Origin: Candidatus Bipolaricaulota bacterium
GTDB taxonomy: Bacteria; Bipolaricaulota; Bipolaricaulia; RBG-16-55-9; DRXL01
Assembly: GCA_030550495.1 (NCBI GenBank)
Contig: JAUQPG010000001.1
Location: 44,512-108,511 of the forward strand
DNA: 64,000 bases
Direction: 5' to 3'
Of this stretch, positions 1 through 64,000 are shown piece by piece; within the stretch, counting starts at the first letter, position 1; each line of letters starts with the position of its first letter. The position numbers were made by a program, and so were the translations under genes. The notes beneath the pieces are model-generated. The model made no database searches, was not told where the DNA came from, and saw only the letters and a program-made list of their open reading frames with translations.

Positions 1-1365
1 TTGATCAAGAAGGGCAAGGCATACGTCTGTGATCTCTCGCCTGAGGAGGTCAGCGAATATCGGGGCAAAGCCATCATTCAAGACGGGAAGGTCATCACCC
101 CGCCGGGGAGAGAGAGCCCCTATCGCAATCGCTCCGTCGAAGAGAATCTCGATCTCTTCAGGAGAATGCGCGCGGGAGAGTTCCCCGATGGCTCAAAGAC
201 CCTGCGCGCTAAGATCGACATGGCTCACCCCAATTTAAATATGCGCGACCCCGTCATGTATCGCATCATGCGCGTTCCACACTATCGCACGGGCACGAAG
301 TGGTGCATCTACCCCACCTATGACTGGGCCCATGGACAATCTGATTCTATCGAGGGAATCACGCACTCGATCTGCACCCTGGAGTTTGAAGACCATCGGC
401 CGCTCTACGATTGGTTTTTAGATCAGTTGGGGGTCCACCATCCGCGGCAGATCGAGTTTGCTCGGTTAAATCTCACATATACGGTGATGAGCAAGCGTTA
501 TCTCTTGCAGCTGGTGCAAGAGGGCTACGTGCGCGGTTGGGATGACCCTAGGATGCCCACGCTGGCAGGGATGCGCCGACGTGGCTACACCCCAGAAGCC
601 ATCCACGAATTTGTCCGCCGCGTGGGGGTCTCCAAGCGCGAGAGCATCACGGAACTAGAGCTTCTGGAGCATTGTGTCAGACAAGACTTAAACAAACGCG
701 CACTCCGACGCTTAGCCGTGCTCGACCCGTTGAAAGTCGTCATCACGAACTACCCTGACGATAAAGTTGAGTGGCTTGAAGCGATCAACAACCCCGAAGA
801 CCCAAGTGCCGGTACGCGTCAGATCCCGTTCTCCAAAGTCATTTACATTGAGCGCGACGATTTTATGGAGAACCCGCCGAAAGATTTCTATCGCTTAGCT
901 CCTGGGCGCGAAGTGCGATTGCGCTATGCGTACTTTATCAAGTGTGCGGACGTCATCAAAGACGCCCACGGTAAGGTGATCGAGTTGCACTGCACGTATG
1001 ACCCAGCCACGCGCGGCGGAGACGCTCCCGACGGGCGCAAGGTGAAAGCGACAATTCACTGGGTCTCGGCGCAGCATGCTATTGAGGCCGAAGTGCGCTT
1101 ATACGATAAGCTCTTCACCAAGCCCGATCCGTTGGATGTCCCCGAGGGACACGATTGGAAGGAGAACATCAACCCGAACTCGCTCATAGTTTTAACGCAC
1201 TGCAAGCTCGAGCCCAGCCTAGCCGACGCCAAAGTCGGGGATCGCTTTCAATTTGAGCGCAAAGGGTACTTCTGCGTTGATCCGGACTCGACCCCAGAAC
1301 GATTAGTCTTTAACCGCACGGTGACGCTCAAGGGCGAGTGGGAGAAGGTAAGGCAGCAGGGCTAG
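1..1365 (+). CDS. glnS: Glutaminyl-tRNA synthetase, C-terminal 454 aa (5' end cut by window)
   Basis: Translation has class I GlnRS catalytic and anticodon-binding region (…[32 protein letters not shown]…, …[14 protein letters not shown]…). Frame is open from window start. Confidence 0.85.
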
Positions 1366-1398
1366 CTCGGTGCTTCCCTGGGGAGTACAATACTCTCG

Positions 1399-2208
1399 AT
1401 GCGCTCGGTATCGCTTGCCCCGGGATTAGAATTGATAGACCTGGCGCTCTTCTTGCCTGAACGCAGAGCGCTTGCTCTCGCTGACGTTCACTTGGGAATT
1501 GAAGACGCTCTCAAAGACGAAGGCATCCTCGTGCCAAGACAGCATCTTGCTCAAGTCCAAGAGAGATTAGAGCGTATCTTTAAAGAGCTCGCGATCACAC
1601 CTGCAGAACCATTAGAGAAAATTATTGTCAACGGCGATCTGCGCCATCAGTTCGGCCCGCTCTCGCGAATCGAGCATAAAGAGTCCAAAGAATTTCTGCG
1701 CTGGCTTGCTCCATGGACAGAACAAATTGTTCTCATCGAGGGCAATCACGACGGCTCGCTCCAGCACTTTGCCAATGAGCGCATTACAGTAACAAAGAGC
1801 CATAGCGAGGGCTACTGCTGGTTCGTGCATGGGGATGAGGCCCTCACTCCCAGCCCCTCTCCCGTGGGTCAGCCACGGGAGAGGGGTGGCCGCAAGGCCG
1901 GGGTGAGGGCCAAAGCGTGGCTCATCATCGGCCACGAGCACCCTGCCGTGGGCTTGCGCGATCCCGTCACTGGGCGCATAGAAATCTATAAGTGCTTTCT
2001 CGTGGGAACTTTCAAAGGGCACAATCTCTTGGTCTTGCCGTCGTTCAATCAGCTAGTGCGCGGCAGTGATCTCTTGAAAGAGCAGCCCCTCTCGCCATTC
2101 GTGCAGCAAAGCGATCTCGAAGAGTTTTCAGTCTATCCCGTCTCCGACGACGGACAGATCTATGAATTCGGCCCACTGCGCCGCTTACTCTCTCCCTCTC
2201 CCCTTTGA
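1399..2208 (+). CDS. Calcineurin-like metallophosphoesterase with an in-frame ~24-aa repeat-encoded insertion (TPSPSPVGQPRERGGRKAGVRAK)
   Basis: Motifs LADVHLG, IEGNHDGS, VHGDE and GHEHP. ATG 1399 sits 7 nt after TACAAT (1386-1391). Palindromic repeat at 1839-1911 lies between the GDE and GHEH motifs. Confidence 0.6.
   Translation: MRSVSLAPGLELIDLALFLPERRALALADVHLGIEDALKDEGILVPRQHLAQVQERLERIFKELAITPAEPLEKIIVNGDLRHQFGPLSRIEHKESKEFLRWLAPWTEQIVLIEGNHDGSLQHFANERITVTKSHSEGYCWFVHGDEALTPSPSPVGQPRERGGRKAGVRAKAWLIIGHEHPAVGLRDPVTGRIEIYKCFLVGTFKGHNLLVLPSFNQLVRGSDLLKEQPLSPFVQQSDLEEFSVYPVSDDGQIYEFGPLRRLLSPSPL
1839..1911. repeat. Nested palindromic repeat copy (a): GGCCCTCAC…CCCCTCTCCCGTGG-gtcag-CCACGGGAGAGGGG…GTGAGGGCC
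   Basis: Read directly: 9-bp outer inverted repeat and 14-bp inner inverted repeat. Lies inside the phosphoesterase ORF and preserves its frame. Confidence 0.6.
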
Positions 2209-2230
2209 GGGAGAGGGATACAGGTGAGGG
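2188..2230. repeat. Partial repeat copy (b): CTCCCTCTCCCC-tttg-AGGGAGAGGGA…GGTGAGGG, left outer arm missing
   Basis: Same inner hairpin as copy (d) plus the right outer arm. Spans the phosphoesterase stop and the folC RBS. Confidence 0.45.
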
Positions 2231-2234
2231 GAAG

Positions 2235-3512
2235 ATGACCTACGAAGCGATGCTCCAGAAACTCTATAATCTCAAGGGCACCGGGCTCGATTTGGAGCGC
2301 ATTTTAGGTCTGTTGGGAAACCCACACAAAAGCTTTCGCACCATTCGCGTCGCGGGCACTAACGGCAAGGGCTCGGTTTGCGCGTTCCTAGCGCAGATCT
2401 TACAAGAAGCGGGCTTGCGCATCGGGCTGTTTACCTCTCCCCATCTGGTCCATCCTGAAGAGCGCATTCGCGTCAATGATCGCGAGATCTCATGTGAAGA
2501 ATTTCACGCCCAGTTTGCGCGCATCTGGGCTGTGATCGAAGAGATCTATGGGGCTGAAAGCGAAAAGTATGCGCGGTTCTTCGAAGTGCTGACGCTGATG
2601 GCGCTCGATTACTTTCACAAAGAGCAAGTCGACTGGGCGGTGATCGAGTGTGGGGTGGGCGCACGGACAGACGCCACACGTGTTATCTCTGCTGAGGTCT
2701 CCGTCTTGACCAACGTCGAGCTGGACCACAAAGATTCTCTTGGGCAGACGATAACGCAAATCGCCTATCAGAAGGCTGCCGTCGTCTCCGACGGGGGAAC
2801 TTTAATCACCGCTGAGACCAAGCCCGAGGCGCTCGCGGAGATCGAACGCGAGTGTCGGCTCAAGAATGCGCGGCTGATTCAGCTCGATCTCTCAGGGCTT
2901 CGGGCAAAATCGAACAGTTGGGATGGCCAGTGCTTCGACTGGCAGGCTTGGAAAGGCTTGGAAATCTCGCTGTTGGGGGGGTATCAGCTTCAGAATGCCG
3001 CTTTGGCTGTTGCCGCTGCGAGTACTTTAGGCGAGCCCGCGATCACGGAGAGCGCGATCCGAGCAGGGCTGCGCAAGACTCGCTGGCCTGGTCGGATGGA
3101 GTTGCTCTGTAAAAACCCCTATGTTATGCTAGACGGGGCGAAGAACCCTGCGGGGATGCGGGCGCTGTGCACGGCGCTCTCCCCGTTGGAATACAAGCGT
3201 TGCATAGTAGTCTTAGGGATATCTGATCGCAAGGACGCAGCAGCCATGATCCGAGAGATCGTGCCCAAAGCTGACAGCGTGATCGTCACGCGCGCGGCCT
3301 TTCGGGGGGTCGACCCAGAATATTTAGCGTCTTTGATTCGGCCCTATGGTGTGCCCTGTACCGTTACATCAAAACCAGAGAGAGCCATAGAATTGGCCCT
3401 AGCTCAAGCACACCAACGCGATCTTATCTGTGTGACCGGATCGCTCTTTCTCGTGGGCGAGGTTCGGGCCTGGTGGAAAGGACAGGAGCATTCTTGTAAA
3501 GATTCTCATTGA
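2235..3512 (+). CDS. folC: Folylpolyglutamate synthase / dihydrofolate synthase
   Basis: Mur-ligase-family P-loop (IRVAGTNGKGSVCAFLA) and FolC-like body. ATG 2235 is preceded by GAGGGGAAG; the ORF-track start at 2205 is probably too far upstream. Confidence 0.8.
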   Translation: MTYEAMLQKLYNLKGTGLDLERILGLLGNPHKSFRTIRVAGTNGKGSVCAFLAQILQEAGLRIGLFTSPHLVHPEERIRVNDREISCEEFHAQFARIWAVIEEIYGAESEKYARFFEVLTLMALDYFHKEQVDWAVIECGVGARTDATRVISAEVSVLTNVELDHKDSLGQTITQIAYQKAAVVSDGGTLITAETKPEALAEIERECRLKNARLIQLDLSGLRAKSNSWDGQCFDWQAWKGLEISLLGGYQLQNAALAVAAASTLGEPAITESAIRAGLRKTRWPGRMELLCKNPYVMLDGAKNPAGMRALCTALSPLEYKRCIVVLGISDRKDAAAMIREIVPKADSVIVTRAAFRGVDPEYLASLIRPYGVPCTVTSKPERAIELALAQAHQRDLICVTGSLFLVGEVRAWWKGQEHSCKDSH

Positions 3513-3861
3513 GAACTTACAGCTCTTCGGCCATCACGGCGTGCACGAGCACGAACGCGCACGCGGTCAATTCTTTGCTGTTGACGCGGAGCTTGAATTC
3601 GATCTTCCTTCAAAAGACGAGCTTTCAGAAACTGTAGATTACGTCTGTGTGATCGAGCGGATTCGCGCCGTGAACGAATCGAGCTCGTTCTCTTTAATGG
3701 AGACATTTGCCCAGGCTATCGCCGAGGAGATCTTACGAAATTTCTCTAGAGTGCAGCGGGTGCGGGTGCGCGTGAGGAAGCTCCATCCGCCCTTGCCCTC
3801 GGATATCACCGTGGGGGCCATAGCCGCAGAGGTGATCCACGATCGCTCGCGCCTATATTAG
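3493..3861 (+). CDS. folB: Dihydroneopterin aldolase; start codon unclear, overlaps folC 3' end
   Basis: In-frame upstream extension reads LVKILIENLQLFGHHGVHEHERARGQFFAVD, the typical FolB N-terminus. No canonical start codon lies upstream of that conserved segment in this frame. Confidence 0.65.
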   Translation, partial: LVKILIENLQLFGHHGVHEHERARGQFFAVDAELEFDLPSKDELSETVDYVCVIERIRAVNESSSFSLMETFAQAIAEEILRNFSRVQRVRVRVRKLHPPLPSDITVGAIAAEVIHDRSRLY

Positions 3862-3862
3862 T

Positions 3863-4408
3863 TTGGGCTCGAACGTGGGCCATCGAGAAGAACAAATTCA
3901 AAGAGCTGTGAGCGCTTTGGCTCACAATGCTCATATAAAGATCTGTCGACAAGCTCGACTCTATGAGACCGAGCCCGTGGGCAGAGAAGATCAGCCTTGG
4001 TTTCTCAATACCGTCATCGAGATCGAGACCGACTTAACCCCGCGCGAGTTGTTAACAGTTTGCAAGCAGATTGAGCGTGCCCTTGGGCGGCAGGAGCATG
4101 GGCGCTACGGCCCGCGTGAGATCGACTTAGATATTTTGCTCTATGACGATATTGTCGTGAACGAGCCTGAGCTGCAGATCCCTCACGCTCAGCTCCCGCA
4201 GCGACGCTTTGTGCTAGTGCCCCTTGCAGAGCTCGCCCCAGAACATGTTCATCCCATCTTGCGCAAAACTATAAGAGAACTGCTCCGAGACCTGACAGAC
4301 CCCAAGGAGGTGAGGCCCTACGGTCACCGAGATTCTCATCGAGACAGTTGCTCCGGTGACACGTATCGCGCTCCTCGAAGACGGACGCCTCATGGAGATT
4401 CACTATGA
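3863..4408 (+). CDS. folK: 2-amino-4-hydroxy-6-hydroxymethyldihydropteridine pyrophosphokinase (HPPK)
   Basis: (AYIS)LGSNVG…IKICRQARLYETEPVG…REIDLDILLY…IPHAQLPQRRFVLVPLAEL. The conserved N-terminus starts a few codons upstream of TTG 3863. Confidence 0.75.
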   Translation: MGSNVGHREEQIQRAVSALAHNAHIKICRQARLYETEPVGREDQPWFLNTVIEIETDLTPRELLTVCKQIERALGRQEHGRYGPREIDLDILLYDDIVVNEPELQIPHAQLPQRRFVLVPLAELAPEHVHPILRKTIRELLRDLTDPKEVRPYGHRDSHRDSCSGDTYRAPRRRTPHGDSL

Positions 4409-5528
4409 CAACCCAGAGCGCATCCTGGGCAACATCTACAAGGGGATCGTGCGCGATATTCTGCCGGGGATCAACTCAGCCTTTGTCGACGTAGGGCTTG
4501 AGGAGAAGCTCTTTCTCTCGATTAAAGAAGTCAGTGACAGCCTGCTGCGCGAGCATCGCGCCGGCAAGAAATCTCAGATCCAGAAGCTCTTCAAGAGCGG
4601 CCAACAGATCATTTTGCAGGTGAAGCGGGAGGGGATCGGGACGAAGAACCCCCAAGGGACGATGAAGATCAGCCTTCCCGGGCGCTATTGGGTCTTCTTG
4701 CCCACGGATGAGCGCTTGGGGGTCTCACGACGGATCACCGATGAGCAGGAGAGCCGACGCCTCAAAAAGATCGCCAAGAAGCTTAAACGCAAAGGAGAGG
4801 GGCTGATTGCGCGCACCGCGGCTGCTGGTGCTTCTGAAGAAGACCTTGAGCGAGACTTCAATTATCTCTTGGGGACATGGAAAGGGATCGAAGAGCAAGC
4901 GCAGCGTGTGAAGGCTCCGGCGCTGCTCTATCGCGGGCCGGATCTCGTGCGCGCTTTCTTACGTGATCGCTTGATAGAAGACGTCAAACGCGTGGTAGTT
5001 GACAGTGAGCGCGTCTATCAGCAGATCAAGGATTTTCTCTCGTACATGCACATGGAAGAGTTCTTAGATCGTATAGAGCTCTATCGTGGGAAGCGGCCGC
5101 TCTTTGAAGTCCGCGGGGTGGAGAAACAATTACGAGAGAGCTTGCAGCCGCGGGTGCGCCTGCCTAGTGGGGGCTTCCTCGTGATTGCGGAGACCGAGGC
5201 GCTCACGGCCATTGACGTAAACACCGGCAGCGATGTGAGGCATCAGGATCAGGAGCAGGCGATCCTCAACACGAACCTGGAGGCTGCTGAGGAGATCCCG
5301 CGGCAGTTGCGGCTGCGCAAGCTGAGCGGGATTATCATCGCGGACTTTGTGGATATGAAGCGGCGCGACCACCTCGAAAAAGTGATTCACAAGCTTCAAG
5401 AGGAGCTGAAGAAGGACCGCGTGCCCGCGGATTTTGTGGACATTACGAAGTTAGGGCTGGTGGAGATCACGCGCAAGCGCGAGGGGGAGAGTTTGCTGGG
5501 CATGCTGGAGGAGGAAGAGGAGACTTGA
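4356..5528 (+). CDS. rng: Ribonuclease G/E family endoribonuclease (S1 plus catalytic domain)
   Basis: RIALLEDGRLMEIHYD…NIYKGIVRDILPGINSAFVDVGLEEKLFL…DVNTGS. The conserved N-terminal segment (TEILIETVAPV) lies in-frame upstream of the first GTG (4356) with no canonical start; RBS AAGGAGG at 4304-4310. Confidence 0.75.
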   Translation: MTRIALLEDGRLMEIHYDNPERILGNIYKGIVRDILPGINSAFVDVGLEEKLFLSIKEVSDSLLREHRAGKKSQIQKLFKSGQQIILQVKREGIGTKNPQGTMKISLPGRYWVFLPTDERLGVSRRITDEQESRRLKKIAKKLKRKGEGLIARTAAAGASEEDLERDFNYLLGTWKGIEEQAQRVKAPALLYRGPDLVRAFLRDRLIEDVKRVVVDSERVYQQIKDFLSYMHMEEFLDRIELYRGKRPLFEVRGVEKQLRESLQPRVRLPSGGFLVIAETEALTAIDVNTGSDVRHQDQEQAILNTNLEAAEEIPRQLRLRKLSGIIIADFVDMKRRDHLEKVIHKLQEELKKDRVPADFVDITKLGLVEITRKREGESLLGMLEEEEET

Positions 5529-5603
5529 AAGTGTCCGGGAAACACGCTAATATGTCTTGCTATAGACTGTGAACTGGCAACTTGCAACTGAGACCTATCT
5601 CGT

Positions 5604-5678
5604 GGGCGCATAGCTCAGCGGGAGAGCGCCTGCTTCACACGCAGGAGGTCCGAGGTTCAAGTCCTCGTGCGCCCACCC
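5604..5678 (+). tRNA. tRNA-Val (anticodon CAC)
   Basis: Cloverleaf read by hand: acceptor GGGCGCA/TGCGCCC, D-stem GCTC/GAGC, anticodon stem CCTGC/GCAGG with loop TTCACAC, T-arm CGAGG-TTCAAGT-CCTCG, discriminator A, CC. Confidence 0.9.
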
Positions 5679-5691
5679 GAAGGGGTATCTC

Positions 5692-5961
5692 ATGAAGACG
5701 CTCAATATCCCCGTCCCTGAAGACCTGCCTGATTTGCTGAAGATGTCCGACGAAGAATTTCGTAGGGAAGCCCAACTTTTACTTGCTACTAAGCTTTATG
5801 AACTAGGCAAGCTTACCGCGGGCATGGCTGCTCGCCTCGCCGGTGTGGACAGAGTCACATTCTTGACCCTGCTCGCTCGCTACCACGCCCCAGCAATCAA
5901 CCTCACAGGCGACGAAGTAATGCGTGAAATAGAAGCAGCTCGAGGGCTTGCCACGCCATGA
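5692..5961 (+). CDS. UPF0175-family antitoxin-like protein
   Basis: 89 aa: …EEFRREAQLLLATKLYELGKLTAGMAARLAGVDRVTFLTLLARY…, the typical UPF0175 signature. Overlaps the next gene by 4 nt. Confidence 0.6.
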   Translation: MKTLNIPVPEDLPDLLKMSDEEFRREAQLLLATKLYELGKLTAGMAARLAGVDRVTFLTLLARYHAPAINLTGDEVMREIEAARGLATP

Positions 5962-6443
5962 AGCGCCGCGTCTCCAATGCTTCCCCCGCCATCTTTTTAG
6001 CCAAGCTCGACCGGCTGGAACTGTTGCGCCTTGGCGTGGATGAAGTCTTGATCCCCACAGAAGTTCTCGCGGAACTTCGTGCCAAGCAAGATGATGTCAC
6101 TCAACACTTGGAGAAGCACCTGAACACGTGGCTCAGGGAATGTCAACTTGTTCAACGAGAAGCTGCGCAACTATTGATCGACTTGGACGAAGGAGAGCGG
6201 GCAGCCATAGCTCAAGCGTTACAAGAGCAAGCGATCAGCATAGCTACTGATGATATGGCCGCACGGCGCTTGGCGCGCCGCCTTGGCCTGGAGCCCATTG
6301 GCACAGTTGGACTGCTCTTAGCAGCCAAAAAGCGCGGGATGCTCCAATCTTTGCAAGCCGAGATCGGACGACTTAAGGCCTTGGGCTTTTGGATTGCTGA
6401 TGATTTAGTACGACAAGCCTTGCATGAGGCAGGAGAAACATAA
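5958..6443 (+). CDS. DUF3368 / PIN-like putative toxin (partner of UPF0175)
   Basis: 161 aa. N-terminus (AIFLAKLDRLELLRLGVDEVLIPTEVLAEL) resembles DUF3368 PIN-like nucleic-acid-binding proteins. Translationally coupled to the upstream small gene. Confidence 0.55.
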   Translation: MKRRVSNASPAIFLAKLDRLELLRLGVDEVLIPTEVLAELRAKQDDVTQHLEKHLNTWLRECQLVQREAAQLLIDLDEGERAAIAQALQEQAISIATDDMAARRLARRLGLEPIGTVGLLLAAKKRGMLQSLQAEIGRLKALGFWIADDLVRQALHEAGET

Positions 6444-6484
6444 CACACGCAGGAGGTCCGAGGTTCAAGTCCTCGTGCGCCCAC
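6444..6484 (+). repeat. 41-bp direct repeat of the tRNA-Val 3' part (anticodon nt 34 to acceptor end); attR-like
   Basis: 6444-6484 is identical to 5636-5676 (CACACGCAGGAGGTCCGAGGTTCAAGTCCTCGTGCGCCCAC); flanking bases differ. Confidence 0.85.
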
Positions 6485-8105
6485 TATACATATGCTCCTG
6501 CGCCGTGCCTGCCGGCAAAAAGAGCGTCACAATCAGGGCTAACACGGCAACGATCAACCCAACAATAAAGACCCAATGGAGCGCTGTCGCTAAGATCTGT
6601 TGGAGCGCGTCTAAAACGGGAGCCGGCAGCTGCGCCCGCGTCACTGGATTGATCAGCGCGTCGGGGTGGCGCAAAAGATCAGCTAACTTCTCTGCAGACA
6701 GCGAGCTGCCTAGCTCTGGGAGATTATTCACTTGCACCTGCATCTGAGCGCTCAGCACTGCTCCCATAACCGCAACACCGACCGCTCCCCCAATAGAGCG
6801 GAAGAAGACTATCCCCGACGTCGCTATCCCCAATCGATCGCGCGGCACTGAAGTCTGTACAGCAATTAGGAGCGTGATCATCGAGAAGCCCATCCCCGCC
6901 CCCGCGAGCGCTAAATAGCCCATCACTATGAGTCGGCTTGCCTCGGCATTCAGGGTTGCTAGCCCAAGAAAGCCCGCGACCAGCAGCCCAACCCCAAGCA
7001 ACGCTATAGGGCGGTAGCCAACTTTTAGGATCATCCGGCTCCCGATAATAGAGAAGCTGACCCAGCAGAGCATGAACGGCGTGAGCGCCGTACCCGCTTC
7101 GGTCGCCGTCGTCCCAATGACTCCCTGCACAAAGAGCGGGATGAACGAGAGCGAGCCGAACATCGCCATGCCAACAAAGAAGCCGTTCGCCGAAGAGACG
7201 CTAAAAATTCTGTGTCGGAAGAGCGCAAGCGGCACAATGGGTTCTTGCGCACGACGCTCCAAAGCTATAAAAAGCACGAGCAACACAACACAGATACCGA
7301 AGAGTCCCAGCTTCACGAGGGAGTCCAAACTCTGCTGTCCTAGGGCGAGTAGCAGCAACGTTGCCAAAGCTGTGAGCGTGATCGCTCCAGCATAGTCTAT
7401 TGTGACTTTTTTGCGATGGTCGCGCGGCTCGACGAGCGCCAGTCCGATCAAGACTGCTGCCGCGATCCCGAACGGGATATTGATATAAAAGACCCAGCGC
7501 CACGAGAGGTGGTCCGTGATGAAGCCCCCAATGAGCGGGCCGATGATGCTCGCCAGCCCCCAAACCCCACTAAAGAGCCCTTGCATCCGTGCGCGCTTTT
7601 CGAGTGAGTAGATCTCCCCGATGATCGTCATGCCCAGAGGCAGGAGCGCCCCGGCTCCCAAGCCCTGAATGGCGCGAAAGAACACAAGCTGACTCATAGA
7701 CGTCGCTGCCCCAGAGAGCGCCGATCCAATGAGAAAGATCGCGATGCCCAGTAATATAAAGCGCCTGCGCCCGTACAGATCCGAGAGCCGCCCCCACAAC
7801 GGCACAGTTACTGTCGAAGTCAGAATATATGCTGAGAAGACCCAACTATAGATATGCAAGCCTCCTAAGCTGGCGATCACTGTGGGCATAGCTGTCCCGA
7901 CGACAGTTGCTTCTAAAGCGCCAAGGAAGAGCCCAAGCATGACGCCGAGCGTGACGGTCGCCCGCCGGGAGGGCGTCAACGGGATCGGCTCAGCTACAGC
8001 GAGATTAGCTGCAAGGGGCTGCGCCTCCGCACACGCACCCCCAGATGATGAGTCCAGCTTGCTCATAAGGAGTGCGAGTATAGCACAAATGAGCAGGACG
8101 CTCAA
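6465..8105 (-). CDS. MFS transporter, DHA2 (EmrB/QacA-like, 14-TMS) family
   Basis: …LGALEATVVGTAMPTVIASLGG…GRLSDLYGRRRFILLGIAIF…GLGAGALLP… True start is probably an internal Met; the stop lies inside the tRNA-fragment repeat. Confidence 0.8.
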   Translation of the reverse strand: MSVLLICAILALLMSKLDSSSGGACAEAQPLAANLAVAEPIPLTPSRRATVTLGVMLGLFLGALEATVVGTAMPTVIASLGGLHIYSWVFSAYILTSTVTVPLWGRLSDLYGRRRFILLGIAIFLIGSALSGAATSMSQLVFFRAIQGLGAGALLPLGMTIIGEIYSLEKRARMQGLFSGVWGLASIIGPLIGGFITDHLSWRWVFYINIPFGIAAAVLIGLALVEPRDHRKKVTIDYAGAITLTALATLLLLALGQQSLDSLVKLGLFGICVVLLVLFIALERRAQEPIVPLALFRHRIFSVSSANGFFVGMAMFGSLSFIPLFVQGVIGTTATEAGTALTPFMLCWVSFSIIGSRMILKVGYRPIALLGVGLLVAGFLGLATLNAEASRLIVMGYLALAGAGMGFSMITLLIAVQTSVPRDRLGIATSGIVFFRSIGGAVGVAVMGAVLSAQMQVQVNNLPELGSSLSAEKLADLLRHPDALINPVTRAQLPAPVLDALQQILATALHWVFIVGLIVAVLALIVTLFLPAGTAQEHMYSGRTRT

Positions 8106-8920
8106 GCCCTGGCACGATTGATCTCATCGCGCAGGCTCAGAGCAGCGTGGCGCGCGGCGTGGGCAAAGTCTTCACTTGAGGAAGCGAAAATCACGCTGCG
8201 CGAGACGTTTATAATCGCGAGTTCCTTGTGAGCATTCACGCTATTCTTAACGGCTCTTTCTAGGTCGCCTGCTTGGGCACCTATGCCGGGGACCAAGATG
8301 GGCATCTCGTCGCCAACGATCCGACGAACGATAGCTAATTCATTGGGAGCCGTGGCCCCGACTACGACCCCAATGTTCTTGCGCGTGTTCCACTGGCGAG
8401 CTTTTTCAGCTACGTGCTGATAGAGCGGCTTGCCATCACAGTTCAATTCTTGAAAATCTCGCGCTCCAGGGTTGGACGTGCGCACGAGCAGAAACGTGCA
8501 CTTCTCTGAATACTCTAAAAACGGCGCGACAGAATCGAAGCCCATCAAGGGATTGACCGTCACGGCGTCGAAGCGATAATACTCAAAAAGAGCTTTAGCA
8601 TAAGCCCGAGCTGTATTCTCTATATCTCCGCGCTTGGCGTCGGCAATGATGGGGATCTCCTGGGGGATGAGCTCGCGCGTCTTATACAGAATCTCTAATC
8701 CCAACGGGCCGAGCATTTCGTAGAACGCGAGATTGGGTTTATACGCACAGACGAGATCGGCCGTCGCTTCGATGATCGCTCTATTAAATTCTAAGACAGC
8801 AGAAGGGCCGTGGCGCTCGCGCAAGAACGACGGCAGCCTTGGGAACTCTGAGTCGAGCCCAATGCAGAGCCAGCTGTTATTTCGTCGCGCAACAGCGCGA
8901 AGCTTTTCAAGAAAGCTCAT
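8102..8920 (-). CDS. pyrF: Orotidine 5'-phosphate decarboxylase (type 2)
   Basis: …WLCIGLDSEF…YKPNLAFYE…IIADAKRGDIENT… with the ~270-aa type-2 layout. Confidence 0.8.
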   Translation of the reverse strand: MSFLEKLRAVARRNNSWLCIGLDSEFPRLPSFLRERHGPSAVLEFNRAIIEATADLVCAYKPNLAFYEMLGPLGLEILYKTRELIPQEIPIIADAKRGDIENTARAYAKALFEYYRFDAVTVNPLMGFDSVAPFLEYSEKCTFLLVRTSNPGARDFQELNCDGKPLYQHVAEKARQWNTRKNIGVVVGATAPNELAIVRRIVGDEMPILVPGIGAQAGDLERAVKNSVNAHKELAIINVSRSVIFASSSEDFAHAARHAALSLRDEINRARA

Positions 8921-8972
8921 CAGGCGCTAGTATAACTTGTAACTGGGAACTTTTCACTTTAAACTGTCTTGT

Positions 8973-10283
8973 ATGCGCGTAGTGATTGTTGGGGCGGGAG
9001 AGGTAGGACGGAGCATTGCTGCCGCTCTTCAAACTGATCACGACGTCGTCGTCATCGAAAAAGACCCGGATCGGCTTCAGCTCCTCCAAGAGCTCGATGT
9101 GCTTGGGGTTCTTGGCAACGGCGCGAGCTTAAAAACCCTCAAAGACGCGGGAGCCGAGAGAGCTGACTTAGCCATCGCCAGCACCAATATCGACGAGGTG
9201 AATATCGTCGCTTGCGCAGCAGCTAAGCAACTGGGCGCACGGATCACTGTTGCTCGCGTACAAGATGCCGAATACCTCCAGACATGGAAGCGCGGCTATC
9301 TTGGGGTAGACGAGATGGTTTGCAGCGAGTTAATCACTTCTCAGGCGATCGCCGGTGTGATCGGGCTGCGCGGCGTGCGCGCATCAGATGAGTTTGCTGA
9401 CGGCAAGATCTTGATGACTGAGACCATCGTCGAAGAGAATTCCCCAGTGCTGGGGCTGCGCCTGCGCGAGGCAGTCGTCCCTCCAGACTGTAACGTCGCC
9501 AGTATCATCCGCGAGAACGCCGTGATCATCCCCCGCGGTGATGACCAAATCCTCGCTCATGACCGCCTCGTGCTCATCGGGACCCCAGAAGCCGTTCACG
9601 AATTTAACCGACGACTCAGTCTCTATCCCACTGTCAAGGAGATCTTGATCGTCGGGGGAGGTCGGATCGGCTTTCGTCTGGCCCAGATCTTGCAAGCTCG
9701 CGGGCTCAAACCCAAGCTTATCGAGCCCGACGAAGAACGCAGTCGCTGGCTCGCTGAGAATCTCCCCAATACGTTGGTGTTCCACGGCGACGGCACCGAT
9801 ATAGAACTCTTAGAGCGCGAAGGGCTCTATCGCTGCGACGTCGCCGTCAGTGTCATCGGCTCAGATGAACGGAACTTACTCTGTGGGCTCTTGCTCAAGC
9901 GTATGGGTGTCCCTCAGGTCATCGTGCGCGTCGAAGACCCTACCTTCATCACAATCTTTGAGCGCGTCGGGATCGATATTGCCATCAATCCCCGGCGGCT
10001 GATTGCAGAAGAGATTATCTCGTTCACGCGCGGGCGTATCGAGAAATCGCTCTCATTAGAGCACGATCGCGCTGAAGTGCTTGAGATCAAAGTCTCCCCG
10101 GAGAGCCCAGTGGTTGGGATTCCCTTGGCGCAAGCGCAGATACCAGCAGGGGTACTGATCGGCGCGATTGTGCGCGGTGAGAGCGTCATCATCCCGCGCG
10201 GGACGGATGTGCTTCAGCCGGGAGATCACGCCATCGTCTTCAGCACAAAAGAAGCCGCACAACAGATCGAGAAGCTCCTATGA
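8973..10283 (+). CDS. trkA: Trk potassium uptake protein TrkA (tandem RCK/NAD-binding domains)
   Basis: MRVVIVGAGEVGRSIAAAL… and a second IVGGGRIGFRLAQIL Rossmann motif; divergent from pyrF. Confidence 0.85.
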   Translation: MRVVIVGAGEVGRSIAAALQTDHDVVVIEKDPDRLQLLQELDVLGVLGNGASLKTLKDAGAERADLAIASTNIDEVNIVACAAAKQLGARITVARVQDAEYLQTWKRGYLGVDEMVCSELITSQAIAGVIGLRGVRASDEFADGKILMTETIVEENSPVLGLRLREAVVPPDCNVASIIRENAVIIPRGDDQILAHDRLVLIGTPEAVHEFNRRLSLYPTVKEILIVGGGRIGFRLAQILQARGLKPKLIEPDEERSRWLAENLPNTLVFHGDGTDIELLEREGLYRCDVAVSVIGSDERNLLCGLLLKRMGVPQVIVRVEDPTFITIFERVGIDIAINPRRLIAEEIISFTRGRIEKSLSLEHDRAEVLEIKVSPESPVVGIPLAQAQIPAGVLIGAIVRGESVIIPRGTDVLQPGDHAIVFSTKEAAQQIEKLL

Positions 10284-11746
10284 TGCGCCGCTGGGATCTC
10301 TCCGTAGACGTGCGGGCAGCGCTCCATGTAGTAGGGGTGTTGATCAAATGGTTCAGCGTCGCGTTTGTGCTGCCCTTGATCTACGCGATCTTTGCTCGTG
10401 AGATCTGGTGGCCCTATGCCCTAACGGGGGCTCTGGCCCTCCTGGGAGGGTGGGCCCTCGAGCGCGCGGCGTTCACCGAGAGAGATATCCGACCGCGCGA
10501 GGGCTTTTTCGTGGTCGCCTTGGCATGGGCCGTTGTCGCTCTTCTTGGCGCGATGCCCTTTGTGCTTCTGGGGGCCTTACGCCCTCTAGATGCCTACTTT
10601 GAGGCGATGAGCGGCTTCACGACCACAGGCGCAACTGTGATCGCCCACGTTGAGGGGCTGCCCAAGGCGTTGCTCTTATGGCGGGCATTTACGCAATGGC
10701 TCGGCGGGATGGGGATTATCGTCCTAGCTGTCGCGCTCTTGCCCAAGCTGGGCGTCGGTGGCTCACAACTTATGGACGCTGAGGCCCCAGGGCCAACCCT
10801 AGAGAGACTGACCCCACGAATTCGTGAGACAGCCCGGCTGCTGTGGGGGATCTACGTCGGCTTGACGGCTTTCGATGTGCTCTTGCTCGTCTTAGTTGGG
10901 AAGCTCTCGTGGTTCGATGCAGTCGCTCATGCGTTCACCACTCTCTCTACAGGCGGGTTCTCCACGAAAGATCCTGGGTTCACGGTGTTTTCCGGGGCAG
11001 CTCAATGGATCACTGTGCTGTTTATGGCCATAGGAGGGCTCAATTTTGCTCTGATCTATCGAGTAGTGGTACGACGCCAGTGGCGCTCTCTTCTTACAGA
11101 CACAGAAGCACGCTTCTATGGGGCACTCTTGGGCGGGGCGACGCTGGCCTTGTGGATCAATGTAGACGGGGGGATTGAGGGTCTGCGCCATAGCGCCTTT
11201 CAAGCTGTGAGCATCATGACCACGACGGGATACGCGAGCGCGGACTTTGAGCAATGGTCTCCAGCAGCGAAGATGATCTTGCTCGCCTTGATGTTCCTAG
11301 GAGGATGCGCAGGCAGCACAGCTGGCTCGATCAAAGTGATCCGGACGTGGCTGGTCTTTCGGTTTATCGCGCGCGAGACGCGGAATGTCATCCATCCCCA
11401 CGCGGTCTTGCCCATCCGGGTGAGCGGGCGCGTCGTGAGCGAGTCGATCGTGCGCGCGGTAGCGATCTTCGCTATCTTGTACGTGACGATCTTTGCCGTA
11501 AGTAGTGTGCTCTTGCTCTGGGACGCAGCTCGCGTAGGGTTGAATATGAACATAGTTGAGGCCGCCAGCGCTGTGGCGGCCACGTTGGGAAACGTCGGCC
11601 CAGGCTTTGGTCTGGTTGGGCCCCTGAGCACCTATGCCGAGCTTCCAGGGACGTCTAAAATCTTCTTGGTCTTTCTGATGTGGGCGGGGCGCTTGGAGCT
11701 CTTTCCCGTGTTGGTGCTCTTTGTGCGCAGCTATTGGAAGGGATAG
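10280..11746 (+). CDS. trkH: Trk potassium transporter membrane subunit TrkH
   Basis: 488-aa polytopic protein with TrkH selectivity-filter-like segments (SGFTTTGATV, LSTGGFSTKD, MTTTGYAS). Start overlaps the trkA stop. Confidence 0.85.
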   Translation: MMRRWDLSVDVRAALHVVGVLIKWFSVAFVLPLIYAIFAREIWWPYALTGALALLGGWALERAAFTERDIRPREGFFVVALAWAVVALLGAMPFVLLGALRPLDAYFEAMSGFTTTGATVIAHVEGLPKALLLWRAFTQWLGGMGIIVLAVALLPKLGVGGSQLMDAEAPGPTLERLTPRIRETARLLWGIYVGLTAFDVLLLVLVGKLSWFDAVAHAFTTLSTGGFSTKDPGFTVFSGAAQWITVLFMAIGGLNFALIYRVVVRRQWRSLLTDTEARFYGALLGGATLALWINVDGGIEGLRHSAFQAVSIMTTTGYASADFEQWSPAAKMILLALMFLGGCAGSTAGSIKVIRTWLVFRFIARETRNVIHPHAVLPIRVSGRVVSESIVRAVAIFAILYVTIFAVSSVLLLWDAARVGLNMNIVEAASAVAATLGNVGPGFGLVGPLSTYAELPGTSKIFLVFLMWAGRLELFPVLVLFVRSYWKG

Positions 11747-11750
11747 TACC

Positions 11751-12362
11751 ATGCGCGCGTTCATCGTCTTAGGGCATCGCGTACCGTTGACGCCCGATTT
11801 TTCGCTCAATGATCTTCCTGGCAGTGCTGGGCGCCTCGATATTCTCTGTCGTTGCGTGACCGCAGCGTTCTGTCTGTCTCATGGGATTCGGCGCGACGTC
11901 CTCGTCTACTTGGTCTTACAGGATCAAATCGTCGTGCGCTTGGAGGGCAGTCGGCTCAAGCACTTAAACCCCGACGAACGCTCGACAGCTGCTCTCATTC
12001 AGAAGGCCCTCAGAGCATTTGCTGAAAACACCTATAAAGATCGGGAGATCGAGAGCACGCCAGGGATCTTCATCGCGTCGGGGGGGCTCTCCGAAGCGCT
12101 CCAGAGCGCCCAAGGTTTGGGCCTGACGGTCTATTGGCTCCATGAGCATGGTACCCCTATACGCCACGAGAAGCTCGATGAAAACGCGGCGTTTGTGCTG
12201 AGCGATCATCTCGAGTTTTCCCCCCAGGACGTGGCGCTTCTTAAGATATTTCCCCAGTTGAGCGTGGGGCCGCTGTCGCTCCACGCCGATCACTGTATTG
12301 TGATCGTGCACAACGAGCTCGATGTGCGATTTGCACCTGCGTCGGGTTTCTCGCTAAGATAA
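11751..12362 (+). CDS. trmY: TrmY-like SPOUT methyltransferase (tRNA pseudouridine54 N1-methyltransferase family, archaeal type)
   Basis: MRAFIVLGHR…DLPGSAGRLDILCRCVTAAFCLSHGIRRDVLVYLVL…STPGIF…SLHADHCIVIVHNELD aligns along its length with archaeal TrmY (COG1901). Confidence 0.7.
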   Translation: MRAFIVLGHRVPLTPDFSLNDLPGSAGRLDILCRCVTAAFCLSHGIRRDVLVYLVLQDQIVVRLEGSRLKHLNPDERSTAALIQKALRAFAENTYKDREIESTPGIFIASGGLSEALQSAQGLGLTVYWLHEHGTPIRHEKLDENAAFVLSDHLEFSPQDVALLKIFPQLSVGPLSLHADHCIVIVHNELDVRFAPASGFSLR

Positions 12363-12477
12363 AATAAAATGAAGATTTGTCCCACTTGGCCTTAAGGGGT
12401 AGAATACAATGCACAGGGGAGATGGTCTTTTGAGGGATATAGAATCAAGCGGATCACCTCAAAAGGATCGGCTGGAG

Positions 12478-13116
12478 ATGATCCGGCGCCTCGAGGCCCA
12501 AGGGATCACTGACAAGAGAGTGCTCGAGGTGATGGGACGTATTCCACGCCATCTCTTTATCTCTAATGCCTTGTGGGATCACGCCTATGCTGATCATCCT
12601 GTGCCCATCGACTGCGGCCAAACGATCTCCCAGCCCTATATCGTCGCGTTGATGACCCAAGCCTTACAGCTTGAGAAAGGCGACCGGGTGCTGGAGATCG
12701 GCACGGGGTCGGGGTATCAGACGGCGATCCTGGCCGAGTTGGCCCAGCACGTCTACACGATCGAGCGCTTTGCCGAGCTCTCGGAGAAGGCGCGCAAGCT
12801 CTTGACCGACGCAGGATATACGAATATTAGCTTCCGGGTAGGGGATGGAACGCTCGGATGGCCGGAGGAGGCGCCTTTTGACAAGATCATCGTCACGGCC
12901 GCAGCACCAGATGTGCCCCCATCGCTGCTAGAGCAATTAGCCGAGGGTGGCAAGATGGTTATCCCTGTGGGGGGACGCCAGCTGCAAACACTCCTGGCGC
13001 TCACGAAAGAGCACGACAAGCTGCATCGCGAGGAGCTCTGCGCGTGCAGCTTCTTGCCGCTCATTGGCAGAGAGGGTTGGCCAGATCAAGAGACCTGGCT
13101 CCAGCACTTGTTATGA
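12478..13116 (+). CDS. pcm: Protein-L-isoaspartate O-methyltransferase
   Basis: …GQTISQPYIVALMTQAL…VLEIGTGSGYQTAILAEL… Promoter-like TTTGTC-18-TAGAAT at 12377-12406 argues the real start is ATG 12478, not 12409. Confidence 0.8.
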   Translation: MIRRLEAQGITDKRVLEVMGRIPRHLFISNALWDHAYADHPVPIDCGQTISQPYIVALMTQALQLEKGDRVLEIGTGSGYQTAILAELAQHVYTIERFAELSEKARKLLTDAGYTNISFRVGDGTLGWPEEAPFDKIIVTAAAPDVPPSLLEQLAEGGKMVIPVGGRQLQTLLALTKEHDKLHREELCACSFLPLIGREGWPDQETWLQHLL

Positions 13117-13208
13117 ACGGGGAAGGAGGGATGAGCTAGAGCAATTCTCTATAGCGTAGCGCGTCTCATGGTCGTATCAAAACTATTACGACACAACAAG
13201 GAGGTGCT

Positions 13209-14162
13209 GTGATGAACACAGTTCGATCTTATCTATTTGTTATAGGGATGGTCCTTCTCGTGGGGGTGCTGACTAGCTGTGCGGGAGGAGTCAAGCCACC
13301 CGCAGCTGTGATCACAAGTCCACAAAGTGGCGCCCAGTTTACGGTAAACCAAGCTATCGAGTTCTCGGGGGTGGCGAGGGACGATGCTGGTAAGGAAGTC
13401 ACAAAAGACGTCGTCTTTGAGTGGGACTTTGGCGACGGCACAACAGAGAAGGGCCAGAAGGTCTCCCATGCGTATGGTGCGAGTGGGACGTACACGGTCA
13501 AGCTGACGGTGAAGACCCTCGCTCAAGCCAACGAAACCAGCCCCAAGCTTGAACCTAAGCAAACGGCCCAGATCGAAATCACAGTAGTGACCGCTCTCTC
13601 AGTAGCGATCTCCGCCAGCGTCACGGAAGGGCCGGCTCCCTTGGAGGTGTCGTTCACCGCGGAAGTCCAAGGCACAGCAGCGAGCTACACCTGGGACTTC
13701 GGCGATGGCTCCACAAGCTCCGAAGCCAACCCAACGCATACGTTCACAGCTGAGGGAACATACATTGTGAGGCTCGTCGTGACGGCTCCTGACGGCAGCA
13801 CAGCTTCTGCGGAGAAGACGATCACTGTTACAGCCCCCCAGCAAGCATCGCGCAACCCTTATATCATCAAGATGGTGAGCACTGCTGATGGTCGACATTT
13901 CTTCGACCCAGCAGAGTTGACGATCAAGGTCGGCGAGACAGTTCGCTGGGTGAGTGAGTGTGCCGAGGGCATAACCTGTGTATATTCAGTCCAAGCGTAT
14001 CCCGATAAGATCCCCGCAGGCGCTGAAGCCTTCAATTCAGGACTCCTCACAGAGCGGGGGCAGTCGTTTGAGTATACGTTCACTATCCCTGGAGAGTACG
14101 AATACTTCTGCTTGTCCTACGAGCCCATGGGGATGAAAGGGAAGATTATCGTGCAGCCATAA
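13209..14162 (+). CDS. Lipoprotein with two PKD-like domains and a C-terminal cupredoxin-like domain lacking canonical His ligands
   Basis: Lipobox LLVGVLTSC after RBS AAGGAGG. Two FEWDFGDGT / [12 protein letters not shown] signatures. C-terminal …[19 protein letters not shown]…[19 protein letters not shown] resembles a plastocyanin fold with Cys and Met but no His. Confidence 0.6.
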
Positions 14163-14168
14163 CGAGAG

Positions 14169-14294
14169 AAGGCCCTCACCTTCGCCTGCACGCTGCGCGT
14201 GGGTTTCATCTTCGCCCGCCTGAGCGGGCGAAGGCAAACAGTCCAGACGAGGTCTGGCACGCGTAGCATGCCTACAGGGTGGGGTGAGGGCCTT
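14169..14294. repeat. Repeat copy (c), long variant: AAGGCCCTCACC…(internal hairpins)…GGTGAGGGCCTT
   Basis: 12-bp perfect terminal inverted repeats 14169-14180 / 14283-14294. Internal hairpins TTCGCCCGC-ctga-GCGGGCGAA and CCAGAC-gag-GTCTGG. Intergenic between the lipoprotein gene and ltaE. Confidence 0.5.
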
Positions 14295-14300
14295 AATACT

Positions 14301-15326
14301 ATGCGAAAGATTATAGACCTCCGCAGCGATACGGTCACTAAGCCCACACCCCCGATGCGCCGCGCCATGGCCGAGGCTGAGGTCGGCGATGACGTCTTCG
14401 GGGAAGATCCCACGGTCAATAAGCTCCAAGAATACGCGGCTCAGCTCTTCGGGCGCGAAGCGGCGCTCTTCGTTCCCTCCGGAACGATGGGCAATCAGAT
14501 TGCTATCAAAGTTCACACCCAACCGGGGGACGAAGTGATCGTCGAAGAAGCGTCTCATATCTTTAACTCAGAGATGGCGATGATGGGGGCGTTTTCAGGG
14601 GTCATCCCTCGGCCGATTCCCAGTGAGCGCGGCTTTCTGCGTTGGGAACAGATCGAGCGCGCTATCCGACCAAAAGTCTATTACTATGCACAGACGCGTC
14701 TGATCTGCTTGGAAAACACTCATAACTTCAAGGGCGGAGGTGTCTATCCTGTAGAGTGGGCCAGAGAGATCATCGAACAAGCACACGAGCGCGGCTTGGC
14801 CGTGCACTTAGATGGTGCACGGATCTTCAACGCTGCTGTAGCGACGGGGCGTTCCGTGCAAGAGCTTACAGAAGGCTTTGACTCGGTGATGTTCTGCTTG
14901 TCGAAGGGGTTGGGAGCGCCAGTGGGCTCGATGCTTGTCGGTTCCGCAGAGTTTATAGAGAAGGCCCGCAGAGTGCGCAAGATGCTCGGCGGCGGGATGC
15001 GCCAAGTCGGGATTCTCGCTGCCGCTGGGCTCTATGCCTTGGAGCATCACATTGATCGTCTTGCCGAAGACCACGAGAACGCGCGAGTGCTTGCGGACAC
15101 CCTAAAGGAGATCCCTGAGGTACGCCTTGAGCCCGTCGAGACCAATATCGTGATCTTCGAGCTCTCCAAGACACCCGCCGAAAAACTGATCGCTGAGCTC
15201 AAGCAAAGAGCTATCTTGGCTTTAGCGATTGGGCCGCGCCGGGTACGCTTGGTGACCCATCTGGATGTGTCGCGAGAAGACGTGCGGTACGCGGCTCAAG
15301 CCATTCGAGAGATTCTCCAAAAATAA
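14301..15326 (+). CDS. ltaE: Low-specificity L-threonine aldolase
   Basis: [43 protein letters not shown]…SGTMGNQIA…[12 protein letters not shown] (PLP Lys). Confidence 0.8.
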
Positions 15327-15327
15327 G

Positions 15328-15350
15328 GAGCCCCTTGGGGAGGGGCTCCA
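15328..15350 (+). terminator. Hairpin GGAGCCCC-ttgg-GGAGGGGCTCC directly after the ltaE stop
   Basis: 9-bp GC stem read from sequence. No strong U-tract follows, so the call is weak. Confidence 0.3.
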
Positions 15351-15506
15351 TCCCACCCGCTTGTGGAGTGGTGGTGAGAGGATGGTAGAGGGATTTTATT
15401 ATATCTTCACCCTCTTAAGCCGTCTGTAGCGGGGATCACATTGAAACTTTTTTCCCATTGGATGGTATTTATACATGTCGCGCTCTAGGCGCGGCAGACA
15501 GTTCCG

Positions 15507-15515
15507 TGCTATAAT
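15507..15515 (+). promoter_or_regulatory. Extended -10 element TGcTATAAT upstream of the solute-binding-protein gene
   Basis: TGCTATAAT sits 24 nt upstream of ATG 15540, with AAGGAGG at 15526-15532. Confidence 0.35.
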
Positions 15516-15539
15516 GGAGCGGACCGAAGGAGGCCAGCT

Positions 15540-16805
15540 ATGCGCGCAGCTATAAGCCGTCGCACGTTCCTCCACGCCCTTGGATTAGCAGCCGGGGCGT
15601 TCGTCTTAGGGCAGTACCGGGGCTTCAGCCAGCAGACAATGACTATCGGGGTTCTTGGCAGCACAGCCTCCCCCTTGGGCCAGGGGATTCTCAACGGGGC
15701 CCAGCTTGCCGCGAGCGAGCTCAACTTCAAACTTATCCCCGGAGACCTTGGGAGCGAGACTGATCCCGCCCGCGCTCGCGCCGTATTGAACGATCTCATC
15801 AGTAAGGGAGCTGATGCTGTCGTGGGGCTCTCGCGCCCAGACACGATTCCCGCGCTCTTGCTCGATATCCCTAGAGTAAAAAAGCCCTTGATCATCACGG
15901 GGACACCGCTGCTGGGAACCGATCAGGTCGCGGGGAACTTCGAGAACTTCAAATATATCTTCCGCGCGGGCATCGTCAGCGCTACTGCGCAGGCGTTCGA
16001 CGGTGGCGAGTTCGGCCGGGAGTTCTTGGTTGGGCGTCTCCTCAAAGAAAGAGTGCTTCGGTCAAACGCCGTTGCTATCGTAGGTGATCCGTCCAAGCAG
16101 AGCGCGGACTTCCGCGCAGCGTTGCTCCCCCGGCTGACACGAGCAGGTTTGGACGTCGTGGGCAATCTCGCCGATACCCAAGCTGGGGCTCTGTTAGAGC
16201 GCCTACAGAAGATCAATGTATCAGCAGCGATCACGGCATTCTTCGACACGAAAGTGGGGGCGGAGTTCGCGCAGGGCTGGTCCGCCAACAAGGTGAAAAT
16301 CGCGCTCTTTGGTTGGAACGAAGCGCTGCTCTATGACGACTTGAAGGGCGCGGCTAGGGGATACGTCGTCACAGATTTTGCGGCAGAGACCGAAAAAGTA
16401 GGTCCCAGGACGCTCGGGTTCTATAAGAAATACCAAGAGCAGTTCAAAGCGCGAGCGGTTTTCACTGCTGCAACGACATATGACGCTGTCTACGCCCTTG
16501 CTGATGCGCTCGGGCGCGCTCGGACTACCGAGGCTGAGGCCCTCGTCAAGGCTCTGGAAGGGACAAGGCTTCCAGGTGTCGTAGGGTTGATTCGGTTCTA
16601 CACCGTTGAGGAGCAGCAGCGAGATCCCTTAAAGATCGCAGTCGCCCACGATCAGGTCTACGGGCTCAACAAACTCAGTCCGGGGCCAGGGTTTGATGGG
16701 GTACGTCCTTTCTATACGCAGCTAGCTGCGGACGGCCGGCGAGTCGTGCTCTATCCCGATGAGTATGCGACCGGCTCGTACGTGCTGCCGCCGCATTTTG
16801 GATAG
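15540..16805 (+). CDS. TAT-exported periplasmic solute-binding protein (PBP type 1, LivJ/K-like); no cognate permease genes adjacent
   Basis: Twin-arginine signal MRAAISRRTFLHALGLAAGAFVLG, then a type-1 periplasmic-binding fold (…TIGVLGSTASPLGQG…KGADAVVG…). Confidence 0.6.
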   Translation: MRAAISRRTFLHALGLAAGAFVLGQYRGFSQQTMTIGVLGSTASPLGQGILNGAQLAASELNFKLIPGDLGSETDPARARAVLNDLISKGADAVVGLSRPDTIPALLLDIPRVKKPLIITGTPLLGTDQVAGNFENFKYIFRAGIVSATAQAFDGGEFGREFLVGRLLKERVLRSNAVAIVGDPSKQSADFRAALLPRLTRAGLDVVGNLADTQAGALLERLQKINVSAAITAFFDTKVGAEFAQGWSANKVKIALFGWNEALLYDDLKGAARGYVVTDFAAETEKVGPRTLGFYKKYQEQFKARAVFTAATTYDAVYALADALGRARTTEAEALVKALEGTRLPGVVGLIRFYTVEEQQRDPLKIAVAHDQVYGLNKLSPGPGFDGVRPFYTQLAADGRRVVLYPDEYATGSYVLPPHFG

Positions 16806-16830
16806 CACAAAAACGCAAGGAGGTTGCACG

Positions 16831-18729
16831 ATGAGACCCAGGGGAAACGGTCTAGGTCGAGCGTTAGTACTCACACTGCTGATGGTCATCATTGGTCTGA
16901 ACACCCCAGGGTTGCTCTCGCAGTCCCAGATTGAGAGTCTGGAAGCTCCGCGTGTGACGTACGTGCTCTTGCCGAAGACCCGGTGTGTTGTCGCGCCTCC
17001 TGCCCTGCCTGCAGATCGATGTCCTCCTGGCACCTTGCCTCCCCCAGATTTCATTACGGCAATTAATTGGATCGCTGCGGATGGGAGTGACTTTGAAGGG
17101 GCTATCGGCTACGAAGATATTAACAAAGATATCATCAAAGTGACGTTCCGCGTTTTGAAAGCTACAGAAGTGAAAGATGCCCCACCAGGAGCATTTAGAG
17201 CTGGGCAGATCTTCAGCTTTGAGCCCCCAGCGCAAACCAGCGACAAGGGGGCCTTTGGGTTTCGCATCTTTACTACTGTGCCCCAGGACGTCACGCTGGA
17301 AGTGACCCTCGAAGACGCGAAGAGAAACGTGAGCCAACCGAAGGTCTTCTCGTTTAAAGCTGTTGGCCCAGATCCGATCATCAGCGGGATTGTATTTCCC
17401 AGTGAGGTCCCTTTGGGAACAGAGCAAAAAGTCTTAGTAGGTTTTATAGACCGCGAAGGCCAGCTGAGCCGCGTCTATTTTCAGCTCATAAACTTCGATC
17501 CCAAGCGCATAGGGGACTGCTCGCTTCCCCTCGACCCCAACGGCATCGACGTGAGCGAGCAGGTCCTTGGGGAGAAGGAGGGGCAGTTAGAATTTCGCAT
17601 CAAGTGCAACAGTGCCCAGCGCATCAAACTCAAGCTCGCCCTTGTCGATCGCCAGGGGAATCGCAGTGACAAGCGGGGGGCTCTGGAGCAGCCCAGTGAC
17701 TTCGAATTCATTGCCGGGCGTAAGGTGGCTGAAGGGCTCTTCTTCCTCGATCAATTTGGGCAGAGTGGCAATGCTCCGGGACAATTCCTAAAGCCACAGG
17801 GGATCGCCGTAGACAGCCAAGGGCGTATCTACGTCGCCGATACAGAGAACCATCGCATTCAAGTCTTCGATCCCAGTACCTTCAAGCTCACCGAAAAACA
17901 ACCGATTGCCGTCTGGGGCAGCCAGTGTCTTTTGCGCACCGGTGAGGGGTGTCGCGATCCCGACGGAGGTGGGCCACTCGTCCCCGGCGACGGGCAGTTC
18001 AACGGCCCTACGGATATCGCTATTGACCCAACGGGCTATATCTACGTCGTCGACAGCGGCAACCATCGCATCCAGAAGTTTGACTCTACGGGAAGGTTTG
18101 TGAGCAAGTGGGGCACCAAAGGGAGTGGTGACGGGCAGTTTGAGACCCCCGTGAGCATCGCGCTCGACAGTTCAGGGAAGGTCGTCTACGTCGTAGAAAA
18201 GGGGAATCATCGCGTCCAGAGATTTGACGTCGTTGACGTAAGAACTGTGCGATTTTCGACCAAGTGGGGTAGCGAATGCAATCTGACCGTGACGCCTCCC
18301 ACGGGGCGCTGCATCGATCCTGACGGAGCGGGGCCGCTGCAGACAGGCGATGGGCAGTTCTTTGAGCCGCAGGCGATAGTCGTCGATGGCGCAGGGAATG
18401 TGTATGTCTCCGATGCGGGAAACCATCGAATTCAAAAATTTGACGCTAGCGGGAAGTTCTTGCTCAAGTGGGGGAGTCGCGGGCTTGCGCCAGGGCAGTT
18501 TGAGACTCCTCGCGGGCTGGCGTTCACGCGAGGGGGGATCTTACTCGTAGTAGATCAAGAGAACCATCGCGTGCAAGAGTTCAAGACTGATGGAAGCTTT
18601 GAGCGCCAGTGGGGGCGATTTGGCAGTGAAGAAGGGGAATTTAGGTTTCCTCAAGATATCGCAGTTGATAGCGCGGGTAACATCTATATTGTGGAGCTCA
18701 GCCGGGTACAGAAGCTCGGTAATTTTTAA
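16831..18729 (+). CDS. Secreted NHL-repeat six-bladed beta-propeller protein with ~300-aa N-terminal domain of unknown function
   Basis: RBS AAGGAGG at 16819-16825 and a signal peptide. Six NHL repeats (…GIAVDSQGRIYVADTENHRIQVFD…, …IAIDPTGYIYVVDSGNHRIQKFD…, …LAFTRGGILLVVDQENHRVQEFK…). Confidence 0.7.
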   Translation: MRPRGNGLGRALVLTLLMVIIGLNTPGLLSQSQIESLEAPRVTYVLLPKTRCVVAPPALPADRCPPGTLPPPDFITAINWIAADGSDFEGAIGYEDINKDIIKVTFRVLKATEVKDAPPGAFRAGQIFSFEPPAQTSDKGAFGFRIFTTVPQDVTLEVTLEDAKRNVSQPKVFSFKAVGPDPIISGIVFPSEVPLGTEQKVLVGFIDREGQLSRVYFQLINFDPKRIGDCSLPLDPNGIDVSEQVLGEKEGQLEFRIKCNSAQRIKLKLALVDRQGNRSDKRGALEQPSDFEFIAGRKVAEGLFFLDQFGQSGNAPGQFLKPQGIAVDSQGRIYVADTENHRIQVFDPSTFKLTEKQPIAVWGSQCLLRTGEGCRDPDGGGPLVPGDGQFNGPTDIAIDPTGYIYVVDSGNHRIQKFDSTGRFVSKWGTKGSGDGQFETPVSIALDSSGKVVYVVEKGNHRVQRFDVVDVRTVRFSTKWGSECNLTVTPPTGRCIDPDGAGPLQTGDGQFFEPQAIVVDGAGNVYVSDAGNHRIQKFDASGKFLLKWGSRGLAPGQFETPRGLAFTRGGILLVVDQENHRVQEFKTDGSFERQWGRFGSEEGEFRFPQDIAVDSAGNIYIVELSRVQKLGNF

Positions 18730-18754
18730 TGGGGAAAAGCCCAAGGAGGCAACG

Positions 18755-20041
18755 ATGTGCTCTCGTACGCGGGTGCTGATTATTACTCTTGTCTTAGGCG
18801 CGCTTAGTACGGTGTCAGCAGGGGTAGCTCAACAGAGCGGGGTCTTACAGATAGTCTTTCGCGTCCCTGATGGTAGCCCAATTCGCTCTTCGCCCGTGAT
18901 AGATCTTGCGAAGAACGCCATCTATTTTGGTGCCGACGATGGGAATCTCTATGCGATTCCCTTAATCAGTTCTGAGCAACCTCGGCGGCCCAAGTGGGTC
19001 TTCTCGCCCAACCCAGACCCAACTCAGCGTCGCCCTATGCGCGTAGCTCCGGTCATTGACGAGGCGCGCAACAGAATCTATATCGGGGCCGACGACGGCA
19101 AACTCTACGCTGTGGACCGAGACACAGGGCAGCTCGTTGAGGGATTTAGGCCTGCTACGGACGAGGGCAAGCGTCCAGCTCCTATCCGAGTCGTCCCAGC
19201 CCTGGATCAACCTCGAGGGAGGCTCTATGTGGGGGCTGATGACCAACAAGTGCAAGATATCAATCTTGTCACGAACGAATTAGCACAGACGTTTAATAGG
19301 GCCAAAGGGGCTATCCGTGCTGCGCCGATAGTCGATTTCGTCAAGACTGCTGTCTATTTTGGTGCCGATGACGGTAGATTCTATGCGATCTCTCGCGAAG
19401 ACTTCAGTGAGCAGCAAGATATATTTAAACCCATAGCGATCGGCAGTCCAATCCGTGGCTCGCCGCTCTTGGATATCCTTGGCACCGAAGGTGCAGCTAT
19501 CTACTTTGGCGCAGACAACGGGGTCTTCTACGCGATCGATCGCGCTGGAAGCGATATCTATAAGTTTGAGACCTTTGGGCCGGTCCGCACCAAAGCTGCT
19601 GTCGATCCCATCAAGAATGCAGTCTACTTCGTCTCCGATGACGGGAGGCTCTACGCGCTCTTCCGCAGCGACGAGAAAGATAGTAAGGGCCAGCCCATCA
19701 AGGGCCGAGAGCGCGGCAAACAGAAGTTCGCTATCACCATTGTGACCGATAACAATCCCAACCCCTTCGATGGCGACCTGCCGCGCTCGTCGCCGGTTGT
19801 TGATCGCCGCTTAGGAGCCACTGGAACAGGGACCATCATTGTTGGGTCTGTGGACGGCAGACTCTATGGGATTAATCCAGACAGCGGGCGCGCTCAATTT
19901 ATTCTTGCCGTGCCGGGCGCTGGCACCGATCCCCGCGCAGCAATCCGTACTACTCCGGCACTCTACGTTAGCGGCCCAAGTTCGTCTATAGAGATCTATC
20001 TCGGTGCAGACGATGGTGGGCTTTACGTCGCGCGCCGGTAG
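18755..20041 (+). CDS. Secreted PQQ-like / BamB-like beta-propeller repeat protein
   Basis: RBS AAGGAGG at 18743-18749 and a signal peptide. Eight repeats of hydrophobic-YFGADDGxLYAID type (IYFGADDGNLYAI, IYIGADDGKLYAVDRDTGQ, VYFGADDGRFYAIS, …). Confidence 0.6.
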   Translation: MCSRTRVLIITLVLGALSTVSAGVAQQSGVLQIVFRVPDGSPIRSSPVIDLAKNAIYFGADDGNLYAIPLISSEQPRRPKWVFSPNPDPTQRRPMRVAPVIDEARNRIYIGADDGKLYAVDRDTGQLVEGFRPATDEGKRPAPIRVVPALDQPRGRLYVGADDQQVQDINLVTNELAQTFNRAKGAIRAAPIVDFVKTAVYFGADDGRFYAISREDFSEQQDIFKPIAIGSPIRGSPLLDILGTEGAAIYFGADNGVFYAIDRAGSDIYKFETFGPVRTKAAVDPIKNAVYFVSDDGRLYALFRSDEKDSKGQPIKGRERGKQKFAITIVTDNNPNPFDGDLPRSSPVVDRRLGATGTGTIIVGSVDGRLYGINPDSGRAQFILAVPGAGTDPRAAIRTTPALYVSGPSSSIEIYLGADDGGLYVARR

Positions 20042-20117
20042 GGGATTAGATTATGGAAGTCTGAACTGCTACAATAGTTTGGGCAAAAAAAGCTCAGCAC
20101 ATAAGGAGGTGGCACGC

Positions 20118-23100
20118 ATGGGCCGCTGGATCAGGTGCACGCGAGCAAGCTCGATGCGGCGGAGTTTAGGGATTGTTTTGATCGTTGCCTTTGCTGTGTT
20201 GATATGGGGATCGGGTCGACTGATGGTGTGGAGCCAAGCGGGTGGCCCTGCGTTGCCAGAGCTGCATCCCATTAGCTTGGTGCTGAGCCCCGCTTCCCCT
20301 GTCGATAAGGGCGCCTCTGTCCTTGCGCGCGCCAAGATCGTCAACACAGGAGGAAGCCCCGCCCCGCGCTTCACTGTTGAATTTTTCTATCGACTCAAGA
20401 GCGATCCCACTCGCCCTTGGGTGAGCTTCCCCGACGGCAAGGGGCTTGTCATAGTATCCCAAGGGCTCAGCCCCCGTGACCAGGCCATTACGGTCGAAGG
20501 AATACTAGACACCTCGAAGGCCGAAATCGAGCCGGGAAACTATGAGATCAAGGTCTTAGTCGATTCCACCAATCAGATCTCTGAAGAAGATGAGACCAAT
20601 AACGAATTGATAGTGGGCTTACAGATCCGCCCGTCACGGTTGAACAAGCCTGATCTCCTTCCCATCGCGCTCACGTTCGACCCGGCATCACCCTTGGATA
20701 TTAACGGCAGGACAACAGTGACGGTGACGATTCGCAACGGCGGCCCTGTGGATGCCAGCGCGTTTGAAGTACAATATCTCTTCTGTAAGCTCCTTGCACC
20801 GCGCAGCACATGTCCACCAGATCAGATGGCTGAATTTGCCCGCGTGGCTCTTCTTGAAGGATTGAAAGCTGGCGAGGAACGCTCTGAAAAAGCCGAGTTC
20901 CCTAATCCCCAGAATCCAACCCTGGCCCAGCTTGAGCCCGGGACCTATCTCATCCAAGTGCGAGTTGACCCTCCACGCAAAGAGCAGCCTAACGGGGCTG
21001 TCGAAGAGCAGGATGAGGCGAACAATGCGTTGACGGCCTATCTCATGGTCAAAGGGCCAGAGCTCTATCCGGAAGGCCTCGTGCTCATGCCCACACCGGT
21101 CCGCGCCGGCGACGAAGTTCTCATCACAGTGCAGATTGCGAACGTAGGCGACGCCCCGGCAAGCAATGTCATGGCTGCGTTTGTGATAGACGGGCGGCGC
21201 TTCGCCACCACGACGGTATCAGAGATCGCCGCTAGGGCTGTTACAGGGGAGCCGGGACGTCAGGTTGCGCAAGTAGGCCTCAAGACCGGAGAACTTTCTT
21301 TGCAGCCGGGAGTCCATGAGCTGCAAGTCGTCGTCGACCCCGATAATCGCGTTAGTGAGCTCGATGAGACTAATAATATCTTGGCCACGGCACTCACTAT
21401 CCAGCCTCCTTTGCCCAGTTTGCCAGAGCTGACCCCCAAGAGCTTGTTTGTGACTCCAGCATCGCCTATCGAGCAGGGGAAAGGCACAGTTACAGCAGAG
21501 ATCCTCAACAACGGGACAAAGATCGCCGAGGGGTTCGATGTCGAATTCTCCGTGCGTGAAACTGGACGCCTGCGCTGGAATCCCATCCCGTGTACGGCCA
21601 ACTGCATTACTAATAAACTCAACCCCAACGCCGAGTTAACGGCGCAAGCCCAATTGCCTGCGCTTGCCCCAGGAACCTACGAAGTCCGCGTCCTGGTCGA
21701 TCCTCAAGGGCGCGTCGCAGAATTGGACGAGACCAACAACGAGATGATCATCAGTTTTCGCGTGATCCGGCCGCGTCGCCCTGACTTAGCCATCGTTCAG
21801 TTAGCATTTGATCCAGCGTCGCTCACCGCGTACCCAGGGCAACCTGTGCGAGCGCTCTTTATCGTGGAGAACCTTGGGGATGCCCAGGCTCCTGCCTCCC
21901 TTGCCCACTGCACCTATCGTCGGCTGGAAGACTTTGCAGCTCAGCCAACACTCTTTGCTCAGGTCTCCGTACCAGCTCTCGGGCCTGGGGAACGCTTCAG
22001 CGCCGAATGCCGCGCTGAGATAGTCCGGCCCGGTTTCTATGAGCTGACCGTGATTCTCGATCCCACCAACGCTGTGGACGAACAGAACGAGGGCAACAAT
22101 ATTGCCACAAGCGGCACAGGCATCCCAGGCCAACCGAGCCCGCAAGGGCAAGCGTTGCTCATCGTCGGGCCGGATCTCGTGCCGGATCGCGCTACGCTGA
22201 AGGTCAAGCGCCCTGGTGTCCCTGAGGCCCTAGTGCCCAGCCTTGAGGTCACTCAAGGGGAAGTGCTCGCCCTTGAAGTGACCGTCAGAAACACTGGGCA
22301 AGTCGCGGCCGGAGGCTTCGACGTAGCTTTCTGTATCCGAGAGTACTTCTCCCAGCAGCCGTGCGCAGAGATCGGGACACGATCTCGAACGACGGGTTTA
22401 GGGCTGACTGACGAATTTATCGCGAAGACGCAAGTGAGCACAGAGTCCTTCGCACCGGGAGTCTACGAGATCGGGGTTATTGTCGATCCGCCGACGCCCG
22501 AGCAACCCTTCGGACGCGTCGAAGAAGTCAGTGAACAGAACAATTACATTGGAGGGCCTCGCGCTGCCCGCGGCTTCCAACTAGTAATCGTAGGGAAGCC
22601 AGATCTGACCTTCCGTGAACCGTTGGTCTTCCAGCCCAGCGGGCCTGTGCCCATCGGCACGCTCTTAGGGGTCTTCGCCGATATTCAGAACATTGGGGCG
22701 GGTCGGACAACCCGCGACTTCAAAGCTGAATTCGCCTTCCGCCGAGTCGACGACCCCGCTCACCCCAACCCCGAGTTTACGGTCTTCGGCACGGCGATCA
22801 TCACAGACCTTGAGGTCGGGCGGGAGAAGGCCAAGCAGGTCAAAGCCGAGCTGGATACAAGCAATCTCGTGCCAGGGCTCTACGAGATCCGCGTCATGAT
22901 CGATCCCGAGAACGTGATCCCGGAGCTGAATGAGACCAATAACGTGCAGACGGCGCGAATAGCTATCGGCGGAGCTGTCGGGCTGGTCGACCTGGCGGTG
23001 CTCAGCTTGACCCTTACTCCCAATCAGCCGGTGGTATCGCGCGGGCAGATTGTGCGGTTCTCCGCCGTGATCGCTAACTGGGGTGCTGCAGCTTCGGGGC

Positions 23101-23342
23101 CGTTCTCCGTAGAATTTAGCTATCGCAATCTGCTCGGCTCCTCAGGAACCGATCCGGTCTTCAGTCGCCAGACCGTGACAAACCTAGAGGGCGGTGCCCG
23201 GACAACCATCGTGGCGCAGCTCAATACGGTCTCGCTTAGCCCAGGAACATACGAGATCGCGGTGACGGTAGACCCGGAGAATCGCATATCTGAACCTGAT
23301 GAGACCAACAATCGTCTGGTGATCTTCCTCACAGTGAACTGA
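20118..23342 (+). CDS. Large (~1075 aa) secreted protein made of ~10 tandem CARDB-like domains
   Basis: TGcTACAAT at 20067-20075 and RBS AAGGAGG. N-terminal TM/signal segment. Each ~100-aa unit ends in (D/E)ETNN, e.g. …VLVDSTNQISEEDETNNELIVGL…, …VVVDPDNRVSELDETNNILATAL…. Confidence 0.65.
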   Translation: MGRWIRCTRASSMRRSLGIVLIVAFAVLIWGSGRLMVWSQAGGPALPELHPISLVLSPASPVDKGASVLARAKIVNTGGSPAPRFTVEFFYRLKSDPTRPWVSFPDGKGLVIVSQGLSPRDQAITVEGILDTSKAEIEPGNYEIKVLVDSTNQISEEDETNNELIVGLQIRPSRLNKPDLLPIALTFDPASPLDINGRTTVTVTIRNGGPVDASAFEVQYLFCKLLAPRSTCPPDQMAEFARVALLEGLKAGEERSEKAEFPNPQNPTLAQLEPGTYLIQVRVDPPRKEQPNGAVEEQDEANNALTAYLMVKGPELYPEGLVLMPTPVRAGDEVLITVQIANVGDAPASNVMAAFVIDGRRFATTTVSEIAARAVTGEPGRQVAQVGLKTGELSLQPGVHELQVVVDPDNRVSELDETNNILATALTIQPPLPSLPELTPKSLFVTPASPIEQGKGTVTAEILNNGTKIAEGFDVEFSVRETGRLRWNPIPCTANCITNKLNPNAELTAQAQLPALAPGTYEVRVLVDPQGRVAELDETNNEMIISFRVIRPRRPDLAIVQLAFDPASLTAYPGQPVRALFIVENLGDAQAPASLAHCTYRRLEDFAAQPTLFAQVSVPALGPGERFSAECRAEIVRPGFYELTVILDPTNAVDEQNEGNNIATSGTGIPGQPSPQGQALLIVGPDLVPDRATLKVKRPGVPEALVPSLEVTQGEVLALEVTVRNTGQVAAGGFDVAFCIREYFSQQPCAEIGTRSRTTGLGLTDEFIAKTQVSTESFAPGVYEIGVIVDPPTPEQPFGRVEEVSEQNNYIGGPRAARGFQLVIVGKPDLTFREPLVFQPSGPVPIGTLLGVFADIQNIGAGRTTRDFKAEFAFRRVDDPAHPNPEFTVFGTAIITDLEVGREKAKQVKAELDTSNLVPGLYEIRVMIDPENVIPELNETNNVQTARIAIGGAVGLVDLAVLSLTLTPNQPVVSRGQIVRFSAVIANWGAAASGPFSVEFSYRNLLGSSGTDPVFSRQTVTNLEGGARTTIVAQLNTVSLSPGTYEIAVTVDPENRISEPDETNNRLVIFLTVN

Positions 23343-23378
23343 ATGGACAAGCGCAACACAATAGAGTAAGATGAGAAT

Positions 23379-23485
23379 GGGCCTTAACCCGGTGATCGAA
23401 CCGCGTCCCCAGAGGCTGCTTTGGGAGACCCCGCCCAGGCCCTGAGGATGCATCAGCCTGTGGTTAAGGCCCTTTCTCTTTTATA
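23379..23485 (+). terminator. Long stem (GGGCCTTAACC…72 nt…GGTTAAGGCCC) followed by CTTTCTCTTTTAT
   Basis: Perfect 11-bp inverted repeat 23379-23389 / 23462-23472, then a T-rich tract, directly 3' of the CARDB gene stop. Confidence 0.35.
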
Positions 23486-23707
23486 GACGAGCGCGTGAGC
23501 TGCTCTTCGTGACGGTGTTCACAATATAAATGCTGCGCGAGCTGACGCTCTTGGCTTGTGTTAAGGGCGATAGCAGGGCTTTGGCCGGCATGGCGAGGAC
23601 ACTCGTCCCATCCCACCAAGACAAATCCCCGCAGAGGCCTCGACAGCAGTCCTTCAGAAGCCTCTTCCCATCGCGTATAACAGGGGGCGCTCAGGGGAGG
23701 TGCGCAC

Positions 23708-24862
23708 GTGGGCACGTCACGGCTGGTCATAGTAGTTCTCGCCCTCTCTCTGCTGGGCGTGGTTATGGTCGCCAGTGCGAGCCTGCCCATCGCGGCTCTT
23801 CGCTACGAGCAGCCCTCGTATCTTTTGGTCAAGCATCTCATCGCCCTTGCTCTTGGGCTCATCGCTCTCTGGGTCTGCTCCAGAATAGATTATCACGTCT
23901 TCTTCAGAATAGATCATATACTCTTGCTGACGGCCTTGGGGTTGGCTGCCCTGACGCTCATTCCCGGCTTGAGCGTGCGCGGGAGCTGGCTGCGCCTCCC
24001 TGGGCCCTTCCAGCTCCAGCCTACAGAGTTCTTAAAATTCGCTCTGATTATCTCGTTCGCGGCGTTCTCCGTGCGTAAAGGGGAGCACATTCAAGAATTC
24101 TCCGACGGGGTCTTGCCCGTACTCATTTCGACGACATGTGCAGCCCTCATAGCGCTCAAACAATCCGACTTCGCTATGGCGCTGATCTTTCTGCTCATAG
24201 CCTTGTGTATGCTGTTTATTGGGGGGGCACGGCTGACCCATCTCGGCGGGGTCGTCTTAGCTGCTATGCCCACTTTGGCTCTGTTGCTGATCACTGCGCC
24301 CTATCGCTTCGGCCGACTCTTAGCATTCTTAGACCCGTTTAAATACAGCACGACTGAGGGCTATCAGCTCATTCAGTCGCTCACCGCCCTTGGGTCTGGA
24401 GGGATCTTCGGGCGCGGCCTAGGCGAGAGTCGAGCCAAGCTATTTTTTCTCCCAGAACCGTATAACGATTTCATCTTTGCGATCATTGGGGAAGAACTGG
24501 GTTTGCTCGGTGGGCTCCTCGTCGTCGGGCTCTTCGCGTATCTCCTATACGTCGGCTATAGCATTGCATGCCGAGCACCAGATCGGTTTGGGATGCTACT
24601 CGCTGCGGGGATAACGTTCACGATCGCGGCTCAAGCCGCGATCAACGTAGGAGTCGCTACCGGGATATTGCCTGTGACGGGCTTGACGCTGCCGTTCATT
24701 AGCTATGGCGGCTCGTCGCTCATCGTTTCGTCGGCGATGACCGGAACTCTGCTGAACATTGCGCAAAGGGGCTCCCATGAAGACGTTTCTCGTCTGTGGG
24801 GGCGGGACAGGAGGGCATCTCTATCCCGCTCTCGCCACGATAGAAGGGTTACGGCGCACTGA
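23708..24862 (+). CDS. ftsW: SEDS-family peptidoglycan glycosyltransferase FtsW
   Basis: 10-TMS FtsW/RodA pattern (…PTEFLKFALIISFAAF…, …GSGGIFGRGLGES…PEPYNDFIFAIIGEELG…). The 3' end overlaps murG by ~86 nt. Confidence 0.8.
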   Translation: MGTSRLVIVVLALSLLGVVMVASASLPIAALRYEQPSYLLVKHLIALALGLIALWVCSRIDYHVFFRIDHILLLTALGLAALTLIPGLSVRGSWLRLPGPFQLQPTEFLKFALIISFAAFSVRKGEHIQEFSDGVLPVLISTTCAALIALKQSDFAMALIFLLIALCMLFIGGARLTHLGGVVLAAMPTLALLLITAPYRFGRLLAFLDPFKYSTTEGYQLIQSLTALGSGGIFGRGLGESRAKLFFLPEPYNDFIFAIIGEELGLLGGLLVVGLFAYLLYVGYSIACRAPDRFGMLLAAGITFTIAAQAAINVGVATGILPVTGLTLPFISYGGSSLIVSSAMTGTLLNIAQRGSHEDVSRLWGRDRRASLSRSRHDRRVTAH

Positions 24863-25904
24863 GCCACGCGCTCGCCTCGTTTATGTAGGCAGCCGCTACG
24901 GACTCGAGACGCGAGTCCTGCCGCGATACCCGTGGATTGAATTTTATAAGCTCCCTATTCGTGGGATTGCTCGGCCGGGCCAGCGCCCCTTGTGGGCCCT
25001 CTGGGCGCTCCTCGCGATAGCACAGCTCCCGGCCGCGCTCGCTCAAGCCCTCTTCATTATCGCAACAGTGCGTCCTACGGCAATCATCGGTTTTGGAGGC
25101 TACGGGGCCTTTGCTCCGCTCGTGTGGGGAGTTCTCTTCAGAATCCCGATCTTTCTCCATGAGCAGAATCTCATTCCCGGGATGGTGACACGACTCTTTG
25201 CCCCCTGGGCAAGAAAAGTCTTTCTCACCTACCCCCAAACGGCCTGCTATCTCCGGGCACGGCACGTCATCGTGACCGGACTGCCCGTCCGCCCAGAGAT
25301 CCTTTCAGCTCGCCCTGATCATAGCCAGTTCGGATTGTACCCTGAGAGAAAGACCGTGCTGGTCTTTGGAGGCAGCAGAGGATCACAGATTCTTACAGAC
25401 GTTGCGCTCGCAGCACACCAGTATCTAAGTGACGTTCAGTTTTTGATTGTCTCACCCTCTTTCCCCTTGACGAGGAAGAGCGAGAGGGTAGTTCTCGTCC
25501 CATATATTCACGAGATGGGCACAGCTTTAGCAACAGCCGACGTCGTCATCTGTCGCGCTGGCGCTGCGACGTTAGCAGAACTCGTTGCTGTGGGTAAGCC
25601 CGCTATAGTTATCCCTTGGCCAGGCGCTGCGAACGATCATCAGACAATGAATGCTAAGGCTTACGCCCATCTTGGAGCTTTTTCTATAGTCCCAGAGTCT
25701 GAGCTCACCCCCCAACGGCTCGTGGAGGAGATCCAAAAAGCCCTCACCCAAAGCCGTGCCCCCCATATCAGAGGCCAGGGTGAGGGAGCGCTAAACTCTA
25801 TCTTATGCGAGGTGCTTTCCGATGCGACCAAAGAGCACGATACAGCTCCACTTTCTTGGGATCGGCGGCGACGGTATGAGTGGGTTGGCCAAAGTCTATT
25901 CTGA
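24777..25904 (+). CDS. murG: Lipid II GlcNAc transferase MurG (C-terminal ~25 aa encoded by or extended through a repeat copy)
   Basis: MKTFLVCGGGTGGHLYPALA…; GT28 C-terminal domain (…ICRAGAATLAEL…). Tail …ALTQSRAPHIRGQGEGA… is encoded by repeat copy (f). Confidence 0.85.
   Translation: MKTFLVCGGGTGGHLYPALATIEGLRRTEPRARLVYVGSRYGLETRVLPRYPWIEFYKLPIRGIARPGQRPLWALWALLAIAQLPAALAQALFIIATVRPTAIIGFGGYGAFAPLVWGVLFRIPIFLHEQNLIPGMVTRLFAPWARKVFLTYPQTACYLRARHVIVTGLPVRPEILSARPDHSQFGLYPERKTVLVFGGSRGSQILTDVALAAHQYLSDVQFLIVSPSFPLTRKSERVVLVPYIHEMGTALATADVVICRAGAATLAELVAVGKPAIVIPWPGAANDHQTMNAKAYAHLGAFSIVPESELTPQRLVEEIQKALTQSRAPHIRGQGEGALNSILCEVLSDATKEHDTAPLSWDRRRRYEWVGQSLF
25740..25787. repeat. Repeat copy (f), short variant: GCCCTCACCC-28 nt-GGGTGAGGGa, at the murG/murC junction
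   Basis: 9/10-bp outer inverted repeat read from sequence. Translated in-frame as the MurG tail; MurC ATG 25822 follows. Confidence 0.45.
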
Positions 25905-27216
25905 GCTGGGATGGCGCGTCACCGGCTGCAATATCGAAGAGAACCGACGCACCCAGCAGCTCCGCACTTTGGGTATCCCTATCACAATCGGGCACGATCG
26001 CGCCCATCTCCAAAGTGCTACCCATCTCATCGTCTCCTCAGCCATCCCTTCAGATAATATTGAGCTGCTCGAAGCCCAGCGTCTTGGGTTGCCCATTCTC
26101 CATCGGCTCGATCTGCTCAATGAGCTTACAAAAAGTCGGTACACCATCGGGGTAGCCGGCACCCACGGCAAGACCACGACTACAGCAATGATCACGACAC
26201 TCCTCGAGCGTGCCTGGCTCGACCCGACGTTTGTGATTGGTGCAGCCTCCCCTACCTTGGGCACCCATGCTCGTCTGGGGTTAGGACGATATCTTGTCGC
26301 CGAAGTCTGCGAGAGCGATGGACGCTTCGTGCAGATTCGCCCTAACATCGCTGTGATCACCAATATCGGGCGGGATCATCTCAATTTCTACGGGAGCGAA
26401 GCAGCACTCTTAGAGAGCTTCACGCGCTTTGCCCGTCAGAGCGAGCTGTGCATTGCATGTGCCGATGACCCTGGGGCATGCCGTGCCGTCATTGAGCGTA
26501 TTCCTACAGCGCTCACCTATAGCATCGAGCGCCCCGCAGACTTAGTCGCCCACGATATAGCGTTCTCTCAATTCCATACGACATTTGAGATCTCCTGGCG
26601 CGGACGCCGCGTAGGGAGAGTTGAACTTCTTTATGCCCCTGGTATCCATAACGTCTATAATGCCCTCGCCGCCCTGTTAGTCGGCCATACCCTAGGGCTT
26701 CCGTTCGCCGACATGGCGGCACACCTGAGAGATTTCCGGCTTCCGGAAAGACGCTTCCAAGTCCTGGTCAATAACGGCATCACGATTGTTGACGATTACG
26801 CCCACTTGCCCGAACAGATCCAACGTAACCTCCAAGCGATCCGGCACAGCTGGCATCCGCCCCGGATCGTCGCGCTCTTCCAGCCCCATCGCTTCACACG
26901 CACGTATTATCTGGGGCAAGAATTCAGCACCGCGTTCGATCTCGCTGATACCGTAGTTCTCACCGACATCTACCCGGCATTTGAGCCTCCCATTCCTGGG
27001 GTAGATGTGGGAATGATTGTCGAGGCGCTGCGGCGCCGTCACAAAGACGTTACGTATGTGCCTCGTGGGGAAGATTTCGCCCTTCGGGTGCAGAAGCTCT
27101 TACGTCCTGGGGACTTTGTCATCGGCTTTGGCGCGGGTGATCTTGGGGAAGAGCTCTCTCGTCTGGCCCAAGTCTGGAACGAACAGAAAGGGGAAGACCA
27201 TGGGAAAGCTCGCTAG
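25822..27216 (+). CDS. murC: UDP-N-acetylmuramate--L-alanine ligase
   Basis: …IQLHFLGIGGDGMSGLA…GVAGTHGKTTTTAMI… and Mur-ligase C-terminal domains. Confidence 0.85.
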   Translation: MRPKSTIQLHFLGIGGDGMSGLAKVYSELGWRVTGCNIEENRRTQQLRTLGIPITIGHDRAHLQSATHLIVSSAIPSDNIELLEAQRLGLPILHRLDLLNELTKSRYTIGVAGTHGKTTTTAMITTLLERAWLDPTFVIGAASPTLGTHARLGLGRYLVAEVCESDGRFVQIRPNIAVITNIGRDHLNFYGSEAALLESFTRFARQSELCIACADDPGACRAVIERIPTALTYSIERPADLVAHDIAFSQFHTTFEISWRGRRVGRVELLYAPGIHNVYNALAALLVGHTLGLPFADMAAHLRDFRLPERRFQVLVNNGITIVDDYAHLPEQIQRNLQAIRHSWHPPRIVALFQPHRFTRTYYLGQEFSTAFDLADTVVLTDIYPAFEPPIPGVDVGMIVEALRRRHKDVTYVPRGEDFALRVQKLLRPGDFVIGFGAGDLGEELSRLAQVWNEQKGEDHGKAR

Positions 27217-28111
27217 AGCACTCCAAAGCCGACTGCGTGGCGTTGTCAAAACCCAAGAGCCCTTAGCGCGACACACGTCGCTGCGCATTGGCGGTCCAGC
27301 AGATTATTTTGTCATCCCCGCTTGCATAGAAGATATCTTAGAAACGCTAGAGTTCACCCGTGAGCACGGCTTACCATGGATAGCTTTAGGGAACGGCACG
27401 AATGTGCTCTTCCTCGATGAGGGCTACCGAGGGGTGATTATCAAGCTTGGGCCAAGACTTGGGCATATAGAGACCCTTCAGAACACCGTGCGCGCCCAAG
27501 CAGGAGCCAGCTTAGCGGCTCTCATCTCCCATGTCCGTTCCCTAGGGTTACGCGACCTCGACTTTCTCGTGGGAATCCCCGGAAGCGTCGGAGGAGCTCT
27601 TGTGATGAACGCGGGCATCCCCGAAGGGACTATCTCCGACGTGGTCACCCAGGTAGGGGCATTGACTTTTGCCGGAAAATTCATTACGCTTAAGAGTGAC
27701 GAATGTCGGTTCGGCTACCGGTCGAGCCGGTTCCAGCAGGAACGACTCATTGTGATAGAGGGAGAATTTGCCTTGGGAAGAGGGAAATCGTGGGATGGTG
27801 AAGAGTTACTCAGGCGGCGCAAGGAGCGCCAGCCCCTGGGGATGCCCAGCCCAGGCTGCGTCTTTCGTAACCCGGTAGGGGTAGGAGCTACGGCAGGCCA
27901 GCTCATCGACCAAGCGGGACTGAAGGGCTACCGGGTGGGAGGAGCGCGAATATCCCCAAAGCATGCGAACTTTATCGTCAATGAAGGGGGGGCGACCAGC
28001 CGCGACGTCCTCCAGCTAATTGACATCACCCGGTCAGTTGTGCTTAAATACTGGGGGGTGGAGTTGAAGCTGGAGCTCGCCGTCGTCGGAACGTGCGGCG
28101 TGCAGTATTAA
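27200..28111 (+). CDS. murB: UDP-N-acetylenolpyruvoylglucosamine reductase
   Basis: …EPLARHTSLRIGGPADYFV…ALGNGTNVLFLDEGYRGVII…; ATG 27200 overlaps the murC stop. Confidence 0.85.
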   Translation: MGKLARALQSRLRGVVKTQEPLARHTSLRIGGPADYFVIPACIEDILETLEFTREHGLPWIALGNGTNVLFLDEGYRGVIIKLGPRLGHIETLQNTVRAQAGASLAALISHVRSLGLRDLDFLVGIPGSVGGALVMNAGIPEGTISDVVTQVGALTFAGKFITLKSDECRFGYRSSRFQQERLIVIEGEFALGRGKSWDGEELLRRRKERQPLGMPSPGCVFRNPVGVGATAGQLIDQAGLKGYRVGGARISPKHANFIVNEGGATSRDVLQLIDITRSVVLKYWGVELKLELAVVGTCGVQY

Positions 28112-28779
28112 TATTTATAATAGCGATCATCGGGCTTGTGCCCGTACTGCCGTGGCACAAGTACCTAGCCATACGAGAGATCACCGTCAAGGGTGGTGAG
28201 AGGATTCAAGCCGAGACGGTCTTCCAGAGCCTGCCCATTACCGTGGGGATGAGTTGGCTGACGGCCGATACCCAGGCCGCCAGAGAAGCCCTCTTGCGCC
28301 TCCCTGACGTCCGTGATGCTCGAGTTACCAAGAGATTATGGGGGCAGATAGAGATTCTCTTACAAGAGCGAGAGCCGTTGGCCCTAGCTCGCTTAGGTCA
28401 CAAGCTCTTCTGGGTCGACACCGAGGGGGTCCTCTATGCCGAGGCTCAGGGGGGCTTCGGCCCGATCCTCGTCGAACCTCAGACCGTCGAGACCGAGCGC
28501 GGCCGTCGCCTCGCCGAGCTCTTTTATCTCGTCCCGTTGAGAGCTCTGATGACCAGCCCTGGACATCTGCTCAACTCTATTACAACAATCCGATTCGAAG
28601 GGAGCACCATGATTCTGTCGTTGCGAGATGGCCCGGATGTCTTCTTATCCATCTATGATGTCCGGTGGGAATTGGCAAAACTTCGGCGGGTCCTCAGCGC
28701 CCTAGCAGGGCGCCACCCGCATCGGATCGATCTGCGATTTGAGCGCGCTGTAATTCTTCAAGAGCAAGCTCGTCCGTGA
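28093..28779 (+). CDS. ftsQ: Cell division protein FtsQ/DivIB (TM segment plus POTRA)
   Basis: N-terminal TM (VLIFIIAIIGLVPVLPW) then POTRA-like IREITVKGGERIQAETVFQSLP. Position between murB and ftsA fits. Confidence 0.65.
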   Translation: MRRAVLIFIIAIIGLVPVLPWHKYLAIREITVKGGERIQAETVFQSLPITVGMSWLTADTQAAREALLRLPDVRDARVTKRLWGQIEILLQEREPLALARLGHKLFWVDTEGVLYAEAQGGFGPILVEPQTVETERGRRLAELFYLVPLRALMTSPGHLLNSITTIRFEGSTMILSLRDGPDVFLSIYDVRWELAKLRRVLSALAGRHPHRIDLRFERAVILQEQARP

Positions 28780-28796
28780 GGGATGGTGATGAGGGA

Positions 28797-30056
28797 ATGG
28801 GGGAGATCATTGTCGGCCTAGACATAGGCACTACAAAGGTGGTCGCCCTCGTCTGTAATGTCGAGGACGGCCAGATCGAGATCATCGGGATGGGGAAGGC
28901 CCCCTCTCATGGCCTAGAGAAAGGGGTTGTAGTCGACATCGGCGAGACGACGGCTTCTATTAAACGCGCTATTGAAGAGGCCGAAAATATGGCCGATGTC
29001 AAGATCGAGCGCGTCTACGCGGGAATTGCGGGAAAGCACATTCAGAGCATTAACAATTCTGGGACAGTCTCGATCTCCCGGGAGAGTCGGATCATCACTG
29101 TAGAGGATGTCCAACGGGTGATCGATACGGCGCAAGCCGTGCAGATTGCCCCAGATAGTCAGCTGATCCATGTTATCCCACGTCAGTATATTGTAGACGG
29201 CCAAGAGGGGATCACGGACCCCGTAGGCATGATTGGGACACGCCTTGAGGTCGATGTGCATATCGTGACCGGCTCGATCACAGCCGTACACAATATCCGG
29301 CGATGCGTAGAGAACCTGGGGATCGAAGTGGAACAGATCGTGCTGCAACCATTGGCTTCGTCCTATGCCGTGCTGACAGAAGCCGAGAAGGAGCTTGGGG
29401 TCGCTTTGATGGACATCGGGGGCGGCACCACAGATATTGCGATCTTCCGCGATGGCGATATTTGGTTCAGCAAGATCATCCCTATCGCGGGCGAGCATAT
29501 CACTAACGACATCACAGTAGGGTTGCGAGTCAGCTACGAAGAAGCCGAGCGCATCAAGATCCAAGAGGGGCTGCCGCGCATCACCGACGAGGCTGCCGAA
29601 GAAGAACGCATTGAGATCACGACCATCAGCGAAGAGAAGAAGCTCATCTCAAAGAGAAAGCTCGCGAAGATCATCGAGCCCAGATTAGAGGAGCTCTTCG
29701 ATTTAGCGATGGGTGAGATCGAAGACGTCGGCTATCGCGATCTCATCCCTGCGGGGATCGTCTTGACAGGAGGCACATCGCTCTTGAAAGGGCTACCGGA
29801 GTTCGTCTCTGAGCGTTATGACATCTCGGTGCGGCGTAGTCTTCCTCCTCAGGGGATTCACGGGTTGCGCGATATTGTCGAAAGCCCAATCTATTCGACG
29901 GTCATTGGCTTAGTCAAATACGCTGTGGAGTCGAAGGAGTATCGCTACCGAGAGCCATCGCGTCGCTACTGGAGCGTCACGCGTTCTCAGAGCAGGGGGT
30001 TTAGCGGGCTCTTGGGGCGGCTGCTGCGCTGGCTCAACCGGTTCTTCCGGGGTTAG
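28797..30056 (+). CDS. ftsA: Cell division protein FtsA
   Basis: …IIVGLDIGTTKVVALV… actin-like ATPase fold and a C-terminal amphipathic tail. Confidence 0.85.
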   Translation: MGEIIVGLDIGTTKVVALVCNVEDGQIEIIGMGKAPSHGLEKGVVVDIGETTASIKRAIEEAENMADVKIERVYAGIAGKHIQSINNSGTVSISRESRIITVEDVQRVIDTAQAVQIAPDSQLIHVIPRQYIVDGQEGITDPVGMIGTRLEVDVHIVTGSITAVHNIRRCVENLGIEVEQIVLQPLASSYAVLTEAEKELGVALMDIGGGTTDIAIFRDGDIWFSKIIPIAGEHITNDITVGLRVSYEEAERIKIQEGLPRITDEAAEEERIEITTISEEKKLISKRKLAKIIEPRLEELFDLAMGEIEDVGYRDLIPAGIVLTGGTSLLKGLPEFVSERYDISVRRSLPPQGIHGLRDIVESPIYSTVIGLVKYAVESKEYRYREPSRRYWSVTRSQSRGFSGLLGRLLRWLNRFFRG

Positions 30057-30064
30057 GGGGTTCT

Positions 30065-31162
30065 ATGAGCCGAGGCGGATTGGCACGGATTAAAGTGATC
30101 GGCGTTGGGGGTGGCGGGGGCAATGCCGTTGACCGCATGAAGAAAGCCAAGATCAAAGACGTTGAGCTGATTGCGGTCAACACCGATGCCCAGGTGCTCT
30201 CGATCATCGAAGCCGATCGGACCGTTCAGATTGGGGCGAAGCTCACCGCGGGATTGGGGGCTGGGGGCAACCCGGAGATCGGGCGCAAGGCCGCCGAAGA
30301 GTCCGAAGCTGAGCTTGCAGCCCTCTTAGAAGACACCGATATGATCTTCTTGACGGCAGGGATGGGTGGGGGCACCGGCACGGGGGCTTCGCCGGTGATT
30401 GCGCGCTTAGCTCGCGAAGCGGGCGTCCTCACTGTGGCCGTGGTGACCAAGCCCTTCTCGTTTGAGGGGCGACTGCGCGCAGAGCGCGCCAAGAAGGGCA
30501 TCGAGGAGCTCAAACAGTATGTCGATACGCTCATCGCCATCCCCAACGACCGATTGCTGAAGGTCGCCCCTCCAGAGATGCCCCTCGTCAAGGCGTTCGA
30601 GCTCGCTGACGATATCTTGCGCCAAGGCATTCAGGGTATTACCGATCTCATCACCACGCCGGGGATGATCAATCTCGATTTTGCCGATATTGAAGCGACG
30701 ATGCGCAACGCTGGGACGGCGCTGATGGGGATTGGGGAGGGGGAGGGGGAGAACCGCACCCGCGATGCCGCGCGCAATGCGATCACCAGCCCGCTCTTAG
30801 AAGGCTCCATCGAGGGGGCTCAAAAGCTCATTCTCAATATCACCGGGGGTCCGGATCTCTCCCTCGAGGAGGTCACCGAGGCGGCCTCCCTGATCAAAGA
30901 GACCCTCTCGGATCAGGCGGATATCTTCTTTGGCGCCGTAGTACGCGAGGGATTCGAACGCGTGCGCATCACCGTGATCGCGACGGGGTTCAAGGAGCGT
31001 GAGGAGCTCTCCAAAGAAGAGAAGCTTGAGCGCGGCCTCGAGATACTCGAAGACGACGAAGAAGAGTTGATCGAGAAGGTCGAGCGCAGCATCCGCAAGG
31101 ACCGAGCTCGCTCCGATGATTGGGATATCCCGACGTTCCTCCGCAAGCGCAAGAGCGACTAG
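30065..31162 (+). CDS. ftsZ: Cell division GTPase FtsZ
   Basis: …IKVIGVGGGGGNAVDRM…, GTP motif FLTAGMGGGTGTGASPVIA, T7 loop NLDFADI. Confidence 0.9.
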   Translation: MSRGGLARIKVIGVGGGGGNAVDRMKKAKIKDVELIAVNTDAQVLSIIEADRTVQIGAKLTAGLGAGGNPEIGRKAAEESEAELAALLEDTDMIFLTAGMGGGTGTGASPVIARLAREAGVLTVAVVTKPFSFEGRLRAERAKKGIEELKQYVDTLIAIPNDRLLKVAPPEMPLVKAFELADDILRQGIQGITDLITTPGMINLDFADIEATMRNAGTALMGIGEGEGENRTRDAARNAITSPLLEGSIEGAQKLILNITGGPDLSLEEVTEAASLIKETLSDQADIFFGAVVREGFERVRITVIATGFKEREELSKEEKLERGLEILEDDEEELIEKVERSIRKDRARSDDWDIPTFLRKRKSD

Positions 31163-32289
31163 AAGTCCATTCTGATGGGCATACAGACGTACAAGAAGCC
31201 CTGATCGGCCTCGCTATCTCCTGGCTCGAGCAACCCCGCGCTTTCCGCATCCGCCAGCCATAACGTGACTTCCTCGCTCTCGAGGCGCTTGAGCGCATCT
31301 ATGAGATACTCCGCGCGAAAGCTGATCTTGATGGGCTTAGCTTTCTTCTTCAGGGGGAGCTCTTCGTGAGTCTCCCCCTTCTCTGCTGCTTGTGAGCTCA
31401 CCCGTAAGAGAGTATTTTCTACGCTCAAGATCACAGCGTCGGACTCTTCAGCAGCTGTGATCTGGGCGCGCTGCAGCGCCTCCAAGAAGCGCTTCCTCTC
31501 TAAAGAGATGCCGATGGGGTTCTCCCTGGGAATGACCTTCTCAAAATCAGGGTATGCTTCTTCAATGAGCCGCCCGACAAAGACGACCGACCCAGCCTTG
31601 AAAAAGAGATAATTCTCAGACTGATAGAGCTCGACGGTTTCTGATTCTAGTTGAGCCAAGATCCCCGCCAAGTCGCGCAGGGAGTCTGCGGCGACGAGAA
31701 ACTCCCCTTCTTGAGAAGCTCTCTGCGCTAAGCGTTCGGACTTGAGCGCCAGGCGATACCCGTTCGTCGCCACAACCTTCAGGGTCTCTTTCTCTAAGAC
31801 CAAGTTGACGCCAGTCAGGCTCAGCCGAGACGTCTCGCGAGCAGGAAGCGCCGCATACGCGACAAGCTCTAAGCTCCTCTCAAGCTGAGACTTCTCTAGC
31901 ACACAGATGGGTTTGTCTGGTAGGGACGGTACCTCAGGATAGTCCTCTAACGAGAGCCGGAAGAGATCAAACGTCACCCCACCAGAGACGATCTCGACTT
32001 TGCCCGTGCCGGGAATCGTCTTGAGCTCAACAGTATCAGCGGGAAGAGTGTTCGCGATCCTCACGAGGAGTTCGCCGTTGAGCACTAATGCTTCATCGCC
32101 GTCGCGGTTCTCTATCGGGACGGAGCACCAGATAGCGCGCTCGAGATCCGTCGCATACAGCGTGAGTTGATTCTTCTTGACCTCGAGCTTCACCCCAGCC
32201 AAGATCGGCATACTGGTGGCTCTCCCGATGGCGCGACTGACGGTCTTCACCCCTGCGAGAAATTCGTTCCGTCCGCACGAAAATTCCAT
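31159..32289 (-). CDS. dnaN: DNA polymerase III beta sliding clamp
   Basis: 376 aa with three-domain clamp layout (MEFSCGRNEFLAGVKTVSRAIGR…ILAGVKLEVKKNQLTLYATDLE…). Convergent with ftsZ; no dnaA nearby. Confidence 0.85.
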   Translation of the reverse strand: MEFSCGRNEFLAGVKTVSRAIGRATSMPILAGVKLEVKKNQLTLYATDLERAIWCSVPIENRDGDEALVLNGELLVRIANTLPADTVELKTIPGTGKVEIVSGGVTFDLFRLSLEDYPEVPSLPDKPICVLEKSQLERSLELVAYAALPARETSRLSLTGVNLVLEKETLKVVATNGYRLALKSERLAQRASQEGEFLVAADSLRDLAGILAQLESETVELYQSENYLFFKAGSVVFVGRLIEEAYPDFEKVIPRENPIGISLERKRFLEALQRAQITAAEESDAVILSVENTLLRVSSQAAEKGETHEELPLKKKAKPIKISFRAEYLIDALKRLESEEVTLWLADAESAGLLEPGDSEADQGFLYVCMPIRMDF

Positions 32290-32316
32290 ACTCTATCCTC
32301 CTTCCTTGCCAGCAAC

Positions 32317-32922
32317 TCACAAGAGCGACTCCACGGCCTTCCAGATCTGCTCAGCGAGCTCAGAGGCTGGGCGTGTCCCGTCTAATAATAAACTTCCGGG
32401 GGTCTGTTGCGCCAGCTCGCGATAGCCCCGGCGTACCCGCTCGTGAAACTCCAGCCCCGCGCGCTCCAGCCGATCAAACGCGCTGCGCTTGCGCGCAAGA
32501 GCCACCTCTACCGGGACATCGAGAATAATCGTCATAGACGGCTCTATCCCCTCAGTCGCTATGGTATTGAAATGGCGCACCAAAGTTAAGTCGAGGCCCC
32601 GGCCATAGCCCTGATACGCCAAGCTCGCCATAGCAAAGCGATCCGCAAGCACTACTTGGCCTGCCTGGAGCGCCGGGCGCAGCACCGTGCGCGTCAGCTC
32701 GCTGCGCGACGCTTCATAGAGCAAGAGCTCCGTCAGAGGCTCCATCTCTAAGGGGCGTTCTAGCAAGATCTCCCTGATCTGCTCCCCCACAGGAGTGCCG
32801 CCGGGCTCCCGTATTACTAAAGGCTCTATCCCGTATGCCTGCAAGCGCTTGGAGAGCGCGCGGAGCTGCGTGGACTTTCCGCACCCGTCAATCCCCTCAA
32901 AGACGATAAAGACTCCCTTCAT
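32317..32922 (-). CDS. tmk: Thymidylate kinase
   Basis: MKGVFIVFEGIDGCGKSTQ…; LID/DRx motifs. Confidence 0.85.
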   Translation of the reverse strand: MKGVFIVFEGIDGCGKSTQLRALSKRLQAYGIEPLVIREPGGTPVGEQIREILLERPLEMEPLTELLLYEASRSELTRTVLRPALQAGQVVLADRFAMASLAYQGYGRGLDLTLVRHFNTIATEGIEPSMTIILDVPVEVALARKRSAFDRLERAGLEFHERVRRGYRELAQQTPGSLLLDGTRPASELAEQIWKAVESLL

Positions 32923-33386
32923 TGGGGCTCACGAGCGCTTCGGCGCTCCAAGATCACGAGAGCGAACAGCACAAAGCCCGTCCCCATAACAATTGCCGTG
33001 TCAGCGAGATTGAAGATAGGCCAACTCAGATCGTGCCAGCGGAGCTCGAGAAAATCAATGACTGCTCCCCGCATGAATCGATCCGTCAGATTGCCCAAGG
33101 CTCCCCCAGCAATGCACACTAGTCCAATGGTCATAGACCGACGCTGCGGCGGGCCCCACAGCAACAGCCCTATAATTGCGAAACTGACAAGAGCTGCAAG
33201 AACCGCGATTACACCCCCAAATCCCTGAAAGAGCCCAAATGCCCCGCCGTCGTTCCACGTGAGCGTTAAGCGCAAGACCCCATCGATGAGCTCAACCGGC
33301 CGGCCGGGCTCCAAAATCTTAAGAGCTAGCGCCTTACTTGCTTGATCGAGCGCCACTATCCCTGCAATAGCCACGAGTGCCTTCAT
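32919..33386 (-). CDS. lspA: Lipoprotein signal peptidase II
   Basis: …LDQASKALA…WNDGGAFGLF…FNLADTAIVMG…; start taken at MKALVAI. Confidence 0.8.
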   Translation of the reverse strand: MKALVAIAGIVALDQASKALALKILEPGRPVELIDGVLRLTLTWNDGGAFGLFQGFGGVIAVLAALVSFAIIGLLLWGPPQRRSMTIGLVCIAGGALGNLTDRFMRGAVIDFLELRWHDLSWPIFNLADTAIVMGTGFVLFALVILERRSAREPQ

Positions 33387-33476
33387 TGGGTTCAGTATAG
33401 CACGAGAGAGATTGAAGGTCAAAGCCCTCTTGCACACAGAGCGCCATTTATGCTATTATCTCTAAGGTGAAGCCCC

Positions 33477-35114
33477 ATGACTGCGAAGCCCTGGCTCCGC
33501 CACTACCCCGACGACATCCCCCATACCCTGACATATCCGGAGAAGCCGCTCTATGATTTTCTCGATCGTTCCGCAGAGCAGTACGAGAAGGCACCAGCAC
33601 TCGTCTTCTTCGGGCAACGGATCACGTACGGGCAACTACGCGAACTTGTCGATCGCTTCGCCGCAGCGCTGATCCAGATCGGGGCCCAGCCCGGGGAAAA
33701 GATCTCGCTGATGCTCCCCAATATCCCGCAGTTTGTCATAGCGTTCTACGGAGCGCTCAAGGCGGGCGTGACTGTCGTTCAGACTAACCCCCTCTACACC
33801 GAGGACGAACTCCATGTGATCTTAGGGGATTCGCAAGCCGAGACGCTCATCACGCTTGATCGCTTCTACGAAAAAGTCTTGCACGTCCAAGGGAAGACGA
33901 ATTTGAAACGCATTATCGTCACGGGAGTACAGGAGTTCTTCCCAGGGCTGCTGCGCTTAGGGTATTTGCTCAAAGAGCGCCCCAAACGCATACGCCCAAG
34001 CCCGCCGAACGTCTATCTCTTCTCAGACTTGATTCGCAGTGCCCCAACACATCCCCCACAGATCCCCGTGCGCTCAAGCGATATCGCGCTCTTTCAGTAT
34101 ACCGGGGGAACGACGGGCATCCCCAAGGGCGCCATGCTCACCCATAAGAATCTTGTGGCGAACACACTGCAAGCGCGCTCGTGGTTCCCGCGCGCCCGAC
34201 CTGCCCAAGAGACGTGCTTGTGCGTGCTCCCGCTCTTCCATGTCTATGCCATGACAGTAGCGCTCAATCTCTCGATGGCGCTCGCGGCAGCACTCATCTT
34301 AGTCCCGCGCTTCCAGATAGACGAACTCTTAAAGATTATAGATCGTGAGCGCCCCTCGCTCTTCCCCGGCGCGCCGACGCTCTATGCAGCTATTGCCAAC
34401 CATCCCCGCGTGAAGGACTATCATGTCAGCTCAATCAAGGCATGTATCAGCGGCTCCGCACCGCTTCCCTTGGAAGTCAAACGGCGCTTTGAGGAGCTGA
34501 CCGGTGCGGTGCTCGTCGAAGGTTACGGGCTCTCAGAAGCCTCTCCCGTGACCCACTGCAATCCGCTCTATGGCAAGCAAGTTCCAGGGAGCATTGGCAT
34601 CCCCTTCCCCGACACCGATGCCAAGATCGTTGACCCAACGTCAGGGCAAGAGCTGCTCCCAGGAGAAATCGGTGAATTGATCGTCCAAGGCCCACAAGTG
34701 ATGGCAGGCTATTGGAACCGCCCTGACGAGACAGCCATGGCTCTGCGTGGCGGCTGGCTCCACACGGGAGATCTCGCCCGCATGGACGAAGATGGGTATT
34801 TTTATATTGTTGATCGTCTCAAAGAGATGATCATCTGTTCGGGGTTGAAGGTCTACCCGCGCGAGGTTGAAGAGGTGCTCTATAAACACCCTAAAGTGCT
34901 CGAAGCCGCGGTCATCGGGGTGCCCGATCCCTATCGCGGGGAGACCGTGAAGGCTCTTATCGTGCCCAAGCCTGGGACAAGCCCCACAGCCGATGAGATC
35001 AAAGCGTTTTGCGCGGAGCATCTGGCAAAATACAAGGTGCCCACGATCGTTGAGTTTCGCGACTCGCTGCCCAAGAGCATCGTGGGGAAGATCTTGAAGA
35101 GGGATCTGCGATGA
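33477..35114 (+). CDS. Long-chain fatty-acid--CoA ligase (AMP-binding family)
   Basis: AMP-binding motifs LFQYTGGTTGIPKGAMLTHKN, …GYGLSEASPV…, …GWLHTGDLARMDEDGYFYIVDRLKEMI…. Confidence 0.8.
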   Translation: MTAKPWLRHYPDDIPHTLTYPEKPLYDFLDRSAEQYEKAPALVFFGQRITYGQLRELVDRFAAALIQIGAQPGEKISLMLPNIPQFVIAFYGALKAGVTVVQTNPLYTEDELHVILGDSQAETLITLDRFYEKVLHVQGKTNLKRIIVTGVQEFFPGLLRLGYLLKERPKRIRPSPPNVYLFSDLIRSAPTHPPQIPVRSSDIALFQYTGGTTGIPKGAMLTHKNLVANTLQARSWFPRARPAQETCLCVLPLFHVYAMTVALNLSMALAAALILVPRFQIDELLKIIDRERPSLFPGAPTLYAAIANHPRVKDYHVSSIKACISGSAPLPLEVKRRFEELTGAVLVEGYGLSEASPVTHCNPLYGKQVPGSIGIPFPDTDAKIVDPTSGQELLPGEIGELIVQGPQVMAGYWNRPDETAMALRGGWLHTGDLARMDEDGYFYIVDRLKEMIICSGLKVYPREVEEVLYKHPKVLEAAVIGVPDPYRGETVKALIVPKPGTSPTADEIKAFCAEHLAKYKVPTIVEFRDSLPKSIVGKILKRDLR

Positions 35115-35746
35115 GAGAGTTTATTGCGCGTCTGCACCTTACGACACCGCCCTGCTTCCCCGAACCCTCTGTGTGGTTGACCCCTGAAGAAATCCGCGCG
35201 TTGGAGAGGTTCAAGACGTGGCGACGCCGTCAAGACTGGCTGGCCGGTCGCTGGGCCGCTAAAGGGCTTATACGACAATATCTCCTGGAGACAGCCAATC
35301 TCGCACTTGATCTTGTCCAGATTGAGATCGGGAACACTCCTACAGGGGCACCGGTGCTCCAGCGACCGCTCTGCAGTGACATACATATCTCGATCGCTCA
35401 CAGCGCGGGGTATGGATTGGCGGGGCTAGCGCTGGGCACTCCCATTGGCGTGGATTTACAACATATCCGTGCGGTGCGTCTCGATTTACACGAGCGTGTG
35501 CTCAGCGAACAGGAGCGCATGCAACTTGCTCGCTCTTTCGTTGGGCAAGAGCTCGAAGGGCTCCTTGTCTTTTGGGCACTCAAAGAGGCCACGATCAAAA
35601 CCCAGCGCATGCGTCCGGTCCCATCGTGGCGCGAGATCGCCGTCAACCTCACGGAACCTGGATACGCTGAGATTCGTATACGATCGCAGAAACTGGCGGC
35701 TCAATGGGGTCGGTGGCGAGAGTTCATCTGGGCGTGTGTGCTCTGA
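35111..35746 (+). CDS. 4'-phosphopantetheinyl transferase (Sfp/EntD type)
   Basis: …ISIAHSAGYGLAGLALGTPIGVDLQHIR…WALKEATIK…; start overlaps the upstream stop. Confidence 0.65.
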   Translation: MREFIARLHLTTPPCFPEPSVWLTPEEIRALERFKTWRRRQDWLAGRWAAKGLIRQYLLETANLALDLVQIEIGNTPTGAPVLQRPLCSDIHISIAHSAGYGLAGLALGTPIGVDLQHIRAVRLDLHERVLSEQERMQLARSFVGQELEGLLVFWALKEATIKTQRMRPVPSWREIAVNLTEPGYAEIRIRSQKLAAQWGRWREFIWACVL

Positions 35747-35786
35747 GCCCTGCCGGCCAGGGGTAGCTGAGTGAATACAAAATACT

Positions 35787-36677
35787 ATGACCCCACGTCC
35801 GCATCAGCCGGTGATGGTCGCTGAAGTTTTAGAAGCTTTGGCGATCAAGCCCAACGGTATCTATCTCGACGGCACTGTCGGCGGTGGCGGCCACGCGCGC
35901 GAGATCGCGTCGCGCTTACAGAACGGGCTTTTGATTGGGCTGGATTGCGACCCAAGGGCATTAGAGATCGCTCGTGCGCATCTCCAGGAATTTTCACATC
36001 GTGTGAAGCTCGTTCACGCGAACTTCGCCCAGCTCGACAAAGTCCTGGACAACCTAGGAATTCAGCATGTAGACGGAATTCTTTTAGATTTAGGGGTCTC
36101 GCTCACGCAGCTTGATACAGCCGAGCGCGGGCTGAGCTTCCGCCTCGAAGGTCCTCTCGATATGCGCCTCGACCCAACTCAAGAGCTGACCGCGGCTGAT
36201 TTAGTCAATTCCCTCGACGAGCGCGAGCTTGTGCAGATCTTTCGGGAGTATGGGGAAGAGCGCTGGGCCGCACGCATCGCGAAAAATATTGTACGCGCGC
36301 GCCGCACCGCGCCTATTAAGACGACGACAGAATTAGTGAAGATCATTGAGCGGAGCATTCCCCCAGCTGTGCGCTATAAGAGCCACATTCATCCGGCAAC
36401 CCGCATCTTCCAGGCCCTGCGCATCGCTGTCAACAATGAGCTTGAAAATCTGCAGAAAGCCTTGACAGTAGGATTTGAGCGTCTCGCTCCTGGGGGTCGT
36501 TTCGCCGTGATCTCGTTTCACTCGCTGGAAGATCGCATTGTGAAGAGATTCTTTCGTGCGCAGCTCAAAGCAGGCCAAGCCGAGCAGATCTGGGGACCAC
36601 TCCGTCCCTCACCTCAAGAATCTGCCCAGAACCCGCGCGCCCGCAGTGCCAAACTCCGCGCTCTGCAGAAGGCTTGA
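35787..36677 (+). CDS. rsmH: 16S rRNA (cytosine1402-N4)-methyltransferase RsmH/MraW, located away from the dcw block
   Basis: …YLDGTVGGGGHAREI…LDLGVSLTQLD…FHSLEDRIVKRFF…. Confidence 0.85.
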   Translation: MTPRPHQPVMVAEVLEALAIKPNGIYLDGTVGGGGHAREIASRLQNGLLIGLDCDPRALEIARAHLQEFSHRVKLVHANFAQLDKVLDNLGIQHVDGILLDLGVSLTQLDTAERGLSFRLEGPLDMRLDPTQELTAADLVNSLDERELVQIFREYGEERWAARIAKNIVRARRTAPIKTTTELVKIIERSIPPAVRYKSHIHPATRIFQALRIAVNNELENLQKALTVGFERLAPGGRFAVISFHSLEDRIVKRFFRAQLKAGQAEQIWGPLRPSPQESAQNPRARSAKLRALQKA

Positions 36678-36756
36678 CAAACGCTTTTAGAGCAAGCAAA
36701 ATAATCTTCTGGGAGGGTTGAGCACCCTTGCCTTCTCTCCCGGTGAGAGGCATCAT

Positions 36757-37368
36757 ATGAGAGCGCAGATCATCGAATTCCAAACAGGCAGAGGCCTTCC
36801 CAAGGAGGCCTTTGACCAGATCGCCCCTGCGGTGAGCGAGGGCCATTTAGTCGTCTTTCCCACCGAGATCTCATACGTCGTCGGAGGGAATGCGTTCAAC
36901 CAAAACTTAGTCAATCGCGTGCGCGCTTTACGACAAGATCCTCAAGGCCCCTTGGCTCTCTATATCAGTAGTATTACGGAGTTTCGGCTCTACGTCGTGC
37001 CTGTCTTGCCACGACTGCGCCGCGCTCTTGAGCGCTGCTTGCCCGGTCCTTATGGGGTTATTGTGCGCGCGACGCAAGCAGCTCCCAGGGCCTGTGTCAG
37101 CAGTGCCGGAACTATCGAGGTCCACATGCCCGCCAGCCAATCGTACCAAATGTTCTACGAGGCGAGCGGGCGCCCGCTTGTTGGAGTCAAGCTTGATCTG
37201 GTGCGCCGCGAGGACGTCTTAGACAGATTCGGCGAGCACGCCGATCTCATCGTGCTCACCAACGAGCCGATGAGCCCGCAAAGCTACGCACTGCTCGATT
37301 TCACTCAGGACCCACCTACCGCTCGAGAAGGGGAGCTGCCAAAGTGGCTGAAATCGTATATAGATTAG
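36757..37368 (+). CDS. YrdC/Sua5-domain protein (threonylcarbamoyl-AMP synthase-like)
   Basis: …GHLVVFPTEISYVVGGNAFNQNLVNRVRALRQDPQGPLALYI…; start ATG 36757 with upstream GGTGAGAGG. Confidence 0.55.
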   Translation: MRAQIIEFQTGRGLPKEAFDQIAPAVSEGHLVVFPTEISYVVGGNAFNQNLVNRVRALRQDPQGPLALYISSITEFRLYVVPVLPRLRRALERCLPGPYGVIVRATQAAPRACVSSAGTIEVHMPASQSYQMFYEASGRPLVGVKLDLVRREDVLDRFGEHADLIVLTNEPMSPQSYALLDFTQDPPTAREGELPKWLKSYID

Positions 37369-39050
37369 TGAGGCTCAAAACGATTGACGATGGGCTGGCG
37401 CCAGTCGCGCCCGAAAGCCCGAGGGGTGATCTTCGGGCCGATGGGGGCTTGGCGCCGTTTATATTCGCTCTTTTGAATGAGCATGACGATCTGGCGCACG
37501 ACACCCTCAGGAAGTTGCAGCGCTTGCGCGATCTCCTTAGGGCTCTGGTTGCGCTCCACGTATGCTTCGAGCACGCGATCTAAGTCGCGATAGGGCGCAG
37601 GAAGATCTGCTTCGTCTGTTTGATCTGGGCGCAGCTCAGCTGTAGGAGCGCGCTCGAGGATACTTTGAGGGATGACTGCAGCTTGTGTGTTGCGCCAACG
37701 AGCCACCTGATAGACTCTCGTTTTTGTGAGATCTTTCAGAACTGAAAATCCCCCGGCCATGTCTCCGTAGAGCGTCGCGTACCCCACAGCGAGCTCGCTC
37801 TTGTTGCCCGCGGTCAGCACGAGGGCCCGAAATTTGTTTGCCAACGCCATCCACAGAACAGCGCGCACGCGCGCTTGGATGTTCTCTTCAGTCACATCGG
37901 GTTGGGCCTCACCAAACACGGGAGCAAGCGTCTGCAACGCGCTCTCGTAGAGCGAGTCTATATCGATTTCCAGAAGCTGAATCTTCAGATTGCGGGCAAT
38001 CTGGGTTGCGCTGTCGCGACTGAGCTGCGATGTGAATCGTGAGGGCAGAAAGACCCCAAGCACGTTCTCCGGGCCGAGGGCATCGGCAGCGATGCACGCG
38101 ACGAGCGCCGAATCGATTCCCCCGGAAAGCCCAACGATGACTCTTTGGAAGCCGTTCTTGCGCGCGTAGTCTCTCGTCGCGAGCACCAACGCACGATAGA
38201 TCTCCTCGGCTTCAGGCAGAGATGGCTCGATGCGCGGGACTCTTCGCTGGGCAGGGTAACGGCCCACAGCTCGTGGGAGCTTGACCGCCCCGTTCAATAG
38301 TGTAGCTCGGCTTGGCGGTGCTAGCGAGAGATCAGCGATTAATAGATCTTCTTCAAAAGCTTTTGCTCGTGCTATCAGCTTCCCCTGGTGATCATAGATC
38401 AAGCTCTGGCCATCGAAGACGAGCTCGTCTTGGCCGCCTACAAGATTGCAGAGCGCGACGGCGACGTGCTCTTGAGTGCTGTGCTTGGCGAGTAAACGCT
38501 CGCGCTGAGAGGGCTTATAGATCTCATAGGGCGAAGCCGAGATATTGATAATGAGCTGCGCTCCCGCACGCGCCTGGGCAATCACCGGGCTGTTAGAACA
38601 CCACAAGTCTTCGCAGATCGTAACCCCAAACGAGAGCGCTCCGTCAGTAAAGATCGAAAAGCGCTCGCCGGGGTGGAAGTAGCGCAGTTCGTCGAAGACC
38701 CCATAGTTGGGCAGGCAGTGCTTGCGATAGATCCCAATAAGCTGTCCATCGCATATGACGGCTGCTGAGTTATATCTGTGATTCTGATCGAGCTCGACGA
38801 ACCCGACAATTGCGACGAGATCACGCACATGAGGGATGATCTCCGTGAGCGCTGCTTGCGTCGCTTGAAGAAAGTCATTGCGGAAGACCAGGTCTTCTGG
38901 GGGATAACCGGTGAGCGCCAGCTCAGGGAACGCCATGATATCAACGTGCTCAGCACGGGCGTGCCCCAGATACTCTAATATTTTCTTGGCGTTGCCCTTA
39001 AGATCACCAACGGTCGTGTTGATCTGAGCAAGGCCGATTCGGACATTCAT
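37365..39050 (-). CDS. nadE: Glutamine-dependent NAD+ synthetase (CN-hydrolase plus NAD synthetase domains)
   Basis: N-terminal nitrilase-like MNVRIGLAQINTTVGDL…FPELALTGYPPEDL… and C-terminal P-loop-like VIVGLSGGIDSA. Confidence 0.85.
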   Translation of the reverse strand: MNVRIGLAQINTTVGDLKGNAKKILEYLGHARAEHVDIMAFPELALTGYPPEDLVFRNDFLQATQAALTEIIPHVRDLVAIVGFVELDQNHRYNSAAVICDGQLIGIYRKHCLPNYGVFDELRYFHPGERFSIFTDGALSFGVTICEDLWCSNSPVIAQARAGAQLIINISASPYEIYKPSQRERLLAKHSTQEHVAVALCNLVGGQDELVFDGQSLIYDHQGKLIARAKAFEEDLLIADLSLAPPSRATLLNGAVKLPRAVGRYPAQRRVPRIEPSLPEAEEIYRALVLATRDYARKNGFQRVIVGLSGGIDSALVACIAADALGPENVLGVFLPSRFTSQLSRDSATQIARNLKIQLLEIDIDSLYESALQTLAPVFGEAQPDVTEENIQARVRAVLWMALANKFRALVLTAGNKSELAVGYATLYGDMAGGFSVLKDLTKTRVYQVARWRNTQAAVIPQSILERAPTAELRPDQTDEADLPAPYRDLDRVLEAYVERNQSPKEIAQALQLPEGVVRQIVMLIQKSEYKRRQAPIGPKITPRAFGRDWRQPIVNRFEPH

Positions 39051-39059
39051 ACAGCTATC

Positions 39060-39941
39060 TTAATCGACGTCCTGGCTGGGAGCAAAGCTGATAGCCCTGG
39101 GGGTTGGGCGTGCCAGGTAGACGGCGTAGTGCTCGTGGGCGAGGAGTTGAGCAGCGTGTTGCGTTTTGGCCGACGAGGCCCACGCCGCGTAATATGTTGG
39201 TCCGCTGCCGCTCATGCCCCAGAGCTCCGGCTCAAGCTCTTTGAGCAGCTTGCGCAGCGCGTGCAGCGCCGGGCAGAGCGCAAGCGCTGCGTCTTCGAGA
39301 TCATTAGCGCAATCTATATCTTCGTAAAGTCGTGCTGGTGGAGGCTGCCAGCCCTGACGGCACAGCTCATCGTAGTGGCGATAGACCTCTGCTGTCGACA
39401 GCGCACTACTTGGTGGCATAGTGAGCACAAAGCTGTGGTCAGCCAAGCGCTCAGGGAGCTTTTCTAAGAGTTCGCCGCGGCCGCGCCCGCGACAAAGCCC
39501 CCCTACGAAAAAATATGGGACATCGCTGCCGAGCTGGAGCGCGAGCTCCTGGAGCTTAGCAGAGTTAAGTGCCAACCGGAAGAGCTCATTGAGCCCGACG
39601 AGCGTGGCGGCCGCGTCGCTGGAGCCGCCGCCCAAGCCCGCTCCCACGGGGATGCGCTTTTCCAAGCGCACGTGAACGCCATCAGCTATCCCAAAGCGAG
39701 CTCGTATGAGCTCCGCTGCGCGATAGACAAGGTTCTCCTGCCCCTTGGGGAGCGCCCAGGGACTTGAAATTTCTAGAGAGATTTCGGCGCTCTCGGTGAG
39801 CTCTAGCGTGAGGGTATCGTGCAGGTCTATGCTCTGAAAGAGGGTCTCGATCTCGTGATATCCATCGGAGCGCTTCCCCAAGACCCGTAGGCCCAGGTTG
39901 ATCTTGGCACAAGCGTTAATGACGAGCTTGGCCTTGCTCAT
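39060..39941 (-). CDS. ispE: 4-diphosphocytidyl-2-C-methyl-D-erythritol kinase
   Basis: MSKAKLVINACAKINLGLRVLGKRSDGYHEIETLFQSIDL…PVGAGLGGGSSDAAA…. Confidence 0.8.
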   Translation of the reverse strand: MSKAKLVINACAKINLGLRVLGKRSDGYHEIETLFQSIDLHDTLTLELTESAEISLEISSPWALPKGQENLVYRAAELIRARFGIADGVHVRLEKRIPVGAGLGGGSSDAAATLVGLNELFRLALNSAKLQELALQLGSDVPYFFVGGLCRGRGRGELLEKLPERLADHSFVLTMPPSSALSTAEVYRHYDELCRQGWQPPPARLYEDIDCANDLEDAALALCPALHALRKLLKELEPELWGMSGSGPTYYAAWASSAKTQHAAQLLAHEHYAVYLARPTPRAISFAPSQDVD

Positions 39942-41142
39942 AGACGATGTGCCCTCGCGCGATTACGGCGCGCACAAAGCGTCCTTCATGCCCAATAAAG
40001 TACGGAATCTGTTTATAGTTCTCCAGGTTGAGCACGACGAGATCCGCGCGCTTGCCTGGCTCTAGGCTCCCTGTAATATGAGCGCGGCGCAGGGCCGCTG
40101 CTGCGTTGAGCGTCGCGGCTGTGAGCGCCTCTTCGACAGTCATCCCCATCTTCAGCACAGCCAAAGCGATCATGAAGAACATCGAATAGATGAGACACGT
40201 TCCGGGGTTGAAATCCGTCCCTAGTGCGACGGCAAGCCCCGCGTCGATCATCCTACGAGCAGGAGCATACTCTGCGTTGAGGGAGAACGCCGTCCCTGGC
40301 AGGAGTACCGCGACGACGCCCGCACGCTTGAGCGCTTCTATCCCTCGCTCAGAGACGTGCAGAAGATGATCTGCGGAAATAGCGCCAAGCTCGGCGGCGA
40401 GCTCAGCTCCCCCTAGAGGGCTCAGCTCATCGGCATGAATTTTTAGCCCTAAGCCCGCTCGGTGACACGCACGCAGAATCTCGCGGCTCTCTTCGATACT
40501 GAAGAAGCCCCGTTCGCAGAAGACATCGCCGAATTCTGCGAGCTTTTCAGCGCGCACGCGCGGCAGCATCTCCGTGATGATCTCTTGGATATATTGAGAT
40601 TTTTCGACCCCCGCGGGCACAGCGTGTGCCCCGCAGAACGTCGGCACGATCTCGATGGGCATCGTCTCTTTGAGTCTTTGGATAACTCGCAGGAGCTTCA
40701 GCTCGTTTGGGGTGTCTAATCCGTAGCCGCTCTTAATCTCAACCATCGTCGTGCCGAGGCGTACCATCGCTTGAAGAAAACTTCTAGAGAACTCATAAAT
40801 TTGATCTTCTGAAGCTTGACGAACCTTCTCGACAGTAGTCAGAATGCCCTTGCCGTACTTTTCGCCTTGGCAGCGGGCTAAGAACTCATCTTCGCGGGTT
40901 CCATAGAAAACCGCGTGGGTATGGGGATCGACTAAGCCAGGGATCACGACGCCGCCCTGAGCGTCAAGCGCTTCTGAGATTTGAGAATGGCGCAAGTCGG
41001 ACATGGAGCCGAGCTGCACGATGACACCGTCTTCAATCTTCACATAGGCATTATGTACGACGGTGAGCCGGCGCATAGCTTGGTGGCCTAGGGCATGGCG
41101 CCCATGAGGAGTGACAAGCTGTCCAATGTTGATCACGAGCAT
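39916..41142 (-). CDS. hutI: Imidazolonepropionase-like amidohydrolase (no other hut genes nearby)
   Basis: …VIPGLVDPHTHAVF…KSGYGLDTPNELKLL…KIHADEL…; -10 TATAAT sits 11 nt upstream of ATG 41142 on the minus strand. Confidence 0.7.
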   Translation of the reverse strand: MLVINIGQLVTPHGRHALGHQAMRRLTVVHNAYVKIEDGVIVQLGSMSDLRHSQISEALDAQGGVVIPGLVDPHTHAVFYGTREDEFLARCQGEKYGKGILTTVEKVRQASEDQIYEFSRSFLQAMVRLGTTMVEIKSGYGLDTPNELKLLRVIQRLKETMPIEIVPTFCGAHAVPAGVEKSQYIQEIITEMLPRVRAEKLAEFGDVFCERGFFSIEESREILRACHRAGLGLKIHADELSPLGGAELAAELGAISADHLLHVSERGIEALKRAGVVAVLLPGTAFSLNAEYAPARRMIDAGLAVALGTDFNPGTCLIYSMFFMIALAVLKMGMTVEEALTAATLNAAAALRRAHITGSLEPGKRADLVVLNLENYKQIPYFIGHEGRFVRAVIARGHIVYEQGQARH

Positions 41143-41238
41143 AGTGCTTTGATTATACCGGGAGTGTGCGCTAGCGGGCCAAGCTCCCCTCTTGACAAAT
41201 GTCTTGGTTGACGCTATAGTGCTGCGGGTGACCAAGCT

Positions 41239-41601
41239 GTGGCGACGATTCCCAAGCTCTCCAGGGAAGAGCTGCTCGAGCTAGAAGCGGAACTCCTGCA
41301 ATCGCTCTGGCGCGACGGCGCGGCGAGCGTCCTACGGCTGGAGCAGCGCTTGGGGCGTCCTGCCGCGGAGCTTCTTGAGGGCCTTGAGGACCTCATGCGC
41401 AAAGAGTACGTCTACCTCCATTGGCCCTCTCTGTACAACCCGCTGCAGTCTGTCTATTATCTGACGACGAAGCTGCGCAAGAGAATCGCCGCGATGCTCA
41501 AAGACACCCCACGCTATCGGATGAAGGTCTTTTGGGAGCTGCTCTGTCGTGAGCAAGAGGGCCTTCCCCCACGCGATATTCTGAATGTCCCGACGGTCTA
41601 A
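41239..41601 (+). CDS. Hypothetical 120-aa protein, no family recognised
   Basis: ORF divergent from hutI that overlaps the mutY start by 17 nt. Coding status supported only by length and position. Confidence 0.3.
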   Translation: MATIPKLSREELLELEAELLQSLWRDGAASVLRLEQRLGRPAAELLEGLEDLMRKEYVYLHWPSLYNPLQSVYYLTTKLRKRIAAMLKDTPRYRMKVFWELLCREQEGLPPRDILNVPTV

Positions 41602-42697
41602 AGAACCCCTGCAAGATGCGCTCCTGGCTTGGTACAGCCGTCACCGGCGCGATCTCCCCTGGCGCCAGACGACAGATCCGTACTATATCTTGGTCTCCGA
41701 GATCATGCTGCAGCAGACGCAAGTCGAGCGCGTGCGCCAGTACTACGAGAGATTTATCAAGCAGTTTCCCACGCTGGAGCAGCTTGCGCGTGCCCCCCTC
41801 GATGACGTCTTAAAAGCGTGGGAGGGGCTGGGCTACTACGCCCGCGCGCGCAGCTTACACAAAGCCGCGCAGATTATCCTGCGGGACTACAACGGAAAGA
41901 TTCCCAGCACGCGCGCAGAGTTGCTGAAGCTCCCTGGAATCGGGCGCTACACGGCTGGCGCGATCTTGAGCATCGCGTTTGGGCAGGATGAGCCTGTTGT
42001 CGAGGCGAATGTCCGTCGGGTCCTGGCGCGGCTGTTCGCCTTACGTCACGCCCAGACCTACGGGCAGCTCGAGGAGCTGGCACGAACGCTCTTACCCCCC
42101 AAGAGAGCTGGGCTCTTCAATCAAGCGCTGATGGACCTTGGCGCGATGATTTGTGTCTCGCGAGAGCCACGGTGTCTCATCTGCCCGCTTAGCAAGCTCT
42201 GCCGAGCGCGGCGGCTTGGGATACAGAACGAGCTGCCCGTGCGCGCGCAAGCTCATTCTAAGCCCCACTACGACGTCGCCGTGGGGATCATCTGGAAGGG
42301 TGATAAGATTCTCATCACCAAAAGACCTGACGATGGGCTTTTAGGGGGGCTGTGGGAGTTCCCTGGGGGCAAGCGCCGGCCCCTTGAATCCCTCGAAGAC
42401 TGCGTGCGCCGCGAAATCTTCGAAGAAGTGAATATCCGCGTGCGCGATCTGAAACACTTCATGACGGTGCGTCACGGGTATTCGCACTTTCGCGTGACGC
42501 TCCATGTCTTTGAGGGGCTCTATGCAGGGGGCCGGCCCCGCTGTCGTGGCTGCACGGCCTGGGCGTGGGTCAGCCCCGAAGAGTTGCCCAAGTACGCGTT
42601 CCCATCGGCAAATCAGAAGATCATCGCTAAATTATTTGACGCTCTCGACAAGACTACGGTAAACTTTCGCCAACGAGCACAGAGCACAAAGGAGTGA
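41585..42697 (+). CDS. mutY: A/G-specific adenine DNA glycosylase with C-terminal Nudix domain
   Basis: …YYILVSEIMLQQTQVERV…GLGYYARAR…, Fe-S loop CLICPLSKLC, C-terminal Nudix (GLWEFPGGK…REIFEE). Confidence 0.8.
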   Translation: MSRRSKEPLQDALLAWYSRHRRDLPWRQTTDPYYILVSEIMLQQTQVERVRQYYERFIKQFPTLEQLARAPLDDVLKAWEGLGYYARARSLHKAAQIILRDYNGKIPSTRAELLKLPGIGRYTAGAILSIAFGQDEPVVEANVRRVLARLFALRHAQTYGQLEELARTLLPPKRAGLFNQALMDLGAMICVSREPRCLICPLSKLCRARRLGIQNELPVRAQAHSKPHYDVAVGIIWKGDKILITKRPDDGLLGGLWEFPGGKRRPLESLEDCVRREIFEEVNIRVRDLKHFMTVRHGYSHFRVTLHVFEGLYAGGRPRCRGCTAWAWVSPEELPKYAFPSANQKIIAKLFDALDKTTVNFRQRAQSTKE

Positions 42698-42701
42698 CAC
42701 C

Positions 42702-44789
42702 GTGGTTACCCGCGAAGTCTTCTGGAACATCTCGCCCCTTGGTGAACTGATCTTCTATCTCATCGCTCTGATCGCTGTCGTGATCTTTGCCTATGGTATC
42801 TATAGTCACGTGCGCCGCATCCTCCAGGGCAAGAGGGTTTCTTTCACTGTACGCCCGTTATTAGCCAAACTGAGCGCAGCGATAGCGAGCATCGCGGCCA
42901 ATAGAACTATTCTGCGCCATGACGCCCCTGCCGGCATGATGCACTTTTTAATCATGTGGGGCTTCATTGTGCTCTTCATCGGCACGGTCATCGTCACGAT
43001 TGAGTACGATCTGTTTCAAAAGATTTTGGGAATGGAGCACGGCTTTTGGGTCGGCTCGTTCTTCTTGGGGTACGAAGTGATCTTGGACACGCTGGGCGTG
43101 CTCTTTCTCATCGGGTTGATCTGGGCGCTGATACGGCGTTATGGGCTCAGGCCGCCGCAGCTGACGTGGAAGCCGTTAGATTTGGCACTGCCCCTGTGGC
43201 TGTTGTTCATCGGGATCACGGGCTTTCTCGTCGAGGGCTTGCGCCTGGCGGCGACGGCGGCAGAATTAGGGTACGATCCGCGCTGGTCGTGGGCGGGCTT
43301 TCTCGTCTCACAGTGGGTGCAGACTGCTTCCGTTGGGACATTGCGCGCATGGCATTTGGCTCTGTGGTGGATGCATGGGCTTTTAGCGTTGGGCTGGATC
43401 GCGTATCTGCCCTATGCACCGAAAGTAATGCACATTCTTTCAGCTGGGGTCAATCTCTTCTTCCAAGATATGCGTCCGCGCGGACGTTTAGAACTGTTAG
43501 ATGTCGAGGGCGCATTCGAGCGCAATGAAGTCTTGGGCTTTCAGACCCTGAAGGACTTAACGCGCAAAGACTTTTTAGATTTAGCGAGCTGCACCGAGTG
43601 CGGGCGCTGCGAAGCGAACTGTCCCGCGCATCTATCGGGGAAGATCCTCTCACCGCGCGAGATTATTTTAGAGTTACGCACCCACGCAAATGAAGAGTTT
43701 CCTGCATTTGGCAGGCCCAAAGAGCATAAACAGATCATTGGGTACTCGATCAAGCCTGAGGAGATCTGGGCGTGCACAACATGCATGGCCTGTGTCGAAG
43801 TCTGTCCGGTCTTCATCGATCCCTTGAATAAAATTATAGAGCTGCGTCGCAACGAAGTGATGATCCAAGACAAGTACCCTAAGGGGTTCACCGACGTTTT
43901 CAAGGGAATGGATGGGCGCGGCAACCCTTGGGACATGCCCGCGTCTGAACGCTTAGCGTGGATAAAGGGCCTCGACGTACCTATCGTTTCGGCATTAGCT
44001 GCGTCCAACCCCAGTCCAGATTTTGAGTATCTCTTCTTCGTTGGTTGTGCCGCGTCGTTCGATCCCCGGACGCAGAAGATCGCCCGCAGCGTCGTGAAGA
44101 TCCTACAGCACGCTCAGATTAAATTTGCCGTGCTCGGCGAGGAAGAGGGCTGCACCGGCGATCCTGCCCGCCGCATCGGCCATGAATATATCTTTCAGAT
44201 CCTCGCGAAGCAGAACATCGAGATTTTTAACAATTATAACGTCAAGAAGATCTTGACGATCTGCCCGCACTGCTTCAATACTCTCAAGAACGAATATCCT
44301 GCGCTGGGCGGGCAGTACGAAGTCGTCCATCATACGCAGCTCATCGAGCAATTACTGAGAGACGGACGGCTCCAGCTCACCCAAGAGATCCCGGCGACGA
44401 TTACGTATCACGATTCGTGCTATCTGGGGCGCTACAATCGTATCTTCGACGCACCGAGGGCTATCTTACAGAAGATTCCAGGTGTGAAGCTCGTGGAGAT
44501 GGAGCGGCATCGCGAGCGCGGGATGTGCTGCGGCGCGGGTGGCGGGCTGATGTGGCTTGAAGAAGAACCCGGCAAGCGCGTCAACGAACTCAGAGTCCAG
44601 CAAGCGCAAGCTGCGCTTGACGTTCATCTTCGCCGGCCAGCGGCCGGCGAAGCCGTACGGTCTAGGCGAAGCCTGGTGGCGAGCGCCTGTCCCTTCTGCA
44701 TGATCATGCTCGAAGATGGGATTAAGTCAAAGAACGCCGAGTTTGAGAACAAAGATATTGCAGAATTGGTCGCGGAGGCGCTGGGTTAG
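42702..44789 (+). CDS. Membrane-anchored HdrD/DsrK/GlpC-like Fe-S oxidoreductase (N-terminal ~5-TMS His-containing domain, 2x[4Fe-4S], two CCG domains)
   Basis: CTECGRCEANCP…CTTCMACVEVCP ferredoxin motifs. CCG-type Cys clusters (…FFVGCAAS…ILTICPHC… and …YHDSCYLGRYN…GMCCGAGGG…). N-terminal 220 aa hydrophobic with conserved His. Confidence 0.65.
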   Translation: MVTREVFWNISPLGELIFYLIALIAVVIFAYGIYSHVRRILQGKRVSFTVRPLLAKLSAAIASIAANRTILRHDAPAGMMHFLIMWGFIVLFIGTVIVTIEYDLFQKILGMEHGFWVGSFFLGYEVILDTLGVLFLIGLIWALIRRYGLRPPQLTWKPLDLALPLWLLFIGITGFLVEGLRLAATAAELGYDPRWSWAGFLVSQWVQTASVGTLRAWHLALWWMHGLLALGWIAYLPYAPKVMHILSAGVNLFFQDMRPRGRLELLDVEGAFERNEVLGFQTLKDLTRKDFLDLASCTECGRCEANCPAHLSGKILSPREIILELRTHANEEFPAFGRPKEHKQIIGYSIKPEEIWACTTCMACVEVCPVFIDPLNKIIELRRNEVMIQDKYPKGFTDVFKGMDGRGNPWDMPASERLAWIKGLDVPIVSALAASNPSPDFEYLFFVGCAASFDPRTQKIARSVVKILQHAQIKFAVLGEEEGCTGDPARRIGHEYIFQILAKQNIEIFNNYNVKKILTICPHCFNTLKNEYPALGGQYEVVHHTQLIEQLLRDGRLQLTQEIPATITYHDSCYLGRYNRIFDAPRAILQKIPGVKLVEMERHRERGMCCGAGGGLMWLEEEPGKRVNELRVQQAQAALDVHLRRPAAGEAVRSRRSLVASACPFCMIMLEDGIKSKNAEFENKDIAELVAEALG

Positions 44790-47173
44790 ATCCACACTCC
44801 TGGGATCGTCCGCCCGCAATTGGGGCAGTGCCCATCGCGAAGTCTGTTTTGTAGAATCGCAAACCCATAACGCTCGATGAGCAGCGCCCCACACCCTGGA
44901 CAGTATGTGTTCTCATAGCGCCCGGTCATGCCAGGGAGATTGCCCGTGTAGACGAAGTGCAGCCCCGCGTCGTAGCCGATCTGCGCCGCACGGATGAGCG
45001 TCTCTGCCGGAGTATTGTCCGAATCGGTCATCTTGTAGTCTTTATGAAACGCTGTGACGTGCCATGGGATATCCGGGGAGATCGAGACTAAAAACTTCGC
45101 GATCTGTCTTAGCTCGTCGTCGGAATCGTTGAAGCCCGGAACGACAAGCGTCACGATCTCCAGCCAAAAGCCCAGCTCGTGCACCATCGCAATGCCGTCG
45201 AGGACTTTCGATAAGACCGCTCCCAGCACACGATAATTTTTATCTTGAAAAGACTTTAGGTCTATCTTGTAGCAATCGAGATGCGGGCGCAGATACTGTA
45301 AAACTTCACGGGTCGCGTTGCCGTTGGAGACATAGCCCGTGAGCAACCCGAGCTTTTTGGCTTCTTTGAAGACTGCTACGGCCCACTCTGAGGTGATCAA
45401 GGGCTCGTTATATGAGCTGATGACGGCGCGCGCGCCGTAGCGCTGAGCTAGACTGACAAGCTCTTCTGGCGTGACGTCGTGAGGAAGTGCGCCGGCGCTT
45501 GTGTCGCGCAAGGTCTGCGAGATCTCCCAGTTTTGGCAGTTTTTCACAAGGCAGAAACCCGCTAGATAGCTGTGAGTTGTGTCGTCTATCTCTAGGTTAT
45601 AAACCGGCCCCTGATATGGTTCACGGCATATAGAGCGGATTGGAACCAGATAATAATCAGACGTCTCGCGATAGCGCCGCGGGACGGTCTTGTCCTTGTA
45701 CCAGACGATAGTATATTGCTCCGCGGCCTGGTACACGTGCCGATCCTCAATTTGCTTTGTCTGTGGCTGTACATTGATATAGAGTGAGGGAAGATTCCCT
45801 AGTTGGAGGACAAGCCATGCGACTCCATAAGCCAGAGCACGGGATTTCGTCGTGACCGTTATCTTGCCGTTTTCGTAGCAATGCCCATCTCCGTGGGTAT
45901 AAGCTTCCAGAAAGGCTTGGATAATTGACGGCGGAGCCTTAAAGATGACCTCTGGAACTCGCTTTTCCTGCGACTTCGCGCCGCAGAGCCGCTCAAAGAG
46001 CCAAGCTACTGATGCTTTGGTGACCTCCACGGCGAGGGTGGTGCGACGGCGAACGCGTCGAGCTGTCACGTCGAAGAGTTCTTGGAGCAGGGTACAGATC
46101 TCGTTAGCTAGTCTGTGTTCTTGCGGCCCAAGGGCGAAGATGAGTGTGCGGCTGTTAGGGCGCCCCTTCTCGAGGACTACGCAGCCTTCGGCGCAATAAT
46201 ACCCGAGGAGTCGAGCGAGGCGTTCCTCCACGGGGAGATAGAGAGGGACTCCAGGTCTATGCTCTTTCAAGAAGCGAACTCGGCCGCCTTCTATTACGAG
46301 GCGCTGCCTGCGCTCTTCTTGCCACAGCCCGCGATAGACTTTACTGCGCACGTGCCGTATGTAGGATGGGTCCTTACCTAAAGCTTGTCCCAGTTCTCGT
46401 GAGCTTACTCCTTCCTGGGTAGCGACCATGAGCCATTCGACTTGATGCGGCGCCAATTTGTGAGGGATCTTATAGGAGGGGTGCAACTCTTCTAAGAGAG
46501 CGGACACGTCCAACGTTACTGATGTGGAGCAGGTAAAGCGCTTTGGGATGACTAAGAAATGGTGGGGTGTGAGTTCTTCAGCTCTTACGATCTCGATAGG
46601 GCCCCCTTCAGGGTTCGTGGTGGCGTAGAGACGATGGTCGGGAGTGCAGCGAAGCGCTGGGAGGTAATAAGGCTTAATAGTGATCAGCTCGCCTTCATAG
46701 TAATGCTTGAAGGCGGCCTGCACAGGGCGAAGCTCGCCAGCCTCCGTGACCACCTGGAGCTGGGGACGTGAAGCTTCTCCGTCGGGGAGCATTAGTCTCT
46801 CTTCTCCCAAACAGAAAATCTCTTCAATAGAGAGGACTCCTCGCTCGGTCGTCACAGGCGTTTCTGGGGAGAAGCAGTATGGGCAATGCAGATCGCATCC
46901 GAGCATCCCAAATGTGAGTGTGCGTGCGCCAGGCAACACGTGATAGAACGGCTTTTTCTCGATGGGGTCCAACCCCAACGAGCTGACATACCCCCAGGGC
47001 ACGTAGAGTTTTCCGTCTCTATTGAAGCGCACCTGGCAGATACCCCGTTTCCCCTCGAAGATCACGCAGCGATGAGCGCACGCATAGCAGCGCACTCTCT
47101 TATCGTCGAGCTTCTCGTAGAGCTCGCCCTCGCGCGTACGCGCATCGAGCAGCTCTGCAAGCGTCGCGATCAT
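44786..47173 (-). CDS. AmmeMemoRadiSam-system radical SAM enzyme interrupted by a 446-aa intein
   Basis: Extein is …RCYACAHRCVI…GICQVRFN…GCDLHCPY|…|CQNWEISQT… plus the C-terminal half (…LPGMTGRYENTYCPGCGALLIE…). Start ATG 47173 with upstream GAGGGG. Confidence 0.75.
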   Translation of the reverse strand: MIATLAELLDARTREGELYEKLDDKRVRCYACAHRCVIFEGKRGICQVRFNRDGKLYVPWGYVSSLGLDPIEKKPFYHVLPGARTLTFGMLGCDLHCPYCFSPETPVTTERGVLSIEEIFCLGEERLMLPDGEASRPQLQVVTEAGELRPVQAAFKHYYEGELITIKPYYLPALRCTPDHRLYATTNPEGGPIEIVRAEELTPHHFLVIPKRFTCSTSVTLDVSALLEELHPSYKIPHKLAPHQVEWLMVATQEGVSSRELGQALGKDPSYIRHVRSKVYRGLWQEERRQRLVIEGGRVRFLKEHRPGVPLYLPVEERLARLLGYYCAEGCVVLEKGRPNSRTLIFALGPQEHRLANEICTLLQELFDVTARRVRRRTTLAVEVTKASVAWLFERLCGAKSQEKRVPEVIFKAPPSIIQAFLEAYTHGDGHCYENGKITVTTKSRALAYGVAWLVLQLGNLPSLYINVQPQTKQIEDRHVYQAAEQYTIVWYKDKTVPRRYRETSDYYLVPIRSICREPYQGPVYNLEIDDTTHSYLAGFCLVKNCQNWEISQTLRDTSAGALPHDVTPEELVSLAQRYGARAVISSYNEPLITSEWAVAVFKEAKKLGLLTGYVSNGNATREVLQYLRPHLDCYKIDLKSFQDKNYRVLGAVLSKVLDGIAMVHELGFWLEIVTLVVPGFNDSDDELRQIAKFLVSISPDIPWHVTAFHKDYKMTDSDNTPAETLIRAAQIGYDAGLHFVYTGNLPGMTGRYENTYCPGCGALLIERYGFAILQNRLRDGHCPNCGRTIPGVWI
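45539..46876 (-). other. Intein with LAGLIDADG homing-endonuclease domain, inserted in the CxxxCxxC motif of the radical SAM gene
   Basis: Begins Cys1 (CFSPETPVTTERG = block A). Block B TPDH. Two LAGLIDADG-like motifs (LARLLGYYCAEGCV; IIQAFLEAYTHGDGH). Blocks F/G VYNLEIDDTTHSYLAGFCLVKN, then extein Cys+1. Confidence 0.7.
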
Positions 47174-47177
47174 CGAG

Positions 47178-47984
47178 TTACCCCTCATAGAACGCGTAGC
47201 ACCCATAGCCCACAACTCGGAATCTATCCCCCGCTGTATCCCCGGAATTGCGATAGTCCAAGAGCTTCGCTTTCCATCCGTGATCACGAGCAATCTGCAT
47301 CAGTGTCAGGATCGCGGTCTTCCCGCAGGCTTCGACGCGCTCCTCCATCAACGCAAAATCGAAATTTTCAATGGCTCGGTGGGCTAGAGCGTCGCGCCCT
47401 ACGGCTTCCTCGTAGGGATAATAGTGGCTCAGATCCGAGCTGACAATAATGAGATCTATGTCTTCTAGATATGGCGCGAGTGTTCGTGCTAGATTGCGAT
47501 AGTCGCATTCGCCCGTCAAGATGGGGAAGATCTCACAGTTGGGAAGCACAGTCTGCACGAAGGGGAGCTGCACTTCTAAAGAATGCTCTGGAGCATGAGC
47601 GTTGGGATTATTCTGGAGATCGCCGCGCTCGAGGGCGCGAGCGATCAAGCCTTTGGCGCACTGTACCAAGCCGAGCGGGGTCTGCCAGGCGTCACAGTCT
47701 ACAATTGCCGCGCCGACGAAGTAGACGTAGTGTGCCGGGCCAAGAAGAAGCACTCTTAACTGAGAACTGTCAAACTTGGAACTGTAAACTGTTTTGTAGC
47801 CCGTTGCCGCCACCGGCCCAGAGTAGACATACCCAGCGTGGGGCACGATCAGCCCGCGCAGTCTGCCTCCAAGTGTCTTGGGCTGTGCTTGAGCAAGCAA
47901 AGTCTCGACGGTCTTGCGCAAGCGCTCCGAGCTTGCAGGATAGAAGCTTCCTGCGACGGCTGCAGGCCGAATGCGCTCCATCAC
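47178..47984 (-). CDS. Memo-like protein (AmmeMemoRadiSam system protein B)
   Basis: MMERIRPAAVAGSFYPA…IVPHAGYVYSGPVAA… typical of the MEMO1/DUF52 family. Stop lies 4 nt upstream of the radical SAM start. Confidence 0.75.
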   Translation of the reverse strand: MMERIRPAAVAGSFYPASSERLRKTVETLLAQAQPKTLGGRLRGLIVPHAGYVYSGPVAATGYKTVYSSKFDSSQLRVLLLGPAHYVYFVGAAIVDCDAWQTPLGLVQCAKGLIARALERGDLQNNPNAHAPEHSLEVQLPFVQTVLPNCEIFPILTGECDYRNLARTLAPYLEDIDLIIVSSDLSHYYPYEEAVGRDALAHRAIENFDFALMEERVEACGKTAILTLMQIARDHGWKAKLLDYRNSGDTAGDRFRVVGYGCYAFYEG

Positions 47985-48069
47985 GTCCTCCTGTGCCTCC
48001 CATCATTGTCAAGGGACGCCACTTCACTTATACTCCTAATGCGACCAAAAAACAAGAGAGGAGATTTGT

Positions 48070-49485
48070 ATGAGCTATCGCATCGAGAAGGACTCCCTTG
48101 GCGAAGTCAAAGTCCCGCAGGACGCCTACTGGGGCGCGCAGACCCAACGCGCCGTCGAGAATTTCCCCATCAGCGGGGTGCGCTTCCCCCGCACGTTTAT
48201 CCGTGCGTTAGGGTTGGTGAAGCTGTGCGCTGCCAAAGTCAATGCGCAGCTGAAATTACTTGACGAGCGTCATGCTCAGGCTATCGAGCAAGCCGCCCGC
48301 GAAGTCGTCGACGGCAAATTAGATGAGCACTTCCCCATCGATATCTTTCAAACGGGTTCAGGCACCTCGACAAATATGAACGCCAACGAAGTGATTGCTA
48401 ACCGCGCGTGCGAAATTTTAGGAGTCAAGCGCGGCGACAAGACCGCCGTGCACCCCAACGATCATGTCAATCTGGGGCAGTCGTCCAATGACGTGATCCC
48501 CGCGTGCGTGCACATCTCCGCGGCGCTCGCCGTGCATGAGCAACTCCTGCCCGCTTTAGAACACTTACAGAAAGCTCTTGAAGCCAAAGCCCGCGAATTT
48601 TCAGATATCGTCAAGACCGGGCGCACACACTTGATGGACGCTATGCCCGTCACGTTGGGGCAGGAGTTTTCCGGGTACGCTGCGCAAATCGCGCTCGCGA
48701 GAGAGCGCATCGAAGCCGTGCTCCCTAGACTCTATGAGTTGGCTCTGGGGGGCACAGCTGTTGGCACGGGGATCAACACGCACCCCGAATTCGGGAAGAG
48801 AATTGCCCAAGCCCTCGCGCAAGAGACAAAAATTGCTTTTAAAGAGACGCGCAATCACTTCGCGGCGCAAGCCGCGATGGAGACTGCCGTGGAGCTGAGC
48901 GGTGCGCTGAAAGCATTGGCTATTGCACTTTACAAGATTGCTAATGATTTGCGATGGATGAACTCCGGCCCGCAAGCGGGCCTCGCGGAGATTCGGCTCC
49001 CGGCGCTCCAGCCCGGCTCTTCGATCATGCCCGGCAAAGTCAATCCCGTCATCCCCGAAGCCGTGATGATGGTCGCCATGCAAGTCATGGGCAACGACAT
49101 CGTCATTACACAAGCCGCGGCGTCGGGGAACTTCGAGCTCAATGTTGCTCTACCCGTGATCGCCCATAATCTATTGCAATCGCTGGCGATCTTGAGCAAC
49201 GCGTGCCGCGTCTTTGCCGACAAGTGTATTATGGGCATCGTCGCCAATCGCGAGCACATGGAGCGTCTCGCGAATCAGAACGCGATCCTCGCGACGGCGC
49301 TCAACCCGTATATCGGCTACGATAAAGCTGCCGAAGTCGTCAAGAGGGCGATGGCTGAAGGGAAGACGATCCGCGAGGTCGTCCTCGAGATGAAGCTCTT
49401 GCCCCCAGAAAAGCTCGACGAAGTCCTAGACGTGCGCAAGATGACTCAAGGGGGCTTCATTGCGGGTGTGGGAGGCGGTGGCTGA
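48070..49485 (+). CDS. fumC: Class II fumarate hydratase (aspartase/fumarase superfamily)
   Basis: …[21 protein letters not shown]… and the GSSxMPxKxN signature ([11 protein letters not shown]). Confidence 0.8.
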
Positions 49486-49509
49486 GTGCTGATCGCAGCC
49501 GAAAATCCT

Positions 49510-49941
49510 TCAGCGTTGGCCAAGCAATTCTGTGAACGTGAAAACGGAGCCGTGGACCTGTCGTGCGAGCTGTTCCGCACGCTCGCGATCGCCCAAAGCG
49601 ACAATCCCGTGGCCCATCGGCGTGTGTAGCTCCGAACTCTTGACGAAGAACGCGCTGTCAGCCTTGAGCCACGCTTCGCCTTCGTAATCGTGTACCCAGA
49701 AGACGGCAACATCTTCTCGATGGGCTTTAGAGAAGGCGAGCATATCCCCAATGTCGTCGAAGGAGCGCCACGTGCCCTCACGAGTGAGATACGCGGCGGC
49801 AAAACGCGCCTCGCTGATGATCATCCCGCACTGAGCACACCTGTCGCGCCCGTAGCGAATCTGTGGAGGGCGCTCCCGCGACGCTTGACATCCTGAGAGG
49901 CTCACAGCAACGAGCGCGACCAAAAACGCCCTGCGGGTCAT
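49510..49941 (-). CDS. nosL: NosL copper-chaperone lipoprotein
   Basis: Lipobox LSGC then …DRCAQCGMIISE…, the NosL CxxCxM signature. Confidence 0.7.
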   Translation of the reverse strand: MTRRAFLVALVAVSLSGCQASRERPPQIRYGRDRCAQCGMIISEARFAAAYLTREGTWRSFDDIGDMLAFSKAHREDVAVFWVHDYEGEAWLKADSAFFVKSSELHTPMGHGIVALGDRERAEQLARQVHGSVFTFTELLGQR

Positions 49942-50762
49942 TCCAGCGCCCCCCGATGACGAAAGATCACGACACTCAGCGCAAGAGCTGACACTGTCCA
50001 TCCCACAAGCAGCGCGAGCAAGAAGGGCACCAGCGCATCGCCAAACGCGCGCAGCGCATACAGCCCTGCCGGGCCTAAGATCTCTAAATCTCCCTGAACG
50101 ATCAAGACTGCCAAGAGCTTAAAGCTCTGTAACGGGTTGAGCAGCGCCAGACTGAAGAGCTGTCCCACGCTGAGCCGGAGCACGAGCGCTGTGCCCATGA
50201 CGCCAAGATCGCTCAAGAACACTAAGAGAAGCCAGACGAAGAGCGCTGTGCCCATCGCGGTGGCTCCCTTCCGCGCCAGCGCCGAGATCAAAAACCCCAC
50301 AGCCAAACTCAGCAAGACCAGCAATACCGTCAGGCCCCACAGCGCAAGATAGAGATCGCTCTGAACGACCCCCCCGTGCCACGCGATCAGAAGCCCGCTT
50401 ATGCCAAAGCCTGCGCTCAGCGCTGCTATCAAAGCGAAAGCCAAACCGAGATACTTCCCGATGAGCACTTCGGCGGCGCTGACGGGTTGCGCCAAGAGAA
50501 AGAGCAGCGTGCCGCGCTCGCGCTCCCCAGCGATGCTCAATGCCCCCAGGGTCAGCCCCATCAGCGGGACGATCAAGAGGATCAGATTGATAAGACTGGC
50601 TCCGGTGCGCCCAAAGCCAGCGACCCCATAACTTCCCAGAGCGCTCAGTCCCAACCACATCAATGCCGACGCTAACGCGACAAAGACGAGCGCATAGAGC
50701 CACAGCCATCTATTGCGCCGCGCCTCTCGAACCTCTCTGTGAGCAAAAAGCAGCGTGTTCAT
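49938..50762 (-). CDS. nosY: ABC-2 type permease NosY
   Basis: Six-TMS ABC-2 permease immediately downstream of the nosD-nosF ORF, with the ABC-2 hallmark …SIAGERERGTLLFLLAQPV…. Confidence 0.7.
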   Translation of the reverse strand: MNTLLFAHREVREARRNRWLWLYALVFVALASALMWLGLSALGSYGVAGFGRTGASLINLILLIVPLMGLTLGALSIAGERERGTLLFLLAQPVSAAEVLIGKYLGLAFALIAALSAGFGISGLLIAWHGGVVQSDLYLALWGLTVLLVLLSLAVGFLISALARKGATAMGTALFVWLLLVFLSDLGVMGTALVLRLSVGQLFSLALLNPLQSFKLLAVLIVQGDLEILGPAGLYALRAFGDALVPFLLALLVGWTVSALALSVVIFRHRGALE

Positions 50763-52849
50763 AAGAGCTCAGAGACCCCTCTCCCGTCAATGTGCTCGAT
50801 CTGCACCAACCGCCCTTGTTCGAGCACCAACACCCGGTCAGCAACAGCGAGGATCTCATTATGGTGATGCGACGAGAAGATCAGCGTCTTTCCGGAGCTT
50901 TTGAGTTCGTTCAGCAGCTGCAAAAACTCTTTGCGGGTCTGGGTGTCGAGGCTCGCCGTTGGCTCGTCCAGGAGCAAGATCGGCGGATCGCCTAAGAGCG
51001 CTATAGCGAGCGCTACGCGCTGCTTCATCCCCCCAGAGAGCGTGCCAATTCTTTTATGCAAGAATTTGTCAAGCCCTAAACGCTGTATCACCGGGGGAAC
51101 AGCTTCTCGCAAGACGCCCTTCAGCCGAGCAAAGAAGAGAAGAGCTTCGCCGACGGTGAAGTCGTCAGGAATCTGAATCTGTTGGGGCACGAAGCCCAGC
51201 AAGCGTCGCACTTCTTTCCCTTGCCGGTGTGGATCGAGCCCGTCAAGCGCGATGGCTCCGTCATAGCGCAGCAATCCCAACAGACAGTGCAAGACCGTAG
51301 ATTTGCCTGCGCCGTTGGGCCCCCACAGCGCGAGGGCTTCGCCTGCCCTCACCGTGAACGAGAGATTCTCAACGGCTATAACATGGCCGAAGCGCTTGGT
51401 GAGGCCGCGCACGACGATCTCCCCCTCACCCCCAGCCCCTCTCCCCTTTGAGGGAGAGGGGAGCAAGGGGTGAGGGATAAGCCAGCGCACAACGCCCCAT
51501 CCGAAGCCGATGATTAGACTGATCCCCACAAACAACAACCATCCTGTCGCTGCTTGTGGCATCCCACTCCGTAGCGATGCTGCGCGCGCGAATTCCAAGG
51601 TCGGCAGTACCGGCGTCATCAGCGGCTGCGGGTCTATAAGCTTTGGCTGCGGCTGGAAGATAGGCAAGGCCCGCGCCGCAAACTCCAACGCTTGGATCGC
51701 CGGGCTGTAGAGAAAGAGCTTCATCTGGGGGTGTCGGTCTAGTAAGTCCTCGACAAGCCGTTCAGACTTGTAGGGCAGATCGCCTAAGCCGTCGCCGTCG
51801 GCGTCATAGCCGAGATAATCCCCCCAAAAGTTTCTCTCCCAGAGGTTGCCCACCAGCTGGCCCCCGCCAGCGATCCCCACGTGCTCAAAGTTCTCGATGA
51901 AGCTATTTTCAGTGAAGAGATCCCCGCGCACCGACGGCAGCATCATCACGGCCGTCTCGTTATAGGCGAAGAGATTCTTGCGAAAGACGACCGGCGTCTC
52001 TGGAGCTGACGGCGAGTTGTCGACAAAGACCCCGACGCTGTTGTCGGCGATCACGTTCTCGGCGACAGAAACGCTATCAGAGTCTTTGAGGCCGATGCCG
52101 TAGCCGCTGGGACCGCGATGCCCTAGAGAGAGATTCTTTGCTATCGTCACGCCCCGGCTGTACATAGCGTAGATACCCACAAAGTTTTTGAGCAGCGCGT
52201 TCTCTTCTATCCGTATCTCTTGAGCATACATGAGATGGATGCCGTAGCGCCCGCCTACAAAGCGATTCCCCCACACCGACACATTCTGCGAGTACCAGAT
52301 GATAGCATCGCGGGCGTTATACGTTTCGTTCTCTTGAATGAGCACGTCGGAGCTGTACCATACGCGAATTGCGTCGCCGCGCTCGGCCTCAGAGACGTCC
52401 AACCCAACGATCTTGTTACGACGGATGACGCTCCCCGGCGCGTCCTTGAGATAGATCCCAAAGAGCACATCAGAGAGCGTATTCTCTTCGATGATCGCAC
52501 GCGGAGCTTCAACTAAGATCGCTGAGTCTTCGTGGGCCAGGCTGCGCCCAGAATTTTTGAGCACAAAGCCCTTGAGCATGACATCTGGGGCAGTGACGCG
52601 CACGATAGTGCCCTGCCCCTGGCCGTCGAGCACAGCTCCCTCACTGATTAGAGTCAGGGGTTTATCAATGACGATTGGGCCGGTGTAGACCCCTTGAGGC
52701 ACGCGCAGGGTCGCTCCTGACGGCGCAGAAGCGATCAAGGCTTGGAGGGCCCTCATCCCTGGCCCCTCTCCCGTGGGGGAGCCACGGGAGAGGGGAGCTA
52801 AGAGAGCTATGCTCACAAGCAGTATGCCTAACGCTCTAATCAGCGTCAC
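50759..52849 (-). CDS. nosD: NosD (periplasmic beta-helix) fused in one ORF to NosF (ABC ATPase); linker encoded by a palindromic repeat
   Basis: Signal peptide; parallel-beta-helix repeats (…NKIVGLDVSEAERGDAIRVWYSS…). TM segment, repeat-encoded …PHPLLPSPSKGRGAGGEGE…, then Walker A GPNGAGKST, LSGGMKQRVALA, Walker B LLLDEPTASLD. Confidence 0.7.
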   Translation of the reverse strand: MTLIRALGILLVSIALLAPLSRGSPTGEGPGMRALQALIASAPSGATLRVPQGVYTGPIVIDKPLTLISEGAVLDGQGQGTIVRVTAPDVMLKGFVLKNSGRSLAHEDSAILVEAPRAIIEENTLSDVLFGIYLKDAPGSVIRRNKIVGLDVSEAERGDAIRVWYSSDVLIQENETYNARDAIIWYSQNVSVWGNRFVGGRYGIHLMYAQEIRIEENALLKNFVGIYAMYSRGVTIAKNLSLGHRGPSGYGIGLKDSDSVSVAENVIADNSVGVFVDNSPSAPETPVVFRKNLFAYNETAVMMLPSVRGDLFTENSFIENFEHVGIAGGGQLVGNLWERNFWGDYLGYDADGDGLGDLPYKSERLVEDLLDRHPQMKLFLYSPAIQALEFAARALPIFQPQPKLIDPQPLMTPVLPTLEFARAASLRSGMPQAATGWLLFVGISLIIGFGWGVVRWLIPHPLLPSPSKGRGAGGEGEIVVRGLTKRFGHVIAVENLSFTVRAGEALALWGPNGAGKSTVLHCLLGLLRYDGAIALDGLDPHRQGKEVRRLLGFVPQQIQIPDDFTVGEALLFFARLKGVLREAVPPVIQRLGLDKFLHKRIGTLSGGMKQRVALAIALLGDPPILLLDEPTASLDTQTRKEFLQLLNELKSSGKTLIFSSHHHNEILAVADRVLVLEQGRLVQIEHIDGRGVSELL
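51423..51476. repeat. Repeat copy (d): CCCTCACCCC-cag-CCCCTCTCCCC-tttg-AGGGAGAGGGG-agcaa-GGGGTGAGGG at the NosD/NosF junction
   Basis: Nested 10-bp outer and 11-bp inner inverted repeats read directly; in-frame within ORF 50759..52849. Confidence 0.6.
52748..52795. repeat. Repeat copy (e): GGCCCTCAtCCC…CCCCTCTCCCGTGG-gggag-CCACGGGAGAGGGG; right outer arm absent
   Basis: Inner hairpin identical to copy (a). Encodes …LSRGSPTGEGPG… immediately after the NosD signal peptide. Confidence 0.5.
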
Positions 52850-53498
52850 GCTGTGCCTCCAGCGAGATTACGATCGGACCGATACGAATGGGAATCTTTT
52901 GTTCTATGGCTTGACGGATCACGCGACGGTAGTGCAGGCCGAGAGCCACTAAGAGCGCCGCTGCGACAGCAAGCCAGAAGCCGGCTTGCAGCTCGGCGAC
53001 CGTCTTGAACTGCCCCACCGTGCCTACGCCAAAGACTGGGGGAGTAAACGGCGGGATGCGCAGCGGCGCGTTGGGATCAAGCTCATGCCCATACCGATAG
53101 AGCCAGAAGTACATATCTCCCAAAAATATAGCAGGGAAGAGCATAGCGGGGAGAGCGAGCACCGCCGCCCAGCGCCGCCGCGTGTACGCGAGCGTACTGG
53201 CGAGCAACGCTGCCGCCCCAATCGCCAACGGTGCCAAGAACTTCTCGACCTGCGCGGCCTGGTTGAGCTTCTTCATCCCGACGTAATGATTGAGATTGTC
53301 TACTTCGGTGACGTCCCCTGATAGATGTGTCACGTAGACGGCGACGCGCAGCCCTCCTGGATATTGCGGCGCCATGAGCGTCAGGCTCCAATACGGGAAG
53401 AGCACCGAAAGCAACACAAGCCACGACGCGATGGTGAAAAGGGCGCGGGGAAACCGAAAGGGATCCTCCGCAAGCCATGCTCTCAATCGCTCGCTCAT
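52836..53498 (-). CDS. Polytopic membrane protein at the nosB position of clade II nos clusters (NosB-like)
   Basis: 220 aa, ~5 hydrophobic segments, no recognisable motif. Call rests on synteny between nosZ and nosD. Confidence 0.4.
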   Translation of the reverse strand: MSERLRAWLAEDPFRFPRALFTIASWLVLLSVLFPYWSLTLMAPQYPGGLRVAVYVTHLSGDVTEVDNLNHYVGMKKLNQAAQVEKFLAPLAIGAAALLASTLAYTRRRWAAVLALPAMLFPAIFLGDMYFWLYRYGHELDPNAPLRIPPFTPPVFGVGTVGQFKTVAELQAGFWLAVAAALLVALGLHYRRVIRQAIEQKIPIRIGPIVISLEAQRDAD

Positions 53499-53502
53499 AG
53501 CG

Positions 53503-55500
53503 CTAGGGCTCCACTAAGAAGTACCCGACCATCTCTAAGTGTAGCGCTGAGCAGAACTCAGTGCAGTAGAAGACGAACGTGCCGCTCTGGTCTGCGTCGA
53601 ACTCGACTGTTCCTGTCTCGCCCGGCTCTAAGCTCATATGAATATTGTATCCGCCCAGAGCAAACGCGTGAGAAGCATCGCGCGCCCGCTCGATGTTCGT
53701 GATGTGCCAGATCACGTGATCGCCCTTCTTGACAGTGATGCGCTCGGGATAGAAGTGGCTGCGCACCGCGGTCATCCAAATCTCTACAACGCGACGCCCG
53801 TTCTCATAGCGCACCTCGACGCGCTCGCGCCCAGGCTCAGTCGCATTGGGGTCCTTAGCCATCTTCACTGCGTTCCAGCCGACCTCGGGATACACTTCAA
53901 AAGGCTTGAGCTTGTCAACCTTGATCATCTGGGCGTAGTGGGGCTCGCCAATACCGATGGGCATATCATAGAGCAGTTGCATCTTCTCGCCACTGATGTC
54001 TATGAGCTGGAAGTTCTGCGGGTGGAGCGGCCCCACAGGCACGAAGCGATCGACGGACCATTTGTTGAGGGCGACAACATACTTGCCGTCAGGAGAGACC
54101 GTGTCCCCTTCCGCCGCAGCGATGTGCCCAATATTATAGTGCACCGGGAGCTTCTCGACGAGCTTCCACGGCTCTTTCCCGTCTGTACGATACGGCCCGC
54201 CTAACGTCCATTTTGCCACCGCGCTGTCCAAGAACATCGACGTATACGCGAAGCCCTTGTCGTCGTAGACCGTGTGCAACGGCCCCAAGCCGAGCTCGAC
54301 TTGCGCTTCGACGACGTCTTCAAGTCTTAAGATGGGCACGCCGTAGGCATCGCGCTCAGTTGGCCCTGCAGCAATTGCTTTCTGAATCTTCTCAAACGAA
54401 TAGACCGTCACGTGGGGATCGAGCTTGCCCCCAACCACGATATACTCCCCTCCAGGGGTGACGTCCACGCCGTGCGGGCTTTTGGGCTCCGGAGCGAAGA
54501 AGAGCACTCCAGACTGGGCCGCTGTCTCTAAGCGAATGACGCGCATCCCGCTGATTGTTTCGTATTGCCCGTTCTGGAGAAGCTCTTCAGCTTTCTTCCA
54601 ATTGATGATGTGCAGAAAGTCCATCTCGTTCTTGGCTGTGCCGGCTTCGAAGGGGGGCTTGCCTTCTTCAATGCCGCCGGTGGCCATCTCGGAATTGAAC
54701 GAGTTGCAGAAGACCCAGCCCTCAGAGACTTTCTTTCCCGCATCACACAGGTCTTGCCAATAGGGGGGCAGCTCGATCTGGAACGATCGCGCGGGATCGA
54801 CGCGCCCCTGAGCCCGATCAAATGCCCAGAACGTGATCACTCCCCGGTATTTCTCTCTGTACTCGTCAAGTGAAGCGTACTGCCAGCCCAGAGGCACGGC
54901 GTATTGCGGGCCTTCGACGACGTACTCAGTGTTAGGGGTGACAAACCCGCCGCCGTGATCGCTAATAGCGTTTGGATTCTTGAGAATCTGCTTGGTCTCG
55001 AAATCTCTCAGGTCAATCACAGCAAGTCGGGCGTTGGCCTTGTCATTAATAAAGAGAAATTGCCCGTCGTACTCGCCGTTGGTCTCGGAGAGCGCCGGGT
55101 GGTGCGTATCGCCCCAAAGAATAGGCTTGCCGTTAGCTGCGCCGCCGGCTAAGACTTCCATCGTCTCTTTTTCGCCGTAGCCGTAGCCCTGCCACGGTTC
55201 GGGCGTGAAGACGCCGATGACTTTCAGCAAGCGCATAGACGGAATCCCGATGACCAGCACTTGCCCAGAATGCCCCCCTGACGCAAAGAGAATATATTCG
55301 TCATATTTGCCTGAGGGGACATACGTCTTGAGGGCTGCTGTGATGTCATCGTGGGTCAGGCCGCGCGCTTGGGCGATCTGCAAGACTTCTGTGGGCAGGC
55401 CTGCTTGGGGTGTCTGAGCTGTCTTGGGTGCTTGCCCGCCACAGCCGACGACAAAGAGACTGAGAACGACAAGGACGACAATCGTCAGAGAATTTTTCAT
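53503..55500 (-). CDS. nosZ: Nitrous-oxide reductase NosZ, clade II (Sec/lipoprotein signal, CuA cupredoxin tail)
   Basis: Signal peptide MKNSLTIVVLVVLSLFVVGCGG (lipobox, no twin-Arg). Seven-bladed propeller body. C-terminal CuA motif HAFALGGYNIHMSLEPGETGTVEFDADQSGTFVFYCTEFCSALHLEM. Confidence 0.85.
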   Translation of the reverse strand: MKNSLTIVVLVVLSLFVVGCGGQAPKTAQTPQAGLPTEVLQIAQARGLTHDDITAALKTYVPSGKYDEYILFASGGHSGQVLVIGIPSMRLLKVIGVFTPEPWQGYGYGEKETMEVLAGGAANGKPILWGDTHHPALSETNGEYDGQFLFINDKANARLAVIDLRDFETKQILKNPNAISDHGGGFVTPNTEYVVEGPQYAVPLGWQYASLDEYREKYRGVITFWAFDRAQGRVDPARSFQIELPPYWQDLCDAGKKVSEGWVFCNSFNSEMATGGIEEGKPPFEAGTAKNEMDFLHIINWKKAEELLQNGQYETISGMRVIRLETAAQSGVLFFAPEPKSPHGVDVTPGGEYIVVGGKLDPHVTVYSFEKIQKAIAAGPTERDAYGVPILRLEDVVEAQVELGLGPLHTVYDDKGFAYTSMFLDSAVAKWTLGGPYRTDGKEPWKLVEKLPVHYNIGHIAAAEGDTVSPDGKYVVALNKWSVDRFVPVGPLHPQNFQLIDISGEKMQLLYDMPIGIGEPHYAQMIKVDKLKPFEVYPEVGWNAVKMAKDPNATEPGRERVEVRYENGRRVVEIWMTAVRSHFYPERITVKKGDHVIWHITNIERARDASHAFALGGYNIHMSLEPGETGTVEFDADQSGTFVFYCTEFCSALHLEMVGYFLVEP

Positions 55501-55502
55501 AG

Positions 55503-55955
55503 CTATCTCCTCCTTCGAGTTTTCTGCTGAGTTGTTTCACGCAGCGCGCGAGCGAGATCCTCCAGGGTCGTCCCCTGGAGATAGTTTCTGATCTGGTCGC
55601 GCACCGGCTTCCAGCGAGAGTGATGCGGGCAGGGATGCTGATCGCTGCAGCCGGCCAGCCCGATCACGCAGCTTTCCAAGGCGGCTGTGCCGTCAATCGC
55701 TTGAACGATCTCATAGAGCGTGATCTGCGAAGCCGGGCGAGCCAGGGCAAAACCCCCGTGCGGCCCGCGCGTCGAAGCGAGAATCCCTGCGCGCGTCAGC
55801 GTCTGAAAGACTTTTCCGAGAAAGTGCTGGGGAATCTTCTCGCGTTCAGCAAGCTCCTTCACCGGGCTAGGCTGTCCTGATTCTGATTGGCTGAGCGCCA
55901 GCTGGGTCAGCGCCCGGATCGCATATCCTGCCGCATTGGAGTAGAGCATCGTCAT
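55503..55955 (-). CDS. Rrf2-family (NsrR/IscR-like) transcriptional regulator with three-Cys cluster site; first gene of the nos operon
   Basis: N-terminal wHTH (…GYAIRALTQLA…PVKELAEREKIPQHFLGKVFQTL…) and C-x6-C-x5-C (ESCVIGLAGCSDQHPCP). Stop lies 2 nt before the nosZ start. Confidence 0.75.
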   Translation of the reverse strand: MTMLYSNAAGYAIRALTQLALSQSESGQPSPVKELAEREKIPQHFLGKVFQTLTRAGILASTRGPHGGFALARPASQITLYEIVQAIDGTAALESCVIGLAGCSDQHPCPHHSRWKPVRDQIRNYLQGTTLEDLARALRETTQQKTRRRR

Positions 55956-55987
55956 AATTCAGATATTCGGACCTTGATATCTGAATT
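55956..55987 (-). promoter_or_regulatory. Perfect 11-10-11 inverted repeat AATTCAGATAT-N10-ATATCTGAATT abutting the Rrf2 start codon and overlapping a TATAAT
   Basis: Read directly. On the minus strand: …gggaTATAATtcagatat-caaggtccga-atatctgaatt-ATG. Confidence 0.4.
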
Positions 55988-56051
55988 ATATCCCACAACA
56001 CAGAGGGTGCAATGATCCGCGTCATGACACGAGCTGACTCAGATCATTTTT

Positions 56052-56909
56052 CTAGTTCTTTGTTATCTGGATTTGAAAGAGCTTGGGCCAATATTTGCCC
56101 GTGACGAAGAGCCGGTCACCTTGGGCATCGTAGGCAATGCCGTTGAGCACGTCGACGCGGGCATGACGATCTTCAGGTTTCAAAAGTCCTGTTAGGTCGA
56201 TCCAACCCACGACGCGCCCCGTCTCCGGCTGAATGATCGCGATGCGATCCGTCTGCCAGACATTGGCGTAGATCAGCCCGTTAATATATTCTAATTCGTT
56301 GAGGCGCACGACTGGCCCCTTGTCGTCACGGACTTCTATGCGCCCGATCTCTTGCAGCGTCTCTGGGTCCCACACAAAGAGCGTCGCCGAGCCGTCGCTC
56401 ATAATGAGACGGGTGCCGTCGTGAGTGATCCCCCAGCCCTCCGTGGGATAAGAGAACTCTTTCAGCAATGTGAACGTCTCGCGATCGTAGACGAACCCCT
56501 TGCGATGCTGCCACGTCAGCTGAATGATCTTGTCGCCCCAGATAGTGATCCCTTCGCCGAAGATCTCATCGGGGAGCCGATGGATCTGCAAGACCTTCCC
56601 GGTCTCTAGCTCGACCTTGCGCAGGGAAGATTCCCCCCACATCCCCGTCCCTTCGTACAGAATATTGTCCTTGTAATAGACCAACCCTTGAGTAAACGCA
56701 CCAGGATCATGGGGAAAAGTCTTCAGCACTTTATAGCCGTAGACGGGGATCTCTTCCGAAATTTTCACGGCGCTGACAGCGCCCTCGTGCGTCCCAGGCA
56801 AGTATGTATAAAAGAGCAGTGCCCCGGCGAGCGCCAACAAGATGATCCCTACGATGACGAAGATCCGGTTCATGCGCATCCTTTCCATATTATTGAACGT
56901 TGAACGCAA
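56052..56909 (-). CDS. Glutaminyl-peptide cyclotransferase (beta-propeller glutamine cyclotransferase family)
   Basis: N-terminal TM anchor, then …YKVLKTFPHDPGAFTQGLVY…LYEGTGMWGESSLRKVELETGKV…GEGITIWGDKIIQLTWQHRKGFVYD… typical of the plant/bacterial glutamine cyclotransferase family. Confidence 0.65.
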   Translation of the reverse strand: MRSTFNNMERMRMNRIFVIVGIILLALAGALLFYTYLPGTHEGAVSAVKISEEIPVYGYKVLKTFPHDPGAFTQGLVYYKDNILYEGTGMWGESSLRKVELETGKVLQIHRLPDEIFGEGITIWGDKIIQLTWQHRKGFVYDRETFTLLKEFSYPTEGWGITHDGTRLIMSDGSATLFVWDPETLQEIGRIEVRDDKGPVVRLNELEYINGLIYANVWQTDRIAIIQPETGRVVGWIDLTGLLKPEDRHARVDVLNGIAYDAQGDRLFVTGKYWPKLFQIQITKN

Positions 56910-56923
56910 AACTCGGAACTCTT

Positions 56924-57262
56924 TTAGAATCCTCGCCCTACGGTATCAACGTGGACTATGTTCTCACAGACCACTACAGAACCCGTTGAGGCGACTTGAT
57001 GATCGATGCGAGTGCCATCAGAACGGGTGACGGTAACCTTGGCCACGCGCCCTCCCTTGGGGATGTATGCCACACAGCTGCCGCGCATCTCGCTCTTCCA
57101 GTCTGAAGGAGACTCGAATCTGATCTCTACAAATGGGCGCACCACTAGTTCATTGGGAATCTGCGGTTGGCTCTGCGCCGTCTGCCACAAAAACTGTACC
57201 CCGATCACCAATGCCAACAAAAACGCCACCGAACCCACGACGAACATCAGCTCGCGCTTCAT
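56924..57262 (-). CDS. Hypothetical small membrane-anchored protein
   Basis: 112 aa with an N-terminal TM helix and no recognised domain. Positioned between the glutamine cyclotransferase and rsmD. Confidence 0.3.
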   Translation of the reverse strand: MKRELMFVVGSVAFLLALVIGVQFLWQTAQSQPQIPNELVVRPFVEIRFESPSDWKSEMRGSCVAYIPKGGRVAKVTVTRSDGTRIDHQVASTGSVVVCENIVHVDTVGRGF

Positions 57263-57289
57263 TCTCTATCTCCCCCTTTCGCAAGTATT

Positions 57290-57859
57290 TTACTTGAAAG
57301 CCCCCCAGCGGTAAAACCAGAGACGATTATCCCCATAGGTGCGCACATCGCAAGACCTTAAAAGACCGTATTCTCTCTGGATTTGCTCTTTCTTAAAGAT
57401 CTCGGTCACGACGAGCGCTCCTGAGGCGAGTATGGGGTGGGCTGCAAGCTGAATCAAAGTCTTATGAGCAAGCTCCTTCCCATAGGGCGGGCCAATGAAG
57501 ACTATATCAAACTGCTCCCCATGACGGTGAAGGAACTCAATCGCTCTAAGCGCATCCAACCGATAGAGCCTTGTCTGTGCAGAGAGCCCGAGATTCTCTA
57601 TATTCTTTCGGATGATCTGACACGCTTCATCAGAGACATCGACAAAGACGCACGAACGCGCGCCGCGGCTGAGGGCTTCCAGCCCAATACTCCCCGTGCC
57701 GGCAAAGAGATCGAGAAAGCGTGCATCTACGACGGAGTCGCCGAGAATATCAAAGAGCGCGGCGCGCACCGCCTCGCGCATCGGCCGCAAGAACCTCTTT
57801 ATCCTTGGCGTTGGTTCGATGAGAGGACGTCCGCTCAACCGCCCGCCAATGATGCGCAT
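57290..57859 (-). CDS. rsmD: 16S rRNA (guanine966-N2)-methyltransferase
   Basis: MRIIGGRLSGRPL…RPMREAVRAALFDIL…LDLFAGTGSIGLEALSRGA…FIGPPY. Confidence 0.8.
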   Translation of the reverse strand: MRIIGGRLSGRPLIEPTPRIKRFLRPMREAVRAALFDILGDSVVDARFLDLFAGTGSIGLEALSRGARSCVFVDVSDEACQIIRKNIENLGLSAQTRLYRLDALRAIEFLHRHGEQFDIVFIGPPYGKELAHKTLIQLAAHPILASGALVVTEIFKKEQIQREYGLLRSCDVRTYGDNRLWFYRWGAFK

Positions 57860-57900
57860 GACCTATGCTAGCGTATCTGGGGGCTGGGAGCAAGAACAAT

Positions 57901-58641
57901 CTAAGCGACGGCAGCCATTAAGAACTCACGTACAGTTTGGCTGAATCTCTCTGGGTGTTCGATGGGGGGAGCGTGCCCGCACCGGTCAAAGAAGACCAGC
58001 TGCGCATTAGGCAGGTGCTGCTGAAACTGATACGCGACACTGGGCGGGGTGACCTCGTCTTGTGCGCCCCAGATAAGCAACGTTGGCACCTTCACTTTCG
58101 CAAGCTCATCGTCCATTCTGTAATCTCGAGTGACTTTGGCAACGCGGATGAGAAAGCGCACGTACTGGCGGTCCTGAAGCTGCTGATAGACCTGCTCGAT
58201 GAGATCTTCGCTGATATGGCGCTTATCAAAGAAGATTTTTTGCGCTTGCTCGCGGATGAATTCTTTGTTAGGTTTGGGCAGGGCGCCATCGGAGAGATGG
58301 CGTTCGTAGAGCCCAGCGCTGCCTGCTAGGATGAGCTTTGTCACGCGATGGGGATATTTGAGGCAGAAATCGAGAGCCACTTGGCCCCCTAAGGAGTTGC
58401 CGCAGAGGGCTGCTTGCTCGACCCCTTTATAATCTAAAAACTCTTTGACAAACTCCGTCAGCGGCTGCAGCGACGAGATGGGCACAGAGCCATCAAGGGG
58501 AAACTTTGGTGCTAAGACGTGGAAGTCTTGAGCTAACGTTGGGATGCAGGAAGCCCAATTATCTGGTCCGCCGAAGAGCCCATGAAGGAGCAAAACTGTT
58601 GGCCCCTGCCCTGCCTCAAGATACTCAAATGCCTCCTGCAT
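57901..58641 (-). CDS. Alpha/beta-fold hydrolase
   Basis: HG motif LLLHGLFGG, nucleophile elbow GNSLGG, C-terminal His (…CGHAPPIEHPE…). Confidence 0.65.
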   Translation of the reverse strand: MQEAFEYLEAGQGPTVLLLHGLFGGPDNWASCIPTLAQDFHVLAPKFPLDGSVPISSLQPLTEFVKEFLDYKGVEQAALCGNSLGGQVALDFCLKYPHRVTKLILAGSAGLYERHLSDGALPKPNKEFIREQAQKIFFDKRHISEDLIEQVYQQLQDRQYVRFLIRVAKVTRDYRMDDELAKVKVPTLLIWGAQDEVTPPSVAYQFQQHLPNAQLVFFDRCGHAPPIEHPERFSQTVREFLMAAVA

Positions 58642-58725
58642 GAAGCCTCCTCGCATTTTTTAGTATCTTTGGGCTTTTCTGTGCATGATTGTAGCATCCC
58701 TTGGTTGTCTTGTCAATAGAGATTG

Positions 58726-58935
58726 AGGAAGGAGGAGAGGGCCTGACCCATACGGATTCGAACCGCCTCCTTAGCGGTCTGGGGAAAAATCCCGCGGGGG
58801 TGCGGGCAAAACCCTGGACCGCCGGCGGACCCTTGCGGGCCCGCTCTCGGATGCACCATGCGCGGGCCAAGCCCTCTTTGCTCAAGGAGGTGATGAGTGC
58901 ACCGCTAACTGCTTCTATCATACCAAGGGCTTCCT
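58726..58935. other. GC-rich structured intergenic element (candidate ncRNA / riboswitch-like leader or MITE); identity unknown
   Basis: ~210-nt GC-rich island in an otherwise AT-rich 490-bp gap. Long-range inverted repeat AGAGGGCCTGACCC (58735) / GGGCCAAGCCCTCT (58892). Internal 7-bp hairpin GGCCCGC-17nt-GCGGGCC. No convincing ORF. Confidence 0.2.
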
Positions 58936-59144
58936 GACTTCTGACACAAGCACGGGGGATAAAAACAAAACATCGCTTCTGATGATGATAAATCGCGTTT
59001 GCTTGATCTTTTTCCTCATAGGATCGGAGGAATCGCTTCTTTTTGTTTTGATAGAGCCTTCCGAAGCTGATAATCCCATTTCTGTCCCCAATGCCCTCTT
59101 CTGGGATATAATACAACGGTACCGAGAGTACCAAGGAGGAGACT

Positions 59145-59927
59145 ATGAGAAAGATCTTGATCGTTGCATTTGCGTTGACGCTGATATGGGCCCTGACGGG
59201 AACTGCTCAGAAAGTTATGGACTCCGGGAAGTTTCTCTATCAGACTATCAGCAAGACGAGCGCTAAGACCGAAGTCGCTGGGGAAGAATCCTTCAAGATC
59301 GAAGAGCTTGATCAGAATAGACTCAAGATCACATCGAACTTTGTTGCTAAGTCCCAAGACTTGATCTCGCAGTTTGAGACCGATAAGCTCTTCAACGAGA
59401 CGATCATCGTCGACAAAGACTGGAAACTCCTAGAATATTCTCTGCAATCGGAGACGGCGCGGGGGAAACTGAACGTGTCCGTGAAAGTCGAGGGCCAGAT
59501 CGCTAAGATCACGTTTCAATTCAAGGGCACCGACGGCAAGGAACAGAACCAAGCCCGCGAGGTTATCCTAGAAGACGAGTTCGTGACCACGGGCATCGCA
59601 GCAGGACAACTGATCGTCATTCAGAAGATCATCACGCTCAAGATGAAGGAGCAGAAGAGAACTTTTCTCGCGCTGGACCCGACAAATATCGAAAAGCCTC
59701 TGATTGAATTGACGGTCGAGCGCCTCAGCCCCGTGAAGATCAAGAGCGGTGCCAAAACCCTTGATGCTCAACGTGCTAGCCTCAAGCGCGCTGATGGGGA
59801 ATTCGCTTTAGAAATCTTCTCTGCAAGCGATGGGACCCTCTGGGGATTTGCGGGGGAGTCTGCGACGACCAAACTCGTCGGCTATCGTCAGGACCTCTTC
59901 CCTGAAGGCTTTGAGGTGCTCAAATAG
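59145..59927 (+). CDS. Secreted hypothetical protein (signal peptide), first gene of a MacB-type ABC operon; lower GC than surroundings
   Basis: MRKILIVAFALTLIWALTGTAQ signal. RBS AAGGAGG, -10 TATAAT ~30 nt upstream. GC visibly lower (~48-50%) than neighbours. Confidence 0.4.
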   Translation: MRKILIVAFALTLIWALTGTAQKVMDSGKFLYQTISKTSAKTEVAGEESFKIEELDQNRLKITSNFVAKSQDLISQFETDKLFNETIIVDKDWKLLEYSLQSETARGKLNVSVKVEGQIAKITFQFKGTDGKEQNQAREVILEDEFVTTGIAAGQLIVIQKIITLKMKEQKRTFLALDPTNIEKPLIELTVERLSPVKIKSGAKTLDAQRASLKRADGEFALEIFSASDGTLWGFAGESATTKLVGYRQDLFPEGFEVLK

Positions 59928-59929
59928 CT

Positions 59930-60616
59930 ATGGGGGCTATCGTCTCCGCACAGAGCGTGAGTAAGATCTATCAGATGGACAGCGTGCATGTCGTCGCGCT
60001 CGACGACGTCAGCTTCTCTATTGAAGATGGGGAATTTGTCGCGATCATGGGGCCGTCGGGCTCAGGCAAGAGCACTCTCATGAATCTCATAGGGTGTTTG
60101 GATAAGCCCACGTCGGGGACCATCTCGATCGATGGCACAGACGTCTCACGGCTCAACGATCGACAGTTGGCGCGCCTGCGTGGCTCACAGATTGGCTTTG
60201 TCTTTCAGACGTTCAATCTTATCCCGAGAATCGATGCACTCGCGAACGTTATGCTCCCCATGACGTTCGCGGATAAGATCCCCCCTAAGGAGCGACGTCC
60301 ACGTGCCCAAGCTCTGTTAGAGAGCGTAGGCCTGGGCCGTAGACTCCATCACTTACCCAGTGAACTGTCTGGAGGTGAGCGCCAGCGCGTCGCCATCGCT
60401 CGGGCTTTAGCCAACGATCCCAAAATTATCTTGGCAGACGAGCCCACAGGCAATCTCGATACCAAGACGGGAAAGGCGATCCTGGATCTCTTCGTCGAGC
60501 TCAATAGAGCCGGACGGACCGTGGTCGTGGTCACGCACGACGCCGCAGTCGCTTCCTACGCACGCCGCGTCCTGTATCTGTTAGATGGCAAGATCGTAGG
60601 AGATGAGCGCCGATGA
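59930..60616 (+). CDS. ABC transporter ATP-binding protein (MacB/LolD type)
   Basis: Walker A GPSGSGKST, Q-loop, signature LSGGERQRVAIARAL, Walker B ILADEPTGNLD. Confidence 0.85.
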   Translation: MGAIVSAQSVSKIYQMDSVHVVALDDVSFSIEDGEFVAIMGPSGSGKSTLMNLIGCLDKPTSGTISIDGTDVSRLNDRQLARLRGSQIGFVFQTFNLIPRIDALANVMLPMTFADKIPPKERRPRAQALLESVGLGRRLHHLPSELSGGERQRVAIARALANDPKIILADEPTGNLDTKTGKAILDLFVELNRAGRTVVVVTHDAAVASYARRVLYLLDGKIVGDERR

Positions 60617-61941
60617 GTATTCGTGAAGCTTTAAAGCTGAGCTGGACGAATATCCGCGCGCATAAGCTGCGCAATGCACTGGCTATTGTCAGTGTCACTA
60701 TCGGGATCGCGTCAGTAATCGCGATTGTCACAATGACTACAGGGCTCCAAGATGCGTTGCTCGATACTCTCACGAAAGATCTCTTGCGAGCGAATATGAT
60801 CACGGTGAACGTCGAGGGGAGCACGGGGCTCTTTGGAACAGCCCAGGTCTTCTCTAGTCGTGATGTCGAGTATTTACGAAAGATCCCGGGCGTGAAGGCT
60901 GCTGACGTCATCGGGCGTGTGCGCGGGGATGCCCTGTATTTCAATAATCGTCGGCTGCTCGATGCGACAACTCGTATTACAACGAGCAAAGAACTCATCC
61001 CCCTGGACGCTGGACGCGGTGTCCAAACGAAGGGCGAGATCGTCATCGGGGCGCGCATCGCGGAGATCATCTGTCGGCGGATGATCGCGGAAGAGCGCCA
61101 GATCCCAGAAAACGACGAAGCCCTCAAAGAAGAGTGTAAAAGCCCTGGGACAAAGCCCGCACTGGCGCAGCGCATCTTAGGGCAATCGCTGAAATTGCGT
61201 TTTCTGGGAGCTGACGGTCAATTGAGTGAAGACGAACCTCAGATCGTGGGGATCGTGAAAGATTCGCAATTTATCATCGGCACGGCGTGCTACGTCGGCC
61301 CGGACTATCAGGGATTCACTGAGACGATCGATGGAGTCGAGGTCCCTGTCTATTCCGGAGTCATCGTGAGCGTCTCGGATTTGGGACAGCTAGGCACTGT
61401 CAAAAAAGCCATCGAGGAGTATTTTACTAACCCGAACTCTTCGGATGCGCGCAAGCTCCTTGGTGAGGAGAAGAAAATCGAGATCAACACCCTCGAAGAG
61501 ATCATTAGCGAGATCAAGAAGAGTTTTTTACAGTTCACGGCGTTCTTGGGGGCGATTGCGCTAGTCGCACTCTTAGTCGGGATGATCGGCGTGATGAACA
61601 TTATGCTGATCACGGTGAAGGAGCGCACGCGCGAGATCGGCGTGATGAAGGCGACTGGGGCGACGCGTACAGCAGTGCTCAAGCTCTTTCTTACCGAGTC
61701 GACGATTATCTGTGTTGTAGGAGCGGTGTTGGGCGTGCTCTTCGGGATGTTTCTCTCTATATGGTTCATCAAATTGACCGTTGCTTTGGCGCAAGGGCTG
61801 CGCGAGATCCCCTTCGTGTTTGTGCCCACATGGTACCTCATTGCTGTGCTCACGGGAATAGCTGTTGGGGTCTTGAGCGGGCTCTATCCGGCTTGGCAAG
61901 CCGCGCGGGTCAATCCCATCGAAGCCTTGCGCTACGAGTGA
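60613..61941 (+). CDS. ABC transporter permease, FtsX/MacB type with large extracytoplasmic domain
   Basis: N-terminal TM, ~250-aa periplasmic domain, then C-terminal 3-TMS FtsX bundle (…IGVMKATGATRTAVLKLFLTES…). Confidence 0.8.
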   Translation: MSIREALKLSWTNIRAHKLRNALAIVSVTIGIASVIAIVTMTTGLQDALLDTLTKDLLRANMITVNVEGSTGLFGTAQVFSSRDVEYLRKIPGVKAADVIGRVRGDALYFNNRRLLDATTRITTSKELIPLDAGRGVQTKGEIVIGARIAEIICRRMIAEERQIPENDEALKEECKSPGTKPALAQRILGQSLKLRFLGADGQLSEDEPQIVGIVKDSQFIIGTACYVGPDYQGFTETIDGVEVPVYSGVIVSVSDLGQLGTVKKAIEEYFTNPNSSDARKLLGEEKKIEINTLEEIISEIKKSFLQFTAFLGAIALVALLVGMIGVMNIMLITVKERTREIGVMKATGATRTAVLKLFLTESTIICVVGAVLGVLFGMFLSIWFIKLTVALAQGLREIPFVFVPTWYLIAVLTGIAVGVLSGLYPAWQAARVNPIEALRYE

Positions 61942-62784
61942 TCACTTGATGGCTTTGATGAACGCGATCGTATGAGTGAGCCAGAGCTGTTCGTTCTCTA
62001 TGCGAAGATTCAAGCCAGCGCTCACCCCGGCACGCGCCAGCTCCTCCATAACTATCTTTAAATTTTCTGTGCGAATTGGGTCAGTGATCACGTTCATCCA
62101 TTCGTCGTAGGTGCGGTCACGATGCCAAAGCAAGCTCTTGTGGACTCGTACCCCGGCACGCTCGATGAGCTGGACAAGCTCTGTGGGTGCAAGCATCCGG
62201 GCGTGCGAGGGATCGCGCAGGCGCTCCAGCGCATTGTGCAATCTGGCTTCACGTGCATCTTCTGAAGAGACCGTGTCGGAGATCACCAAGCGTCCTTCGG
62301 CTTTGAGCACGCGCACCATCTCGTGAAGCTCCCGTTCTGGTTGGGGAAAGTGATGGATCGCCAATCGACAGACGACGACATCGAATTCTTCGTCTTTGAA
62401 AGGCATATGCTCCGCTTCTCCTAAGACGAAGTGCACGTTGCGCACCTTAGAGCGATGCCGGATCTCTCGGGCTTTGGCGAGCATCCCCGGAGAGATATCT
62501 ATTCCTACGACCTCGCGAACATAGGGTGCTAAGACGAAGCTCACTAATCCTGTGCCGCAGGCGACGTCGAGCACGCGATCGTCGGGGCTGGCCTGGGCGA
62601 GCTGAACAATCTGCTCTAATAGAGCGCGCTCTTGAGGAGAGATCTCTCGACGGAACCAGCGCTCGGCTTGCCGATCAAACTCCTCCTGCACTATGAGATC
62701 ACGTGGATCCATGCCCCTAGGGTAAACGCTCTCTATCCTTGCGTCAAGTTTCCGTAAAGAGTTGACAGATTCCCCAATGCTCAA
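61942..62784 (-). CDS. Class I SAM-dependent methyltransferase (Methyltransf_11-like)
   Basis: Motif I VLDVACGTGLVS, post-I IDISPGML, motif II/III …FDVVVCRLAIHHF…. Confidence 0.7.
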   Translation of the reverse strand: MSIGESVNSLRKLDARIESVYPRGMDPRDLIVQEEFDRQAERWFRREISPQERALLEQIVQLAQASPDDRVLDVACGTGLVSFVLAPYVREVVGIDISPGMLAKAREIRHRSKVRNVHFVLGEAEHMPFKDEEFDVVVCRLAIHHFPQPERELHEMVRVLKAEGRLVISDTVSSEDAREARLHNALERLRDPSHARMLAPTELVQLIERAGVRVHKSLLWHRDRTYDEWMNVITDPIRTENLKIVMEELARAGVSAGLNLRIENEQLWLTHTIAFIKAIK

Positions 62785-62820
62785 GTACGATGACTAGACT
62801 CTCAATACCGTGGAGGTCCT

Positions 62821-64000
62821 ATGATGCACAAGATAGATTGGGCAGCTCTTGGCAAAGAGACGACACAGATGCTCTCTGAACTGATTCAGATTGATACGAC
62901 CAACCCGCCGGGGAACGAAGACAAAGCTATTGAGTATCTGCAAGAAAAGCTTGCTCGCGAGGGGATCGCCAGCGAAGTTTTCGAAAAAGAGCGTGGGCGC
63001 GCCAATCTCATCGCGCGACTGCAGGGCAAACGTCCCGGCAAAAGATTATTATTGCTCTCGCACGTGGACGTTGTGCCCGTGCCTGATCCCAAGAAATGGA
63101 CGTATCCCCCGTTCAGCGGGGCTATCGCTGAGGGATACGTCTGGGGCCGCGGCGCGCTCGACATGAAGAACATCACGGCTGTGCATTATACGGTCTTCTC
63201 GCTCTTCAAGCGCATGAATATAGACTTTGCTGGCGAGCTGATCTTCGCCGCGACCGCCGACGAAGAGAAAGGGTCTAATTACGGAGCGGAATGGCTGGCC
63301 AAGACTCACCCCGAAAAACTTCGCGCCGATTGGTGTCTCACCGAAGGCGGCGGGATGCCCCTCCAGATTGGCCCCAAAACTTTTTATACCATCGAGAGCG
63401 TCGAGAAGGGCCTCTGGTGGTTCAAGGTGCGCGTGAAGGGGGCGTCAGGGCACGGCTCGCTCCCGCACCCTGACAACGCGTTAGCGAAAGCCGCGTATAT
63501 TATCGATCGCGTCTCGAACTATACATTCCCGAAAAGAATTGCCCCAGCGGTGCGTGAATTTATACTCAAAGCTGGCGACGCCCTCGGGCCGGAGATCAAA
63601 AAGCTCGCGCTCGTGCTTGTGGACGAATCCCAAGAAGTAGATCTCTCGCTCCTGCCCCAGGACTCCCCCATCAGCGCGACACTACTGAATGCTCTTGTGC
63701 GCACGACGATCTCCCCAACGATGATCCACGCTGGGGTGAAAGAGAATGTCATCCCCGATAGCTGCGAATTTGTTCTCGACTGTCGGCTCGTGCCTGGCTA
63801 TACCCAACAAAAAGTGCGTGAAACAGTTTTGGAGCTTGCCGACAGATATAAAAACGATATCGAGATCGAGACGATTCAGCAACACGACGTCTCTGAGTCT
63901 CCCATTGACGACCCGTTCTATAGGCTGATCGAGCAGACAGTGCGCGAAGAGCTTTTCGGCGTGGAGACGATCCCCATCATGTTGACGGGCGCGACGGACT
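62821..64000 (+). CDS. M20-family metallopeptidase (ArgE/DapE/CPG2-like), 3' end beyond window
   Basis: Translated by hand from ATG 62821 because the frame is open to the window end and absent from the ORF track: …LLLSHVDVVPV…, metal ligands in …ATADEEKGS… and …GASGHGSLPH…. Confidence 0.75.
   Translation, partial: MMHKIDWAALGKETTQMLSELIQIDTTNPPGNEDKAIEYLQEKLAREGIASEVFEKERGRANLIARLQGKRPGKRLLLLSHVDVVPVPDPKKWTYPPFSGAIAEGYVWGRGALDMKNITAVHYTVFSLFKRMNIDFAGELIFAATADEEKGSNYGAEWLAKTHPEKLRADWCLTEGGGMPLQIGPKTFYTIESVEKGLWWFKVRVKGASGHGSLPHPDNALAKAAYIIDRVSNYTFPKRIAPAVREFILKAGDALGPEIKKLALVLVDESQEVDLSLLPQDSPISATLLNALVRTTISPTMIHAGVKENVIPDSCEFVLDCRLVPGYTQQKVRETVLELADRYKNDIEIETIQQHDVSESPIDDPFYRLIEQTVREELFGVETIPIMLTGATD

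Follow-up and report, generated by a model that had tools for sequence, protein, structure and literature searches.

The nos cluster of Wolinella succinogenes and other Campylobacterota has, as cited in PMC11409646 and PMC9697520 from Hein et al. (2017), the gene order nosZ-B-G-C1-C2-H-D-F-Y-L, and PMC11539149, in its treatment of nos regulation within Campylobacterota, points to Crp/Fnr-type proteins. Clade II clusters of Chloroflexota, Planctomycetota and Thermoanaerobaculia are ordered nosZ-B-D-F-Y-L, that is, with nosB directly after nosZ and with neither nosR nor nosX. Calderoli et al. (2018; PMC6264515) found clade II nos scaffolds to be enriched in Rrf2-family regulators, and an association between Rrf2 and nos therefore has been known since that paper.

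The locus considered here is found within a 64 kb (64,000-nucleotide) stretch of DNA, and I use the term ‘window’ to describe the whole of that analysed stretch. The order of its nos genes is the same as that of the above clade II clusters, nosB again directly following nosZ with no nosR or nosX, and its NosZ is 60-73% identical to Chloroflexota and Planctomycetota enzymes. With the Campylobacterota cluster it has in common a homologous NosB along with Sec-type NosZ export. It differs from that cluster in possessing neither a NosG/H quinol dehydrogenase module nor NosC1/C2 cytochromes, in its NosZ and NosB being without a cytochrome domain, and in that its regulator gene encodes an Rrf2 rather than a Crp/Fnr-type protein. 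Relative to other clade II loci, the first cistron is an Rrf2 gene and NosD and NosF are a single polypeptide. As with the subantarctic sediment metagenomes of Calderoli et al., the Rrf2 gene adjoins a clade II nosZ. That study, however, took its Rrf2 queries from strains of Flavobacteriales (Bacteroidetes), its scaffolds include cytochrome c genes as well, and the paper describes no operator, ligand analysis or co-transcription.

The preferred reading, which is given a probability of roughly 80%, is of a functional clade II N2O-reductase operon that would be autorepressed by Rrf2 via a palindrome, whose NosZ would be exported via Sec, and whose electron donor would be encoded elsewhere.

Layout of the operon and its reductase and maturation genes

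Six ORFs occupy minus-strand positions 55955-49510. Their order had been proposed by a sequence-only reading as Rrf2-nosZ-nosB-nosD::nosF-nosY-nosL, and ORF positions together with family models, whose matches greatly exceed chance, bear this out gene by gene. The features, by window position, are as follows.

55985..55990, minus strand: -10 box TATAAT preceding the Rrf2 gene, identified by reading the sequence itself
55955..55988, no strand: perfect 12-10-12 inverted repeat TAATTCAGATAT-N10-ATATCTGAATTA, candidate Rrf2-dimer operator, single in the window
55503..55955, minus strand: Rrf2-family regulator, 150 aa (148 aa from ATG 55949); PF02082 E 3.7e-34, TIGR00738 125 bits
53503..55500, minus strand: NosZ, clade II (Sec-dependent) nitrous-oxide reductase, 665 aa, predicted lipoprotein (Cys20); TIGR04246
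52836..53498, minus strand: NosB, 220 aa, four transmembrane helices plus a beta-sheet ectodomain; BLASTP, motifs, AlphaFold2 model
50759..52849, minus strand: NosD::NosF fusion, 696 aa; TIGR04247 and ABC_tran in a single ORF
49938..50762, minus strand: NosY, ABC-2 type permease, 274 aa; PF12679 (ABC2_membrane_2) E 2e-27
49510..49941, minus strand: NosL copper chaperone, 143 aa, predicted lipoprotein (lipobox LSGC); PF05573 E 1.4e-15

Junctions between these genes are either gaps of 2-4 nt or overlaps of 4-14 nt, with nosB beginning 4 nt after nosZ, and with nosY overlapping nosDF, and nosL overlapping nosY, by 4 nt each. The NosL start is that chosen by gene callers on four independent contigs (143 aa), the longest NosL ORF instead extending to 50001. 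Next after nosL is a convergent fumarase gene, its end 24 nt away. The nearest named sequences carry the labels Bipolaricaulia or Acetothermum.

Between the Rrf2 stop codon, TAG at 55505-55503, and the nosZ ATG at 55500 are only the two letters ‘CT’, i.e., just the 2-nt gap that had been claimed, and this leaves no space for a terminator or promoter between the two genes. The Shine-Dalgarno sequence of nosZ, GGAGGAG, lies within the 3' end of the Rrf2 gene, and terminator-like matches in the region number 9 versus 6.5 +/- 3.0 in shuffled sequence, which is no excess. Neither the separate Rrf2 terminator nor the separate nosZ promoter that the sequence-only reading had weighed against itself thus is seen. 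A single transcript of approximately 6.4 kb would be expected to start at a sigma-70-type promoter before the Rrf2 gene, continuing then through nosZ, nosB, nosDF, nosY and nosL.

Purifying selection acts on all six of these genes. That is, as compared with the related locus L007 (80-93% identical), dN/dS is 0.04-0.23, at a dS of 0.5-1.3, with values of 0.04 for NosZ, 0.07 for NosB, 0.12 for NosY (86% identity) and 0.23 for Rrf2. The identical NosZ protein is found on 8 public contigs.

NosZ scores 869.7 bits against the Sec-dependent model TIGR04246, above its cut-off of 625, versus 428.7 bits against the TAT-dependent model TIGR04244 (cut-off 625) and 215.9 bits against the clade III L-NosZ model (cut-off 700), both of which are below. 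Inspection by eye together with a hydropathy scan finds in its N-terminus, MKNSLTIVVLVVLSLFVVGC, no twin arginine but a lipobox with Cys20, i.e., the Sec/lipoprotein-type signal that had been reported. By these measures NosZ belongs to clade II (Sec-dependent) rather than being a clade I enzyme with a cryptic TAT motif. Aligned to 1QNI, with what we take to be that structure's ligand numbering, all seven CuZ histidines are present (H133, H134, H182, H343, H409, H459 and H521) and the CuA ligands are complete (H611, C646, C650, H654 and M657). The protein presumably is exported unfolded via Sec and then lipid-anchored at Cys20.

The polytopic protein following NosZ, previously described as ‘NosB-like’, is, going by its homology, a genuine NosB homologue. 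None of the Pfam and NCBIfam models matches it; in BLASTP its identity to the Sulfurimonas denitrificans NosB-NosC2 reference ABB45043 is 36% across 169 aa (E 8e-32). Found as well are LNHYVGM at residues 69-75 and YGHE at 136-139, corresponding to the family motifs LNHY[IV]GM and YGH[NE] of the van Spanning alignment that PMC9697520 quotes. A hydropathy scan indicates four hydrophobic helices and the AlphaFold2 model (pLDDT 88, pTM 0.82) has four long helices.

NosD, NosF and NosY are encoded together, as is required of a NosDFY ABC maturation system. Like the Pseudomonas stutzeri NosDFY-NosL system (7o0y), with which the NosD beta-helix and NosF ATPase are homologous, this locus includes NosY and NosL. 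In the P. stutzeri complexes, however, NosD and NosF are separate chains, with depositions including a single NosD chain (16 across 16 entries) but two NosF chains (30 across 15 entries), whereas here both are parts of one 696-aa ORF. That polypeptide consists of a signal peptide, a periplasmic NosD beta-helix (residues ~35-412), a transmembrane helix located by hydropathy scan (436-454), and a cytoplasmic ABC ATPase (~478-687). TIGR04247 scores 390 bits (cut-off 300) over residues 35-412, ABC_tran matches residues 494-632 (E 3.8e-31), and the protein matches P. stutzeri NosD (7o0y_A, E 6e-41) and NosF (7o0y_B, E 3.5e-33). The fusion is real, as it is found as one ORF in independent assemblies, with 11 of the 13 members of its 90% cluster (from NCBI, ENA, JGI and Logan assemblies) full-length at 696 aa. 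Nor is it restricted to this locus, being common within the subclade: NosD and NosF are fused in 19/67 related loci, in 7 of which NosB also is fused, and some fused relatives join NosY as well. Where NosD of this subclade is unfused, a C-terminal membrane anchor is found in 38/50. Joining NosD to NosF through a transmembrane helix would force a 1:1 ratio of the two. NosL, as a lipoprotein, would pass copper to NosZ outside of the cytoplasm via the NosD::NosF-NosY membrane complex, of which NosB most likely is a part.

The Rrf2 regulator and its candidate operator

The regulator is of the Rrf2 superfamily, scoring 125 bits on TIGR00738 versus a cut-off of 73.3, and PF02082 (a 132-position model) spans residues 6-136, i.e., the full-length winged-helix domain, a fold which it shares with E. 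coli IscR and NsrR. Translation is more likely to start at the second ATG, 55949, than at 55955; no Shine-Dalgarno sequence was found at the start of the Rrf2 gene in the window. The claimed C-x6-C-x5-C site is present as C96-x6-C103-x5-C109, and these cysteines, together with H112, are candidate Fe-S ligands, aligning with C92, C98, C104 and H107 of IscR, with the difference that the first cysteine spacing is x6 rather than x5. IscR indeed is the best solved relative (E 3e-16) and solved NsrR the weakest PDB match (E 8e-5). Neither equivalog assignment is acceptable: the protein scores 86.1 bits as IscR (cut-off 207.55), with which it shares just the Cys3-His ligand pattern, and 34 bits as NsrR (NCBIfam cut-off 182). 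It thus is the IscR half of the previous description, ‘NsrR/IscR-like’, that holds, and then with respect to the ligand set. The likeness to NsrR is that of being a small regulator tied to N-oxide metabolism, and from both proteins it differs in being linked to nos rather than to isc or NO-detoxification genes.

As the ligand set is IscR-like and not NsrR-like, NO is just one among a number of conceivable signals. In the Rrf2 dimer, Cys96, Cys103, Cys109 and His112 probably coordinate an Fe-S cluster, which might be altered by NO, by O2, by redox state or by Fe-S status. The earlier suggestion of NO- or Fe-S-status-responsive control thus stands in part, while its phrasing, ‘in place of NosR’, does not. 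NosR, whose role is chiefly in electron transfer and maintenance, as a rule is missing from clade II nos clusters, and Rrf2 therefore replaces nothing.

The palindrome, which extends to the first ATG, overlaps the -10 box as well as the likely site of transcription initiation. Within the 64 kb window it is found once, versus 0.03 expected by chance. Its 9-bp core arms, TTCAGATAT and ATATCTGAA, are identical in the window and in relatives L006, L007, L145 and L199, with an exact match in L106 as well; variation among those relatives is limited to two spacer positions, even as their Rrf2 proteins are 80-94% identical and their flanks diverged. An identical -10 box is preceded by TTGACA in L007, L145 and L199, with the 17-nt spacing counted only in L007. 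In the window itself the -35 box is weak, and because of this a consensus promoter scan missed the -10 box. Characterised Rrf2 proteins have sites of roughly 23-29 bp, and at 34 bp this palindrome is longer; to our knowledge its sequence is unrelated to published IscR or NsrR boxes. Its conservation over the Rrf2 -10 box suggests autorepression of the entire operon. That is, the 34-bp palindrome, which spans the -10 box and transcription start, probably is where Rrf2 binds, and Rrf2 would keep both its own gene and all of the nos genes repressed for as long as no signal has altered its cluster.

Might the palindrome instead be a leader RNA hairpin, serving in attenuation or translational control, or else the site of some other DNA-binding protein? 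Its right arm does reach the first ATG and, in relatives, the palindrome follows the -10 box and precedes the Shine-Dalgarno sequence. Transcription from TATAAT, however, would begin within the left arm, so that a full stem could not form, and the transcribed part as RNA is at -6.9 kcal/mol (z = -0.52) no better than shuffles, with an Rfam search matching no family. A repeat over a -10 box and start, beside the gene for a dimeric winged-helix regulator, is furthermore the classic layout of an autorepressor, and either alternative is considered to be very unlikely.

A different possibility is that Rrf2 is a general Fe-S/redox housekeeping regulator such as IscR, mainly controlling genes elsewhere and merely adjoining nos, with some other factor governing the latter. 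IscR is its best model match as well as its best solved relative, and the closest non-nos homologues (53-63% identity) adjoin unrelated genes, i.e., a multicopper oxidase with CopD, hydrogenase genes, an ABC transporter, or nothing related. Those varied contexts imply that the subfamily is not nos-specific and that the signal is not readable from family, and the protein appears, accordingly, as a recruited regulator, not a member of a nos-specific family. Against a housekeeping role, the IscR score is far under the equivalog cut-off, no isc or suf genes are found within 10 kb, the Rrf2-nosZ order and 2-nt gap are kept in all close relatives, and the palindrome is single in 64 kb. An Rrf2 gene, moreover, is found in the fetched flanks of 26/80 nos loci from many phyla (in 5 of those 26 on the same strand and immediately upstream of nosZ). 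Rough chance expectation, if by our own estimate a 4-Mb genome has a few Rrf2 genes, is instead ~1-2%. The housekeeping explanation on balance is unlikely, and nos-directed autorepression is preferred.

Electron supply and what the operon would do

A search for CxxCH among ORFs of at least 60 aa in the 64 kb window found no credible c-type cytochrome. The sole hit, a 102-aa CxxCH ORF at 57006-57314 on the plus strand, is antisense over a longer ORF (56924-57262) and probably is not a gene. No protein of the NosR, NosG or NosH type appears in Pfam listings that had been precomputed for most of the window, and no cupredoxin with intact ligands and no quinol dehydrogenase was found in the 64 kb, in agreement with the sequence-only reading's statement that the window includes no nosR, cytochrome (nosC) or nosG/H. 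The respiratory chain is thus incomplete as far as visible. This locus differs here from its clade II relatives, with a cytochrome c gene beside nos in 55/80 of them.

That difference is what gives weight to a non-respiratory view, in which NosZ would be a low-flux N2O scavenger or detoxifier employing a non-dedicated donor, or in which the cluster would be silent for want of a carrier. The missing NosG, NosH and NosR point in this direction as well, and Bipolaricaulota generally are described as anaerobic acetogens. Strong purifying selection on the six genes, NosZ particularly, nevertheless argues against a relic, and donors may be encoded elsewhere since just 64 kb is visible. Non-respiratory function is, on this evidence, doubtful, if less so than the alternatives considered above. 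With the preferred reading, electrons for NosZ must come from a carrier that presumably is encoded elsewhere in the genome.

What is found, then, as predicted from its genes, is an intact six-gene clade II N2O-reduction operon of an ordinary type, carried by an uncultured hot-spring bacterium. Its product would be the reduction of nitrous oxide, a greenhouse gas.

The nos operon and its reductase

The cluster consists of six tightly packed open reading frames on the minus strand, running from 55955 to 49510.

Genes of the nos cluster, in order of transcription
55955-55503, minus: Rrf2 regulator, 150 aa
55500-53503, minus: NosZ, 665 aa
53498-52836, minus: NosB (membrane protein), 220 aa
52849-50759, minus: NosD::NosF (a single, fused open reading frame), 696 aa
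50762-49938, minus: NosY, 274 aa
49941-49510, minus: NosL, 143 aa, counted from the start position given for it on four independent contigs

Between successive genes there is first a gap of 2 nt, next one of 4 nt, and then overlaps of 14, 4, and 4 nt. The sequence-only reading had described a compact clade II nos operon with this gene content, headed by an Rrf2 gene ending 2 nt before nosZ, and that description stands. Read directly, the Rrf2 gene ends in TAG, and only ‘CT’ separates this stop from the nosZ ATG; the nosZ ribosome-binding site, GGAGGAG, is found within the 3' end of the Rrf2 gene. No intrinsic terminators were found between the genes of the operon, nor downstream of nosL. Pfam and NCBIfam profiles match five of the six products (the 220-aa protein, identified by BLASTP, being the exception): Rrf2 (PF02082, E 3.7e-34), NosZ (considered below), NosD and NosF as parts of the same 696-aa protein (TIGR04247, 390 bits, residues 35-412, and ABC_tran, residues 494-632, respectively), NosY (ABC2_membrane_2), and NosL (PF05573). 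The cluster represents the common Z-B-D-F-Y-L type of clade II nos operon.

Relative to L007, a related Rrf2-nosZ locus, dN/dS values are 0.23 for Rrf2, 0.04 for NosZ, 0.07 for NosB, 0.22 for NosDF, 0.12 for NosY, and 0.20 for NosL, values that show clear purifying selection on all six genes. The G+C content of the cluster, 0.57-0.59, is near that of the remaining window, and there is thus no sign of recent transfer. A fumarase gene is convergent to nosL, 24 nt beyond its end. On the other side, a glutaminyl cyclase gene (Glu_cyclase_2; 56052-56909, minus), whose product has an N-terminal membrane anchor, precedes Rrf2 at a distance of 96 nt. This neighbor is kept in two related loci, L145 and L199, and is absent at L007; a functional link to nos is not evident.

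NosZ scores 869.7 bits on the model for Sec-dependent NosZ (TIGR04246, NCBIfam; cut-off 625), versus 428.7 bits on the TAT-dependent model and 215.9 bits on the clade III L-NosZ model, both of which are under cut-off. The protein is therefore assigned by profile to clade II. A Sec/lipoprotein-type signal peptide had been noted as well, and indeed, because the N-terminus, MKNSLTIVVLVVLSLFVVGC, is without a twin arginine and has a lipobox at its end, NosZ probably is Sec-exported and lipid-anchored at Cys20. A lipobox-like motif is seen in approximately 25 of 67 related NosZ proteins. Alignment with 1QNI, a solved NosZ enzyme serving here as the ligand reference, along with a motif search, places all seven CuZ histidines (H133, H134, H182, H343, H409, H459, H521) as well as the CuA ligands (H611, C646, C650, H654, M657). 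With every expected metal ligand present, NosZ looks like a working enzyme.

Separately, three loci found in metagenome-assembled genomes (MAGs) labelled Polynucleobacter, Deltaproteobacteria, and Bradymonadales (L047, L056, L057) carry two NosZ-like open reading frames in tandem, e.g., L056:1325-3709 and 3475-6333, which are 31-49% identical to the NosZ of the window. There nosB is found at the far end of the cluster rather than after nosZ.

The Rrf2 regulator and its candidate operator

The cysteine site that had been pointed out in the Rrf2 protein is present as C96-x6-C103-x5-C109, and is followed by H111 and H112. The best solved relative is Escherichia coli IscR (E 3e-16), and C96, C103, C109, and H112 of the window protein fall opposite residues 92, 98, 104, and 107 of IscR, the [2Fe-2S] ligands of the latter, with the C96 alignment offset by one residue, i.e., x6 spacing in the window protein versus x5 in IscR. 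NCBIfam equivalog scores are 86 for IscR (cut-off 207.55) and 34 for NsrR (cut-off 182). Because these scores are far under every equivalog cut-off, the protein is, as judged from sequence, an uncharacterised Rrf2 possessing an IscR-like ligand set.

Might this be a nos-specific Rrf2 subfamily? That possibility was rejected, as four homologues (53-63% identity) are found in unrelated contexts. Neighbors of these closest non-nos homologues are, variously, multicopper oxidase and CopD genes, genes for hydrogenase, those of an ABC transporter, or genes with no obvious connection. This Rrf2 type thus has been recruited to nos, rather than constituting a nos-specific family, and family membership does not reveal what signal it detects. 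The closest of the four, P0238 (63% identity), heads the multicopper oxidase plus CopD cluster (L209:6001-8555), a context offering a hint that the subfamily has some function related to copper.

For comparison, 80 genome loci with NosB homologues were annotated by BLASTP against the proteins of the window. Rrf2 homologues are found in the fetched flanks of 26 of the 80, including in Planctomycetota, Lentisphaeria, Krumholzibacteriia, Bacteroidota, and Gemmatimonadales, among others. In five loci Rrf2 is directly upstream of nosZ on the same strand, while in 12 it is 0.6-1.7 kb upstream, in most of these with a cytochrome c gene between the two. Two ligand patterns can be distinguished, C-x6-C-x5..8-C-x2-H, as in the window, and one of Planctomycetota/Phycisphaerae in which histidine replaces the second cysteine (C..H..C-x2-H). 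The latter is seen at L018, L019, L033, L051, L052, L062, L064, L067, L068, and other loci; in most of them a cytochrome c gene, usually a di-haem one, lies between Rrf2 and nosZ. An Rrf2-nos link is already known in print: Rrf2-family regulators were described as enriched on clade II nos scaffolds in a 2018 metagenome paper (PMC6264515).

A TATAAT box (55990-55985) lies upstream of Rrf2 and is overlapped by a perfect 12-10-12 inverted repeat, TAATTCAGATAT-N10-ATATCTGAATTA (55988-55955). This operator-like pattern of the nos promoter can also be written as TTCAGATAT-N10-ATATCTGAA. Its core pattern is present once in the window versus 0.03 times as expected by chance. A repeat that lies over both the -10 box and the start of transcription is the classic layout of a self-controlling repressor.

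The same block precedes the Rrf2-nosZ pair in five relatives (L006, L007, L106, L145, L199) in which Rrf2 is only 80-94% identical to that of the window. From the -10 box through the 9-bp core of the right arm, only two positions, both in the spacer, vary across relatives; the three bases at the outer end of that arm vary too. The flanks have diverged past alignment, with dS in adjacent genes of 0.5-1.3. The palindrome is a well-conserved candidate operator. A canonical TTGACA precedes TATAAT in L007, L145, and L199 (with a spacer that, in L007, counts 17 nt), and downstream of the palindrome these three loci also have a Shine-Dalgarno sequence; in the window itself the -35 box is poor and a Shine-Dalgarno sequence for Rrf2 is missing. 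Based on comparison with these relatives, the true Rrf2 start probably is the second ATG, at 55949.

Two further possibilities were considered for this region. As a structured leader RNA, the transcribed portion is no more stably folded than its shuffled counterparts and has no Rfam match. As evidence of a wider regulon, a scan of public metagenome contigs listed at least 120 loci matching an 18-base pattern, and among those listed three adjoin an Rrf2-nosZ pair (L106, L145, L199); the other 117 are treated as likely chance matches, given an 18-base pattern and a very large collection, and are of use solely as controls for the footprint.

NosB and the fused maturation proteins

The 220-aa protein has no matching Pfam or NCBIfam model. 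It is, however, 36% identical over 169 residues (E 8e-32) to the Sulfurimonas denitrificans NosB-NosC2 reference sequence, as taken from a published supplement, and possesses both reported NosB-family motifs, LNHYVGM (69-75) and YGHE (136-139). On this sequence evidence, along with four membrane helices, the polytopic membrane protein noticed at the nosB position is NosB. A confident AlphaFold2 model, built with 17 homologues (pLDDT 88, pTM 0.82), has those four helices plus a beta-sheet built from two outside loops. A fold search of the PDB with that model returned no solved NosB homologue, but only claudin/TARP-like four-helix topologies, weak matches (E >= 1e-3, TM-score 0.35-0.5) without a functional lead. 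NosB lacks any conserved cysteine or haem motif that might suggest a redox cofactor.

NosD::NosF has 13 members in its 90%-identity cluster (NCBI, ENA, JGI, and Logan assemblies), with a length of 696 aa in 11 cases, and the fusion therefore is real; nor is it rare. Its layout, consisting of a signal peptide, a periplasmic beta-helix, a hydrophobic helix (436-454), and a cytoplasmic ATPase, is topologically sound. Among the 80 loci, the order nosZ-nosB-nosD-nosF-nosY-nosL is the rule, with NosD and NosF in one open reading frame in 19 of the 67 loci having both. Seven of the 19 have NosB fused ahead of NosD::NosF, and three have NosY fused behind as well, giving rise to proteins of 1232-1289 aa.

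Single open reading frames encoding NosB::NosD::NosF::NosY
L035:10031-13729
L050:2085-5912
L058:9959-13828

Sources of these three are an Anaerolineae chromosome, an Armatimonadota MAG, and ‘Bacterium HR15’; NosB::NosD::NosF without NosY is found in L054, L063, L078, and L086. By hydropathy scan, a hydrophobic helix is present at most fusion junctions, the exceptions, which fall below threshold, being those between NosB and NosD in L050 and between NosD and NosF in L058. Since 38 of 50 unfused NosD proteins of this group already end in a C-terminal membrane anchor, loss of one stop codon suffices for NosD::NosF fusion. Taken with the NosD::NosF of the window, the fusion of NosB to NosD::NosF, or to NosD::NosF::NosY, in other phyla speaks for NosB as a component of the machinery for copper and sulfur maturation. 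Fusions of NosB with NosL and with NosC2 are found in the literature; in the literature located, coverage of which is incomplete such that novelty is not proven, no NosD-NosF or NosB-NosD-NosF-NosY fusion is described.

For the solved complexes of Pseudomonas stutzeri, each entry has a single NosD chain deposited, whereas NosF is deposited with two chains. The fusion seen in the window, unlike those deposited complexes, would force a NosD to NosF ratio of 1:1.

Electron supply, source lineage, and implications

The absence of nosR, a cytochrome gene, and nosG/H from the window likewise was borne out. No open reading frame of 60 aa or more in the 64 kb has a CxxCH haem-binding motif save for one of 102 aa, which is antisense to a longer one and probably not a gene. 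The precomputed Pfam annotation, covering most of the window, consists of cell-division, cofactor, and housekeeping genes, without NosR, NosG, NosH, or nitrite or nitric-oxide reductases. By contrast, a cytochrome c gene is directly beside nos in 55 of the 80 related loci, e.g., a mono-haem cytochrome after nosL in Chloroflexota or a di-haem one before nosZ in Planctomycetota. A predicted lipoprotein encoded at 13209-14162 (plus), which pairs two PKD domains with a cupredoxin-like domain at its C-terminus (Pfam Copper-bind match), was considered and rejected as an evident donor, since it lacks canonical type-1 copper histidine ligands. With neither a haem-motif gene nor a ligand-intact cupredoxin in the window, the electron donor to NosZ must be encoded outside of it.

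Elsewhere in the window, at 44786-47293 with 47178-47984 (both minus), an intein that includes a LAGLIDADG endonuclease domain splits a radical SAM protein. Together with an adjacent Memo-family gene, the radical SAM gene forms an AmmeMemoRadiSam-type pair; it was called in pieces in one metagenome copy (L002). A tRNA gene (5604-5675, plus) is followed by a toxin-antitoxin-like pair of small genes, UPF0175 and DUF3368 (approximately 5692-6443, plus).

An identical NosZ is found on eight public contigs, including from JGI samples 3300009585, 3300000865, and 3300022541, an ENA assembly, and Logan runs. From record names and from the thermophile labels of the nearest relatives, we read these as hot-spring samples, with Gongxiaoshe-type samples among those in which the contig is present. 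For the nos proteins, close relatives bear the labels ‘Candidatus Bipolaricaulia bacterium’ and ‘Acetithermum autotrophicum’, with one MAG labelled ‘Candidatus Fraserbacteria’; the next nearest relative is a Thermoflexus MAG. The taxonomy of the nos-bearing lineage, apparently Bipolaricaulota-like, rests on such source labels.

Taken jointly, these features could be viewed as describing, in this subclade, a maturation machine unlike that of the Pseudomonas model, a tentative reading to which we would give odds of roughly three in ten. If it is true, then NosB would be a structural subunit of NosDFY rather than an electron-transfer protein, fusion would supply two NosD domains per transporter versus one in solved structures, and the Cys3-His Rrf2 would be a dedicated on/off switch of N2O reduction, acting at a conserved 34-bp operator in an organism seemingly without a nos-linked cytochrome.

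Three features would seem worth recording, i.e., a probably co-transcribed Rrf2 gene with a candidate operator, the NosD::NosF fusion, and the lack of a linked cytochrome. None is unique to the window, and the first association was already in print. The cluster nonetheless is a compact test case for how clade II nos is switched on, the material being an Rrf2 protein whose ligand set is IscR-like together with a clear operator candidate, for the role of NosB, and for electron supply to NosZ without an attached cytochrome gene. Answers on these three points would fill gaps rather than overturn current views; interest is modest. No biological sink for nitrous oxide other than N2O reductase is known, and enzymes of clade II are dominant in many environments. 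Among thermophile MAGs nosZ is common, being found in 19 of 41 in a bioreactor study (PMC5877337). To the likely consumers of N2O may now be added a thermophilic, apparently Bipolaricaulota-like lineage.

Follow-up and report, generated by a model that had tools for sequence, protein, structure and literature searches.

The nosDF gene and its cluster

The window, a 64,000-nt stretch of DNA, carries a nos gene cluster on the minus strand. Within this cluster, nosD and nosF share a single open reading frame, nosDF (50759–52849), which encodes 696 amino acids that comprise a signal peptide, NosD, a transmembrane helix, a linker and NosF. The frame opens with a GTG codon that is preceded by GGAGG at a distance of 6 nt, shares its first 14 nt with the end of the ORF upstream and is free of stop codons inside. 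The preliminary description of this DNA had reported such an uninterrupted 696-residue ORF, and our reading of the frame and independent assemblies confirm it.

The NosD β-helix domain with its C-terminal helical part (residues 35–412; 51614–52747) matches the NCBIfam NosD model TIGR04247 over the entire profile (positions 1–377 of 377; 390.3 bits against a cut-off of 300), Pfam NosD (PF05048) over residues 146–347 (132 bits against a cut-off of 23.6) and PDB chain 7o0y_A (E 5.9e-41; residues 42–417 aligned with 38–424 of the 436-residue chain). AF2 places β-helix strands over residues 46–338, mostly at pLDDT >85. The ABC ATPase domain (residues 478–686; 50792–51418) is recognized by Pfam ABC_tran (PF00005; residues 494–632; 3.8e-31), by PDB chain 7o0y_B (NosF; E 3.5e-33; residues 478–683 aligned with 4–208) and by its AF2 fold. 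It contains Walker A (GPNGAGKS), signature (LSGGMKQR) and Walker B (LLLDEP) motifs, and G510-x-N-G-A-G-K516, L604-S-G-G607, D628-E629 and the H-loop residue H661 are all invariant in the alignment of relatives. Judged by the profile and PDB sequence matches, the NosD and ABC ATPase identities of the two domains are unambiguous. ABCA-type ATPases outscore Pseudomonas stutzeri NosF (E 3.5e-33) in the PDB search, and the putative identity of the ATPase as NosF rests on gene context, with nosD upstream and nosY and nosL downstream.

A 19-residue Kyte–Doolittle scan of nosDF yields only two peaks, at residues 1–21 (2.19) and 436–454 (2.03). The first peak marks the putative N-terminal signal peptide (residues 1 to ~22; 52784–52849), where AF2 builds a helix over residues 2–17, and the second marks a predicted transmembrane anchor (residues ~436–458, TGWLLFVGISLIIGFGWGVVRWLI; 51476–51544), where AF2 builds a helix over residues 433–449; both assignments combine hydropathy with a low-confidence AF2 helix. 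The second peak supports the transmembrane helix that the preliminary description had placed between the two halves, and the topology that it had proposed, with periplasmic NosD, a membrane-spanning helix and cytoplasmic NosF, is likewise supported. NosD would be exported to the periplasm. A later start, at the ATG of M32, was rejected, because the signal peptide needed by a periplasmic NosD would be lost and repeat-free orthologues likewise open with a hydrophobic leader.

All neighbours in the cluster lie on the minus strand. The nosY gene (49938–50762) encodes an ABC-2 permease, and its ATG overlaps the TGA stop codon of nosDF (ATGA). The nosL gene (49510–49941; Pfam NosL) is given here in the 143-aa form that is called in two close relatives, L084 (an ENA assembly; 99% protein identity) and L001 (a Logan assembly; 93%); the mechanical ORF runs on to 50001. 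Upstream of nosDF, a 220-aa NosB-like membrane protein (52836–53498) has no Pfam or NCBIfam match. Its LNHYVGM and YGHE motifs correspond to the conserved NosB stretches LNHYIGM and YGHN (PMC9697520), and its gene occupies the same position in all relatives. The nosZ gene (53503–55500) encodes a Sec-dependent (clade II) nitrous-oxide reductase that matches Pfam nos_propeller and TIGR04246 (869.7 bits against a cut-off of 625), whereas the Tat-type model scores 428.7, under its cut-off of 625. A putative Rrf2-family regulator (55503–55955; PF02082 on the equivalent genes in L084, L001 and L002) heads the cluster. The resulting order, Rrf2-nosZ-nosB-nosDF-nosY-nosL, is common to the window and its fused relatives. 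With its Sec-dependent NosZ and adjacent NosB-like protein, the window's cluster is a Sec-type (clade II) nos cluster.

A palindromic repeat in coding sequence

Two copies of a palindromic repeat are read in frame within nosDF. Copy (d) (CCCTCACCCCCAGCCCCTCTCCCCTTTGAGGGAGAGGGGAGCAAGGGGTGAGGG; 51423–51476, as read on the plus strand) supplies the linker at residues ~458–476. It is built of nested inverted repeats, an outer pair CCCTCACCCC/GGGGTGAGGG and an inner pair CCCCTCTCCCC/GGGAGAGGGG, and its RNA hairpin is computed at -49.6 kcal/mol (z -4.7). The linker had been described as encoded exactly by this copy; it is indeed repeat-encoded, and the peptide given for it is right to within one codon. 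Copy (e) (52750–52795) follows the core of the signal peptide and encodes residues P19–R33 (PLSRGSPTGEGPGMR), so that the second copy noted just past the NosD signal peptide is found as described. It consists of a perfect 14-nt stem, CCCCTCTCCCGTGG/CCACGGGAGAGGGG, at 52763–52795 and one outer left arm that reaches to 52750, with an RNA hairpin of -35.1 kcal/mol (z -2.6). In the AF2 model, pLDDT falls below 50 at residues 16–30 around copy (e) and at linker residues 444–473, the latter being devoid of secondary structure. Unlike these two repeat-encoded peptides, the NosD and NosF domains on either side are modelled with confidence.

Two further copies lie at the other end of the window. One (1841–1909; hairpin -67.7 kcal/mol, z -8.6) is in frame within a putative phosphoesterase ORF (1399–2208), in which the phosphoesterase match covers 252 residues against 215 profile positions. 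The other (2188–2230) spans the last codons of that ORF and the start of the next one (2205–3512). All four clear copies in the window overlap coding sequence, and three are wholly inside ORFs. The repeat motif exceeds chance: CCCTCTCCC occurs nine times against 0.81 expected, none of 100 shuffles reaches nine, and zero matches to the full palindrome pattern are expected by chance. An Rfam scan of 49000–56000 returned no family, only sub-threshold matches of eukaryotic miRNA hairpin models over the palindrome, which reflect generic hairpin similarity rather than membership of a family.

Among orthologues, the linker palindromes vary in number and orientation while the frame is always kept. Close relatives all carry one to three of them, always in frame, and their linkers, measured from GFGWG to RFG, span 39, 41, 44, 76 or 86 residues, again all in frame. 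The L001 linker copy matches the reverse complement of the window copy at 50 of 54 positions and its direct strand at only 41 of 56; by this comparison, the element has flipped in place in this 93%-identical relative. Copy (e) is also present in L001 and is missing from L002/P0007-type orthologues. Farther out, linker length and sequence are unlike in every lineage.

To what class of repeat does this element belong? Rickettsia palindromic elements (RPEs), which Ogata et al. are said to have described in 2000, are reportedly short palindromic repeats that lie in frame in protein-coding genes. The element of the window resembles them as a dispersed palindrome that ORFs tolerate and that adds a translated peptide where the protein permits it; like them, it sits in frame in conserved proteins that it leaves undisrupted, and some orthologues do not have it. 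It differs in its length (~45–70 nt against ~100–150 nt), its extreme G/C richness and its unrelated host, and sequence homology between the two is not expected. With REP/BIME sequences, the element shares the character of a short, imperfect, multicopy palindrome with a stable RNA or DNA hairpin. However, REPs are by definition extragenic, whereas the copies in the window lie in coding sequence rather than between genes, and no Rfam family matches them. MITEs have inverted arms in common with the element, which is shorter than typical MITEs. The repeat is a small, clean example of a G/C palindrome that appears to survive in genes only where the protein is disordered, with copies that are flipped or multiplied between close relatives.

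Distribution of the NosD–NosF fusion

Our comparison covered 83 loci, drawn from the window, from GTDB species representatives and from six further assemblies, with the best 80 of ~500 loci taken. The two genes are fused in 37 of these loci, split by a stop codon in the same frame in five and split in another frame in 41; the fused loci span several phyla. The best database matches listed (at least 120, at 99–45% identity) likewise combine NosD and ABC_tran in one protein of ~670–1000 aa, except for a few shorter and possibly partial entries of 513–557 aa, among them one that does not contain ABC_tran. Their named sources are Bipolaricaulia, Chloroflexota, Tectimicrobiota, Calditrichaeota, Phycisphaerae and Vulcanimicrobiota, and the window protein is 72–74% identical to entries from Bipolaricaulia and Fraserbacteria. 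In a neighbour-joining tree, the clade of the window, Thermoflexus included, is uniformly fused; the tree is a crude one, built from BLOSUM distances and without support values, and too coarse to count fusions and fissions or to tell which way each change went. These sequence comparisons indicate that, in this bacterial lineage, the fusion is frequent and of long standing. The premise of the preliminary description that NosD and NosF are normally separate proteins holds for the studied model organisms and not for this lineage.

Fused and split relatives have much in common at the junction. The hydrophobic helix at the C-terminus of NosD occurs at the same place in both groups, and in split relatives the nosD stop and the nosF start overlap within a few bases (ATGA-type). 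The trait of the lineage is a NosD with a C-terminal membrane anchor whose gene either overlaps nosF or is fused to it. Larger fusions are also found in relatives, namely NosD-F-Y and NosB-D-F, the latter at locus P0100, where the NosB-like gene is joined to NosD-NosF; covalent linkage of the module is thus tolerated. Fusion of neighbouring clade II nos accessory genes has a parallel in the NosB-NosL fusions reported in Bacteroidota (PMC9697520), in which the partners differ from those of NosD-NosF.

In the literature, no description of a NosD-NosF fusion was found, the matches being reporter fusions, NosB-NosL and unrelated proteins. A metagenome-contig search with the single NosDF protein returned only one unrelated ABC ATPase locus. 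We read the gene of the window as an ordinary member of a lineage of fused NosDF proteins that is widespread in clade II (Sec-type) nos clusters and apparently undescribed. The uncharacterised fused proteins of 700–800 aa named 'NosD family maturation proteins' have the same architecture and operon order as the window, and only the closest relatives among them share the palindrome, both within the linker and past the signal peptide. Their hosts are Chloroflexota, Bipolaricaulota/Fraserbacteria, Planctomycetota, Calditrichota, Acidobacteriota and other MAGs.

Proposed working and assembly of NosDF

The window resembles P. stutzeri NosDFY (PDB 7o0y and related entries) in its NosD β-helix, NosF ATPase, adjacent NosY and NosL, and presumed role in NosZ maturation. 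In P. stutzeri, NosD, NosF and NosY are three proteins of a Tat-type cluster with NosR/NosX, whereas the window combines NosD and NosF in one ORF of a Sec-type (clade II) cluster with a NosB-like gene. P. stutzeri NosD is also without the C-terminal membrane helix that the window NosD has, since its chain ends ~12 residues past the aligned part. Solved NosDFY complexes have the stoichiometry D1F2Y2; in the PDB, NosD is represented by 16 chains in 16 entries and NosF by 30 chains in 15. The window departs from this separate-chain organization, and covalent joining of NosD to NosF implies one NosD per NosF. As the solved complexes hold one NosD and two NosF chains, an obligatory 1:1 fusion would need another assembly or an idle NosD, a point against a single NosDF chain.

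We consider it probable that NosDF is a genuine single polypeptide of a widespread clade II lineage and that the repeat settled later in tolerant segments. Conservation of the sequence suggests that NosDF is translated as one chain, and the domain order, together with the NosDFY structures from P. stutzeri, leads to the following proposal for its working. The signal peptide would take the NosD β-helix to the periplasm, the helix at residues ~436–458 would cross the membrane, and the linker of ~20 residues would lead into the NosF ATPase on the cytoplasmic side. NosF would dimerise and dock on the separately encoded NosY permease, and ATP-driven movements of NosY would let NosD take copper from NosL and pass it to NosZ. 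The G/C-rich nested palindrome would be a dispersed genomic repeat rather than the maker of the fusion. It may have settled in two segments that are unstructured and tolerate changes in length, namely the linker on the cytoplasmic side and the boundary of signal peptide and mature NosD, where it would be translated in frame as a spacer rich in Pro, Ser, Gly, Arg and Glu. In this clade, the linker would be a preferred site at which the element is gained, duplicated or inverted in place, with selection retaining only frame-preserving variants.

P. stutzeri NosDFY is the only structural model for maturation; in it, a single soluble NosD sits on a NosF2Y2 transporter. A large group of N2O reducers of the Sec type (clade II), which matters for the environment and includes Chloroflexota, Planctomycetota, Bipolaricaulota/Fraserbacteria and Calditrichota, appears to have a membrane-anchored NosD instead, fused to NosF in about half of the 83 loci and sometimes to NosB or NosY too. 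The NosD-NosF fusion would force a 1:1 ratio and suggests a different assembly; it points to a testable gap in N2O-reductase maturation that extends beyond this window alone.

Does NosF start internally within the fused gene? The preliminary description offered initiation at the in-frame GTG of V480 as an alternative. In this reading, a separate NosF would be made mainly from V480 with the G-rich right arm of the repeat as its Shine–Dalgarno (SD) sequence, and the long ORF would give either a NosD whose tail serves no purpose or a mix of products in which NosD and NosF are back at 1:2. The GTG lies 6 nt after GGGGGAG, the same geometry as at the annotated start, and is conserved in all close relatives. 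One NosD per two NosF is the ratio of the solved complex, and a restart of NosF inside a former linker is feasible, as L012 and other relatives split in the same frame demonstrate. Nevertheless, in 46 of 48 split relatives the NosF start codon, ATG or GTG, lies one codon ahead of I478, and the window has GAG at this canonical position; a start at V480 would deprive strand β1 of three residues (P. stutzeri NosF 4–6). Close to the NosF N-terminus, 29 of 48 split genes and only 4 of 39 fused genes have an in-frame start backed by an SD of at least 5 nt, and an ATG occurs in this region in 39 of 48 against 9 of 39 (in fused genes, at most four codons upstream of the canonical start). By these counts, fused genes as a class, the window's included, have mostly lost the NosF start and SD, which makes internal initiation unlikely. 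In addition, the frame has been kept through many independent changes in linker length, which would be needless if NosF started alone, the SD-like bases are paired in the -49.6 kcal/mol stem, GTG is simply the commonest Val codon of nosDF (27 of 57), and NosD-F-Y triple fusions occur. We thus regard V480 initiation as unlikely.

It is quite unlikely that the fusion is made and then cut in the linker into anchored NosD and NosF in a strict 1:1 ratio. The linker is predicted to be disordered and is highly variable, and split relatives function with the same membrane-anchored NosD; however, the linker contains no protease motif or conserved sequence, and nothing in the data requires cutting.

Very unlikely, too, is an action of the linker hairpin on the mRNA or the translating ribosome that yields some free NosF, whether by pausing, by partial processing or by weak re-initiation at the GTG. 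If it did so, free NosF beside NosDF could build an asymmetric D1F2Y2 complex as in Pseudomonas, and the fact that the linker has repeatedly gained, duplicated and flipped the element would represent selection for that tuning.

We find it highly improbable that insertion of the palindrome erased the nosD stop and the nosF start and thereby joined the two genes, whether in this genome or in recent ancestors of it, as the preliminary description had envisaged. The whole stretch from the transmembrane helix to NosF is repeat sequence in the window and close relatives, and the overlap of stop and start in split relatives is so short that a small insertion could fuse the genes. However, the genes are fused in 37 of 83 loci, repeat-free fused genes occur in many phyla, the exact palindrome is limited to the closest relatives L001, L084 and L086, and the anchoring helix of NosD is shared by fused and split relatives alike. 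Comparison of junctions in related clade II clusters, the check that had been proposed, uncovered repeat-free fused junctions: no repeat is present in the linkers of the fused sister lineages of Thermoflexus (L004/L005) or of more distant fused relatives. Such repeat-free fused relatives contradict a creation of the fusion by the repeat, and on this sequence comparison the fusion predates the repeat.

Finally, G/C-rich hairpins are error-prone in sequencing, and the loss of a stop or a frame shift through a sequencing or assembly error in the palindrome had been named as a source of a false fusion; such an artefact is virtually excluded, since the same open frame is found in L084, in L001 with the element inverted and in dozens more assemblies.

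Domain organization and genomic context of NosDF

NosDF is a two-domain protein that is encoded by a single open reading frame of 696 codons (window 50759-52849, minus strand). As the preliminary description stated, no stop codon separates NosD from NosF, and both Pfam domains lie in the same protein (NosD, residues 146-347; ABC_tran, residues 494-632). Residues 35-412 match the whole length of the NCBIfam NosD profile TIGR04247 (390 bits; cut-off, 300). In a PDB comparison, residues 42-417 correspond to positions 38-424 of the 436-residue P. stutzeri NosD (7o0y_A) and residues 478-683 to positions 4-208 of P. stutzeri NosF (7o0y_B). There are only two hydrophobic peaks, at residues 1-21 and 436-454, the second of which agrees with the TM helix predicted earlier between the two domains. 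The gene starts with GTG preceded by GGAGG, has its first 14 nt in common with the upstream ORF and meets the downstream ORF in an ATGA overlap.

The operon runs on the minus strand in the order Rrf2 regulator, nosZ, NosB-like gene, nosDF, nosY (an ABC-2 permease) and nosL. NosZ is of the Sec type (TIGR04246, 870 bits versus 625), and the NosB-like membrane protein (220 aa) carries LNHYVGM and YGHE motifs that correspond to the description of NosB (PMC9697520). NosDF is part of a maturation system of the NosDFY type, encoded in a Sec-type (clade II) nos cluster. It belongs to the NosD and ABC ATPase families but departs from the separate-chain D1F2Y2 organization. Stoichiometry is a real difference from the known system: the solved P. 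stutzeri structures have two NosF chains for one NosD, whereas a fusion implies 1:1. The closest named relatives of nosDF come from MAGs of Candidatus Fraserbacteria and Candidatus Bipolaricaulia (72% each; L003, P0004). A 156-kb ENA metagenome contig (ERZ27245615 k141_18802) encodes a 99% identical NosDF protein and has the gene order of the window across the 22 kb fetched. The DNA of the window probably stems from an organism of the Fraserbacteria/Bipolaricaulia group. Elsewhere in the window, an 835-aa radical-SAM protein gene (44786-47293, minus strand) adjoins a Memo-like gene (47178-47984); its equivalent in the related locus L084 matches Intein_splicing and LAGLIDADG, indicating a radical-SAM enzyme with an intein.

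Origin of the fusion

The linker is indeed encoded by a repeat copy (51423-51476; residues about 458-476), a nested palindrome with outer arms CCCTCACCCC/GGGGTGAGGG and inner arms CCCCTCTCCCC/GGGAGAGGGG. A second copy (52750-52795), with a perfect 14-nt stem, encodes residues 19-33, immediately past the hydrophobic core of the leader, also as first described. The predicted RNA folds reach -49.6 kcal/mol (z -4.7) for the linker copy and -35.1 kcal/mol (z -2.6) for the N-terminal copy. The core 9-mer of the repeat occurs 9 times against 0.81 expected, a count that none of 100 shuffles reached, and Rfam contained no family matching the repeat. Every part of the initial observation is thus borne out.

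Did the palindrome create the fusion? Searching a large protein collection recovered over 120 proteins at 45-99% identity; with a single exception, each combines NosD and ABC_tran in one polypeptide, and the named sources range over Bipolaricaulia, Chloroflexota, Thermoflexus, Tectimicrobiota, Calditrichaeota, Phycisphaerae and Vulcanimicrobiota. In their alignment, the hydrophobic helix has a fixed position, the linker behind it varies greatly in both length and sequence, and the NosF domain starts at an identical column in every sequence. As a safeguard against gene-caller bias, the NosD-to-NosF reading frame was checked directly in the DNA of 80 GTDB species representatives (the best 80 of roughly 500 loci), the window and six other assemblies. 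Among the 83 loci that met the match-length filters, the genes are fused in 37, separated by a same-frame stop in 5 and placed in different frames with overlapping stop and start in 41. That NosD and NosF are normally separate is true of the studied model organisms but not of this lineage. The C-terminal hydrophobic helix of NosD is found in fused and split forms alike, so the anchor characterizes the lineage and does not stem from the repeat. Fused and split loci intermingle in a neighbour-joining tree. The clade of the window is entirely fused and includes Thermoflexus, whose linkers are repeat-free, and the exact palindrome is limited to the nearest relatives; the fusion is thus older than the repeat. 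These sequence comparisons argue that the repeat did not make the fusion. The claim that drew attention to this gene lacks support, and NosDF is unexceptional within its lineage.

In five loci (L012, L019, L020, L023 and L030), nosD and nosF share a frame and are one or a few stop codons apart, the stops lying inside the apparent former linker and NosF restarting at ATG. These are apparently secondary fissions of a fused gene.

Probable translation as a single chain

The preliminary description left two options, a real fusion or internal initiation of NosF at a GTG after the repeat. Four lines of evidence favour translation of nosDF as one chain. First, the linkers of close relatives contain 1-3 palindromes and span 39, 41, 44, 76 or 86 residues from GFGWG to RFG, always in frame. 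Second, fused genes have mostly lost the internal start. In 46 of 48 split genes, the ATG or GTG of NosF lies exactly one codon ahead of the residue aligned with I478, and a Shine-Dalgarno match of 5 nt or more accompanies an in-frame start near the NosF N-terminus in 29 of 48; among fused genes, only 9 of 39 retain an ATG within 4 codons upstream and only 4 of 39 an SD-backed start. In nosDF, the codon at the canonical position is GAG. Third, internal initiation would have to use the GTG of V480, the sole in-frame start codon nearby. GTG is the most frequent valine codon in nosDF; a start there would cost the first three residues of strand beta-1, and the G-rich bases before it are paired in the linker hairpin. 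A contribution of internal initiation to NosF production is unlikely, and post-translational cleavage of NosDF is slightly less probable still.

Fourth, larger fusions exist. Two Armatimonadota-type MAGs hold NosD, ABC_tran and an ABC-2 permease in one stop-to-stop frame, of 1062 codons in Fimbriimonadales KatS3mg016 (L047:3893-7081) and 1335 codons in Bacterium HR15 (L026:3149-7156). By their domain content, both are apparent NosD-NosF-NosY triple fusions, and the ~290 extra N-terminal codons of the HR15 frame could encode NosB. The 995-aa Phycisphaerae protein P0100 consists of a NosB-like part (residues 42-206, 53% identical to the 220-aa ORF of the window, E 2e-47), NosD and ABC_tran, and is therefore a NosB-NosD-NosF fusion. 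The 910-aa protein P0028 has a similar N-terminal extension.

The fused architecture is plentiful in databases, where it is routinely labelled NosD. A literature search on the NosD-NosF fusion found no description of it; the nearest precedent in the literature consulted is a NosB-NosL fusion (PMC9697520).

Position of the repeat and proposed function

In an AlphaFold2 model built from a 27-sequence alignment, the beta-helix and ATPase are folded confidently. Residues 16-30 and 444-473 have pLDDT below 50, and residues 450-477 have no secondary structure; both repeat-encoded peptides thus fall in regions of predicted disorder. The N-terminal copy occurs in P0002-P0006, P0009 and P0011-P0024 and absent from the related proteins P0007, P0008 and P0010 at similar distance. 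In L001, a locus whose NosDF is 93% identical, the linker copy has the same flanks but the opposite orientation: it matches the window copy at 50/54 positions when reverse-complemented and at 41/56 directly, and it encodes a different peptide, PHPQPLSPVRERGARGEGE. The element could have been flipped in place between its inverted arms or inserted anew.

The analysis shows the domain order, the conservation of fusion, frame and anchor, the loss of the internal start and the predicted disorder of the repeat segments. Going by the P. stutzeri system and the predicted topology, we propose that NosD would be exported by its leader and that the hydrophobic helix would cross the membrane, the Arg/Lys residues that follow it facing the cytoplasm. 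NosF would dimerize beneath NosY, and ATP hydrolysis would drive copper shuttling by NosD from NosL to NosZ. The repeat is probably a passenger that the protein tolerates as a flexible spacer. In its behaviour it resembles the in-frame palindromic elements of Rickettsia. It is much shorter than these and presumably unrelated to them in sequence; unlike REPs, it is not extragenic.

The palindrome family has a longer copy (1841-1909; hairpin -67.7 kcal/mol, z -8.6) inside ORF 1399-2208 (plus strand), where it is translated in frame as ...ALTPSPSPVGQPRERGGRKAGVRA... within a putative phosphoesterase whose TIGR00024 match spans 252 residues for 215 profile positions. A shorter copy (2188-2230) covers the final codons of this ORF (…LLSPSPL*) together with the TTG start region of the following ORF (2205-3512), so that the repeat forms the gene junction there. 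The inverted pair CCCTCACCC/GGGTGAGGG at 25741-25786 encloses 28 nt of unrelated sequence and may belong to the repeat family as a degenerate or distinct copy.
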